64,000 nucleotides of DNA from Macrostomum lignano (GCA_002269645.1 NIVC01001170.1:186001-250000); one strand, 5' to 3'; shown: positions 1 through 64,000, numbered from the stretch's first letter. Notes: generated by a model not told the origin, from the letters alone. Program-made: numbers and translations.

Positions 1-613
1 TTTTGACAGGATCAGATAATTTTAAATGATTTCAGTCAAATATTAGATTTTTTTATGATTTAGATGAGTTTGTATTGATACATAAATATTTTTTGAATGA
101 AATTGTATTTTATAAAAATGAATCGATTATGCAATCAAAACACGCAACATGTAAAAAGCACTTACGTTTTCGGATACTATGCATATACGTGTAAAAGAAA
201 TAGGCTTTTAGAAAATCGTGCAAATAAGGACAGATTAATTGTATAATAACTATTTCACATTCACATTTTTCACATGTAAACTTCCACTGCTATTATTATT
301 AGCTAGCTGTAAGTATTTTTTATTGTAATCGTAAGCCACAGATATAAAATGTCTTTAACTGATGGGAAAATTGAAGCATATACTTAAAAAATTATGACGA
401 AAAAGCTCTTTTCAATGCGCTGCCGCCAGTAAGACTTTTTTATTAAGTAATATGATTTGCAAGTAATTGAATAAGGTAGATTTCTAGCAGTAGCACCTTG
501 AATACTAGAACGATTCTATAGCTCTCTGACGCTAAGACAAAAAGTTTGTTATGTTTTTAGGCAATTCAGATTTACATGTATATACTTTAAATATATTAAT
601 CCACAATCTTTAT

Positions 614-3413
614 CTAGTCCAGCCGTCGTCGCTGCGCCTCCCCAACATCAATTCTGCCACCTTGTCGCAGCCGATCTCCCACCAGGCGAACTTGGCTCTC
701 AATGTTGTCCAACTTGCTGGCTTGCTTGGCGGCAATGTTGGCGCACTTTGTGCTCAGCTTCTCCACCGCAGTGCCGTCCGGATAAATTTTGTCGCGCAGG
801 TGTCGCCGCTTGCCGCGAAATTTGAAGGCCTGATAGCGCAGGAAGCTGCGATAGCGGTCAGAGAAGTTGCGAAATTTCTGCTCCGAAGGGGTCCAGCCCT
901 GCGGCACGGAAATCACTGGCGGTTATCAGAAAGTAAGCATACGTGCACCCATCTCAATCTCAATGCAATCCGCTCACCCAGCTGACTCATACACAACCAC
1001 CTCACTCCTCAAACGCACCCACCTCACTCCTACGCACCCACCTCATTCCTCCTACGCACCCACCTCACTCCTACGCACCCACCTCACTCCTCCTACGCAC
1101 CCACCTCACTCCTCCTACGCACCCACCTCACTCCTACGCACCCACCTCACTCCTCCTACGTACCCTCCTCACTACTACGTACCGACCCCACTCCTTCTAC
1201 CTAAACCCACCTCACTCCTAAGTACCCACCTCACTCCTCCTACGTACCCACCTTACTCTTACGCACCCACCTCACTCCTCCTACGCACCCACCTCACTCC
1301 TCCCACGTACCCACCTCACCCCCCCCTTCGCACCCACCTCACTCCTTCTACGCATCCACCTCACTCCTCCTACGCACCAACCTCACTCCGCTCAACCATC
1401 CCATCTCCACCCAACCCACCCAGCCCATCCGCCAAACCTGTGCTCTGGCCCTCCGCCGCCGATAATAGAAGCTCCATAGCAGCGGCATGAACAGCATCTC
1501 GAGCACGTTAACGGGCGGCGGGGTCAGCCAATGCCGCTCGTATTGGATCATCAGCTTGGCCTTGGACAGGCGCCAGATGTCGAAGGCGCGTTCGCTTTTC
1601 TCGGCCACGGTGAGGCTGAACTTGGCGATGAGCATGTTGGTCATGACCAGAAACACCAGCAGGATAACGAATACCAGGCCGTTGGCATACAGCTGAATTT
1701 TTTTTATTATGTTCATTATGTTTGTGGTGGGATTATGTGGCTGTGGGAACAACTTGAATATAGGGAAACGGGTAAAACGGCCCCTGCTGAGGACGGCCAT
1801 AATTCAAGCGATTTCTTAGCTTTCTACAATAATTGATGGTCTAAGTGCACTTTACAGCACTCACTGAAGGACCCTGAGGGGTAGCGGCACTCACTGAAGG
1901 ACCTCTCAGGGGTAGCGGCACTCACTGAAGGACCTCTCAGGGGTAGCGGCACTCACTGAAGGACCCTCAGGGGTTGCGGCACCCCGCGAAACACCTTAGC
2001 TCGTAGTGCTTACCTTCCTGAAGAAAAGCACCGAGTCGGAGACCACTGCCGCCTCCTCGCTGGCGACAGTGCCATTGCTTCCAAGAAAAGTGTCCAACTC
2101 GTCCATAAGCTTGGTCTGCTCGCCAGGCAAGTCCATCTCCAGCTGGCCGAAGGTGAGAAAGAAGCCCCGAACCGCCACCTGTCGCATGAGCAGGTACCAG
2201 TCCCGGTTGGGCCGGGGGCAGAGCAGATTGACAACCAAGAGGCCGAACAGGCCAATTATGATGCAGTTGATGCACAGGAAAGGCGGCAGGTCCCTGAGAA
2301 ACAGCGAGCGCATCATGCTGACTGTCGGCCCGATCCAGTGAAACGGTCTCAGGTAAGACAGCAGTCTCAGACCCAGGGCTACTATGGCAAAGCCGGTGAA
2401 AAAGTACAACTGCTCAGATGAGTTGTCCGTTGACAGCATGATGCAGGCTGTGACGCCGGGAATCAGAATCACAATCAGATCGATGGCGTTCCAGCGATCC
2501 GTGCGGAAATAGGTGAGCAGTGAGCGGGCCAGCACGTATAACAGGAAAATAAAATTTATCGGCATTAGTAGAAGACCCGTTGTCAGCTTTCGATAGGCGC
2601 CTGTCAGATTTGAGAAATTAGACTGTTTAAATACAGAATACAAATTCGTGGGCTGTCGGAGCCAATGAGCGATAGACTCGGGAGTGAGATGTCTGTCGGG
2701 GCCAATCAGCGATAGACGGGGAAGTGAGGTGTCTGTCGGAGCCAATCAGCGATAGACTCGGGAGTGAGATGTCTGTCGGGGCCAATCAGCGATAGACGGG
2801 GAGTGAGGTGGCAATCAGAGCCAATCAGCGATAAACTGGGGAGTGAAGGCATCTTGTCTGTAAAACCTATAAACTAAGAGATTGGGGGTTGCTGTTGGCC
2901 AATCTAATCAAACAGGGGAGTGCTCAAAAAGGCAGCAGCCATTCAGAAGGAGCGGGTTAAACAAGGCACAAAAACGAACCGACTCCGCAAGTTCCGCAGC
3001 AGTCGTCTCCACCGACGCAGCACTTGCAGTTGCACCGTCTGCTGTAGAATTTGGCGCAGAATTGGTGGGAAAATTTCTGATTGCGCCGCATCGCGTCCCA
3101 AACTTCCGGCATCTCCTGGCAGAGAAAGCCGGCAGAGAAGGCCATGAGCAGGGTGACCTCGAGCCACTTGGTATTTGGCAGCGGCCCGAACACGGCCAGG
3201 CGGCAGTACATCACCATGAACAAGGCGTAGCTCAGGAAGTCCAAGAAGTAGCGGCCAATCAGCGGCAGAGTGGCGGCCCGTCTGCCTTTTGGTCTCGGAG
3301 GCATCGCGCCGCTGCCGAGCCAGGCGCGATCGACGAAGTCGTTCAAGCACTTGGTTGAGAACACCTGGGAATGCGGAGTGAGGGTAATAACTAACTAACT
3401 AACTAACTAACTG

Positions 3414-3484
<71 letters not shown>

Positions 3485-3553
3485 GACTAACTAACTAACT
3501 AACTAACTAACTGACTAACTAACTGACTAACTAACTAACTAACTAACTAACTG

Positions 3554-3604
<51 letters not shown>

Positions 3605-3605
3605 G

Positions 3606-3636
<31 letters not shown>

Positions 3637-3637
3637 G

Positions 3638-3676
<39 letters not shown>

Positions 3677-3677
3677 G

Positions 3678-3731
<54 letters not shown>

Positions 3732-6700
3732 AGACCAACTGACTAACTGAGCAGCTGCCCCTACCTGCTGACAGCCGCTGAGCTGCATCAGCTCAAAAAC
3801 GCTCCTCTCCGCTGGCTTGGACTTCACCGGGTCCGTGCAGTTGAACAGCGGCCCCCGGGTGCCGGCGGCGGCCGCCGACGCCAGGCCGAAGCTGCCGCGC
3901 AGGAATTTGAACACGTCGCTCCGCTGGGTCTCGCGGCAGTTTTTGTACAGCTGCCGCACCGAGTTCAGTAGCAGGCGAGTGGCGAACCGGTGAGATTCAA
4001 ACAGGCGCAGGTCGACGCTGACGCGGCCTCGACGACAAGGCAGCAGGTCGGAGCCACCGCCATCGCCGCCGCTTCCTCCTTCGTCAAACAGGCAAGCGGG
4101 CCAGCGACTCAAGCCGGAGCTGCTCAGCAGGCGGCACTCGATCAGCACCAGCAGGCAGGTTGGCACCAAGTCGAACTGCCGCATCACCAGCAGCTCCTTG
4201 GCGACGGCGAATCGGCGCCATTTCAGCGCCGCAACCGCCACGTTGTTCATGCACCAGAGAGAGTAGCGGTCGCTCAGCGCCTCCATCGCCAAGTCGGCCA
4301 CTCGGTCTTCGCAGGATGGCCCGGCCACAATGGCCTTCAGCAAGGATTCATCGAGCCGACGCTCCTGGTGGAGACGCGAAATTGAACGGGCGGCAGCGAC
4401 TGAAGTCGTAAATCCAGCTTGCAATGCCAAAGGCGCGACCTTATATGACCCCTCGTAATCAGCTTTTGGCGCCTTTTTAGTGAATTTCGGCGCCCATTGA
4501 TAACAAATTTTTGCGCCCACCTATGACTAATTTTGGCGTTAATTTAAACTGAATTTTGGCGCCCATTTATAACAATTTGTGCGCACATTTACGAGTATAA
4601 CAAATTTAGGCGCCTATTTAAACATAATTTTGGTACTTATTGTAACAAAATTTTGCGCGCGTTTAAAGAGAGTTTTAGCGCTTGTTGTAGCAACAGTTGG
4701 CACTCATTTATGACTAATTTTGGCGTTAGTTTTAGCCAAATTTAGACGCCCATTTCATAGCAGCAAAAAAACTCGAACCAAGGACCTCAAGCTTCGCACC
4801 TGGCCCAGATGAACAATATAGGCTCGGAATTGCTGATCCACCGAGCTCGGGCTGAACACCAGACCGTCCCACAGGCGCAGCGCTGAGATGCTGAGCAGCA
4901 GGCGCACCGAGTTGTCCCTGATGGCCGCGTACAGCAGCTGGATGGCCGGGTGGAAGTCGCCATCGTCGACTAGCAAGTCGCCGTAGGCGAATCTGTTGGC
5001 GACGCCGACGGTGTCGCGGCCGCGGATGGCGGCGATGCGGCGACGCAGATGCAGACTGCAGTGCGAGTACATGATCTGGGGAGGGGATGGGGTCAGCTGA
5101 GATGATGATCAATCAAACTAACATGGGATCATCTGGGATGGGATCATCTGGGATGGGATCATCTGGGATGGGATCATCTGGGATGGGATCATCTGGGATG
5201 GGATCATCTGGGATGGGATCATCTGGGATGGGATCATCTGGGATGGGATCATCTGGGATGGGATCATCTGGGATGGGATCATCTGGGATGGGATCATCTG
5301 GGATGGGATCATCTGGGATGGGATCATCTGGGATGGGATCATCTGGGATGGGATCATCTGGGATGGGATCATCTGGGATGGGATCATCTGGGATGGGATC
5401 ATCTGGGATGGGATCATCTGGGATGGGATCATCTGGGATGGGATCATCTGGGATGGGATCATCTGGGATGGGATCATCTGGGATGGGATCATCTGGGATA
5501 AATCCCCTAACCTGTTCGGCCTCCTCGCAGCTCGGCAGGGCGCAGGAGGACCACACTGGGTCAATGAGGCTGTGCACCACCTCGAGCTCCGCGCTGTTCT
5601 CGCAGGCAGCCAGCAGGGACTCGAGCCCGTCGTTCTCAATGGCCAAGTCCACGCAGGTCAGGCCGCTGTCGCTGCGGGCCGACAAGCGGAGTCCGTGCCG
5701 GACGAGATGGGCGATGTTCTTGGTGAGGCGGGCCTGGACAGCAAAGTGCAGGCAGGTGAACCCGGCGCAGATGCCACCGGTGACCCGCGACAGCAGCAGT
5801 CGCGACCAGCGCTCGGGACCGAACCTGAGGAGGGAGAGGGTGAGTGACTTGTGAGCGTGACAGTAGGCCGCTAAAGTATATAGAAAAAGAGTGACAGAGA
5901 AAGCACAGAATGAGAGTGACAGAATGAGAGTGACAGGATAAGAGTGGCAGAATGAGAGTGACAGAATAAGAGTGACAGGATAAGAGTGGCAGAATGAGAA
6001 TGACAGAATGAGAGTGACAGAATGAGAGTGACAGGATAAGAGTAGCAGAATGAGAGTGACAGAATGAGAGTGACAGAATGAGAGTGACAGGATAAGAGTG
6101 GCAGAATGAGAGTGACAGAATGAGAGTGGCAGAATGAGAGTGACAGAATGAGAGTGACAGAATGAGAGTGACAGAATGAGAGTGACAGGATAAGAGTGGC
6201 AGAATGAGAGTGACAGAATGAGAGTGACAGAATGAGAGTGACAGAATGAGAGTGACAGAATGAGAGTGGCAGAATGAGAGTGACAGAATGAGAGTGACAG
6301 AATGGGAGTGACAGAATGAGGGTGACAGGATAAGAGTGGCAGAATGAGAGTGGCAGAATGAGAGTGACAGAATGAGAGTAACAGAATGAGAGTGACGGAA
6401 TGAGAGTGACAGAATGAGAGTGACAGAATGAGAGTGACATAATGAGAGTGACAGAATGAGAGTGACAGAATGAGAGTGACAGAATGAGAGTGATACACTG
6501 AGCTCCACCTCTCGGTCAGCAGCAGCTCCAGGCTGGCTAGGCAGGAGTGGCCGGCGGCCACATGGGCCAGGGTCATGCCGTGCGAGTTCTGCAGGCACTC
6601 CTCGACCACAGCGTCACCGAACTCGGGGGCGGCCAACAGGGCGCGGAGAAAGTCGAGTCGGTCCCGTTGGACGCCGACAAACAGCGGGTTGAACCCGATG

Positions 6701-8359
6701 GAGTTCTCGTCAGACAGGCGCAGCCCCAGCAACTGCGGGATGGTCGGATGAGTTAATGAGTGAGTTTATGAGTGAGTTTATCAGTAAATTTATCAGTGAG
6801 TTTATGAGTGATTTTATCGGTGAGTTTTATAATTGCGTTTATGAGATCATTAGCGAGATCATGAGTGAGATCATGAGTGAGATCATGAGTGAGATTATGA
6901 GTGAGATCATGAGTGAGATCATGAGTGAGATCATGAGTGAGATCATGAGTGAGATCATGAGTGAGATCACGAGTGAGATCATGAGTGAGATCATGAGTGA
7001 GATCATGAGTGAGATCATGAGTGAGATCATGAGTGAGATCATGAGTGAGATCATGAGTGAGATCATGAGTGAGATCATGAGTGAGATCATGAGTGAGATT
7101 ATGAGTGAGATTATGAGTGAGATCATGAGTGAGATCATGAGTGAGAACATGAGTGAGATCATGAGTGAGATCATGAGTGAGATCACGAGTCAGATCATCA
7201 CCTGCAGCCGGGCCATCATCGCCAGCACATCCTCCAACCGCGCCTCCAGCTCGGGCTGCTCCATCAGCTGGTGGAAGGCGTTGCTGCCGGTGATGTCGGC
7301 GGCTGTCGGGTCGGCACCGCAGTCGAGCAGGCGGCCAGCCAGAGTGAGCTGGCCCAGTGCGCAGGCCTGCAGCAGAGGCTGGATGCCGATGCAGTTGCTG
7401 GCGTTCACATCGCAGAGGCCGGAGCGCAGCAGGTAGCCGGCGCTGAGCGGCTTGCCGAGGCCGCAGCAGAGCAGCAGGGGAGTCGCTCCGGAGGAGTTCC
7501 GCTCGTCCAGGCTGCGCTCTGTAGCCTTGACATAGTCGAGGAAGTCCACTGCCACAGCGTCGGGCAGACGGCGGACCACCAGGTGGGCGGCGGTGTCGCC
7601 AGAGCCGGTGCGGGTCTCCTTGGCACGAACAAGATTTTAGTTTTAGGTTTTAGTTTTAAATTTTAGTTTTAGATTTTAGTTTTAGGTTTTAGTTTTTTAT
7701 TTTAGTTCTAGATTTTAGTTTTAGATTTTAGTTTTAGGTTTTAGTTTTTTATTTTAGTTCTAGATTTTAATTTTTGATTTTTGTTTTAGATTTTAGTTCA
7801 AAAATTAAGTTTTAGATTTTAGTTTTATATTTAGTTTTAGATTTTAGTTTTAGGTTTTAGTTTTTTATTTTAGTTCTAGATTTTAGTTTTAGATTTTAGT
7901 TTTAGGTTTTAGTTTTTTATTTTAGTTCTAGATTTTAGTTTTAGATTTTTTAGATTTTAGTTTTATATTTTAGTTCTACATTTTAGTTTTAGATTTTAGT
8001 TAAACCAATCCTCAATGCACAGAGTGTCAATGACAAATTCAGGTCCTGCGTGAATGTGTACATGCCTAGATTTTCTTAGAAACGAGCTGGAAGCCAGTAA
8101 GGAATGAAATGCTTGTCCTATTGTTAATGCAGTCATTAATGCATGGGGTTTCTGCCATAGACAAACTCAACTGCAGCTGTCCCAGAGATCTCACCTGTTG
8201 CAGCAGCACCAGCCGCTCAAACTGGTCAGGATCGGGCAGCTCGTGCCGCAGCTGCTGGTACCGCTCCAGGGCCTGCTTGTGCTGCGGCACCTCGATGTAC
8301 AGCGACTGCAACTGCTGGTGCCGATGCATCCTGCAGTCTGCCGGAAATTCGCTGCTAAA
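614..8359 (-). CDS. Ankyrin-repeat TRP cation channel (divergent, TRPC/TRPM-like), multi-exon; 5' end not resolved
   Basis: Exons joined with phase-consistent GT-AG sites: 8359-8195, 7618-7202, 6732-6509, 5824-5512, 5075-4800, 4364-3765, 3364-~3013, 2600-2014, 1692-1438, 898-614 (about 1157 aa). Ankyrin motifs: GDTAAHLVV, GATPLLLCC, GIQPLLQAC, GSNAFHQL, GMTLAHVAA, GFTCLHFAV. Channel motifs: S4-S5 LRLLSYLRPFHWIGPTVSMMRSLFLRDL, pore FFLTFGQL, S6 MTNMLIAKFS, TRP box IWRLSKAKLMIQYE, box 2 LTPPPVNVL, then a predicted C-terminal coiled coil. Confidence 0.85.
985..1420. repeat. Intronic ~22-bp minisatellite (CTCACTCCTCCTACGCACCCAC)
   Basis: Tandem degenerate units in the last TRP intron. Confidence 0.9.
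1855..1985. repeat. Intronic ~31-bp minisatellite, about 4 copies
   Basis: GCACTCACTGAAGGACCTCTCAGGGGTAGCG units. Confidence 0.85.
2655..2850. repeat. Intronic 40-bp minisatellite
   Basis: GCCAATCAGCGATAGACTCGGGAGTGAGATGTCTGTCGGG units. Confidence 0.85.
3389..3750. repeat. Intronic (TAAC)n microsatellite
   Basis: Direct reading. Confidence 0.95.
5120..5500. repeat. Intronic 15-bp minisatellite (GGGATCATCTGGGAT)
   Basis: About 25 near-perfect units. Confidence 0.95.
5885..6495. repeat. Intronic 15-bp minisatellite (GAGTGACAGAATGAG variants)
   Basis: Direct reading. Confidence 0.95.
6755..7190. repeat. Intronic 12-bp minisatellite (ATGAGTGAGATC)
   Basis: Direct reading. Confidence 0.95.
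7637..8000. repeat. Intronic T-rich ~13-bp repeat (TTTTAGTTTTAGA)
   Basis: Direct reading. Confidence 0.9.
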
Positions 8360-8904
8360 CTGAAACGCAGCAGAATAAGCCGCAAGAACTGAGACTTTCC
8401 AACTGTATTTATCAGAGCCTGATGCCAAACTGATGGCAAGCTGCGATAATGAAGCTGAGAGTCTGCAGACAGAAGCATGCATATGCGCAGCGATCGAACG
8501 CAGATCTTCCTTCACTCGGGCTGCTTCCGGTGTTAAACCATTTGCGAATGGATTGTAAAGCTATGTGCATGCACCAGCGAAGTGAACTATAAAGTAGATC
8601 CACAGCAGGGCAATACTGATCAGTCAGTGATACAATATTTAGCCGCAATTAATGCTCAAAATATTTAATCATTTCCAAAGATAAATTTGTAAACTTTATA
8701 AGCCCGCAATTAGAACTAACCCGCAATCCAAGAATTAAGAAATTTATGACAATTTTGGATACAGAATGTTAAATTTACCACTTGGCGCACTAAAATCAAT
8801 AACTGACTTGCAAGGCTTGATAGACGGAGGGTCTTTATTCTAATTGAATTTATGCATTCATAACATCCTGAGGTTCTGGATTAGAACCCTAAGTGCCGCG
8901 GGCT

Positions 8905-9525
8905 GAGGTCAGTAACTGTCTAGAGATTTAGGTCAGTAACTGTCTAGAGATTTAGGTCAGTAACTGTCTAGAGATTTAGGTCAGTAACTGTCTAGAGATT
9001 TAGGTCATGTAAGTGTCTAGAGATTTAGGTCAGTAACTGTCTAGAGATTTAGGTCAGTAACTGTCTAGAGATTTAGGTCATGTAAGTGTCTAGAGATTTA
9101 GGTCAGTAACTGTCTAGAGATTTAGGTCAGTAACTGTCTAGAGATTTAGGTCAGTAACTGTCTAGATGTTTAGGTCAGTAACTGTTTAGAGATTTAGGTC
9201 AGTAACTGTCTAGATGTTTAGGTCAGTAACTGTCTAGAGATTTAGGTCAGTAACTGTCTAGATGTTTAGGTCAGTAACTGTCTAGAGATTTAGGTCAGTA
9301 ACTGTCTAGAGATTTAGGTCAGTAACTGTCTAGATATTCAGGTCATGTAAGTGTCTAGAGATTTAGGTCAGTAACTGTCTAGAGATTTAGGTCAGTAACT
9401 GTCTAGATATTCAGGTCATGTAAGTGTCTAGAGATTTAGGTCAGTAACTGTCTAGAGATTTAGGTCAGTAACTGTCTAGAGATTTAGGTCAGTAACTGTC
9501 TAGAGATTTAGGTCAGTAACTGTGA
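8905..9525. repeat. 24-bp minisatellite (TAGGTCAGTAACTGTCTAGAGATT)
   Basis: About 25 units. Confidence 0.95.
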
Positions 9526-9936
9526 AGATATTTACTTCATGACTGTATGGATATCTAGAGATTTGACCCTAAATTTCGACCCAGTCGAAAAGCTGCAATT
9601 TTTAATTTTTGAGAATTCTGTAAATAATTTTTAAATAACTGAAATTAATGAGCAGCAAAAGCAATAAAATTGAGTCCTGACACAGGAAAGCAACTGTTCG
9701 TAAAACTTTAAAACGGACAAAAATAGTTTTTAAGGATTTAGAAAATTTATTATTAACGATATGTAATCAATATTTACAGTTAAAGGTTAGTATACGCTTT
9801 AACTAATGAATAGTAAAAGAATATTATTGTAAGTTACATAGATACTTGGATGCATATATTCACGCACAACGACCAGATATCACAAATAGCTAATAACTAT
9901 GTTCATCTCTGGGTGGGCAATGTGCTCCCTGCCGCA

Positions 9937-10093
9937 GGAAAATCCGTGGAAATTCCGTGGGCCAGGGGTTGAACGGGCGCCTACAAAGTGATTGATTGCA
10001 TTGAGAACCATGCCGCAAGGAAAAACCGCGGAAATGCCACGGTTCTCTAGCTAGAGTACATAGCTTAAATGAAGGAATTTCCACGGATTTTCC
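9937..10093. mobile_element. MITE-like element or hairpin with a perfect 20-bp inverted repeat
   Basis: GGAAAATCCGTGGAAATTCC at 9937-9956 and its reverse complement at 10074-10093; no TSD identified. Confidence 0.45.
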
Positions 10094-12050
10094 GGCCGCG
10101 GTGTGTACATTATCCTATAAAACTTATTGATTTGATAAAACACATCACAGCTACAGAAGGGGGCTAAATACACTAGCAGCTACAAATCGATAAAATCCAA
10201 CAGACACAGCCAGTGACTCAGTGATAATTGAGACGGAATTTGAGCACTTCTAAATAAAAACACGATAATTATAGTAACCTTGATAAGGAAGTAATAAACC
10301 AATAATTAATAAATCTTGACACCAAACAGGTAAACTAGACAAAAAATTTATATCAACTAAGCAGGCAATACATATAGAATTAATGCCCAATTTGGATCAC
10401 AGAAATGATAAAGCAACCGCACGAAGGTTAAAAGCAGGGGTGGATATCTGCAGAAGCGCTTAAAGACAAAATATCATACATAAATAAATAAATAAATAAA
10501 GGTGAAATGGAATGCCCGCAAAGGATTGGTTAGAAGAGCACTGCAGATTGATCTGATTATCAACAGATTTTTGTATAAATAAACAAACAAACAAACATTT
10601 CATGGACCTGTGATTAAAGAAGTAGTGTGTTAGAAAATTCTGCTAACTAAATAAAAACAAGTATACATTATATGCAGACACAGGTAGAAATTTTCGGAAC
10701 CAAATATGATTTAGCAAAATCGTATCACAGGTAACTAAAATCAGGGACAGGGCTTGCCGCGACCCGCATTTATAAAAAAACTTAACACGTGCTGCTTTGG
10801 CAATAAAACAAACTAATTAGGCAATAAATTCCGAAAACGTTCAATCTGCACTACTCATGTAGCGCAACAAAAAGTAGTAGTATTTACCGATTTACTAGTT
10901 AAAAAAATTAGTGCGAGCAGTTAATAAAAAGTGAGTTTTTTTTCTGTTTAATTAGGGATGTTAAAAAATCGGTTCAATGTCACAAGAAAAAGTCGACAGT
11001 GATAAAACTGATGATGCGGCCGGTTGCTTTCTAAGAAAAAAGTTTGTTTAATCTCTTGGAATGGAGTCGGATTAATATGGCTATACGACTCTGTTATGTC
11101 ACATTATGCCCGAGAATACGAAGACTTCATCGGACGATAGCATTGGAAATAATGTTATGATAAAAAGTAAAATATTTATACCGTCAATTAAAATGCTACC
11201 GGCATTAGTAGAAAGATTTCTCTTCGCTAAAATTAATCGCAACTTGCAATAGCCAGCAGAATCAGAGATGGATCTATTAACCCATTGTGAACTTTAACAG
11301 CTGGTGCTATATTAATAATAATAATAATAGTAATAATAATATTTTCATATAATAATCCGCATATTTCCTGTGTCGTGTCAATCTATTATCTATAAATCTT
11401 TGCAATCTTTTTGTTTGTATAATCTACAAATATCTGACAATCAATTAACCTGCCAATAAATCAACCAAACTACCTGCAAATAAAATTCATCGATTTACCT
11501 GCCTATCAATCAATCTATTTGCCAATAAATTAATCAATTTAACTGCCAATCAACCAATCAATCAAGTAATCGATTTACCTGCCAATCAATAAATCGATCT
11601 ACCTGCCAATCAATAAATCGATCTACCTGCCAATCAATAAATCAATCAATCTACAAGCCTATACATCAATGAATCTAGCTGTCTATCAATAAATCAATCA
11701 ATCTACCAGCCTATAAATCAATCAATCTACCTGTCGATCAATAAATCAATCAATCTACCTGTCGATCAATAAATAAATCAATCTACCTGTCGATCAATAA
11801 ATCAATCAATCTACCGGCCTGCCTATCAATCAATCAATTAGTCAAACAGTCGATCAATCAATAAATCAATAAATCAATCTACCTGCCAATATATCAATCA
11901 ATCAATCAATCTACCTGCCAATAAATAAATCAATCAATAAATCAATCTACCTACATACAAACACATACATAAACCTAACAAGGACCCAGTAGACAATAAA
12001 TTATCTATCAATAGATCTATCTAATCCAGTTGGCAAAGCAACACTCCCAG

Positions 12051-15000
12051 TCAGACACCCCGATGATCGAATGCCCTGTTCAAGTAGCCCGACCGCTGAC
12101 GCTGGTGTTGGTCGAACTCGCCTCGATGCAGGCCGCCCTGCTGCCAATAATAGAAGTGATCGCTGCCGGAAAAGTGCACCCGGTCCAGCTCAGAGCCCTG
12201 ATGCCGCGTGACCTGTCTCGAGCCGTTTTGAGGCCCGGTTGGCAGACCAGCAGCCGTCGCCGAGGTTGTTGTCATGGCAACGGCTTCCGTCTGCTCCTGT
12301 TAATTTTGTTTAAATTATGTGTCAAACTTATTTCGCTTATTGGATAGCATTTAAATAATTAAAAAGTTGTGTATAAAATCTGGTTATTAGTATTTGATAA
12401 TTTTTTGCTTCAAAAGCGATAATTTCAATAAGATATCTGGTAGATTACTGATTAAACTATTACTTAAAGTAGCAAAACGCATTTTAAGCTCGAATTTCTG
12501 TCGGCCTTTCATCAAGCTGAAGTGGGTGCTGGAATTTTAAATTTATGATGAATTTTTATTTTGGCTTGTTTCTTGCTGAGTTCAAATGAGCATTTTGGGA
12601 GGCAAGCGGGTTTTGTAAGGCGCTTGTTTGAGATGGCGCGCTAAGAGACTGCGGGCGTAATTTTCTAGGGTAGTTTAGGGCGATTTCTAGGGTAGTTTAG
12701 GGCGATTTCTAGGGTAGTTTAGGGCGATTCCCTAGGGTACATGCGTTAGGGACGAGTTTATGACGATTTTCTAGGGTAGTTTAGGGCGCTTTTCTAAGGT
12801 GGTTTAAGGCCGATTTTTAAGGTAGTTTATTAGGTAGCTATTCTCAAATGTACAGCTAATTACATGTAGATATTCAAGCAATTCAATCATATGTTAGAAA
12901 TTTTGTACTTTGTACTTTTCACGCAACCACAAACTTTGGCCCAATCTGTGCAATTTAAACTGCCGAATTTCTGCTAAGAAAAATTCTAAATTCATCAACA
13001 AATGCATTGAGATTATAAATTAGCAATTCGGGAAATTTTTCGCTAAACGCGCCTTACTGATGCAAACTACTGTTAGTAGGTGAAATGCAAATAGTCGCAC
13101 TAATTTATGCTTTCTTAACAGTGCAACAGCACGGGCTCCTCTTCAATAGAGTTGCCTCGGCCATAAATTATGCCAGACTCTGAACTGGCAGCTTCATCAA
13201 TATCCCAGCTTTTCTGTTGCCGCTGCGAGTGACTCTGCTGATGCATTGAATTTGCATAGTAATAAAATTATTAGTGTTAACATAATTAGGAATACAATCA
13301 GTTTTTAATACCACAGAACTACTCCATTCGTTTCTTAGAAAATCTTTACATTATTATTTATCATGATGGTATTAAATATACTCACAAAACTTTGGCACTG
13401 TGCCCGACAATTTGAGTTAGAAGCCTTTTAGGATGTTAAAAAAGACATTCAGTAAAATTTAGTAAAGGATTAGTGGGCTGTTAAAAAACTTAAGTAGCAG
13501 CAAGAGTTTAGTGTATTAAAAATGGCATACAGGTGTACTTTAACGCCAGTATACCTTCGGAATGAATAGCAAAGCGACTAACGCCGAGGTCAGGGTGGCC
13601 AGCGTTGCTATGCTGAAAGCGCGTTGGTTAATAGTGCAGACAATTAACAGGTAAGAGTGGCGCCAGTTAGTGCTAGTGGGTACGAGAGACACAGAGGGAT
13701 CTAGACACGAGAGACACCAGGGGGATCTAGACACGAGAGACACCAGGGGGATGTAGACACGGAAGACACCAGGGGGATCTAGACACGAGAGACACCAGGG
13801 GGATCTAGACACGAGAGACACCAGGGGATCTAGACACGATAGACACCAGGGGGATCTAGACACGATAGACACCAGGGGGATCTAGACACGAGAGACACCA
13901 GGGGGATCTAGACACGAGAGACACCAGGGGCATCTAGACACGGGAGACACCAGGGGGATCTAGACACGAGAGACACCAGGGGGATCTAGACACGGGAGAC
14001 ACCAGGGGGATCTAGACACGGGAGACACCAGGGGGTTCTAGACACGATAGACACCAGGGGATCTAGAGACGGGAGACAGCAGGGGGATCTAGACACGCGA
14101 GATACCAGGGGGATCTAGACACGAGAGACGCCCCAGAGTAGTTTTAGAGTGGTTGCAGGTAACACAGGTAAAATAGGAAAGAAGTTAATCTATACGACTC
14201 TAAAATGACGAGATGTCACTGTACAAGTCGCCAAAAAGTTGTCAAAGAGCATTTTTGAGACGTTTTATTGTCTGCTAGATGGGCCACTCAGGCACATACC
14301 TAGTAAAACAGCTTTCTTCTACTTTCAGTTCAGTAGCAATGAAGAATACATAAGCTATTTTAAGATAATAAAGGCAGCTGAAATGACTTTGATAAGTTTA
14401 GAAGCCCAAGCTTAACAGTAGGATGGAAACAACCGAGGAAGTTAATAATAGTTAGGGCGGCAAGGCGGTGGTAGAGGTTCTGTGTGGATGTGGAGTTTGA
14501 GGGTTTAAGCTTGGGAGGGGGTAAGAGCCAATAAATAAAAAATACATTAAAATGCTTCAGTTTAACTTACTACTGAACTGAAAGTAGCTTACACGCAAAT
14601 GTGCTGAGTGGCCCATTTAGTTATTCAAGTGTCTGTGGACACAACAAAATGACTCCGTCGCATTTACAGTCGTTTGCGTCATTAAAAAGTCACAAGAGTC
14701 GCTAGAGCCACTAGTGAGTCACTAGGGAACCAGCATTCCCACATGAAAAATCCCATCAGCCCAGCATTGCTACCCATGCGCTAAAAAGCTTACCGGCATG
14801 TCAGCCTCGGGCACCTGCAGCTCCTTCATGCTGGCCTTGTTGCGCGAGTCGTGCAGACACTTCAACAGCAGGTCGGGTGTCAGCGACACGGCAGTCAGTA
14901 CCAGCATAATCAACCAGCTGACTGGCTGCTTGTTAATATCGAAATACACCCACAGAAAATTATTGAAAGCGAAAAAATTTACTCCGATTATGTTGTACAC

Positions 15001-18000
15001 GGACATGACTAGGATAAAGCCGACCACGGTGACCACCAGGCCAATAAGGGTCGGCACATTGATGCTGTACGTCACCAGCACAAGGCGAAGCGTGACACAG
15101 ATCATCACGCACTGGACTACTAGGGCGCCGAACTCGAACACGCCGTAGTTGAAGGTGGCGTTGATGCCCATCTGTGAGTAAATTGGGTTGGGTTGCGGAG
15201 AGTCTAGATCCCATTGTGTCTAGATCCCATTGTGTCTAGATCCCATTGTGTCTAGATCCCATTGTGTCTAGATCCCATTGTGTCTAGATCCCACTGTGTC
15301 TAGATCCCACTGTGTCTAGATCCCATTGTGTCTAGATCCCATTGTGTCTAGATCCCATTGTGTCTAGATCCCACTGTGTCTAGATCCCATTGTGTCAAGA
15401 TCCCACTGTGTCTAGATCCCATTGTGTCTAGATCCCATTGTGTCTAGATCCCATTGTGTCTAGATCTCATTGTGTTTAGATCCCATTGTGTCTAGATCCC
15501 ATTGTGTCTAGATCCCATTGTGTCTAGATCCCATTGTGTCTAGATCCCATTGTGTCTAGTAGATCCCATTGTGTCTAGATTCCACTGTGTCAAGATCCCA
15601 CTGTGTCTAGATCCTATTGTGTCTAGATCCCATTGTGTCTAGATCCCATTGTGTCTAGATCCCATTGTGTCTAGATCCCATTGTGTCTAGATCCCATTGT
15701 GTCTAGATCCCACTGTGTCTAGATCCCACTGTGTCTAGATCCCACTGTGTCTAGATCCCACTGTGTCTAGATCCCATTGTGTCTAGATCCCATTGTGTCT
15801 AGATCCCACTGTGTCTAGATCCCATTGTGTCAAGATCCCATTGTGTCTAGATCCCACTGTGTCTAGATCCCATTGTGTCTAGATCCCATTGTGTCTAGAT
15901 CCCATTGTGTCTAGATCCCATTGTGTCTAGATCCCACTGTGTCTAGATCCCATTGTGTCTAGATCCTACTGTGTCTAGATCCCATTGTGTCTAGATCCCA
16001 TTGTGTCTAGATCCCATTGTGTCTAGATCCCATTGTGTCTAGATCCATTGTGTCTAGATCCAATTGTGTCTAGATCCAATTGTGTCTAGATCCCATTGTG
16101 TCTAGATCCAATTGTGTCTAGATCCCATTGTGTCTAGATCCTACTGTGTCTAGATCCTACTGTGTCTAGATCCCACTGTGTCTAGATCCCACTGTGTCTA
16201 GATCCCACTGTGTCTAGATCCCATTGTGTCTAGTAGATCCCATTGTGTCTAGATCCCATTGTGTCTAGATCCCATTGTGTCTAGATCCAATTGTGTCTAG
16301 ATCCCATTGTGTCTAGATCCCATTGTGTCTAGATCCAATTGTGTCTAGATCCCATTGTGTCTAGATCCTACTGTGTCTAGATCCCACTGTGTCTAGATTC
16401 CATTGTGTCTAGATCCCATTGTGTCTAGTAGATCCCATTGTGTCTAGATCCCATTGTGTCTAGATCCAATTGTGTCTAGATCCCATTGTGGCCGGGGCTG
16501 TTGCCCCCAGGACCCCGGGTCCTGCACGTAATGGCGTGGTGAACTATCTGTGCAGTATGAGACTGGTATGGCCTTTATCCCAGCCAGCGATGCTCACACC
16601 TGCCTCCCCTGGCGGGCTGATAGCTCAAGAGACTCTGTCTCCTGGTTTTCACCTTGCAAGGCGCACTTCGAAGGGTACTCGTCCCGTGGGTGTTAAGGCA
16701 GGCCCCCTTGGGCCCTGCCGAGCTGATTCGTTGGCGCCGGGTCCTGGTGTGACCATAAACGCACCCTCTAATGTCCCAGTGTAACTCCGTGCTGATGGAC
16801 GCTTGGCCAGGGAGTAGTCTGGTCGCTAACGGTTCCCCTTGCGCTTTTGGGTCCCCCCGCAGGGTGGTATTTTGCTTTTTGGGGGCCTGCCGCTTGGTTT
16901 GGGGTTGCGGCCTTGCGGCTCTTTGCCTGTGTTCTGCAGGAAGTCCCACCTTTTTACTTCCAGCCAATGGCTTCTAACCGAAGTAACAAACCGGCTGTGG
17001 ATGACACAGTGCCTCCGGCCTCGGCTGGGGCCGTGGACTCCTCGGCCATACCACCTGCTACCATCGGGGACGCCTCGGCGAGACCCGTGGAGCCAACTCT
17101 GAGCGGTGCCTCCGAGAAGACACCTGCTACTCCAGCTGCTAAGAAACGCAGCACCACCTCTGGAGCTGCCCGCCGTCGACTTAACAAGGCGAGGCGGGCC
17201 AAGGAGGGCGGAAGCCAAACCGGTGCCAGGGGCCAACGGCCCGCGGCAGCGGAAGCTTCCCAGTCTGGGGCGGTGGCGGAAGAGGGCCTCGAGCCCACGG
17301 AAGCCCCTGCCCAGGATAGGGAGGCCGATGCAGCCGGGAGGGTGGACAGCCCACCTGAAGAAAGCTCCACTGACCCCCGGGCCTCCTACGCTGATGCGGC
17401 AAAGAGGCAACCGGCGGTTGTCATCCTGGGAAAGGACGCGCGCCTGTCTCCCGATCAGCTGAAGCAGGTGAGAAGTGCCGTTGATGGCCTCCTGTGGAAG
17501 CAAACTCTGAAGGGCACGCCTCTGAACATTCATTCGAATGCGACGAGGGACTCGTGCCTTCTCATTTGGCCCAGTGATGCTGACTCGGGTCGGCGGCTCC
17601 TTGAGCTGCTGCCCGAGCAGAGCTGGGACCTCAACCTAGCCTTCTGCAGAGAGGACGAGCGCCCCCGGACCAAGAGGCATCGAATCTGGGTCCCGGCCAG
17701 GAGCGTTGTTACCTCTGCTGACGAGCTCCGGAAAGGACTGCTAGCAGTCAACCGGGAGCTTCCCGCCGCGGGCCTAGTGGTGCATGACACCCTTAAGCGC
17801 ACCGACGGCACTGGCTTCACAGCCATCCTGGGGCTGTCGGACGCCTGGATGAGGCGTTATCCACACGGCAGCTTCATCAACGTCGGCCTTTGGAAGCTGC
17901 GCATCCGCTCCTACGAGGCCGACCCTCCCCGTGGCAGTGAGCAGGGCGGGCGGGATGCGGAGGCGGCCGGGGCCGAGGCGCAAGCCTCTGCTCAGACTGC

Positions 18001-21000
18001 CAAAGCAAACCGCCCTGCCCGGCAGCACGGCCGCGCGGGCAAAGCTGAGCGCGCTGCTGAGGGCGGAGGCGACCGACGCCCGGCGCGCAGCACCAAGCGG
18101 CGCGGCCTGTACCAGCGTGCAGCTGAGGCAGTCCGTACCGCCAAAATCTCCCAGCTGAGGCGAGAGGTCGCCGGGACGCCTAGGCGCACCAGTTCGTCCA
18201 GGGAGGGTGGGGACGTCCCAGCTGGGCCCAACCCCTCGGGGCAGGGCCGACTGGAGACGGACCCGCCTGCCCAGGCGGCTGGCTGCTCCAGGGCATTGGG
18301 CCAATCTGAGGCGGAGGACCCCATGGATGGTGGGCAAAGGGCGGCGAACGCTGCCTACTGCCTTCCGCCAATCGGGGGCCTTTTGCTGAAGAAGAGCCCA
18401 TGGACACCGGCGACCCCGACCCGAAGCCGGTGAGCGCCGAGGAGGAGGAGGAACTCCTGGCGGCTGCAACATCCGATCTGCAATGATGCCAGCGACTACC
18501 TGGTGTCTGCAGATCAACACCCAGCACTGCGTGGCGGCGTCGGTCAACCTGATGCGCACGGCAGAGCAACAGCTTCCGGGCCTGGTCTTCGTACAGGAGC
18601 CCTGGATGACTAAAGGTAAGCCAAATAATGTGCCATCTGGCTACCACTGTTTTTGCATGGCGGGCTCTCAGCCTCGCCCAAGATCTCTGGTCTTTGCTGC
18701 AAAAGCTTTTGAGGCATGGATGAGACCTGATCTCTCGACTGGGGACATCTGTGTTGTTCAAATCAATAACCTCATTCCCAATAAACCTGTGCTGGTAGCT
18801 TCTGCCTATTTCCCGGGCGATGCCCCAGTTGTCTGCGACGCGTTAGTCAACCTTACTGACTATGCTGCGTCCCATCGGTTCGAGCTGCTCATTGCAGGGG
18901 ATGTGAACGCACACCACCTGCATTGGGGCAGCAAGAACATCAATAGCAGAGGCGAGGAGCTGCTGGCCTATGTCAGCAGCACTAACCTTAACTTCTGTAA
19001 CGTGGGCAATGCACCAACGTTCAATAATGGGCGGTGGGCCGAAGTCATCGACACCACCATCGCCTCACCCGGACTGCTTTCCGCAGTTACGGGCTGGCGA
19101 GTGTGGGACGAGGACTCGCTCTCGGACCACCGCTTTATCCGCTTTTGCATTGGGCCGACCAAGCAAAAGCCTAAGGTCACTTGGAGTCGGAACGTCAGGA
19201 ACACCGATTGGGCCGCCTTTGGCTCGAAGCTGAGCCGCGGCCTTCGGGATCTTGACCCCCCCAGTGACCTCTCTGACTGCCAGGTGGTGGACGATCTCGC
19301 CTCCTCCCTGGGCGGGGCGATCACCACTGCCTTTGAAGCAGCCTGCCCCCTAAAGGCCTATAAAGGCAAGAAATCTGCTCCCTGGTGGAACCCAGAGCTC
19401 GGGGCCCTTCGGCGCCGAGCCAGGACCCTCCAAAGGCGAGCGCTCAAAACCAAAGACCCATCTGACAGAGAGGCCTATACCCGTGCGATCCACGAGTTTA
19501 AGGGCCAAGTCAGAAGGGCCAAGACGGCCAAGTGGCGCCAATATTGCGAAGGGCTTGAGGGCTCTCGCCCCGTAGCCCGCGTGGTTAAGGCACTCACTAA
19601 TGACCGTTTTTCTAAACTCTCTGTTGTGAAGAGACCTGACGGCTCGGTCACAGAGAGTTCGGAAGAGACTCTAGAGCTCATGCTCAACAGTTTCTTCCCT
19701 AAATCTCCGACTCAGCAGGGCCCGCCCGACCACACAGTGGGAAGGCAAGGCCTAGCAAAGTCTATGATCACCAAAGACCGCATTATTAGAGCGGCAAGGT
19801 CCTTTAACCCGTTCAAGGCGCCTGGGCCCGACGGCATCTACCCAGCGTTCTTGCACGAGGCGGTGAAAAACCACCGCTTCCTGGACCTGCTCTGTCGTCT
19901 CCTTCGAGCTTGTATGGAGCTGGGCTATGTACCAGTTGCATGGAGAGAGGCCCGGGTGGTCTTTATCCCCAAGCCTGGAAAGAGCGACTACCAATCGGTG
20001 AAGGCCTTCAGGCCTATCAGCCTCACTTCTTTCTGCCTCAAGCTCCTCGAGAGACTGGTGCTTTGGCGCCTACTTTCGGTCGAGCTGAAGCGCTTCCCAC
20101 TCTCGCAGAACCAGCACGCCTTCCGCGCGGGCAGGTCAACCGAGAGTGCTCTCCATGTCATTGTTGACTTCCTGGAGAGGGCCGTTCTTGGCAGCGGCTT
20201 TGCCCTCTCGCTTTTCCTGGACATTGAGGGGGCCTTCGACAACGTCATCTTCGAGGCCTTTTGCAGAGCCCTGGAATCCAGGGCCACGCACCCTCACCTT
20301 GTCCGGTGGATCATGTTCATGATCCGAAACCGCACTGTTGTGGCCCACCTGAGCGGCAGCTCTCTTTCGGTGCCTGTCCTGAAAGGGGGCCCCCAGGGCG
20401 GCGTTCTCACCCCCGTTCTCTGGAACATGGTCATGGATGAGTTGCTTTGCAGTGATCTCCACGACCCCATTCTCAAGGTGGGCTATGCCGATGATGTGAC
20501 CGCGATATGCGCGGGCCCCTCGGTTGATACCATCAGAGACCTTCTGCAGGGCTTTCTGGGACGAGCGGAGCGTTGGGCAGACCAATGTGGCCTTAGACTC
20601 TCAGAGTCGAAAACCACAGCAGTCATGTTTACCAACAAACTGCTCTGGACCATTAAGCCCCTCACCCTCTATGGAAAGAATATTTCCATGGAAAAGCAGG
20701 TCCGCTGCCTGGGCCTCACTCTGGACCACAGGCTTAACTGGACTCCGCACATTCAAACTAAAGCCAAAAAAGCCCTGGCTGTACTGGCTCAGATCAGGCG
20801 CGCCGTGGGCACCACCTGGGGGCTCACCCCCAGGAAGCTGTGGTGGATTTACACTGCCATCATCCGCCCCTCGATCAGTTACGCCAGCCTCGTGTGGGCT
20901 AGCGGCCTGAGCGTCAAGAGCAACCTCGACGCTCTCTACAAAATCCAGGGCAGAGCCTGCCGCATGACTATGGGCGCTCCACCCTCTACTCCTTTTGAAG

Positions 21001-24000
21001 GCATGAATGCCTTCCTCTGTGCCCCTCCTTTGGATATTTATATCAAAGGAGAGGCGGCGAAGAGCACCCGGCGTCTTCTGGATGCTGGGGTGGCCTTCAA
21101 GAAAGTGCGGGCCTTTAAGAAGCGGTCGCTTATCCCGCACTCTGACCTCTGCCTCAAGGCTCTCGAGGAGTGTGGCGGGCTCAACATCCTCACGGACTCG
21201 ATCCCAGCCACCCTTCTCCTGAGCCAAAGGTATAAGGTCACCATTCAGCCTCGACACGAGGCGAGTGACAGCTGGAGCGACTCTGAAGTCCACTGTTACA
21301 CTGACGGCTCTATGAGGCATGGTCTTTCAGGCTTCGGAGCTTGCGTCTTCTTCAAGGGAGAAGTGGTGTGGAGCTACTCCCAGCACACTGGGCTCAATTC
21401 CAGTGTTTTTCAGAGCGAGGTGCTTGCCATCAGCTCCTGCGCGGCAGAGCTGCGCCGAAGGCAGCTTAGCGGCCGGAAATTTATTTTTCACTCTGACAGC
21501 CAAGCAGCCCTTCGGGCCCTCTGCCGCAGCACCGCCAGCTCCAGGTCCGTCCTGGACTGCAACACCCAGCTCAACGGGCTTGCGCTAGGCAACCAGGTGG
21601 AGCTCAGATGGATCCCGGGCCACGCCGGCTTCCTCGGCAACGAGCGCGCTGACCTGCTGGCCAAGGCTGGCTCCGCCGGCGCGCTATTGGGGCCGGGCCC
21701 GGGTGCCCCCATCCCCGCCTCGGTAATCAATTCCCGCGTTAAGCGCTGGGCTGACTCCGAGCATCTCCGCAGGTGGCACGACACCCGGAATTGTAGGCAA
21801 TCCCGTGCTGCCGTCCCCTGTCCCTCTCCTCTCCTGCGTAGAGCCCTCCTCAGGCTCAACCGCAGAGACCTCAGAGCAGTTAGCATGGCCCTCTCCGGGC
21901 ATGGCTGCTTCTCTCGCCACCGCTTCCTTCAGGGCCAAGTACCCGAGGAGCGGTGCCCCTTCTGCCGCTCAGGCAGTGAAAACGCCGAGCATTTTATCTG
22001 CCACTGCCCGGTTTTCACCAGGGCCAGGCTTACTCACCTCGGGCCAAACCCGGTTCTCTCCGACGTTTGCAGGCCCGAGAGCATCCCGCTGCTCGCCCGG
22101 TACCTCAGGGACACCGGACGAGCTGATTTCTTCCCCACCGTCGGTGAGGAGGACCGCGCTGCAGGCGAGACCGACGGGTCCCCCTGAGCGACACCACTTC
22201 AACGGAAGTCGTTGGTCGCCAGGGGCTAGCGGAATGGGCGGTCTCCTCCGCCTCCTCGCTGCATCCGCCGGACGCCCCCTGCAGCTAAGTCAAGTAAGTC
22301 AAGATCCCATTGTGTCTAGATCCCATTGTGTCTAGATCCCACTGTGTCTAGATCCCATTGTGTCTAGATCCCATTGTGTCTAGATCCCATTGTGTCTAGA
22401 TCCCACTGTGTCTAGATCCCACTGTGTCTAGATCCCATTGTGCCTAGATCCCATTGTGTCTAGATCCCATTGTGTCTAGATCCCATTGTGTCTAGATCCC
22501 ACTGTGCCTATTTAAAAAGTCGTTCCTAAATCCCCTAATGCCCAGAGACCACATAAACTAGCAGGGTCTAACAGATATAACCTACCTGGTCATTAACGGC
22601 CAACACGGCCACAACACCGTAGTGACAGCACACGGAATGCCAGAGTCCCAGGGCGCACCAGATTAACAGATCTCGCCACCAGAGCAGCCTGTTAGAGGCA
22701 ATAGTAATGTACAGCTCCGGCTCCTGATACAGCCGGTACCGATGCACATGCTGCTCAAAGATGCCAAAGAGCAGAATAGGCAGCGAGGTCATAGTCATGT
22801 TATAAATGGTCAAGTAGATTGTATCATAGAGAGACTGGGCGCTGAAGCCCGAATGGAAAGCGTAAAACAGTTCGGCCGTGATGAAGGCGACATTCTTATA
22901 GAAGAAATACTGCACCAAGGTTGCCAGGCGGACATAGTACAGGTGGCCGTGGAAAAGCAGCGCCTTTCTAAGAAACTGGAATCTGGCGAAGGCGTAGTCG
23001 GAGTTGAGCGCGGCTGCGCGGCCCTCCTTGCCGTAGAGGCCGACGCCGACGTGCGCCTCGCGGATCATCGACACGTCGTTTGCGCCGTCACCGATGGCGC
23101 AGGTGACCGGCTTGGGCTCGACACCGTTGCGCACCTGGTTGCCAAGGAGGAGGCTTTGATCAATGGTTACCATGACAACCAGGAAACTATATAAAATTGC
23201 CAGTTTCATATTAAGATGAAACCGAAAACTCTGCAAAAAATCTTTAATTAGATGTTACCATGGCAACCAAAGTAGTATCTATTGTATCATAGCAACAATT
23301 TTTCATTTTTGCCGAATAAAAATGGGCCGGCCACAATTTTTTTGTGACCGAAAAAATTGTGACACAGCTTCTGTCATGCTTGTGACCATCAAGTGGGACC
23401 GTGATGTGACCGTCAGTTAACTATGTGACTCTCCGATGTGACCGTGTGACCATCAGTTAACTATGTGACTCTCCGATGTGACCGTGTGACCGTCAGTTAA
23501 CTATGTGACTCTCCGATGTGACCGTGTGACCGTCAGTTAACTATGTGACTCTCCGATGTGACTGTGTGACCATGAGTTAACTATGTGACTCTCCGATGTG
23601 ACCGTGTGACCGTCAGTTAACTATGTGACTCTTCGATGTGACCGTGTGACCGTCAAATAAACGAGTGACCGTTCATTTGACGGTCACATTGTAGGTCACA
23701 TGCTATACCGTTGTTTAAAGGTCACAAAACGGTCACATTTAGTCTATTTGTTGATAGAGTGATAGAATTAGGTGCTTTAAATAAATAAATAGACACTATA
23801 TGTTTCCATGGTTACACACGGTAATGCGCTTAAGGCCTTGAGCAATAAAAATCTGTACTCTTACAGCAGCATTACATGGAAAGCAATCATCCAGCTCACC
23901 ATAGCAACCACGCGGGCCTTCTGCAACGGCGTGCACCGGCAGCACAGCACCGCGGAGGTCAGCTGGCACAGCGCCAAAAATTCCGCCTTCAATTCGGCGC

Positions 24001-24290
24001 TGTTCTCCGCTACCAGGAATTGCAGCGACTGGCCGTCGACAACCAGGCAGTAGCGGCGGCCCGCCTGCTGGTAGCCGCCGTCGCCTGCGGAAATTTCCTC
24101 CCGTCCTCGGCGGACCTCCGCCAGGCAGCCGGCCTGGGACTGCTGCTCCACTATGCGGATGCGCTGCATGGTGTCGTCGAAGTGCCCGGCAGACAGGCTG
24201 ATGTTCTCGGCTGTCTCGCGCTTGTCTCCGGTCAGGATCCACACCTGATTGGGGGACAGGGGCTGCGTGATAATGGCAGACAGACAGGCG

Positions 24291-24326
<36 letters not shown>

Positions 24327-24333
24327 GGCAGGC

Positions 24334-24406
<73 letters not shown>

Positions 24407-24433
24407 GGCAGACAGACAGACAGACAGGCAGGC

Positions 24434-24491
<58 letters not shown>

Positions 24492-24521
24492 GCAGACAGA
24501 CAGACAGACAGGCAGGCAGGC

Positions 24522-24578
<57 letters not shown>

Positions 24579-27500
24579 CACAGACAGACACACAGACAGA
24601 CAGACAGACACTAAGACAGACAGGCAGACAGACAGACACTAAGACAGACAGACAGACAGACACACAGACAGACAGACACACAGACAGACCTGAATCCCAG
24701 CAGCCCGCAGGTCAGTGATGGTCTCCCTGACGCCAGTCTGCAGCTCGTCCTCAATTGCGGTAAGTCCCAAGGCCTCCAAGTCCCGCTCCACAACCCTGTA
24801 GGCTTCAACGGTGAGGGCCTCCCTGTTGGCCACGTCCTGGTTGGCTGCCAGCAGCTGGGCGGCCATCTGTTGGTACAGAGCCGGCGACAGCTCCTTGCAA
24901 GCGATCACCAGTACGCGAAGACCTTCAACGGCGAAGTCGCCGGAGTGTTTGACTACGGCGTCCCGATCGCCGTGGGAGCACTTTTCCAGCATCGAGGTCT
25001 CGGCGCCCTTTGTGAGCAGCCAGTAGGAGCCATCGGTGCAGCGCTGGAGGATCACCGACATGCACTTGCGGTCCGAGTCAAACTCGAGTACCTGTTTAAT
25101 GGCGAATAAATCAACAGAGGGTTTAACTTTGGAACCCAAAAGAGCACACAGACTCAAAGCCCACCCCAAAAGTACAGACTCAAAGCCCACCTAAAAGTGC
25201 ACACAGACTCAAAGCCCAACATAAAAGTGCACACCGACCCAAATCCCAACCCAAAGGTGCACACCAACTGCAATCACAGCCCAAAAGTGCACACCGACTC
25301 AAAGCCTCATCCAAAAGTGCACACAGACTCAAAATGCCTACCTGAAGCACACGGTACTGCTGCAAAACGAATCCGCCATGGCCGTCCGGCACAGTGACGC
25401 TGCTGACGCCGTTCTCTGTGCCATGAAATGTCACCCCGTAGTTTCTTGCCGCTTCAACGAAGGCTTTCTCGTCTGGCGAGCTCGCCTGAGAGTTGAAATG
25501 GAAACATTGCGCGAATATATAATGGTTGCTAGGCTATGTGGTTGCTAGGATATGTGGTTGCTAGACTAGTTAGTTGCTAGGCTATGTGGTTGCTAGACTA
25601 GTTAGTTGCTAGGCTATGTGGTTGCTAGGCTAGTTAGTTGCTAGGTTATGTGGTTGCTAGGCTAGTTAGTTGCTAGGCTATGTGAATGCTAGGCTAGTTA
25701 GTTTCTAGGCTAGTTAGTTGCTAGGCTATGTGAATGCTAGGCTAGTTAGTTGCTAGGCTATGTGAATGCTAGGCTATGTGGTTGCTAGGCTATGTGGTTG
25801 CTGGACTAGTTATTTGCTAGGCTATGTGAATGCTAGGCTAGTTAGTTGCTAGGCTATTTGGTTGCTAGGCTATGTGGTTGCTAGGCTATGTGGTTGCTAG
25901 ACTAGTTAGTTGCTAGGCTATGTGAATGCTAGGCTAGTTACTTGCTAGGCTATGTGAATGCTAGGCTATGTGGTTGCTAGGCTATGTGGTTGCTGGACTA
26001 GTTAGTTGCTAGGCTATGTGAATGCTAGGCTAGTTAGTTGCTAGGCTATGTGGTTGCTAGGCTATGTGGTTGCTAGGCTATGTGGTTGCTAGGCTATGTG
26101 GTTGCTAGGCTATGTGGTTGCTAGGCTATGTGGTTGCTAGACTAGTTAGTTGCTAGGCTATGTGGTTGCTGGGATATGTGATTTCTAAGCTGTGAATGCT
26201 AGGCTGTGATTGCTAGGATATATAGTTGCTACGCAAATAACGCACCTGGTAGACGTAATCAGCAGCAGTTTCCACAGAGAACACCTGCTGTTGCGGCTGC
26301 CTATCAAAGGATTTCTGGCGCTCAACTCGGACAGTGTGGCACAGCGCCAGCACGGTGAAGAACTTAAGCTCGGCCTCGTTCAACTGCTGGCACTGGTGAG
26401 TGGCTGCACCCTCTTCGGTTAGCCAGAGCTGTCCATCAACGTCGCAGTAAGTGTTGCCGTTAATTGAGCACATTCGAAATGTCATGCGGTTCTCAGTGAG
26501 GGTGCCAGTCTTATCGGAGAACAGGTATTGCACCTGGCCGAGTTCTTCATTCAAATCGGACGTGTTGGCTTTTGCCCGGAATTTTTCCCCAGTCTCCGGA
26601 TCTTCAAAGTACATTTCCAGATCGAACTCGAAGAATATTGAGCCGAGAAATTTTTGCAGCTCAATAGTCACGTACAGCGATATCGGAATTAAATAGTTGA
26701 ATAGAACTACAAAGCCTAGAAAGTCTTGGACCACTCGCCAAGGCTGCGCGCTCTCTGACGGCAGGTACCAGGCACCCGAGATGCCAGCGTCAACGCTGAC
26801 GTACACCCACTTCATCACCGTACAGAAGGCCGACTCAACCAGCAGGAACACCATGAAGCAGAGCAGGAACCGGTCCAGCCGTTTCTCCACTACCGACTTC
26901 TTAGAGCGGCCGCGCTGTGAATTTAACTGCATCTTCGTCTCCTGCGGGTGACAGGTTAAACAGCTGAGTGTGAGATTCTTAGACTCTAATTAACAGTTGA
27001 GGGTGAGATTCTTAGACTCTAATTAACAGTTGAGGGTGAGATTCTTAGACTCTAATTAACAGCTGAGTGTGAGATTCGTAGACTCTAATTAACAGTTGAG
27101 GGTGAGATTCTTAGACTCTAATTAACAGTTGAGGGTGAGATTCTTAGACTCTAATTAACAGTTGAGGGTGAGATTCTTAGACTCTAATTAACAGCTGAGT
27201 GTGAGATTCGTAGACTCTAATTAACAGTTGAGGGTGAGATTCTTAGACTCTAATTAACAGTTGAGGGTGAGATTCTTATACTCTAATTAACAGCTGAGTG
27301 TGAGATTCTTAGACTCTAATTAACAGCTGAGTGTGAGATTCTTAGACTCTAATTAACAGCTGAGTGTGAGATTCTTAGACTCTAATTAACAGCTGAGTGT
27401 GAGATTCTTAGACTCTAATTAACAGTTGAGTGTGAGATTCTTAGACTCTAATTAACAGCTGAGTGTGAGATTCTTAGACTCTAATTAACAGCTGAGTGTG

Positions 27501-29890
27501 AGATTCTTAGACTCTAATTAACAGTTGAGGGTGAGATTCTTAGACTCTTGACTTCGTTGGTAACTGGCCTTCACCCAGGCGGAGCTTCTGGACCTTCAAC
27601 AGATTGCACCAGGTGACTATGGACACCCTGATGCGAATGTCTCTAGTTTCGCTGATCAAGCCTCGACAGTGGGCAAGAATCAACTGCTGGATATCCTCGG
27701 CTAGTCTCTCAAGCATTCAGTCATCACCCCGACGCCGTCGGCACCTTCAACAGATGACTGGCGATGGCTGGCAACTTGATTCTTGTTTAAGAAGGAACGC
27801 AACAAAATTCACCCAGTGTTCTTGAAGTTTTCGTGTGCCTGCGTTGCTCCGTTCCGGCTCCCCCTCCGCGGCCGAGACCTCTCATCATCAGCCAGTGTGC
27901 ACCTTCTGTGCCTTCACGCACAACACGTCGCACAGCAAGAAGCCTCAAAAGCGCTCTCACCTGTCCCGTATAGATGGCCACGCCCTGCACAAATTCAGTA
28001 TTTCGCAGCACGGCTCCTCTGAGCAGCATGTTTTTAGCGCTAAGCGGCACCTTCTCCGGCTTCTCGCTGCGCCGTTGACGACGCAACAGCATGTTGCCCT
28101 TGAACTTGTACAGATCCGAGGTGGGGTGCTCGCAGCTGATCTTGGCCCGCAACTGGCGACAGACGGCTTCTACTGTTTGCAAGCGTTTGGTCTCTTCCAC
28201 TGAGTAGACCTGGCCAGAGTGAAATAAGATTAAATGGGTTATTAATTGGGTTGGGATCTCAGGTTGTGGAAAAGATAATTCAAGACAGAAGCTAGTTCCA
28301 GCTTTAAATAGTTCCAGTATCAAATAGTTCCAGCTTTAAATAGTTCCAGCTTTAAATAGTTCCACCTTTAAATAGTTCCAGCTTTAAATAGTTCCACCTT
28401 TAAATAGTTCCAGCTTTAAATAGTTCCACCTTTAAATAGTTCCACCTTTAAATAGTTCCAGCTTTAAATAGTTCCAGCTTTAAATAGTTCCAGCTTTAAA
28501 TAGTTCCACCTTTAAATAGTTCCACCTTTAAATAGTTCCAGCTTTAAATAGTTCCAGCTTCTAGATAATTCCCAATCATTTAGATAATTCCCAATCAGTT
28601 AGATAATCATTATCCTTTAGTTTAGATAATTCCAAATCCGTTAGATAATCCTTAATCCTTAAGTTTAGATAATTCCAAATCAGTTAGATAATCCTTAATC
28701 CTTAAGTTTAGATAATTCCAAATCAGTTAGATAATCCTTAATCCTTTAGGTTTGATAACTCCCAATCCGTTAGATAATTCCTAATCAGTTAGATATTCCT
28801 TAATCCTTTAGGTTAGATAATCTATAATCCTTCAGATAATCCCCAATCCTTCTTTCCCGATTTAGAAGGGTTAGAACGAAGGATTATCACCGTCTTCAAG
28901 TTGGTCTCGCCGTCCAGATTAGCCGTGGTGATGCTGCACTCGCCGGACTCTTCGCTGGACGCCAGCAGGATGAGATCGCAGGGGAAGCTCTCGTTCTTGT
29001 GCACCCGAACAACGTCACCAACTCGAATCTCGTGCGCCTTAATCCGGGCCATCGAGTCGCCGGAAATGACGTGTACCGGCGTATTGTTGACCCGATCGTC
29101 GGCTCGGTGCCTTAGAAAGTCCTCGTAGGCCTGCTTGACCGCGGTGACGCCCAGCACGAATACCAGCGGAATGATGGACGTGGCCGGGCTCACCTGCAGA
29201 CAACAGGGATGAGAAATGCCGGGAAAAATTAGATACGCCATGAAAACTAAGAGTACATTAATTTAGATACTTAAAGTGCAAACGATATACTGAGAGTACA
29301 GGTGAGATACTGAGAGTACAGGTGAGATACTGAGAGTACCGGTGAAACACTAAGAGTACAGGTGAGATACTGAGAATACAAGTGAAATACTAAGAGTACA
29401 GACGAGATACTGAGAGTACAGATGAGATACTGAGAGTAAAGGTGAGACACTAAGAGTACATGTGAAATACTAAGAGTACAGGTGAGATACTAAGAGTACA
29501 GGTGAGATACTGAGATTACAGGCGAGATACTGATAGTACAGGTGAGATACTGAGATTACAGGTGAGATACTGAGAGTACAGGTGAGATACTGAGAGTACA
29601 GGTGAGATACTGAGAGTACTCACTGGCGTATCAATAACCAACTGCAGAACTGCTACAATCAAAAAATAGAAATTTGCCACTCGAGTGAACTGTTCCAACA
29701 GATTCTTCACGGGAAACGACAGTATTGTATAGCGCGACGTGATAATTCGATTTGAGGGATATTTCTCCTCAATCAACGGTTGATCTCTAGACGAGCCCAG
29801 CGGCTTGTGATTCACGTAGATGGTTCGAAACTCACTCACGACGGGCCGCTTGAGGCCCGAAAATGTAAGCAGCTTCTCAAAGCAACCCAT
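12051..29890 (-). CDS. ATP11: P4-type ATPase phospholipid flippase, ATP11-like, 10 exons
   Basis: Exons 29890-29624, 29193-28891, 28209-27961, 26941-26246, 25485-25342, 25091-24690, 24244-23900, 23134-22586, 15171-14794, 12296-12051; all GT-AG and phase 0, about 1192 aa. Motifs: NLDGETNLK, LIPISLYVTIE, FSDKTGTLTEN, ASSPDEKAFV, LEFDSDRKCMSV, TGDKRETA, CCRCTPLQKA, AIGDGANDVSMI. The last exon assignment is the least certain. Confidence 0.92.
13685..14130. repeat. Intronic 26-bp minisatellite (GACACGAGAGACACCAGGGGGATCTA)
   Basis: Direct reading. Confidence 0.93.
14279..14616. mobile_element. MITE-like element with long imperfect terminal inverted repeats
   Basis: ATGGGCCACTCAG(G)CACAT and CTACTTTCAGTTCAGTAG blocks are mirrored at both ends; TSD ambiguous. 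Confidence 0.55.
16592..16738 (+). ncRNA. Predicted HDV-like self-cleaving ribozyme in the retrotransposon 5' UTR
   Basis: P1 GCTCAC 16592-97 / GTGGGT 16686-91 (G1-U wobble). P2 CGAA 16669-72 / TTCG 16727-30, extended by GGCGC/GCGCC. P3 GGG/CCC around L3 TACTCGT. P1.1 AC/GT. P4 GGCAGG..CCTGCC. J4/2 C16723-TGA. Folded by eye. Confidence 0.72.
16967..18433 (+). CDS. Retrotransposon ORF1 (gag-like; central domain reminiscent of the DUF4780-type ORF1 domain; no CCHC knuckle seen)
   Basis: The ORF is open from 16847; the first ATG is at 16967 (MASNRSNKP). Basic low-complexity ends flank a globular core (KRHRIWVPAR...FINVGLWKLRI). A likely original acidic C-terminus lies in the -1 frame and ends at 18486. 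Confidence 0.8.
   Translation: MASNRSNKPAVDDTVPPASAGAVDSSAIPPATIGDASARPVEPTLSGASEKTPATPAAKKRSTTSGAARRRLNKARRAKEGGSQTGARGQRPAAAEASQSGAVAEEGLEPTEAPAQDREADAAGRVDSPPEESSTDPRASYADAAKRQPAVVILGKDARLSPDQLKQVRSAVDGLLWKQTLKGTPLNIHSNATRDSCLLIWPSDADSGRRLLELLPEQSWDLNLAFCREDERPRTKRHRIWVPARSVVTSADELRKGLLAVNRELPAAGLVVHDTLKRTDGTGFTAILGLSDAWMRRYPHGSFINVGLWKLRIRSYEADPPRGSEQGGRDAEAAGAEAQASAQTAKANRPARQHGRAGKAERAAEGGGDRRPARSTKRRGLYQRAAEAVRTAKISQLRREVAGTPRRTSSSREGGDVPAGPNPSGQGRLETDPPAQAAGCSRALGQSEAEDPMDGGQRAANAAYCLPPIGGLLLKKSPWTPATPTRSR
18483..22187 (+). CDS. Retrotransposon ORF2 polyprotein: AP endonuclease, reverse transcriptase, RNase H, Zn finger
   Basis: Uninterrupted 1234 aa. APE: VFVQEPW, IAGDVNAH, PTFNN, SDHRFI. 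RT: FRPISLTS, LFLDIEGAFDNV, GGPQGGVLTP, YADD. RNase H: YTDGS, HSDSQAA, WIPGHAGFLGNERAD. C-terminal CPFC..E..EHFICHC. Confidence 0.97.
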   Translation: MMPATTWCLQINTQHCVAASVNLMRTAEQQLPGLVFVQEPWMTKGKPNNVPSGYHCFCMAGSQPRPRSLVFAAKAFEAWMRPDLSTGDICVVQINNLIPNKPVLVASAYFPGDAPVVCDALVNLTDYAASHRFELLIAGDVNAHHLHWGSKNINSRGEELLAYVSSTNLNFCNVGNAPTFNNGRWAEVIDTTIASPGLLSAVTGWRVWDEDSLSDHRFIRFCIGPTKQKPKVTWSRNVRNTDWAAFGSKLSRGLRDLDPPSDLSDCQVVDDLASSLGGAITTAFEAACPLKAYKGKKSAPWWNPELGALRRRARTLQRRALKTKDPSDREAYTRAIHEFKGQVRRAKTAKWRQYCEGLEGSRPVARVVKALTNDRFSKLSVVKRPDGSVTESSEETLELMLNSFFPKSPTQQGPPDHTVGRQGLAKSMITKDRIIRAARSFNPFKAPGPDGIYPAFLHEAVKNHRFLDLLCRLLRACMELGYVPVAWREARVVFIPKPGKSDYQSVKAFRPISLTSFCLKLLERLVLWRLLSVELKRFPLSQNQHAFRAGRSTESALHVIVDFLERAVLGSGFALSLFLDIEGAFDNVIFEAFCRALESRATHPHLVRWIMFMIRNRTVVAHLSGSSLSVPVLKGGPQGGVLTPVLWNMVMDELLCSDLHDPILKVGYADDVTAICAGPSVDTIRDLLQGFLGRAERWADQCGLRLSESKTTAVMFTNKLLWTIKPLTLYGKNISMEKQVRCLGLTLDHRLNWTPHIQTKAKKALAVLAQIRRAVGTTWGLTPRKLWWIYTAIIRPSISYASLVWASGLSVKSNLDALYKIQGRACRMTMGAPPSTPFEGMNAFLCAPPLDIYIKGEAAKSTRRLLDAGVAFKKVRAFKKRSLIPHSDLCLKALEECGGLNILTDSIPATLLLSQRYKVTIQPRHEASDSWSDSEVHCYTDGSMRHGLSGFGACVFFKGEVVWSYSQHTGLNSSVFQSEVLAISSCAAELRRRQLSGRKFIFHSDSQAALRALCRSTASSRSVLDCNTQLNGLALGNQVELRWIPGHAGFLGNERADLLAKAGSAGALLGPGPGAPIPASVINSRVKRWADSEHLRRWHDTRNCRQSRAAVPCPSPLLRRALLRLNRRDLRAVSMALSGHGCFSRHRFLQGQVPEERCPFCRSGSENAEHFICHCPVFTRARLTHLGPNPVLSDVCRPESIPLLARYLRDTGRADFFPTVGEEDRAAGETDGSP
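23400..23660. repeat. Intronic 40-bp minisatellite (GTGACC-rich)
   Basis: Period of 40 read directly. Confidence 0.88.
24278..24689. repeat. Intronic (GACA)n microsatellite
   Basis: Begins at the donor GT of intron 6. Confidence 0.95.
25525..26225. repeat. Intronic 16-bp minisatellite (GTTGCTAGGCTATGTG / GTTGCTAGGCTAGTTA)
   Basis: Two interleaved unit types. Confidence 0.92.
26965..27545. repeat. Intronic 33-bp minisatellite
   Basis: TGAGATTCTTAGACTCTAATTAACAGTTGAGGG units. Confidence 0.95.
28300..28860. repeat. Intronic 16-bp array (TTTAAATAGTTCCAGC) followed by a degenerate TTAGATAATCC array
   Basis: Direct reading. Confidence 0.88.
29285..29620. repeat. Intronic 20-bp minisatellite (GAGATACTGAGAGTACAGGT)
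   Basis: Direct reading. Confidence 0.92.
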
Positions 29891-30959
29891 GATGACTGTT
29901 GACTGGTTCTTGAAACGATCTTTTTAAACAATTGATTATATCTATGCCAACAGGCTACTAACTAGAGGCCAGACTAGTAGTAGTTTATGGACAATTTTTG
30001 TAGCCTGAAACAAATTTAGTGCATTATTTATTTTGTTTTAGTTAACTAAAAATTTTATTAACAACACGCAATTCAGATTTGAGGTCTTTAGGCATATACA
30101 TGTCCAACACCCATGGCGAGAGGTCTGGCCAATGTAAGTCGCAAAAAGCCCACCCGGAAAAATAGACATAAAAATAATTAGATGACAAGGCATTTAGCCT
30201 GAATATTAAATTTATAGTTACTCTTGCCGTTTACCCAAAAATAGGTATGTCGCATTCATACACACGCTCACACAGCGGTTCTGACTTTCCCAAGAGTCAG
30301 AGTGAGCTGCTCTGCTGAGAATAGAATAGATCGAGCTACCTAATCCTCAATAAAATAATAACAATATACGTAAGTAAACATCTACCCAGACGTCTGTTAA
30401 TCCTCTACCAACCGGCTCAGCTGAATTTAATCCTAAGATCAAAGGAAAAGACAGAACAGCAGCAGCTATATAATAAAAGTACAATTGTCGTCCGACTCGG
30501 CTTGACAAGACGCGGGTCAGCTCAGTGGTCTGATTTGCAAATTATAGTTTCCCTGTCCCCATGTTTGCTCAGCTGTCGGGCATTTATTTCCTTTAATTTA
30601 CGCATAGAGAGCTCCTGCGCAGTTATGGAATTTGGCCAACTGCGCGCAAGAGATTTGTATTTAAAGAAAGAGAAAGAAAGCAGACACGGAAAAAATTGGC
30701 GCTGTGGGTGGGGTCGGGCGGGAACTCCAATCTCGGTGCGGCAGAGCAGTGACGCACGCAATTGACGAATGTGCAATCTTAATCGGAAACCTGACTGGTA
30801 CAGCTACACTAACGTTAGTTAACAGAGTCGAGTAGAATCGCTATACTCGTGGTGTATTAAAATACCTTCGATCAAGATAAGAAATGAACATTATTGACAC
30901 ATGCGCAGTTTATCGAATTGAAAGAAAAATTATTCGGACACAAACTCTTGGTTAGTAGC

Positions 30960-31160
30960 TGTTCAGCCCAAGGACTGGGGAATCGCCACACCCACCCTCA
31001 ATTACCCCAGCTAATGCTGGCACCCATTTTACAGCTGGGTGAACTGAAGCAATGCAGAGTTGAGTGTCTGCTCAAGGACACAAACTTTTGCAGTAGGACC
31101 GGGATCGAACCCCCGACGCTCAAGTCGTGAGTCAAACACTCTAAACACTAGGCTAAAACC
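30960..31160 (-). mobile_element. tRNA-derived SINE
   Basis: On the minus strand: A box TAGCCTAGTG, B box GGTTCGATCCC (31111-31101), body CCTTGAGCAGACA.. and CTGTAAAATGGG (CORE-like). Homologous to 55490-55778. Confidence 0.75.
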
Positions 31161-32400
31161 TCTCCCTAGGCTACAACCCTCTCCATAGGCTACAACCCTC
31201 TCCCTAGGCTTCAACCCTCACTAGGCTACAACCCTCACTAGGCTAAAACCCTCCCCTAGGCTAAAACCCTCTCCCTAGGCTTCAACCCTCACTAGGCTAC
31301 AACCCTCACTAGGCTAAAACCCTCCCCTAGGCTAAAACCCTCTCCCTAGGCTACAACCCTCTCCCTAGGCTACAACCCTCACTAGGCTACAACCCTCACT
31401 AGGCTACAACCCTCTCCCTAGGCTACAACCCTCTCCCTAGGCTAAAACCCTCTCCCTAGGCTACAACCCTCACTAGGCTACAACCCTCACTAGGCTACAA
31501 CCCTCTCCCTAGGCTACAACCCTCTCCCTAGGCTACAACCCTCTCCCTAGGCTACAACCCTCTCCCTAGGCTACAACCCTCACTAGGCTACAACCCTCAC
31601 TAGGCTACAACCCTCACTAGGCTACAACCCTCTCCCTAGGCTACAACCCTCTCCCTAGGCTACAACCCTCTCCCTAGGCTACAACCCTCTCCCTAGGCTA
31701 CAACCCTCACTAGGCTACAACCCTCACTAGGCTACAACCCTCACTAGGCTAAAACCCTCTCCCTAGGCTACAACCCTCTCCATAGGCTACAACCCTCTCC
31801 CTAGGCTACAACCCTCACTAGGCTACAACCCTCACTAGGCTACAACCCTCACTAGGCTAAAACCCTCTCCCTAGGCTACAACCCTCTCCCTAGGCTACAA
31901 CCCTCACTAGGCTACAACCCTCACTAGGCTAAAACCCTCCCCTAGGCTACAACCCTCTCCCTAGGCTAAAACCCTCTCCCTAGGCTAAAACCCTCTTCCT
32001 AGGCTTACAACCCTCTCCCTAGGCTACAACCCTCTCCCTAGGCTACAACCCTCTCCCTAGGCTAAAATCCTCTCCCTAGGCTACAACCCTCTCCCTAGGC
32101 TTACAACCCTCTCCCTAGGCTACAACCCTCTCCCTAGGCTACAACCCTCTCCCTAGGCTTACAACCCTCTCCCTAGGCTACAACCCTCTCCCTAGGCTAC
32201 AACCCTCTCCCTAGGCTAAAACCCTCTCCCTGGGCTACAACCCTCTCCCTAGGCTTACAACCCTCTCCCTAGGCTACAACCCTCTCCCTGGGCTACAACC
32301 CTCTCCCTAGGCTACAACCCTCTCCCTGGGCTACAACCCTCTCCCTAGGCTTACAACCCTCTCCCTAGGCTACAACCCTCTCCCTAGGCTTACAACCTAC
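31145..32400. repeat. 17/19-bp minisatellite (GGCTACAACCCTCACTA / GGCTACAACCCTCTCCCTA) continuous with the SINE head
   Basis: About 65 units; the 17-bp unit equals the reverse complement of the SINE 5' end and A box. Confidence 0.93.
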
Positions 32401-34851
32401 AACCTCATGCATATTAATGCAAGCAAATTAAAAATATATATGAGAAATACTATAATAATTGAATGTCTAATTGATAAAAAATAATTATAGTTTTACCAAA
32501 AAAATAAATTGAGAAATTAACATGCTAAGATGCCAAGTCTTATAGGGAAGGGAAATTGCTGAGATACCAAAGATCAAAAGGATATGCTGATATCTTGGGC
32601 TAAAAAACTAGATTGCTGATTCATTCTTTTTTTAATTAAAATACTATAATATCTTCTAAGAAACTAAAAAAAGTAATAATAAAATGTTATTTACTTAAAG
32701 TCTCCTTTTTTCAAATATTTTTTCTGCCTCCCCAATGGGACATAAGATTGCTATTTAAATTGATAAAAACATATATTCAGAGTTCTCGATTTATTAAATA
32801 AAGGAAACTAATAAAGTAAAATTATAATGGAAATATTTATGTAGGCAATAATAATTTTATAAAGTATTATTTATACATTAAAAAGATATATATGAACATA
32901 AGCTTAAGGTGTGACAAAGAACCAAAGATAAATATAGCATTATTATTTGCAAGTGATTATTTGCCAATTTATTATATGTTAATTAATATTGGTGATTAAA
33001 ACAAGCTAAATTAAAAATCATTATGCAAATAACATAAATATATACAGTAGAAAGTACAGTAAAATATAAATACAATACAAATACTATAATACAAATATAG
33101 CAGATATAAAGTAAATACAAAATTGTGTACTTTTAAATTAGATATGCAGATATATTACAAAGTATCAAATGAATGCCTGGCCCTAGGTCCATACATGTGC
33201 AACCTCCAAAATTCGGTTGGCCATGTGACTTAGTTTTAACAAAAATGCAACGTAGTTTTTTGGGCAAAAATGCAACTTACATGTAAAAAAACTCTAAAGC
33301 AAAATTAATGCAACTTTGGGTAAACAGCAGGAGTAACTATAACAGTCTTATTAAGTCAAAATGCCTCATCAGCTACTTAGTGCTACTACTTGGGTATTTT
33401 TTTGGGTGGGAATTTTTTGCAACTTCCTTGGTTGGCTGCCAAATTGGTCAGCTGGATTGGCCAACTTGGCCGACTGTTGCGAATGTGTGCCTAGGTCTAT
33501 ACTTTATTAGCATAAAGAACTTAGGCTAAGAATATTATGATATATAAGAGAAATCATTTAAAGTCCAAACTATTATTACTAAGCTGATTGCAACAAAAAC
33601 AAAAAGTAAAAAGTTTTTATCTTTTAAAAAAAAGGTTGGACAATATTAACATTTTTGGAATACTAGTATTCTAATTTATTAAGTTTTTATATTTTGCAAT
33701 TTATTTAAATTACTAAACCAGAAACATTTAGAACAATTAAGCATATTATAATAATACAACTTGGATACATAATAGATTTCTGCCATAGCTATAGATTCTA
33801 ACATTTCTTTCCTTTCATAGAAGAAATGTCATGTCAAGTTAACATGAGGAGAAGGTATATCTTTGTTATAAATATAATATACCAACAATAGTATAAGTAT
33901 AGTTTTATTCATTAAATTAAAATCTTCAATGGCAGGTTGTTGATGGCAAAAAATGATGCTAGGGGAGAATAGAAAAGCTATAGACAAGGCTGACTAAGGC
34001 AATAAACTCAGAGCTAATTCTCACTTAATTTCAAAGATAATGGCACCTTCCTATGCAGTTAAACCAATAGCAAATCTACTAATCCACTTAGTCAACTGCC
34101 TTAGCTATCACAAAACAAGGCTTAGGCCCTACTCTAGCTAGATATCAATCTTTAATAGGCTAAAGCTGCTATAAGTTAAAACCAATGCAAATGACATTAT
34201 TTTTGCATAATCATAGATAGTCCTAAACTAAATAAAGGCATTATGCAATTGGCAGTTATTATTGTTATAGTGACTATATAAATAACAAAATGGTTATTCT
34301 TATGGTTAACGCATAAGAGTAAGACACTATCTGGGCCTATGGTCTTTACTTAATGTAACTGTATGAATAGCAAAACTCTTATTTTTTTGGTGACTGTAGG
34401 TAGGAAGCAGAATGGCTATTTTTATGGTCATATAGAAGAAATTTCAGTTAAATTAAAATGTAAATAGTAATAGTTAGCAATTACCTTAAGTAAGCTACTA
34501 TGACAAGAACTACTATTGTATTTATTAATGACACATTTCTTTTTTTAATTTAACCATCATAGTATTTGCACAGCAAGTTTGTCACTTCATTTAGATGGTA
34601 TTTGTTTGTGTTAACCATAAATATAACCCTCTTGGCCTCTTGCTATTTAAATGGTCACCATAAAAATAACAACTGCCTATGCAATTATTATCACACAATT
34701 TACACAAACATTTTACCTCTATTTAGAATAATTAAATACAGCCTAGTATGTAAATTTCATGGTGGGTAGGGGTTGTAGCTTATCTTTATTCTTATTGAGA
34801 AATATTTTTCACTTGTATTAAATTAAGACAACTGTTTACAGTCAGTGGCGA

Positions 34852-35022
34852 CTGTGGCGGATCTAGGGGGGGGGGGGGGGCGCCGGCTCCTGCTGTGGCT
34901 GGACTTGAATATGAAGGAGGATTATTGTATTTTTGGGCTTTTTTAATGCTTATTTTGGGCTAACCCAAACATTTGGGCCAATTCACCCCCCCTCCACTTT
35001 AAAAATCCTGGATCCGCCACTG
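34852..35022. mobile_element. MITE-like element, TIR CWGTGGCGGATCYAG
   Basis: CTGTGGCGGATCTAG at 34852-66 vs CTGGATCCGCCACTG at 35008-22 (13/15 inverted match). Confidence 0.55.
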
Positions 35023-35842
35023 TTCACAGCAAAGAAAAGCTACAAGGTAGGCATGAAATTAAAGTTTAAAACGATTAAAAGACTAAGAAACCTACAAACT
35101 GAGGAACTGAAAGGTACTTTACACAGTAACAACAATGGAAAAAAATTCAAAAAATTGAATGAAACTAAAATAAATTAAAAATTGAATGGGCGGAACTGTT
35201 TCCTCGAAACGGAAACTAAAATATGCAAATAATTTTAATAATCGCACTGAGTAAAACTAAGTTAGGGATTTTTAGCTTTTTTCAGATTTATACCTAATTT
35301 ACTGCTACTTTTCTGTATTGAAGAACATTATTAAAACATTATTATTAGCTAAAACCTAAATTCAGATATTTTTATGTGTGTTTAAACATTGTTCGCACAA
35401 ATTTGACGTCTAATTATCTGACAAAAATTAAAATATGAGATCCGGCATCCGGCTGAGGGAGAATGGCTAATGACTAGACTACAAAAGTTTCTTGCGGAAA
35501 ACACGAACAAATAATATAATTTAAAACGCATAGAGCTTAAAGTTTATTCTAAATACAGTACATTTTTTCTTTGTCTCGCGCTCGAATGAGGTGATAATTA
35601 AATTCTTCTGTAACAATCACTACTGTACTGGTATAAATATCGTTTTAGTTATTTTTATATCATTGTTTTAATATTGGAGTTTTAGAAAATACTTTATTAT
35701 AAGTGAAGAAGTGTGTAAGCTTTATTTTATTGAATATTTCTTATGGGTTTTAGTAAAGACAAGTTCCTACTCTTAGCCTAGGCTGGTTAGTGAGAATGAG
35801 AATCACTAGATAATTTATATAATTCTGTTAGATTTCTGCTTT

Positions 35843-37958
<2,116 letters not shown>

Positions 37959-38301
37959 TTAGAACAAAAGTGTTTATCACGTTCCGGTGTGACAAACAGA
38001 AATCTTCAACTAATTTTTGTTCCAGTCTAAGTTTCTAATTAACTTGAATACCACCTGCATTCAAGGCATGCTTATTCCGCTGAATAACTTCTAAGCTTGT
38101 ATGAAGTAAACGTTGTATTTTAAATGTTTTAATTAACATTGTCACCGTGTTAATCTAGCTTGAGAAGTTATAATATTTTTGCTTACATTTCCTGACAAAT
38201 GAAGCATTTCTTTTACCTGCTGTGCAACTTTTTGTCAGTCGTATTGTTTAGTCAATTCCTCCGCGTCTGCACAGCTCATTTAATTGGAATCTTTTCGGGA
38301 T

Positions 38302-38412
38302 ATTTAAATTGGCGCCAAAAGTGACGTGATAATAACTAATCGGACGACTACAACTATATTCTATTATAAATTTTGATATAATTTTTAGATTCATTTTGAC
38401 GCCAATTTAAAT
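38302..38412. repeat. Short inverted repeat (18/19 match)
   Basis: ATTTAAATTGGCGCCAAAA vs TTTTGACGCCAATTTAAAT. Confidence 0.45.
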
Positions 38413-38509
38413 TTTTAACAAAATTTATAGAAGTCACTTTTTATTAACTACAGGGAGAGCTAAACCCCCCCACAAAACCCAAGTTTTAACTGTCCATGAC
38501 TGTAACTTT

Positions 38510-38592
38510 TACGAGGGTCATCACAAACGACTGAAATGAATATTTCTCAGCAATCTTAACAAATGCACAGAACTTTCGGGATGTCCCTCGTA
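38510..38592. mobile_element. Tiny mariner-like remnant
   Basis: TA-CGAGGG...CCCTCG-TA ends (mariner-type TIR start with TA TSD); the short match could be chance. Confidence 0.3.
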
Positions 38593-39142
38593 TGGCGGAC
38601 TGTCTTTGTCAATTCCAGTAAGAGTGCATGCCATGCTTGATGCTTTGTAGTCTCTTCTCTCGTGTCAGAAATATATTATAATCAAAGTTATTTTTCAGTA
38701 AGTATTTTCACATATTTAATCCAGTTTTTTATAAATATTCAGAAAATGAATAAATTTCTTAGCCAAAAAACTGCACTAAACGTTTGTTTTAATTCAAACT
38801 GTTCGATTTTGTTATACTGGCTTTATTACAAAACGTCTGCTTGCTTTATTTGAATTTGGTAAGACGAAGCATGGTGCTAATAATGTAACAGCGGTCAACC
38901 CCCATTCAATGTTGCATGTTATTTTCCCGAAGTTCATTAAACGCTATCCTAACCCTGTATATTCAGGCGCTTTATCCCTATGACTCATCGGATTACTCAT
39001 CCCTACGTCCACCCCACTCCTTCCCCCAACCTCAACCTCCGCTTCCTTTGTTAGCAATCAATGAATGGAAACGCACCAAATGAACCCCTTTCCCATGTCA
39101 GGTGATGTCCCAATCTTCCCCATTCCCTTACTCTCGCATTAA

Positions 39143-39300
39143 CCAATCACGGTATGGGTACGCGGCTAGGCAGGTGACGTCACTCAGTTGCTTAGCGACG
39201 CCTGTCAAGGGCAGTTCAAGGTCGTGTGCATCACGAGTCACGCGCATGGGACGTGATACCAGCTCTATATAAGCAGCTCGTTTTCCCGCCATTTGAGTGG
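39143..39300 (+). promoter_or_regulatory. Orphan promoter-like module (CCAAT, CRE palindrome, TATA), possibly a solo-LTR remnant
   Basis: CCAAT at 39143, GTGACGTCAC at 39174-83, TATATAA at 39266-72; no sense gene downstream. Confidence 0.4.
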
Positions 39301-40030
39301 CCGGTTCACTCACCCACCCCACTGTCTCTTGCTCGGACTCTCTTCTGGGTCGTGAACTCGGACTCACCCACCCTGAACAATCATAATAAGTTTACCCACA
39401 ATATTAAATCGACCTACAAGCTCACCTTTAATCCTCCTTTAGAAATTTCATCAAATCCCAATCACTGGAATCACAATCCTTCTTGCCCTTACAGTAAATG
39501 TACATGTAATTTCTCACTTACCCTTGTGTACACCTGCTCCACATAAGCTGCATTAAGCAGCGGGTTTTTACAAGATTGAAAGTACATTTTATTAGGTATT
39601 GTAATTTCTATTTTTAGCAACATTCCCAACGGAAAATCTTCTACTTGCGTACTTGCGTGGAAAAGTCTATGCCAGACTACTAAACGATAAGTGACAGTAG
39701 GCTAGTTAGGAAAGTATCGTGATTAATACGCTCTTAAGTGAAACGGTAGGTCACTAAAATAGCCGCTGTGAAAGTTAACAAAAATTTATATAGATATACA
39801 AGACGATGGTGATCACACAAATGTTTACACAAATTAGTTTACGTGTTTAAACCGTTGACACGAGTCACGCAAATGCCCACGCGTGGTTTGCAAGATTTAT
39901 TTGATAAAATTTAAAGGAATAGCCAAGAAATATTTGTGCCAAATAGATCAAACTGACAGGCAATAAAAGCACTTTCTTAGAATTGTGAGTCATCAGCTGA
40001 TGGATGTCAAGAGTTATGCAAAGCTGCATC

Positions 40031-40356
40031 TTATCCGTTCGATCTGACGTTGCCCTTCTGGTCAGACTCTGCAAGTCAGCGGTGTGAGATTTTCTCAGTC
40101 AGGTGCAGCCAAAAACAGGAAATCTAAAAGCAGAAATGCTCAAAGCAACAGCAGTGAGTCACTCACCTCTGACCCGCTCCATCAGGTCCGGATTGGTGAT
40201 GACGCAGCTGATGCTGGGCTGCACGAGAACCCTGGCTGAGGCGCCGACCATTCGGCGTAGCATCGCCTTCGACTCTTCGCTCTCGCCCTTGTAGTAGAAG
40301 AACCTGAACGGGTCCTTGGCGACTGGCCTGGCGGATTTGGCTTGCTGGCTGGACAT
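40031..40356 (-). CDS. Unknown small-protein family, copy 1 (75 aa)
   Basis: Exon 1 40356-40167 (AGAG|gtgagt), exon 2 40068-40031 (ttgcag|AG; ESDQKGNVRSNG*). Confidence 0.75.
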
Positions 40357-40859
40357 TGCTAGCGGTTGAACTGAAGATAATTTGTGCTTAAAACAGTGCG
40401 CTCTGCTTAGGCTTGCTTTTGGCAGCAGAATCTTCTAGATATATATATATATATATATATGTACAGTAGGGCCCAGTTGATGAAACCGGGCAGAATTCTT
40501 TGGGATACCCTCTTATATGCTATTATGAGTCATATTCAAGGTTAGTGTTCTGTTTTTAAGCATAATTTGCAGTCTTAACAGTCTACCCCATCGAGCTTTG
40601 TATGGAATTTCTCGGAGCATACTGCTCGCTGCTCGTTCTAAATTTTACTTTCTAACTTTGGTAGCTCGGCTATTGTGAACAGGGGTAATCTGCCCGCCCC
40701 CATGAGTTTGGCTGCAATAAAATTCTGCAAGACTTCCAGTAGACTCAAGGTAGTTCGACAAAAATATCGGCTACTGGTTCGAGCTTCGGTTTTTGAAATT
40801 AACCCTTGAACTTATTCTTCCGCACACAGAAATGAACTTCCTGACTAAAGTTTGTTCGC

Positions 40860-41325
40860 TCAGAGATTGCTTGAGACCGTCTGCTCAGAGATTGCTTGAG
40901 ACCATCTGCTCAGAGATTGCTTGAGACCGTCTGCTCAGAGATTGCTTGAGACCGTCTGCTCAGAGATTGCTTGAGACCATCTGCTCAGAGATTGCTTGAG
41001 ACCGTCTGCTCAGAGATTGCTTGAGACCGTCTGGTCAGAGATTGCTTGAGACCGTCTGGTCAGAGATTGCTTGAGACCATCTGCTCAGAGATTGCTTGAG
41101 ACCGTCTGCTCAGAGATTGCTTGAGACCGTCTGCTCAGAGATTGCTTGAGACCGTCTGCTCAGAGATTGCTTGAGACCGTCTGCTCAGAGATTGCTTGAG
41201 ACCGTCTGCTCAGAGATTTCTTGAGACCGTCTGCTCAGAGATTGCTTGAGACCGTCTGCTCAGAGATTGCTTGAGACCGTCTGCTCAGAGATTGCTTGAG
41301 ACCGTCTGGTCAGAGATTGCTTGAG
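40860..41325. repeat. 25-bp minisatellite (GAGATTGCTTGAGACCGTCTGCTCA)
   Basis: Direct reading. Confidence 0.95.
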
Positions 41326-42448
41326 ACTCAGCGACTGACTCACTGTGACAGCCTTTCCTACTTGCAGAAAGTGCTTCTGCACCACCGCAACTCCTCTCTG
41401 TGGCGCGGTAAGAGGCCGGCGGGAAAGTCTAATGCTGGTACTTCTTCCTTCCAAGCAAAGTTCCTGATGTCGCGAGGACACAATACTTCCTGCTGGCTGT
41501 TGGCTGAGGACAAGTTACGACTTGGCGAGCAACAACCAAATCGCCACGCTACACCTGGCAGTGAGAACGAGGAAGCCGCTATGGAGGTTCCGGACGGGAA
41601 TGAGCAGCAGCCTATGAATGACCAACAGGAAGCTGGGCTTGCACCGCGCAGGAGCGCGGCGTGCACCTGATTGTTTTGCGCCATGATCTGTTAGTGTTCT
41701 AACTCAATTAATTGTATTGGAGTTCTAACTGACAAGGCACTTTGATGGCTTTGTTTATTCGCTGTGTCGTATAGCAGTCGTAGTCCGTTCATTGCTTTTT
41801 GTTATTACTAGCAAAAGCAATGCTTCATCAAGGCATTGATCACTTTTACTACAGCTTCAAACGGTACTCAACCAAAAATGTCCTAGAAATTTCCTATCAA
41901 GAATTCAAGCACAGGCTCAGTCCCAGTTTATATTAGCAAACCATCAAGCGGCCTGAGAAACGAGGACTGCGAGATCAAAGATACCTTACGAGAACAGGAC
42001 CTCTTGAAAGTGCCATGTGCAGGGTATACAGAGATAAATTCTAAGTTGAATTTTAAAACCCTTACCGTCACTCAAGGAGAAGACGATAGAGACATACGAG
42101 CAATGGAATTTCTAGCAATAGTCATCAGAGACATAAATGCAACTGGTCTCAAGAGCTTCATATTGGCTTCATAAATTAGCGCGGTATTTATACTTTTTAT
42201 TTATTAGATTTCTTGCATTTATACGAAGTGTTTTTCTTTCATTAAGAATATCAAATATATAATTTTATCTAAACAGCACCAAAAGAAATTCTAGTGTAGT
42301 GAGGTACTGAATTCGCTCAAGATTTCTCTGAGCAGACAGACAAAAACGCTTTTTTAAAAGCTTAACTTGGCTCCTCCATCCGAAGCTGTCACTTATATAA
42401 ACAGGCATGACGTCATCAAATCTCGAGCTATCCTGACACTCCGGCCGC

Positions 42449-42783
42449 TCAGCCGCTCGACCTGTCGTTGCCTTTCTGATTGGACTCTGAAAGTCAAAGT
42501 CAAAGGACTCTGTGAAATTTTCTCAGTCACGTGCAACCAAAACAGGAAATGTGAAAGCAGAAATGCTCAAAGCAACAGCAGTGAGTCACTCACCTCTGAC
42601 CCGCTCCATCAGGTCCGGATTGGTGATGACGCAGCTGATGCTGGGCTGCACGAGAACCCTGGCTGAGGCGCCGACCATTCGGCGTAGCATCGCCTTCGAC
42701 TCTTCGCTCTCGCCCTTGTAGTAGAAGAACCTGAACGGGTCCTTGGCGACTGGCCTGGCGGATCTGGCTTGCTGGCTGGACAT
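42449..42783 (-). CDS. Unknown small-protein family, copy 2 (75 aa)
   Basis: Exon 1 42783-42594, exon 2 42486-42449 (ESNQKGNDRSSG*); phase-1 GT-AG intron. Confidence 0.75.
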
Positions 42784-43374
42784 TGCTAGCGGCTGAACTG
42801 AAGATAATTTGTGCTTAAAACAGTGCGCTCTGCTTAGGCTTGCTTTTGGCAGCAGAATCTTTCATGCTATAGCCTATAATATATAAGGCCCAATTGATAA
42901 ACCGTGGAATTCCATGGGATACCCTCATATGCTATTTTTAGATCTTAGCATAGCGCGCGATTAGTGTACTGTTTTTAAGCAATAATGTGCAACTTTATCA
43001 GTGTACGCAGCTGATTGGGCACTCTTGACAATGCAAAAACCCCATCAAGCCTTGCTTGGAATCTCTTTGGACTTGCATGGAATACTTGCTTGCTTTTTTA
43101 TTTCTAAATTTGGTAGTAGCTAAGGCTGTTGTGACCAATGGGGTTAAGCTGTGGAAGCGTCGGGATTAGTCACACAGGGAGAATTCAAATCAATGCAGCG
43201 TCATCTCATAGAAGCTCCTGACGAGTGCTCCTGCCCCATGAAGTTTCTGTCAAAATGCTGCAATAATTCCAGCAGCCTTTTTTCGGTTTATGAAAATTAA
43301 CCCTAACCATTTCTGCAGTTAAATGAATATTATCATACTCACAGAAAGGAACTCCTGACTAAAGCTTGGCCCAT

Positions 43375-43700
43375 AGACTATGTCACTGTGACATCCAAAG
43401 CCATGCTAGCACGAGTATCCAATCACAGCCAACCATCGCTGTTATAAAAGCCGGGGTTTCACCCATAGAATATGTCACTGTGAAATCCAAAGCCATACTA
43501 GCACGAGTATCTAATCACAGCCAACCATCGCTGCTATAAAAGCCGGGGTTTGGCCCATAGACTATTTCATTCTGACATCCAAAGCCAGCTACGAATATCC
43601 AATTAGACAACCATCGCTAATACAAAGCCGGGGTTCGGCCTATAGAATATGTCACTGTGACATCCAAAGCGATGCAGCCACGAGTATCCAATCACAGCCA
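43375..43700. repeat. ~90-bp tandem repeat, about 3.5 copies
   Basis: TATGTCACTGTGACATCCAAAGCC...AAAGCCGGGGTT units. Confidence 0.85.
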
Positions 43701-44598
43701 ACAAACTCAATACCAGACTAATTAAACCCTCATTTTATGCTATTAGCATATGACAGCCGATTAAACTTAACATCAACAGCTACACTCCCTCTTTGAAACT
43801 CTGAGAAAACTTGACCATATGGGTTTTGGGTGTTCACTTACGCTTTTCTTATCAGAACATTTAATCGGTGAACGTGTTAGTAAGCGATAAAAGGCAAGCC
43901 AACTGCGAATGCTTATTTAAAGTAGAACTATCAATCTGGAAAATACACTCTACCATTTTTCGCAGCCTTAGTCGATGAATTTAATTCAATTTAACCTGTG
44001 TTGCAGTTTAGATTAACAAGTAATAAACTGATCTGCAAAACAATAAGGACTGCGAGACCATAAGGATCCTTTACTTGAACAGGGCCAGCTCAAAGTGCCA
44101 TTTGGGAGTAGAAAGTGAAGTTCACTTCCTGCTCAAGTGTAATTGGAACTCCCCATGATAAACTCGAACAGATCAAAGAGAATAAAGTATTGTACTCGTA
44201 AAGACGTAATGAAAATTCTAACAAAATTCATTAAAGAACATGACACAAGACGGAATGCTTTGAGCCTTGAGATTGAGATTTTATCTCCCGTTTCGTCGGA
44301 AAACACTTTGATTTAATAGCTTTTTTATTTACATTTTTCTTTCATTTTCTAATACTTAATTATGAGTTCGAAAAAAAATCATAAATTATACACATATGCA
44401 AGCATAAAATAAATAAATTTATCTATGCAACACAGAAAGCAATCATAGTGTGTAGTGAGATGTTGAATTTGCTCAAAATTTCCCTGAGCAGAGCAATGAA
44501 CACTGGTCTAAAAGCTGAACACTTGGTTCCTCAATCCGAAGCTGTCACTCATAAATAGACATGCGTAATATCTCGAGCTATCCTGACACTCCAGTCGC

Positions 44599-44921
44599 TC
44601 AGCCGCTCGACCTGCTGGTGCCCTTCTGGTCAGACTCTGCAAGTCAGCGGTGTGAAATTGTCTCAGTTAGATTGCAACTGAAACAGGAAATCTAAAAGCA
44701 GAAATGCTCAAGGCAGCTGTGAGTCACTCACCTCTGACCCGCTCCATCAGGTCCGGATTGGTGATGACGCAGCTGATGCTGGGCTGCACGAGAACCCTGG
44801 CTGAGGCGCCGACCATTCGGCGTAGCATCGCCTTCGACTCTTCGCTCTCGCCCTTGTAGTAGAAGAACCTGAACGGGTCCTTGGCGACTGGCCTGGCGGA
44901 TCTGGCTTGCTGGCTGGACAT
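44599..44921 (-). CDS. Unknown small-protein family, copy 3 (75 aa)
   Basis: Exon 1 44921-44732, exon 2 44636-44599 (ESDQKGTSRSSG*). Confidence 0.75.
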
Positions 44922-45281
44922 TGCTAGCGATTTGAGTTGCTGCAACAATTGCTGCTTCAAGAAGAGGATGGTTCTTTAGTTTGTTGATGAGAGTTCAAAG
45001 TCGTGAACTCAGTTTATTTATGCTGAAGCGATGGCGAGTCTTGGGCCGCACCTCGGCAAAACCCGCGAATTTCGCAATGTGTGGGCGAGGGAATTCCGTG
45101 GGCGCGAAGTAGCTAAAAATAGAAACAGCTGTAATGACTGACCGTGGCAAATTTTTCGCTCTGCAATTTTCGCTTTCATTCAGCGAAACTCATGAATAAA
45201 TAAAACCGGGTTTACTCAGACAGAACTGGCTAGCCATAGGCTTAGAATCATTCGGATAAACCAAGAGATATGCAAGGTTCG

Positions 45282-45284
<3 letters not shown>

Positions 45285-45373
<89 letters not shown>

Positions 45374-45376
45374 CTC

Positions 45377-45449
<73 letters not shown>

Positions 45450-45516
45450 CTAAGACAGACAGACAGACAGACAGACAGACACTAAGACAGACAGACAGAC
45501 AGACACTAAGACAGAA

Positions 45517-45565
<49 letters not shown>

Positions 45566-45592
45566 CTAAGACAGACAGACAGACAGACACTA

Positions 45593-45669
<77 letters not shown>

Positions 45670-45670
45670 T

Positions 45671-45749
<79 letters not shown>

Positions 45750-45760
45750 CTAAGACAGAC
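45285..45760. repeat. (GACA)n microsatellite
   Basis: Direct reading. Confidence 0.95.
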
Positions 45761-46174
45761 AGGGAGACTTACCTTCACACGAGCGCAGTTAACTAAATGC
45801 GCACTTCCTTACAGCCTTCCTGTGGGTGAACACGAGCTCTGTGCATGGAGCAGGGGTTTGGGGTGCCCCAACTTAAAATCCAAGCTGATGCGTTGCAATG
45901 AGTCAGACGAAAGTTTCCAAGCTACATTTCCAGATGTCTCTCGGTACAACAAGTCGAACTACGTAGCTAATTTGAGCAATTATGCAGCAAAGAGATCTTA
46001 GCAACGATTCAACAGAGCATGTAGCCATTTATTATGGGCACAGTAAGCATGTGGATTATCCAAACATTTATTGATACGCGCATCTCAGAGATTGCAAGCA
46101 GCTAGCAAGGTGTTGTCTGGTGATAAGATATTCTGTAGCTGACTCGCTTGAATGCTGCTAGTAGGGACTGAACC

Positions 46175-46790
46175 AGTGCCAGTCACTTCGATCTCAATCT
46201 ATAGTCAGTGCCAGTCACTTCGATCTCAATCTATAGTCAGTGCCAGTCACTCCGATCTCAATCTATAGTCAGTGCCAGTCACTCCAATCTCAATCTACAG
46301 TCAGTGCCAGTCACTCCGATCTCAATCTACAGTCAGTGCCAGTCACTCTGATCTCAATCTACAGTCAGTGCCAGTCACTCCAATCTCAATCTACAGTCAG
46401 TGCCAGTCACTCCAATCTCAATCTACAGTCAGTGCCAGTCACTCTGATCTCAATCTACAGTCAGTGCCAGTCACTCTGATCTCAATCTACAGTCAGTGCC
46501 AGTCACTCTGATCCCAATCTACAGTCAGTGAAAGTCACTCCGATCTCAATCTATAGTCAGTGCCAGTCACTCTGATCTCAATCTATAGTCAGTGCCAGTC
46601 ACTCCAATCTCAATCTACAGTCAGTGAAAGTCACTCCAATCTCAATCTACAGTCGGTGAAAGTCACTCCAATCTCAATCTACAGTCAGTGAAAGTCACTC
46701 CGATCTCAATCTATTGTCAGTAAAAGTCACTCCGATCTCAATCTATAGTCAGTGCCAGTCACTCCAATCTCAATCTACAGTCAGTGCCAG
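46175..46790. repeat. 32-bp minisatellite; inverted copy at 54045-54640
   Basis: CAGTCAGTGCCAGTCACTCCGATCTCAATCTA units. Confidence 0.95.
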
Positions 46791-47117
46791 TGACTTCGCC
46801 AATTATTTTTTTTCACTACAAGCTAAAACTTTTAGAAAGTATTTTAGAATAACGGACTTGTTGCCAAGAAAGCGAAAAGAAGAAATTATTGACGTATTGA
46901 AAATCCAATACTGCAATAAAAGCAATGTTACTCAGGCCAAGGAATTTATTGTTCATACATTTTATAAGCAGAGATGAGTCCGAGTCTGTACAGAGCAGTG
47001 CTCAGCTTGAGCAGAGAAAGCATTTATTTGACTCAATGCGTTTCCATTGTAAGCTATTGTCATTTGAAATCTATGCACAAACAGGCATGACATCATATCC
47101 GGGATGTCCTCCGGCGC

Positions 47118-47440
47118 TCAGCCGCTCGACCTGACGTTGCCCTTCTGGTCAGACTCTGCAAGTCAGCGGTGTGAAATTGTCTCAGTCAGGTGCAGCCAAA
47201 AACAGGAAATCTAAAAGCAGAAATGCTCAAAGCAGCTGTGAGTCACTCACCTCTGACCCGCTCCATCAGGTCCGGATTGGTGATGACGCAGCTGATGCTG
47301 GGCTGCACGAGAACCCTGGCTGAGGCGCCGACCATTCGGCGTAGCATCGCCTTCGACTCTTCGCTCTCGCCCTTGTAGTAGAAGAACCTGAACGAGTCCT
47401 TGGCGACTGGCCTGGCGGATCTGGCTTGCTGGCTGGACAT
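47118..47440 (-). CDS. Unknown small-protein family, copy 4 (75 aa, P-to-S change in the DPF motif)
   Basis: Exon 1 47440-47251, exon 2 47155-47118 (ESDQKGNVRSSG*); TATAAATA upstream at 47548-47541. Confidence 0.75.
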
Positions 47441-47540
47441 TGTTGACGGTGGCTTGTAAATTAATTTGCGGTGGCTTTGAATTGAAGCTTCTGAGTCTCC
47501 TGGAGCTGGTTCATGGATTTACAGTCGGTGTGAGATCTTG

Positions 47541-47604
47541 TATTTATAAGCATTTCCCTATTAGGTTCTACCGCGTAAAAGCAATTCGTAATTGCTAAAA
47601 ATAG
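47541..47604 (-). promoter_or_regulatory. Candidate promoter of small-gene copy 4: TATA box plus MEF2 consensus
   Basis: TATAAATA (47548-41) and CTAAAAATAG (47595-604) lie upstream of the ATG at 47440. Confidence 0.6.
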
Positions 47605-47904
47605 CATCCTATGGATTCCCCGGTGTACACTGCATAGCATTTACACTCCGCCCTCAGGGTACAGGGTTACAGGGTACGACCTACTAAAAACTGTGTACTA
47701 CCTTGTAGTAGATATAGCTATGGCGAAATATTTATTTTTATGCATTAATTGTTATTTCTGACTGGGTACGATTTTTTAGTAAACATTTAGGCTGTTGCAA
47801 TAGTAACGAGAATGTTTTTGCAATATTCAGTATTTTATATAGCGTTTGAGTGCTTTCTCCTTGATTAACCAATTCTTGCACGAAGTTCACGCGCTGCATT
47901 TTGT

Positions 47905-48495
47905 TGAATAGTCTCTGAGGTCACTCTCTGTTTTTCATGGGGTAGACTCTGAGGTCACTCTCTTTGTTCATGGGATGGACTCTGGGGTCACTCTCTGTTT
48001 TTCATGGGATAGACTCTGAGGTCACTCTCTGTTTTTCATGGGATGGACTCTGAGGTCACTCTCTGTTTTTCATGGGATAGACTCTAAGGTCACTCTCTGT
48101 TTTTCATGGGATGGACTCTGAGGTCACTCTCTGTGTTTCATGGGGTAGACTCTGAGGTCACTCTCTTTGTTTCATGGGATGGACTCTGAGGTCACTCTCT
48201 GTGTTTCATGGGATAGACTCTAAGGTCACCCTCTTTGTTTCATGGGATAGACTCTAAGGTCACCCTCTTTGTTTCATGGGGTAGACTCTGAGGTCACTCT
48301 GTGTTTCATGGGGTAGACTCTGAGGTCACTCTCTGTGTTTCATGGGGTAGACTCTGAGGTCACTCTCTTTGTTTCATGGGGTAGACTCTGAGGTCACTCT
48401 CTGTGTTTCATGGGGTAGACTCTGAGGTCACTCTCTGTGTTTCATGGGGTAGACTCTGAGGTCACTCTCTGTGTTTCATGGGGTAGACTCATGGG
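47905..48495. repeat. 34-bp minisatellite
   Basis: GACTCTGAGGTCACTCTCTGTGTTTCATGGGGTA units. Confidence 0.95.
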
Positions 48496-48734
48496 ATAAT
48501 GATGGTGCATTTTCATATTTACTAATCAATATTTCTATACAAAACGCGGTAGTACCTTCGTCAGAAGCGCGAATAAGTGGTACTACTGCGTTAGTGTTAT
48601 AGTGCACTGGTAAACCCACGTCTGGAAAGTGTAAGGTCTAAAAATAGAACCAGGAAGTACCCTGTGAGGTCAGTAGCAGCTGGCGACAGTTCTACACCAA
48701 ATTCTTGTGTTTTAAATAGCCTTGGTTATCTGCT

Positions 48735-49900
48735 GAGGGGTTTGAAGGTCTCCTGATAAAGGGTTTGAAGGTCTCCTGATAAAGGGTTTGAAGGTCTCCT
48801 GATAAAGGGTTTGAACGTCTCCTGATGAAGGGTTTGAAGGTCTCCTGATGAAGGGTTTGAACGTCTCCTGATGAAGGGTTTGAAGGTCTCCTGATGAAGG
48901 GTTTGAACGTCTCCTGATGAAGGGTTTGAACGTCTCCTGATGAATGGTTTGAAGGTCTCCTGATGAATGGTTTGAACTTCTCCTGCTGAAGGGTTTGAAG
49001 GTCTCCTGATGAATGGTTTGAACGTCTCCTGATAAAGGATTTGAACGTCTCCTGATAAAGGGTTTGAACGTCTCCTGATGAAGGGTTTGAAGGTCTCCTG
49101 ATGAAGGGTTTGAACGTCTCCTGATGAAGGGTTTGAACGTCTCCTGATAAAGGATTTGAACGTCTCCTGATAAAGGGTTTGAACGTCTCCTGATGAAGGG
49201 TTTGAAGGTCTCCTGATGAAGGGTTTGAACGTCTCCTGATGAAGGGTTTGAAGGTCTCCTGATGAATGGTTTGAAGGTCTCCTGATGAATGGTTTGAACT
49301 TCTCCTGATGAAGGGTTTGAAGGTCTCCTGATGAATGGTTTGAAGGTCTCCTGATGAAGGGTTTGAAGGTCTCCTGATGAATGGTTTGAACGTCTCCTGA
49401 TAAAGGGTTTGAAGGTTTCATGATGAAGGGTTTGAAAGTCTCCTGATGAAGGGCCTGAAGGTTTCATGATGAAGGGTTTGAAGGTTTCATGATGAAGGGC
49501 CTGAAGGTTTCATGATGAAGGGTTTGAAGGTTTCATGATGAAGGGTTTGAAGGTTTCATGATGAAGGGTTTGAAGGTCTCCTGATGAAGGGTTTGAAGGT
49601 TTCATGATGAAGGATTTGAAGGTTTCATGATGAAGGGCTTGAAGGTTTCATGATGAAGGATTTGAAGGTTTCATGATGAAGGGCTTGAAGGTTTCATGAT
49701 GAAGGATTTGAAGGTTTCATGATGAAGGGCTTGAAGGTTTCATGATGAAGGATTTGAAGGTTTCATGATGAAGGGCTTGAAGGTTTCATGATGAAGGGTT
49801 TGAAGGTTTCATGATGAAGGGCTTGAAGGTTTCATGATGAAGGATTTGAAGGTTTCATGATGAAGGGCTTGAAGGTTTCATGATGAAGGGTTTGAAAGTC
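48735..49900. repeat. 23-bp minisatellite (GAAGGGTTTGAAGGTCTCCTGAT variants)
   Basis: About 50 units, with a polar switch in unit type near 49420. Confidence 0.95.
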
Positions 49901-50444
49901 TCCTGGTCCGAATGGTCTGAGTTCACCTCAGGAAATTCCTGAAGGGCTATCTGTGAATTCTAAAGTCTGGGTTGGAAGTGTTTTAGCCCACACTTACAAA
50001 GAATTTCGAATTTATAAAATGATGTCATAACTAACACAGCTAGCTAATAGAGTACTTGGCTTTGAAAAAATTGCTTTAAAAGTTGTTATAGTTTGTTTCT
50101 TAAAGAAAAACTACTGGTCTGTTTACAGCAAAAAGCACGAGCCCTCAAAGCACAAGTTCTATCTGACTTAAAATGTCAGCATTGTCTTTGAGCCTTGGCA
50201 TCTCAGTTATTAGAAAGATATAAAGCCATTAGTGATCTTCAATGGCCTCAACGAGAAGCCGCTAAGCTGATAGCATTCCTACAAGGCAGTAGCCATTTCT
50301 GGATTGGATCATAGCCAAAAATAAAATAGGGACTAAGTACTACCTTGTACCATAAGACTGTAGATACGAGCATTGCATTGATCCACGGTGTGCTAAAAAT
50401 AGAACAGGGTATTACCTAGTAATATACACAGGGTGCTGCCTATG

Positions 50445-51373
<929 letters not shown>

Positions 51374-51658
51374 GAATTTATAAAGACACTTTATTATCTC
51401 AATGCAACAACAAGACTGCAAGGCCAGATTCTACAAGGCAGTGCCCTGTTTCTCCCCAAGCCGAGTGAATTGTGTTAGCCCCAACACGGCACCGGCGTCA
51501 CTCACCGAAATGAGGTCTCAGATAGCGCACAGTGGGACCAGAATACGAGGTAGTGCCCAGTTTCAAGTGGGTTCAATACGCACTGCAGCTGCCTGGGCCA
51601 AGAAGCTTAGACAGTCGTTCGTTAGTTCGCTGTTCACGCCCTGACGAAGGACAGCAAA

Positions 51659-52471
51659 ATGGCTGGTAAGCAACCACGCGATCCGTTCAAAGATTTCTAT
51701 ATGCCAGGTGAAAGCGAGGAGTCCAAGGAGGAGCTCAGGAGAAATACTGCAGCAACTGCTACTCAACTGGTTCAGCCTACGCCGTCTGCAATTTTTACTA
51801 ATCCTGAGCTCATTGCCAAGATTGAAGCAGGTAGAATGCGTTGGTTTCCATTCTGTCCTGTCCTGTCCTGTCCTGTCCTGTCCTGTCCTGTCCTCTCCTG
51901 TCCTGTCCTGTCCTCTCCTGTCCTCTCCTGTCCTGTCCTCTCCTGTCCTGTCCTATCCTGTCCTGTCCTGACCTGTCCTGTCCTGTCCTGTCCTCTCCTG
52001 TCCTGTCCTGTCCTGTCCTGTCCTGTCCTGTCCTGTCCTGTCCTGTCCTGTCCTGTCCTGTCCTGTCCTATCCTGTCCTGTCCTGTCCTGTCCTGTCCTC
52101 TCCTGTCCTGTCCTGTCCTGTCCTGTCCTCTCCTGTCCTCTCCTGTCCTGTCCTGTCCTCTCCTGTCCTCTCCTGTCCTGTCCTGTCCTGTCCTCTCCTG
52201 TCCTGTCCTGTCCTGTCCTGTCCTGTCCTGTCCTCTCCTGTCCTCTCCTGTCCTGTCCTGTCCTCTCCTGTCCTCTCCTGTCCTGTCCTCTCCTTTCATG
52301 TCCTGTCCTGATATAATCCGTTCATTTTTGCACGGATCGACATACCAAGAAACAATCAAACTTATTTCAGCAAAGAAGGAGAAAGCAGAGCAAGAGAAGC
52401 AACAGCAGGAGCAGACTAAGCCAAAATACTCAACCGGAAGTAGTGGGAGCTCCTCTGGCAAAACAAATTGA
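51659..52471 (+). CDS. Unknown small-protein family, divergent paralog (90 aa)
   Basis: Exon 1 51659-51830 (MAGKQPRDPFKDFYMPGESEESKEELRR...TNPELIAKIEA), then a phase-1 intron filled with (TCCTG)n, then exon 2 52371-52471 (AKKEKAEQEKQQQ...GKTN*). The intron sits at the same position and phase as in the other copies. Confidence 0.78.
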   Translation: MAGKQPRDPFKDFYMPGESEESKEELRRNTAATATQLVQPTPSAIFTNPELIAKIEAGRMRWFPFCPVLSCPVLSCPVLSCPVLSSPVLSCPVLSCPVLSCPVLTCPVLSCPLLSCPVLSCPVLSCPVLSCPVLSCPILSCPVLSCPLLSCPVLSCPLLSSPVLSCPLLSSPVLSCPVLSCPVLSCPVLSCPLLSSPVLSCPLLSSPVLSSPFMSCPDIIRSFLHGSTYQETIKLISAKKEKAEQEKQQQEQTKPKYSTGSSGSSSGKTN

Positions 52472-52744
52472 TGATTCGAGCGGTCCACAAATACTGACAT
52501 CAAGCCTTATGGCTCACATACTTTGCTGAATAATATTTGATCTACCATTTAATTCAATTTGGTGAATTCACGAAGTCCAGATAATTGTTTGTGCTTTTTC
52601 TTAATTAGCGACCAAATTTTGCATACATTTTTTACCGAATACAAACTGTGCAAATCTGCTTTAGAATGTTTCCAATTTGACAGACAAAGCAAAAAGGAAT
52701 TATTTGTGATTAAGGGGCCAACAAGCACCTCTGTGAATCTAAGA

Positions 52745-52980
52745 ATCATAGGGTGTCTGTCCTTGAGAATGGGAGCTTGGGTGTCTGTCCTTGAGAATGG
52801 GAGCTAGGGTGTCTGTCCTTGAGAATGGGAGCTAGGGTGTCTGTCCCTGAGAATGGGAGCTAGGGTGTCTGTCCTTGAGAATGGGAGCTTGGGTGTCTGT
52901 CCTTGAGAATGGGAGCTAGGGTGTCTGTCCGTGAGAATGGGAGAGTGTCCGTCCCTGAGAATGGGAGAGTGTCTGTCTGT
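52745..52980. repeat. 28-bp minisatellite
   Basis: GAGCTAGGGTGTCTGTCCTTGAGAATGG units. Confidence 0.9.
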
Positions 52981-53414
52981 CACCCTGCAAATCTCTTGGT
53001 CTTTCCGAATGATTCCAAAGTCATCCATATACTAAAAATGAAAATCTTGCTTGTATGTTTGTACGAAATCGATTTTCTCCTGAATGGCTTAACCGATTTT
53101 CATGAGACTTGCACTGTTCAATCAGAAACAGTGCTTAGAAGAAACAAAAGCGAAAATTGAAGAGCAAAATACTTGCTACGGTCAGTCATTACAGCTGTTT
53201 CTATTTTTACGTAGCTACGAGCGTACTTTATAACCCACGGAATTCCCGCGCTCACACATTGCAAAGTGCGCTGGTTTTTCCGAGGTGCAGCCGAAGACTC
53301 GCCATCGCTTCAGCATAAATAAATTCTGTTCGAAACTTTGAACTCTCATAAAAAAACTGAAGAATCATCTTCTTCAAGAAGCAGCAATTGTTGCAGCAAC
53401 TCAAATCGCTAGCA

Positions 53415-53737
53415 ATGTCCAGCCAGCAAGCCAGATCCGCCAGGCCAGTCGCCAAGGACCCGTTCAGGTTCTTCTACTACAAGGGCGAGAGCGAAGAGTC
53501 GAAGGCGATGCTACGCCGAATGGTCGGCGCCTCAGCCAGGGTTCTCGTGCAGCCCAGCATCAGCTGCGTCATCACCAATCCGGACCTGATGGAGCGGGTC
53601 AGAGGTGAGTGACTCACTGCTGCTTTGAGCATTTCTGCTTTTAGATTTCCTGTTTTTGGCTGCACCTGACTGAGACAATCTCACACCGCTGACTTGCAGA
53701 GTCTGACCAGAAGGGCAACGTCAGGTCGAGCGGCTGA
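53415..53737 (+). CDS. Unknown small-protein family, copy 5 (inverted, 75 aa)
   Basis: Exon 1 53415-53604, exon 2 53700-53737 (ESDQKGNVRSSG*). Confidence 0.75.
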
Positions 53738-54044
53738 GCGCCGGAGGACATCCCGGATATGATGTCATGCCTGTTTGTGCATAGATTTCAAATGACAATA
53801 GCTTACAATAGAAACGCATTGAGTCAAATAAATGCTTTCTCTGCTCAAGCTGAGCACTGCTCTGTACAGACTCGGACTCATCTCTGCTTATAAAATGTAT
53901 GAACAATAAATTCCTTGGCCTGAGTAACATTGCTTTTATTGCAGTATTGGATTTTTTCTAGTCTTCGAAAAAAAATTTGTTTTTTCTTGGCGACTGTAAC
54001 TACTTTCTAATAGTTTTAGCTTGTGGTGAAATAGCTAATTGGCG

Positions 54045-54640
54045 AAGTCACTGGCGCTGACTGTAGATTGAGATCGGAGTGACTGGCACTGACTGTAGAT
54101 TGAGATCGGAGTGACTGGCACTGACTATAGATTGAAATCGGAGTGATTGGAACTGACAATAGATTGAGATCGGAGTGACTTTCACTGACTGTAGATTGAG
54201 ATTGGAGTGACTTTCACCGACTGTAGATTGAGATTGGAGTGACTGGCACTGACTATAGATTGAGATTGGAGTGACTGGCACTGACTATAGATTGAGATTG
54301 GAGTGACATTCACTGACTGTAGATTGAGATTGGAGTGACTTTCACTGACTGTAGATTGAGATTGGAGTGACTTTCACCGACTGTAGATTGAGATCGGAGT
54401 GACTTTCACTGACTGTAGATTGAGATTGGAGTGACTGGCACTGACTATAGATTGAGATTGGAGTGACATTCACTGACTGTAGATTGAGATCGGAGTGACT
54501 GACATTGACTGTAGATTGAGATTGGAGTGAGTTTCACTGACTGTAGATTGAGATAGGAGTGACTGGCACTGACTATAGATTGAGATTGGAGTGACTGGCA
54601 CTGACTATAGATTGAGATCGAAGTGACCGGCACTGACTTA
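54045..54640. repeat. 32-bp minisatellite, reverse complement of 46175-46790
   Basis: Part of the inverted duplication. Confidence 0.95.
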
Positions 54641-55489
54641 TCACGTTAACGTAGTGCGTTACTGCTGGCTAGGTACACTAATACTTCATGCAATTATTAT
54701 TTTTTTGAAACGTTTCTTTGAAAAAATTAAACTGGCGAAACTCACTTAAGTCACGCCATATGGAGCTGGCAAATATTCTTTCTTCAATATACAGTGTAGT
54801 GTATTTTTAGCCCTAAACGGGTTTACATAAAATTTCCAGTAAATAAAAGACTAGTGTCGCCTCTTATTACTTTAGTCGTCCTCAATTACTACATTTACAC
54901 TTATCTGTAGTACGAACTTTATACGTTGCAGAAGAATTACGCTATTTCTGAAAAATTGCAGAAGATTCACGCAAACAGACGCTTGCGGGAGAAGCGACAC
55001 GAAGGAAAGCTACGTGGATCGGAGGAAGGCCACCACGGAAACGGAGCTGGATCGGAGGAAGGCCACCACGGAAACGGAGCTAATCACAGCTCGTCACAGC
55101 CATCATTCCCGCCTTATAAGGACCCAGTTCACCTCCTCCTCCATGCTGAAGTGCTGGCACCAGCTTGCAACAAGGACTTTTTGATGCGGGGAAGAGGAAG
55201 AGGTCGCATGGGCTGAGGTCCAGGAACTTTTGGCCGATATGGAGGAATTTCCAACCCCATGACTTGATGGCTGTGCCTTAAAAAACTGCCTGGCGAAATG
55301 AAGTCAGCCATGGGTACTGCAGGGAATTAATTCACTACATGTAAGTTCTGTTACACATTTTGTCACACAGTCAGCTAAGAATTTAAAACTTCATGCAGAT
55401 TTGCAGCCAATGAGTCGAGCTGTGCCATTTTAAATATTTGTTGGCCCAAGCCTTTTTTATTAATATTATTAATTAAAAAAATACTAATA

Positions 55490-55778
55490 GGGCAGATGTG
55501 CAACCGCAACAGCTCAGTCGTTGCGCGGCGCATCTGAAGGCTGCATACGGCTGTTCAGTCCAAGGACTGGGACTGGGGGTCGCCACACATACACACACCC
55601 TCAATTACCCCAGCTAATTCTCGCACCCATTTTACAGCAGGGTGAACTTAACCAATGCAGGGTTAATTAAAATGTCTTGCTCAAGGACACAAATTGTTCC
55701 TGTGGGATCGAGACGAACCACCGACCTTCTAGGTAATGCAGAGTCCGGCGCTCTAAAACCACTAGGCTATACGACCTG
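55490..55778 (-). mobile_element. tRNA-derived SINE, same family; its 3' part recurs at 63165-63265
   Basis: Head GCAGGTCGTATAGCCTAGTGG, an interrupted B box, CCTTGAGCAAGACA and CTGTAAAATGGG; clear similarity to 30960-31160. Confidence 0.75.
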
Positions 55779-55844
55779 CATAGAATGCCGTCATATTTGC
55801 GAAAGGCGGCTGCCCAAAACTTGTGTGTAATCTTTTACAGCCGC

Positions 55845-58498
55845 AGACGCAGAGTTGTTGCCATAGGTGCCAGTACGCACGGATGTTCTCTTGGAGGTTC
55901 GCCTTGCAGTTTGGAAAACCATCTAGGATTATCTTCTTAAGAAGCCGATATTCTGAATCACGGTTTGCTGCTTCGGAGATTTCTTTCTCCGACTGCGACA
56001 GAGCGTGCACTGAGCTGATAGCCTGCTCCCTGTTGTCGAATTCCAGGATCTGATCGCTCGCTTTAGGCTCCTCCACCGGCGCTCTGGACAGTGCGTCGGC
56101 GTATTCATTTAGCTTGCCCTTGATCCACCGAGCTGTGAAGCAGAATCGGTCGAGCTTTTGCCGCAGCCGCTGAATTCTCGGGTTGTCGACTTGGTCCAGG
56201 GTGTAATCGTTTAAAATGGGCTCCAATGGCTTGTGGTCGATCACTATTTCAAAGTGATGCAGTCCTTCTAGGAAGAGGTGGCACTTCTTAGCGGCCCAGG
56301 CAACAGCTAATAATTCCAATTCGATCATCGTGTACCTGCTTTCTGCAGCAGAGAGAAATCTTGATCCAGCTTGTACAGGCTTCCATGCGCCATCGCGCTG
56401 TCTCTGTTTTAGCAGGAAACCAAGACCTTTGAGTCTTGACGCATCTGTGTGTAGCGCCGTAGGTCTGCTTGAATCATAATACGCCAGTGTAGGAACAGCA
56501 GCTAATTCTTTCCTCATGGCAATGAATGCTCTGTGATGCTCTTCTTCCCAGACAAATTTATTCTTGCTCTTGAGTAGGTCGCGCAACGGTTGTGACTGCT
56601 CAGCAACTGCTTTGCTGAAGGATCCGATCTGGTTGATCAATCCAAACCAGGATCGCAGGTCTGTTAAGTTTCTTGGCGTCGGGAACTCTCGGATCGCATT
56701 TGATATCTCAGGATCGATAGAGTAGCCATCGTGATCGAGCCGGAATCCAGCGAATGTGATTGTAGGCTGCGCAACGATAAACTTATTGGGGTTCAGTGCA
56801 ATTCTGAACTTCTTGCATCTGTCTAAGAACTGTCTGACAGCTTCCATGTGCTTCCCTTTGTCCGAGTGAGCAATTAAAATGTCGTCCACTACATGGTAGG
56901 CGTTTTCCATACCTTCGAGAGCTTCATCGATTCTTCTGTTGTAGTGTTCGCAGATCGAGCTGATTCCGAATGGGGCGCGCTTGTACCTATATTTTCCGAA
57001 GGGTGTTATGAATGTAGTCAGGTTCTGTGATTCTTTTGCGAGTGGGATTTGATGGTAGCCTTTGAGAGCGTCAACCTTCGTAAATAATCTTGCTCCTGGT
57101 GGTAATCTCGAGACGATTTCAAGTGGTATACTGCTCATGTAGCGTTCACGCACCACGTATTTGTTGAGGTTCCTCAAATCGACGCATGAGTCGGATCTTT
57201 CCGTATTCCTTCTTATTTTGAACTGTAATTGGGGCGCACCACTCTGTCGGCTCGGTGATGCGTTCAATAATGTCCTGTTCCTCCAGTTCGTTCAACTCGG
57301 CCTTCAGCTTGTCCTTCAGGGGTTCAGCGATCTTTCTTGGACATGAGATGGCAAATGGTTCGTCATTGTCTTTAGTTTAATTTTGAATTCCTCTCAGGGC
57401 ATGTGCATCTCTTGACCTTTGAACAGCTCTGGGTATTCGGACATTAGTTGCTCGGCATCGGTGTGACTTGGTGTGCTGCCTCCGGTTATCTGGTGCATGT
57501 GCATATAGTGAGGGAATTCTTGTGGGATCAGCGCGAACTGCTTGCAAGTCTGTCGGGATAGAATTGCTTCAGAGATATTCTTCAGTAGAAGAATCTCCTT
57601 CTCTAGCACTTTGTCGCCCAGTTTCAGAAGTACTTTTGTAGTTCCCAAGTTCTCAATTGGTCTTCCATCGACTCATGTGGGTACTACCATAGAAATTGCC
57701 AGCTCTTTTGCTTTGATCTTCAGCTTTGGCAACTCGGCTGCTGGGATCGCGTCTATACTGGACCCAGTGTCCGGTCGCATCGGCATCCGACATGTGCCCT
57801 TTCCTGTTATCACTGTCACTTCAATCTTCTCAAGCGCATCGTTAACCGTTGAGATCACTGAGGCGATTGTGTTGCCTTGTGCTTGTGAGAAGTTCTTCGG
57901 CTTGCTCGTCCTTTCTGTCGTTGACTTGCAAATTTGCGCGAAGTGATTCTTCCTCCCGCACTTCTTGCACTCTTTGCCGAACGCTGGGCAATTCTGTCTG
58001 GTGGGAGCGTGCTGCTTCCCGCAAAATGAGCATTGTGTCACTCGTTGAGTTGATTTGCTGCGCTGCTCTCGTCGCGGACCTCGTCCCTGAACGCCGATTT
58101 GCCTCTCAGGGCATTCATTGCGGAGTGCTCTTCCGTGATGACGACACTCTTGTGCTTGACAGATTCGCAGATGCGCTTGGCTGTCTCCAGGGTCTGCCCG
58201 TTTCCTTCTTGATGAAGCTTCTCGACGACGCTGGTGTCGCGCGTGCCAGTGACGATCCTGTCTCGAAGCATGAATTTCGCGCAGTTGTCGCAACATCTGC
58301 CGAAGTTGCACTTGGTGGCCAATTCTTTCAGGCAGACGAACCAGTCTGAGAAACACTCATCTGGGCGTTGGCTTCTTAGCCAGAATTATCTTCTCTCATA
58401 AGGTTCGTTGATCTCACCGACTATGAAAGCCTTCAGAGCTTCCAAAATCTTATCCGCGTCAGACTTGTCTTCGTCCTTTAAGCTTGGCAGGTTGAAAT
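55845..58498 (-). mobile_element. Degenerate Ty3/Gypsy (Mag-like) gag-pol fragment, truncated at both ends
   Basis: Gag with a stop codon and a double Cys-His motif (CSFCGKQH..NC, CKKCGRKNHFAQIC). Protease PDTGS. RT KVDALKGYHQI, PFGISS, VVDDILI. RNase H LHTDAS, ELELLAV, DHKPL, ADALSR. Frameshifts (e.g. ~57188). Ends before the integrase; no LTR pair found. Confidence 0.92.
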
Positions 58499-61091
58499 TT
58501 CATAAATTTTTATGAAAAAGTTATGGGGATTATTCCTGAAGATTTAACTATAAAAGATAAAGATATGAGTGACTGTTTCGATTGCATGTGAGGTGGGGGT
58601 GGAGAAGAATTTTTTCTTGGAACTGTTGCTTTTGAAAATTTGCTGGCACCAGTGAGGTGGGGCGGGTTCCTCGTTTGAATAGCCGCTGGCGTTGAGTTCG
58701 CACGAATAAAGCCGGAAAAATCGCGCAGGTGAATCTCAACGAATTTCTTCTCCTTTTACTCCGACAGCCGGGGTCCTCAAATTCCGGGGGGAGGGTAGTT
58801 GTAATCGTAGCGGAGCGGTCGTAGAGCGGCACGGTCGTTCAGTTGTAGAAGCACAGGAGATTCTGACTCCGTAAATTAATGCGTCGATGAGTTGAACTTG
58901 TTACTTTTAGTAGGGTAGTTGCTGCCACCACCGTAATTTACGTATTACGGAGCGTCTAATGGTCTCAAAGCTTTCTGTGAGATGAGACTTCGGTTATTTT
59001 ACGCCCCACGAACAAAGGATTCAAGATAGGCTATGGCTTAAATCAACGGATAAAGAGTAGTTAATATTTAATTCGTCGGCGTTATTTGTTTATTGATTAT
59101 AATTCATTAAAACGTTTTGTTAGCAGGCGTTGGAAATTTATTTTGTTGCGAACGAGAAAAAGGGGGCCGGCGACGACGGATGCCGAGACAGCGCAAGTTA
59201 ACTAAAACTAAACAAGGAGAGAGAGAGCGAAGGAAGGGGAGGACAAAAACATCGCGGCAGAAACCGAAACTTAAATAAGAAAAGATATTAAATCCCAGGG
59301 CGGGGGTTGGGACGGATGACTGGACAACAGGGTGGGCAAGCCCGTGGGCAACCTGATGGACAAAAAAATCACAACGCATAAGGTAGCAAAATTTGGGAAA
59401 TATCAACAAAAGACAAAAACAATCCAACGGCGGGGCAAACCGGAGGGACAACAATAGGAGAACACAAAACAACACCGGGAAAAAAGGAGACACAACCGTT
59501 AGAAAAGTTACAAGGAAAAATTCCGGGAATTGGGAGTCAAATTAAATTAAAAACTATTATTATTATTATTAGACGTATTACAGTTTTAGTGGCAACCCGC
59601 CTGCCACACATGCCCCGATAACTTGACAAGTGTCAAGCCTAAATCCGAAGAATATCTGATTGTAAACAAAATATCCAATGAATATAGTTAATATATGATT
59701 AAGGTAAACTTTTAGTTTGTTAATAAGTAATATAAATATACAAAGATTATATTGTTAAACAGAAACGTTTTTTTCTTTTTGACACAAGTACAGTTAGCAA
59801 ATTTTTAACTTAGGGACTTAAAATAAAGTGCATGAGCGCTTTTGCTGAAATGACCTTGTTCATCGTATAACTATCTCTTAATAAATGATAAAATTATATA
59901 ATATTATTATTATGTCGCGCCTAGAAATAAATTCTGTTGTTTCATAATTTGTTACCTAATGATTAACTTGGAGAGACTCTAAAAAATAACTGAGAGTTTC
60001 CTTCATTTTTAGCAACATTTTCCTTGTTGAAATTTCATAATTTCAGTTACACTGTATATAATTTTACACTATTTTTTTTGCTAAAAGAATTGCTAAAGAA
60101 TTAAAAATTTTTATTCAGGCATGTCTCTACTCAGTATTGTTGACTTAGGCTGGTCGCTGACTCACACTTGCTGGTGTAGAATCAAAATGAAACTATTTGA
60201 GTAACAATAAGTAGGCCTAAACTAATACTAGATACATAATACATTAGCATTAGGATCCAATGTTAGATCTTTATTATTAATATTAGTATGCCCTGTTCTA
60301 GGTCTCTATAAATACCAAAATATATTTAAGCTTATTTCAGAAGTATATAGAGCCTAAGAAAATAGCTTGAAATGATTAAAAATATATATTGTACTTATGC
60401 TACTAGGTTTTTAGCATTCCCTTTTATATATAAATTTTATATTGAATATACATATATTATATACAAAGTTCTACAAATAACTGGCTCCAAAAACTATTTA
60501 AACAAAGAAAAGTTTTCACAAAATAATTTTATATTGCTATTATTACTTGTTTTTATTTGATAACTTCTTTTTAAATTAAGTAGCATAAAGGGCCAACTAT
60601 TTGACATGTTTTTCTAATTTCATCAAGTTCAACTTTATATATAAAAATTGGTCGTCTTTATCATGTATATTTCACATCCTCTAGAACATCTAAAAGTAAA
60701 ATTTTTCCATTGAACAAAACTACAAAAAATAAAATAAAATAAAATATGACTTCATAGATTTCTACCAAAATTGTCTTTTATTTCATTAACAATATATTTT
60801 ATTATTTTAAAAAACCTTTTATTCCAAATAGAATAATAGTCTTTTTTATTATGGTAAAAATTATTTTATCCCTTAGCATAACTATGACACAAAACACCTA
60901 GATAAAGATATCAATATGCCATGCTCTTTAATATGATTAGAAATAGTCTTAATTTTTCATCAAGAATATGACTTTGTAGACCATGGAAGTAAAACTCTTA
61001 AAATTAACTATATGGTGATTGTTCTAGCTAAATTTATATGTAGTAATGTTTTGTTTTCTACATTTTTAAGTAGATCTTTAACTTTAACTGC

Positions 61092-62281
61092 ATGCTGGGA
61101 CTTGCTGCCGCCACGCTAGGCCACACTGGCCCCACCCTAGTTGCCATGGCAACAGCCATAACTCTACTATGTGGCATCCCCGCTGTTCAACACATTGCCA
61201 CTCGCCATTTATTCATCAAAACCGAAGTTGACTTTGCCACTTGTGCTGGGTGCGAGTGCTGGGACACGATCAGCGTGGGATCGAGAGAGACGCCTGGACA
61301 CCATGCCTATCACAGCGTTTACTGGAATAGCAATGGGTGCACATTGGCCATGTACTGCCTCACTGTGCTGCAGGTGTGCAATCTTATAGTGCTTGTGTAT
61401 TTTATGAATAAAAAGGGCTTTTGTGAATCGATAAATCTCCCATAAAGGGGAATTTATGAATCGTTAAATCTCCCATAAAGGGGATATTGTGAATCGCTAT
61501 ATCTCCCATAAAAGAGATAATTGTGAATCACCAAGTGTCACATACAACAAGTTTCAACATAGAACGGATAGGTTAAGAATCAGCGAGTGTTTTCTGATTG
61601 CACTGCTAGTTTATGATGAAGTGTTTGAATTTGAAGCCACTCCAAGGTCACCCTTGTTGTAATCAAAGCATAATTTAATGATGAAAATCATCATCACAGG
61701 CGCTGCTATGTTACAAAGCTGTCGAGAGCCTCACCTGCATTGTCATGCGCCACGGCCTCAGTAAACTTCGTCCAGCTTTCGTCTGCCTAACTTTGCTCAA
61801 CATCTATCCCAACTATTACTCCTGGTGGAGCTATTTAATGTACCTGAACGAGAAGACGCCAATGTACAGTCTTATTAGGCATCATATGTACTTTTACGCT
61901 AGCGAGCTAATCGTTGCCGCGCTAGTATTGCACCTGTGCAATATCGAATCGGCTATCAATCGAGTCAAGTTGTCAATTGTGTTCTGCTTAGCGGCGTCGC
62001 ACCTGGTCAGCGGATTCGCTGATCACTACCTGTTCGACCCGGCATCTGCGGCTGTGCGAGCCAGTAGGCTGGCTTCTTTCATGCACCACTCGAGAAATGC
62101 CGGCCTCATGCTGCCAGACTTGGCTCACGTATTGGTTTCTGGACGATATCTGCAGCCAATGCTGGCCAAAGCCAACACAGTTGAAGGCTTGCAGCTCGAG
62201 TCGCCTTGGAGCTGCTGGTGGCGGTGGGCCATACTATTGGCCGTCTCAATGCTGCTGTTTTGTGTCAGCCAGGCGCTGTAA
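61092..62281 (+). CDS. Uncharacterised multipass membrane protein (resembles an invertebrate family with CxCxCWD and YPxYYSWW motifs)
   Basis: Exon 61092-61373 (CAGCECWDTISVG..YHSVYWN) splices in phase 0 (CAG|gt...cacag|GCG) to 61700-62281 (IYPNYYSWWSYLMYLNE, several hydrophobic helices). The family resemblance is from memory only. Confidence 0.72.
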
Positions 62282-62460
62282 AGATTGTGCTCAAATAATT
62301 TCCTACTTCATGATAATTCTAGTGATTCTGTATCAAAATACGCGTATTGTTTGAAGGAACCACTCGGCATGCCATCCAGATCTTTCACTGGAGGGGTGCG
62401 CTTTGTTTATTTGATTTGCCGTTTCATTTGAAGGGTTGCCCGGGTCAGGAGCACCACTGC

Positions 62461-62686
62461 GGGGGCGTCGCCATGGATTTTTGGCCGAAAATTTCTGCAT
62501 GACTTAAATTCCTACATTGATTTGGGAATCAGTGTTTCTAGCACCTTTTTTAGCGCCGCAGGCCTCCATTCGGGCGCCGAAGGCGCTATATTGTGGCGCC
62601 ACGAAGCAAAATTATTGATTTCCATAACGGATCACAAGGTGGGGTGGGGGGATGCCGCCCTGTTTACCCCCGTGGCGACGCCCCTG
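62461..62686. mobile_element. MITE-like element, TIR GGGGCGTCGCCA
   Basis: GGGGCGTCGCCA at ~62462-73 and TGGCGACGCCCC at 62673-84. Confidence 0.55.
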
Positions 62687-64000
62687 AGCATCAGCACCAT
62701 CGGCAGCAACCCTAGGGACGCTAAAGCTGTACTTAAGGGGGCACAAAATAACTTTTGCTTGTTTATTTGAAGTTCTGTTTATATTGAGAGCTTGGTGAAT
62801 GTTAATATTGGAAACAACTTGATATGTAGCCTGAAAGAAGTCTTATTATATTTACCTTTTAATAGTTTAATTAAGCTTTTAATCATATTTGTTTTATCGT
62901 GACAACACGTTTAGAAAATATGAAGGCCACCACGGAAACGGAGCTGGATCGGAGGAAGGCCACCACGGAAACGGAGCTGGATCGGAGGAAGGCCACCACG
63001 GAAACGGAGCTAATCACAGCTCGTCACAGCCATCATTCCCGCCTTATAAGGACCCAGTTCACCTCCTCCTCCATGCTGAAGTGCTGGCACCAGCTTGCAA
63101 CAAGGACTTTTTGATGCGGGGAAGAGGAAGAGGTCGCATGGGCTGAGGTCCAGGGACTTTTGGCCGATACTAATAGGGAGATGTGCAACCGCAATAACAG
63201 CTCAGTCGTTGCGCGGCGCATCTGAAGGCTGCGTACGGCTGTTGAGTCCAAGGACTGGGACTGGGCAGCCAAAACCTGTGTGTAATCTGGCTGCCCATAT
63301 TTGTTCTACTTAGCCTAGGCGCAAGGTGTAACAGATTTTCGGCCCCACCCTGTATGCTCTCCAATGTTTTCAAAAAAGAACAGACAGTGCATGGAAGCGC
63401 AAACTTCAAAATCCAATACATGTTACACAGCTACAAATGCCCACTATATTATAAAATGAATCCTAATTTTCTAAACCAAAAACTCTATGAAAATCGATAA
63501 AGCTGTAAGAAAGGCAAAATAATACATGCATGTACGGCACATACTCCTGTCAAAAGCAATAACAATTTTTGTGCTAAAAAAATCCCTATTCTCCTTAATA
63601 TACCTTTCCGTAAAACCTGTCCCCTCATTTTTTTCCAAGAAACGTATCGTACTTGTTCTTGAAATTTACGTGTAAATTGTACATGCATGTACACTGTTTA
63701 AATAAATGGACGATGCATGCGTGGACGTGCACATGCGCATGGACGTGATGCATGCGTAGTGTGCACATTTCTTTCCTGAACTTTAATTGACGATTTGATA
63801 AACGTACTTCATATACAGAAAATGTACATAGCAAATTATCGGGACCACTTGTTTCTTGCTGCTGTCGACGCAGTACCACCAAGTGTAAATTTAATTAACT
63901 GCAATACTTGCAGTGTGTCATGCTGTACGCTCATTATTCCACGCTTAGGAATCATTATTTTAGGCTTCTAAAAATACATTCATGAGACAATGTGTTTGTG

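What the first reader, a model, noticed from the sequence alone, without database searches (positions are those of the whole stretch)
40031..53737. Cluster of six intact genes for an unassigned 75-90 aa protein family
Five near-identical copies (four minus, one plus) and one strongly diverged paralog share a gapless ~45-aa core, DPFxxFYxxGESEESKxxLRRxxxAxAxxLVQPxxSxxxTNPxL. All six have the same phase-1 intron at the same position and short, variable hydrophilic tails. The motif and intron are conserved despite large divergence of the paralog, which argues for a real selected protein rather than transposon debris. There is no signal peptide or TM helix, and I cannot match it to any family I know. 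This is the best candidate for an undescribed system in the window.
Basis: partly seen in the sequence, partly recalled or inferred. Interest (0 to 1): 0.85.

Follow-up and report, generated by a model that had tools for sequence, protein, structure and literature searches.

The report
Flatworm-only small-protein gene cluster
The window holds six real, transcribed two-exon genes for a 75-90 aa protein found so far only in the flatworm Macrostomum lignano; the protein is clearly under selection, but the genes are already in GenBank as hypothetical proteins and nothing points to an unusual mechanism.

Summary
There are five near-identical 75-aa genes (four on the minus strand, one on the plus) and one 90-aa paralog.

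The window is Macrostomum lignano (Mlig_3_7 assembly). Four of the six products exactly match database entries, including PAA71355.1 and PAA71356.1. That GenBank annotation is built only from RNA-seq transcripts, so spliced mRNAs exist.

Protein-level selection is clear. Between the 75-aa genes and the paralog, core identity by codon position is 67/65/25 %, and 18 of 26 identical residues use different codons. Among the 75-aa copies, exon 1 is 0-1.6 % divergent while the intron is 5-32 % divergent and the flanks cannot be aligned. This points to concerted evolution plus constraint.

No homolog turned up outside M. lignano among 1.84 billion representative proteins, Pfam or the PDB. AlphaFold gives low-confidence helices only. 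I tested UniRef's "TIR domain-containing" label and rejected it.

The best reading is a lineage-restricted, dosage-amplified, soluble intracellular small protein whose exon-1 core is a binding module. Each copy has its own TATA-type promoter, and most also have a MEF2-type site. Function is unknown and interest is modest.

The parts
40167..40356 (-). c40356- exon 1 (ATG at 40356; 63 codons + 1 nt; conserved core)
40031..40068 (-). c40356- exon 2 coding part, stop included (tail ESDQKGNVRSNG)
42594..42783 (-). c42783- exon 1
   Evidence: The product is identical to UniRef100_A0A1I8H8P9.
42449..42486 (-). c42783- exon 2 coding part (tail ESNQKGNDRSSG); the intron is 107 nt
44732..44921 (-). c44921- exon 1
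44599..44636 (-). c44921- exon 2 coding part (tail ESDQKGTSRSSG)
   Evidence: The orthologous copy on the two homeologous scaffolds has a 1-nt deletion here, which gives a 105-aa product.
47251..47440 (-). c47440- exon 1 (carries P16S, so DSF instead of DPF)
   Evidence: The product is identical to PAA71356.1, BOX15_Mlig011580g1.
47118..47155 (-). c47440- exon 2 coding part
49998..50028 (-). Alternative upstream first exon for c47440- (MTSFYKFEIL). Its GTAAGT donor splices in frame to an acceptor at 47505, giving a possible 107-aa N-extended isoform.
   Evidence: It matches the annotated 107-aa product PAA75435.1/PAA83467.1 of the homeologous copy.
51659..51830 (+). Paralog exon 1 (57 codons + 1 nt)
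   Evidence: The spliced product is identical to PAA71355.1, BOX15_Mlig003409g1.
51831..52370 (+). Paralog intron, 540 nt, mostly a (GTCCT)n microsatellite. It is 260 and 235 nt in the homeologs.
52371..52471 (+). Paralog exon 2 coding part (K/E/Q-rich, then S/G-rich tail)
53415..53604 (+). c53415+ exon 1
   Evidence: The product is identical to UPI0007A16516.
53700..53737 (+). c53415+ exon 2 coding part
40453..40459 (-). TATA-like element 103 nt upstream of the c40356- ATG, within a (TA)n run
42879..42885 (-). TATA-like element at -102 of c42783-
45015..45021 (-). TATA-like element (ATAAATA) at -100 of c44921-
47541..47548 (-). TATA-like element (TATAAATA) at -108 of c47440-
53315..53321 (+). 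TATA-like element (ATAAATA) at -100 of c53415+
42932..42941 (.). CTAWWWWTAG (MEF2-type consensus) at -158 of c42783-
45113..45122 (.). CTAWWWWTAG at -201 of c44921-
47595..47604 (.). CTAWWWWTAG at -164 of c47440-
53201..53210 (.). Near-match CTATTTTTAC at -214 of c53415+
50393..50402 (.). CTAAAAATAG about 365 nt upstream of the alternative first exon at 50028. It also lies upstream of the paralog, across the (ATCT)n microsatellite.

Best explanation
This is a taxonomically restricted ('orphan') gene family of the free-living flatworm Macrostomum lignano. It encodes small (75-90 aa), hydrophilic, non-secreted proteins.

Shown:
- The functional unit is exon 1. It encodes a roughly 48-aa core, DPFxxFY-xx-GESEESKxxLRR...LVQP...TNPxL, which has been kept by purifying selection since an old duplication separated the 90-aa paralog from the 75-aa lineage.
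- The 75-aa gene was then amplified into a local array of four tandem copies and one inverted copy. Copy number is 4-6 on the homeologous scaffolds.
- Within that array, exon 1 stays virtually identical, even at synonymous sites, while introns, tails and flanks drift.

Inferred:
- Gene conversion combined with selection keeps exon 1 uniform. GC-rich codons (GC3 0.84) fit either biased conversion or selection for high expression.
- Each copy is an independent transcription unit, with a TATA-type element about 100 nt upstream of its ATG. Most copies also have a canonical MEF2-type site (CTAAAAATAG) 50-110 nt further upstream. This suggests high-dosage expression in a differentiated cell type such as muscle.
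- The protein most probably acts as a short binding or regulatory module. A predicted amphipathic helix following the acidic, CK2-like GESEES patch, and a second helix starting at TNPxL, would fold on a partner. An enzyme or a secreted effector is less likely.
For: Gene structure and identity:
- The organism and the existing annotation come: PAA71355.1 and PAA71356.1 match my spliced products exactly.
- The Mlig_3_7 GenBank annotation is derived only from RNA-seq transcript assemblies plus TransDecoder (PMC5730564). The splice junctions are therefore transcript-supported.

Selection:
- Core identity by codon position is 67/65/25 %. Of 26 identical residues, 18 use different codons, including CGC/AGG and AGC/TCT switches.
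- pN is 0.32-0.35 against pS 0.96-0.98.

Concerted evolution:
- Across 15 non-redundant copies on three scaffolds, exon 1 has 6/190 variable sites and the intron has 41/108 variable columns.
- Copy pairs whose introns differ by 10-15 % have 0-1 exon-1 differences, Fisher p 1e-5 to 1e-7.
- The divergence profile is 0-1.6 % in exon 1 and about 50 % immediately upstream and downstream.
- GC3 is 0.84 in the 75-aa genes, 0.45 in the paralog and 0.63-0.70 in most neighbouring genes.

Lineage restriction.

Protein properties:
- No TM segment or signal peptide; pI 10.0 for the 75-aa form and 7.9 for the paralog.
- AlphaFold2 predicts helices at 27-44 and 56-72 in the 75-aa protein and at 20-36 and 49-72 in the paralog, with pLDDT 65-67.

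Promoters:
- A TATA-like element lies at -100 to -108 in all five 75-aa copies, across three upstream-sequence classes that cannot be aligned with each other.
- CTAWWWWTAG occurs 6 times in the window, all between 39.6 and 50.4 kb, against 1.43 expected; 0 of 100 shuffles reached 6.
Against: - There is no direct expression, localisation or interaction data. None of the six gene identifiers appears in any paper text or held supplement that I searched.
- The structure models are low-confidence and rest on only about two effective sequences. The 'binding module' idea is therefore an inference from size, composition and predicted helices.
- MEF2-type and TATA-type matches are consensus matches, not evidence of binding. 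Copy c40356- lacks the MEF2-type site, and the paralog has no proximal one.
- Net charge is not conserved between the two lineages.
- The absence of synonymous differences in exon 1 could reflect very recent conversion alone, without any dosage selection.
- Transcriptomes of other Macrostomum species are not in the databases I searched, so 'restricted to M. lignano' really means 'absent from other sequenced flatworm proteomes in UniProt/NCBI'.
Confidence: 0.55

Rival explanations
1. The proteins are truncated TIR-domain proteins, as UniRef names two 75-aa members, and act in TIR-type signalling or NAD+ cleavage.
For: UniRef100_A0A1I8HSH8 and A0A1I8H8P9 are named 'TIR domain-containing protein'. 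The DPFxxF...GE segment superficially resembles TIR box 1 (DxFxSF.GED).
Against: Pfam shows no TIR family at E<=10. The family profile matches none of the many TIR chains in the PDB at E<=10. hhalign of the family against an alignment of PDB-verified TIR domains (RPS4, Roq1, RPV1, MyD88) gives probability 1.6 %, and the aligned stretch is not box 1. The proteins are about half the length of a TIR domain and end before the catalytic-Glu region. AlphaFold predicts no beta strands.
Confidence: 0.03
2. The units are transposon-borne or pseudogene debris, copied passively and not functional as protein genes.
For: The genes are multi-copy and sit in a repeat-rich region with minisatellites, a LINE and an LTR element nearby. 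One copy carries P16S, and one orthologous copy on the homeologs has a frameshifted tail.
Against: All six reading frames and splice sites are intact. The codon-position pattern is a strong sign of protein-level selection. Similarity between copies stops at the gene borders, with no terminal repeats and no TE ORF in the unit. There is no Pfam TE domain. Transcript-based annotation exists.
Confidence: 0.03
3. Exon 1 is conserved mainly at the nucleotide or RNA level (a structured or regulatory RNA, or a conversion hotspot), and the ORF matters less.
For: Copies whose introns differ by 10-15 % show no synonymous differences in exon 1. Identity begins about 10 nt before the ATG and extends into the first ~50 nt of the intron.
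Against: The paralog keeps the amino-acid core while its third codon positions are randomised (25 % identity) and GC3 shifts from 0.84 to 0.45. That is incompatible with nucleotide-level constraint being the main force. There is no Rfam match in the window. Gene conversion explains the recent identity without any RNA function.
Confidence: 0.05
4. The core is a domesticated fragment of an Hsp70/actin-fold nucleotide-binding domain, specifically the beta-alpha-beta segment around the '...AVITVP' strand.
For: The best PDB profile hits are four chains of one fungal Hsp70-like protein (depositors' name 'Putative heat shock protein'; I recognise it as Ssz1). The aligned segment is SEIATRYLRRLVGAASEYLGKKVTSAVITIP against SEESKAMLRRMVGASARVLVQPSISCVITNP.
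Against: E = 0.6-0.9 against only 177,635 sequences, which is not significant. None of the other Hsp70 chains in the PDB appear. Pfam HSP70 is not hit. The exhaustive HMMER search returned no Hsp70.
Confidence: 0.03
5. The genes encode secreted peptides, such as seminal-fluid, adhesive or antimicrobial peptides, which are classes of lineage-specific genes described in Macrostomum.
For: They are small, lineage-restricted and tandemly amplified, as such effector genes often are. This is a general pattern recalled from knowledge, not a test.
Against: The N-termini are hydrophilic, with no hydrophobic stretch and no cysteine pattern. The paralog lacks the N-terminal extension entirely.
Confidence: 0.03

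Closest known systems
GenBank/UniProt hypothetical proteins of Macrostomum lignano: BOX15_Mlig003409g1 (PAA71355.1), BOX15_Mlig011580g1 (PAA71356.1), and the homeologous Mlig003009g1/g2, Mlig001698g1/g3/g5, Mlig006971g1, Mlig032648g1
   Same: These are the same genes or their homeologs. Four of the six window products are identical to entries listed. The same cluster, with 4-6 small copies plus the paralog, lies next to an IPK gene on NIVC01000884.1, and a copy of the cluster is also on NIVC01000418.1.
   Different: The database entries carry no function. c44921- and c40356- are not among the listed products. No paper that I could search mentions any of the identifiers.
Mlig-sperm1 family (Mlig020950), the flatworm-specific gene family described in PMC5816591
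   Same: It is also a multi-copy M. lignano gene family with no Pfam match and no homologs outside flatworms. It is a precedent that such families can have essential, tissue-specific roles.
   Different: The sequences are unrelated, since Mlig-sperm1 homologs were not found. The Mlig-sperm1 family is large and conserved in planarians, whereas this family has no detectable planarian or parasite homolog. No expression or RNAi data exist for this family.
TIR domain (Pfam PF01582/PF13676; PROSITE PS50104)
   Same: Only the UniRef name of two members, plus a loose D-x-F-x-x-F...G-E resemblance to TIR box 1.
   Different: All three membership tests failed, and the proteins are half the domain length.
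Concertedly evolving tandem arrays of small, highly expressed genes (for example histone, metallothionein or ubiquitin arrays; general knowledge, not tested here)
   Same: The array is local, the coding sequence is near-identical across copies while the spacers have diverged, copy number varies between haplotypes or homeologs, and the codons are GC-rich.
   Different: The protein is unrelated to any of those families. High expression is inferred here, not shown.

Membership tests
TIR domain | Significant match to TIR sequence profiles | tested here: not met
   Pfam hmmscan at E<=10 returns no TIR family. The family profile hits no TIR chain in the PDB at E<=10.
TIR domain | Profile-profile similarity to solved TIR domains across box 1 and the alpha-A helix | tested here: not met
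   hhalign of A2 against A4 (RPS4, Roq1, RPV1, MyD88, all verified against the PDB) gives probability 1.6 % over 18 columns outside box 1.
TIR domain | A flavodoxin-like alpha/beta fold of about 130-140 residues that includes the BB loop and catalytic-Glu region | tested here: not met
   The proteins are 75 and 90 aa. AlphaFold2 models contain helices only, and Foldseek finds no match.
Hsp70/actin-fold NBD fragment | Significant sequence match to the Hsp70 family | tested here: not met
   There is only one Hsp70-like protein (four PDB chains named 'Putative heat shock protein') at E 0.6-0.9. Pfam HSP70 is not hit, and no Hsp70 appears.
Transposable-element gene | Similarity to transposase, RT, integrase or Gag, or terminal repeats bounding the repeated unit | tested here: not met
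   There is no Pfam hit. Similarity between copies is confined to the gene plus 200-1000 bp of pair-specific flank, with no terminal repeats.
Taxonomically restricted (orphan) protein-coding gene family | No detectable homolog outside the lineage | tested here: met
   Only M. lignano proteins were found among 1.84 billion representatives and in two searches of 5.8 billion clusters. Limit: transcriptomes of other Macrostomum species are not in these databases.
Taxonomically restricted (orphan) protein-coding gene family | Transcribed and spliced as predicted | tested here: met
   This is indirect. GenBank proteins identical to my spliced products come from an annotation built only from RNA-seq assemblies (PMC5730564). 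I did not inspect reads directly.
Taxonomically restricted (orphan) protein-coding gene family | Purifying selection on the protein | tested here: met
   Codon-position identity is 67/65/25 %, and 18 of 26 conserved residues use different codons. pN/pS is 0.33-0.37 with dS saturated.
Concertedly evolving tandem array | Coding sequence homogenised relative to intron and spacer | tested here: met
   Exon 1 has 0-1 differences in 190 nt while introns have 9-15 in 95, p 1e-5 to 1e-7.
MEF2-regulated gene | YTAWWWWTAR site in the proximal promoter | tested here: met
   A perfect CTAWWWWTAG lies at -158 to -201 in 3 of the 5 small copies, with a 9/10 match in a fourth. There are 6 sites in the cluster against 1.43 expected in the window.
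MEF2-regulated gene | MEF2 occupancy, or MEF2-dependent or muscle-enriched expression | not testable with these tools
   No expression or ATAC data were reachable. The multiome paper's supplements are not held.
Secreted peptide | N-terminal signal peptide | tested here: not met
   The N-termini are hydrophilic, and the maximum Kyte-Doolittle score over 19 residues is 1.29 (75 aa) and 0.54 (90 aa).

The most novel reading that the evidence does not exclude
The exon-1 core is a new protein-binding module that arose within Macrostomum. It has been amplified to roughly 15-17 copies across the (hidden polyploid) genome because its dosage matters in one differentiated cell type. Muscle is the candidate, if the conserved MEF2-type + TATA promoter architecture is real. 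In that case the family would be a lineage-specific regulator or structural accessory of a conserved machine. A second unexcluded oddity is that the complete lack of synonymous change in exon 1 reflects an extra nucleotide-level constraint on top of the protein.
Probability: 0.15. Interest if true: 0.45.

Novelty: new member of a known kind. Interest (0 to 1): 0.25.

Why it matters
If the reading holds, this is a clean, compact example of orphan-gene evolution. An old duplication left two lineages that share only a 48-aa peptide. One lineage then underwent local amplification with concerted evolution of a single exon, promoter turnover around a retained TATA/MEF2-type architecture, and a large shift in codon GC.

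M. lignano has working transgenesis and RNAi, so function and promoter logic can be tested directly. The family would add one more case to the large, mostly unexplored set of flatworm-specific genes.

It opens no long-standing question, and nothing in the sequence points to a new mechanism or a multi-gene system.

Tried and rejected
Searches that found no relative:
- Pfam hmmscan of both proteins at E<=10 gave only noise, Tla3_C at E 0.16.
- PDB phmmer and profile searches gave nothing significant.
- The exhaustive HMMER profile search and two word-index searches, the second at E<=10, found only the M. lignano clusters.

Structure:
- AlphaFold2 on both family members gave pLDDT 65-67.
- Foldseek against the PDB gave 0 matches. 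I did not try the viral library, because the model is low-confidence and the organism is an animal.

Labels tested and rejected:
- TIR.
- Hsp70 fragment: judged to be chance.

Literature:
- The six gene identifiers are in no paper text.
- They are also absent from the held supplements of PMC5816591, PMC5730564, PMC12896417, PMC7336406 and PMC8662610. One of these files was truncated when stored.
- PMC12801592 and PMC11398382 have no supplements held.
- Mlig-sperm1 is a different gene, Mlig020950.

Other checks:
- Rfam and tRNA scans of the window found nothing. I considered an intron-hosted snoRNA and dropped it, because the intron is 95 nt and has no C/D or H/ACA signature.
- I noticed a heat-shock-element-like GAAnnTTC upstream of c40356- by eye. 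It is not conserved in c42783-, so I dropped it.
- An X-box-like palindrome, GTTGCAGCAAC, in the 5'UTR of two copies does not fit the RFX consensus length, so I dropped it.
- I did not use the bacterial, archaeal, viral or metagenome contig collections, because the organism is an animal.

Full report
**1. What is in the sequence**

Reading 39.8-54.6 kb and searching all six frames shows five copies of an almost identical open reading frame. Four are on the minus strand, with ATGs at 40356, 42783, 44921 and 47440. One is on the plus strand, with its ATG at 53415. A diverged relative starts at 51659 on the plus strand.

Each reading frame is cut by a GT..AG intron after the first base of the homologous codon (phase 1). 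Splicing gives five 75-aa proteins and one 90-aa protein. Intron lengths are 95-107 nt in the small genes. In the paralog the intron is 540 nt, almost all (GTCCT)n.

The one correction is that copy 47440 reads DSF instead of DPF. tblastn finds exactly six copies and no relics, and the paralog matches the small copies at E about 5e-15. This is far beyond chance.

**2. Organism and prior annotation**

A profile search returned only two protein clusters, both from Macrostomum lignano. Their members include four exact matches to window products:
- PAA71355.1 (BOX15_Mlig003409g1), identical to my spliced paralog.
- PAA71356.1 (BOX15_Mlig011580g1), identical to the 47440 product, including its P16S change.
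- A0A1I8H8P9, identical to the 42783 product.
- UPI0007A16516, identical to the 53415 product.

The window is therefore part of the 291,546-bp scaffold of assembly GCA_002269645.1 (Mlig_3_7).

The same cluster exists on two further scaffolds, NIVC01000884.1 and NIVC01000418.1. It has 4-6 small copies plus the paralog in the same order, and on NIVC01000884.1 it lies next to an inositol polyphosphate kinase gene, as it does in the window. This fits the known redundancy of the assembly of this hidden polyploid (PMC5730564).

**3. Are they expressed and spliced?**

I could not read RNA-seq directly. However, the GenBank annotation of Mlig_3_7 was produced only from transcript assemblies: StringTie/TACO on RNA-seq plus a de novo assembly, ORFs called by TransDecoder, and an RPKM >= 0.5 cut-off applied to novel transcripts (PMC5730564).

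Proteins identical to my spliced products therefore imply transcripts with exactly these junctions.

A 107-aa annotated isoform on the homeologs (PAA75435.1/PAA83467.1) led me to an alternative upstream exon. In the window it lies at 50028..49998 on the minus strand. Its GTAAGT donor joins in frame to an acceptor at 47505, 65 nt upstream of the 47440 ATG.

**4. Selection**

I compared the 75-aa gene with the paralog over the gapless 48-codon core.
- Identity by codon position is 67 %, 65 % and 25 %.
- 26 residues are identical, and 18 of them are encoded by different codons. These include six-fold-degenerate switches (CGC/AGG, CGA/AGA, AGC/TCT).
- Nei-Gojobori counts give pN 0.32-0.35 and pS 0.96-0.98, so dS is saturated and dN/dS is well below 1.

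**5. Concerted evolution of exon 1**

Across 15 non-redundant small copies on the three scaffolds, exon 1 has 6 variable sites in 190 nt. The intron has 41 variable columns in 108.

Copy pairs whose introns differ by 10-15 % have 0 or 1 differences in exon 1, with Fisher p between 1e-5 and 1e-7.

A sliding profile over the five window copies gives these divergence levels:

| Region | Divergence |
|---|---|
| Upstream of about -14 | ~50 % (cannot be aligned) |
| Exon 1 | 0-1.6 % |
| Intron | 5-32 % |
| Exon 2 | 10-12 % |
| Past the stop codon | ~55 % |

Even synonymous sites are frozen. Protein-level selection alone does not explain that. Gene conversion restricted to a tract of about 250 nt, together with selection, is the simplest account.

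The small genes have GC3 0.84, the paralog 0.45, and most neighbouring genes 0.63-0.70. This is compatible with GC-biased conversion or with selection for expression.

Pairwise flank similarity is mosaic:
- 40356 and 42783 share about 210 bp upstream.
- 42783 and 44921 share about 190 bp downstream.
- 44921 and 53415 share about 250 bp upstream.
- 47440 and 53415 share about 1 kb downstream, in inverted orientation.

This looks like an old array reshuffled by unequal exchange, not like a mobile element.

Tails are free to vary. On the two homeologs, the ortholog of copy 44921 has a 1-nt deletion in exon 2 that gives a 105-aa product.

**6. Promoters**

The upstream regions fall into three classes that cannot be aligned with each other. 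Even so, all five small copies have a TATA-like element 100-108 nt before the ATG.

Four of the five also have CTAWWWWTAG 158-214 nt before the ATG. Three of these are perfect and one is a 9/10 match. This is the textbook MEF2 consensus, YTA(A/T)4TAR, which I cite from established knowledge.

The window holds six perfect sites, all between 39.6 and 50.4 kb, against 1.43 expected. None of 100 shuffles reached six. One further site, at 50393, lies about 365 nt upstream of the alternative first exon. The flanks of these sites share nothing beyond a roughly 13-nt motif.

These are consensus matches only. They suggest independent promoters with a common logic, and they suggest expression in a differentiated cell type such as muscle. 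That is inference.

**7. What the protein is**

There is no Pfam family, no PDB sequence or profile match, and no relative among 1.84 billion representative proteins by full HMMER. A second word-index search at E<=10 also found nothing new.

The proteins are hydrophilic (GRAVY -0.61 and -1.24). They have no hydrophobic segment and no signal-like N-terminus. pI is 10.0 for the 75-aa form and 7.9 for the paralog.

AlphaFold2 on the shallow family alignment gives low-confidence models with pLDDT 65-67. Both have a helix starting right after GESEES and another starting at TNPxL. Foldseek finds nothing.

I tested two leads and dropped both.
- UniRef calls two members 'TIR domain-containing protein'. 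Pfam and PDB searches show no TIR match. hhalign against an alignment of four PDB-verified TIR domains gives 1.6 % probability.
- The top PDB profile hits are to one Hsp70-like protein at E 0.6-0.9, with no other Hsp70 chain. I treat this as chance.

**8. Best explanation, and what is shown versus inferred**

Shown:
- These are real two-exon genes, and they are transcript-supported through the annotation.
- The exon-1 peptide is under strong protein-level constraint.
- Exon 1 is homogenised among the amplified copies.
- Copy number varies between homeologs.
- The family is absent from every other proteome in the databases searched.
- The protein is soluble and non-secreted in character.

Inferred:
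- Amplification serves dosage.
- The core acts as a short binding or regulatory module that folds on a partner.
- Expression is driven by TATA + MEF2-type promoters, possibly in muscle.

I put about 0.9 on 'real, selected, lineage-restricted protein family', about 0.25 on the binding-module mechanism, and about 0.2 on the muscle/MEF2 idea. The composite confidence is 0.55.

**9. Comparison with known things, and novelty**

The genes themselves are already public as hypothetical proteins, so the gene models are not new. The family is not in Pfam, and none of the papers or held supplements I could search mentions it.

The nearest precedent in kind is the flatworm-specific Mlig-sperm1 family (PMC5816591), which is unrelated in sequence. 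That paper also shows that flatworm-specific genes are numerous in this animal.

I therefore file the finding as a new, uncharacterised member of a known kind: an orphan, tandemly amplified small-protein gene family. It is not a new system. Interest is 0.25. The case is tidy and experimentally tractable, but a specialist would not be surprised by it.

**10. Limits**

- I inspected no RNA-seq reads and no expression atlas.
- Other Macrostomum species are not in the searchable databases.
- The structure models rest on two effective sequences.
- dS is saturated, so omega can only be bounded, not estimated.

Noticed in passing
window 39608-50402: The canonical MEF2-type motif CTAWWWWTAG occurs six times, all inside the gene cluster, against 1.43 expected for the whole window. 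The instances share an extended form, GCTAAAAATAGAA, but no flanking similarity. Sites at 39608 and 48638 are not next to any recognised exon.
   Followed up: partly
window 49998-50028 (-) and 47505: There is an alternative upstream first exon (MTSFYKFEIL) for copy 47440. It splices across two minisatellites and would give a 107-aa N-extended isoform in frame. The homeologous isoform is annotated as PAA75435.1. Whether the extension is translated is unknown.
   Followed up: partly
UniRef100_A0A1I8HSH8 / A0A1I8H8P9 (products of this family): UniRef names two 75-aa members 'TIR domain-containing protein'. Pfam, the PDB profile search and hhalign against verified TIR domains all fail to support this, so the label looks like an automatic-annotation false positive.
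   Followed up: yes
window 16847-22187 (+): An apparently intact non-LTR retrotransposon. ORF1 is 528 aa with no Pfam hit. ORF2 is 1234 aa with endonuclease (Exo_endo_phos), reverse transcriptase and RNase H domains. The region is GC-rich (~0.60).
   Followed up: partly
window 55015-63169: A 225-bp direct repeat at 99.6 % identity (55015-55239 and 62945-63169) brackets minus-strand ORFs with RT and RNase H-like domains (55762-57267). This looks like a young LTR retrotransposon. A 117-aa and a 178-aa ORF at 61.1-62.3 kb (+), neither with a Pfam hit recorded, lie inside the span.
   Followed up: partly
window 22568-29890 (-) and 36354-37958 (+): Host genes flank the cluster. One is a P4-type phospholipid-translocating ATPase, seen as several exons with a PhoLip_ATPase_C hit. 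The other is an inositol polyphosphate kinase (IPK) whose long ORF runs through a (CTGT)n microsatellite. The IPK gene is also next to the cluster on the homeologous scaffold NIVC01000884.1.
   Followed up: partly
window 40858-41327, 45280-45750, 46174-46795, 47908-48490, 48724-49905, 50440-51375, 51850-52300, 52749-52981, 54043-54638: Nearly every spacer in the cluster holds a different mini- or microsatellite: a 25-bp unit, (GACA)n, a 32-bp unit present on both sides in inverted orientation, a 34-bp unit, a 23-bp unit, ~950 nt of (ATCT)n, (GTCCT)n inside the paralog's intron, and a 28-bp unit. The paralog's intron repeat keeps the frame open, so a mechanical ORF of 270 aa runs through it.
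   Followed up: no
L001 2349 (-) = L002 4818 (+), and L003 4333 (-): On both homeologous scaffolds the ortholog of copy 44921 has a 1-nt deletion in exon 2. This replaces the 12-aa tail with a 42-aa read-through, giving a 105-aa product. The window copy keeps the frame but has two tail substitutions. Exon 1 is untouched in all of them.
   Followed up: partly
window 40369-40378, 42796-42805, 44939-44947, 47453-47462 (all -); 51641-51649 and 53389-53397 (+): Each gene has an AG that ends 12-21 nt before its ATG, in most copies preceded by a pyrimidine-rich run (for example ttatcttcag, ttgttgcag, aatttacaag). These could be spliced-leader trans-splice acceptors, which are common in this species. 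I did not test this.
   Followed up: no
window 1-8600 (-): Exons encoding ankyrin repeats (7190-7579) and a multi-pass membrane segment (1996-2745) suggest a TRP-like channel gene. It is interrupted by coding-looking minisatellites at 5.1-7.2 kb.
   Followed up: no
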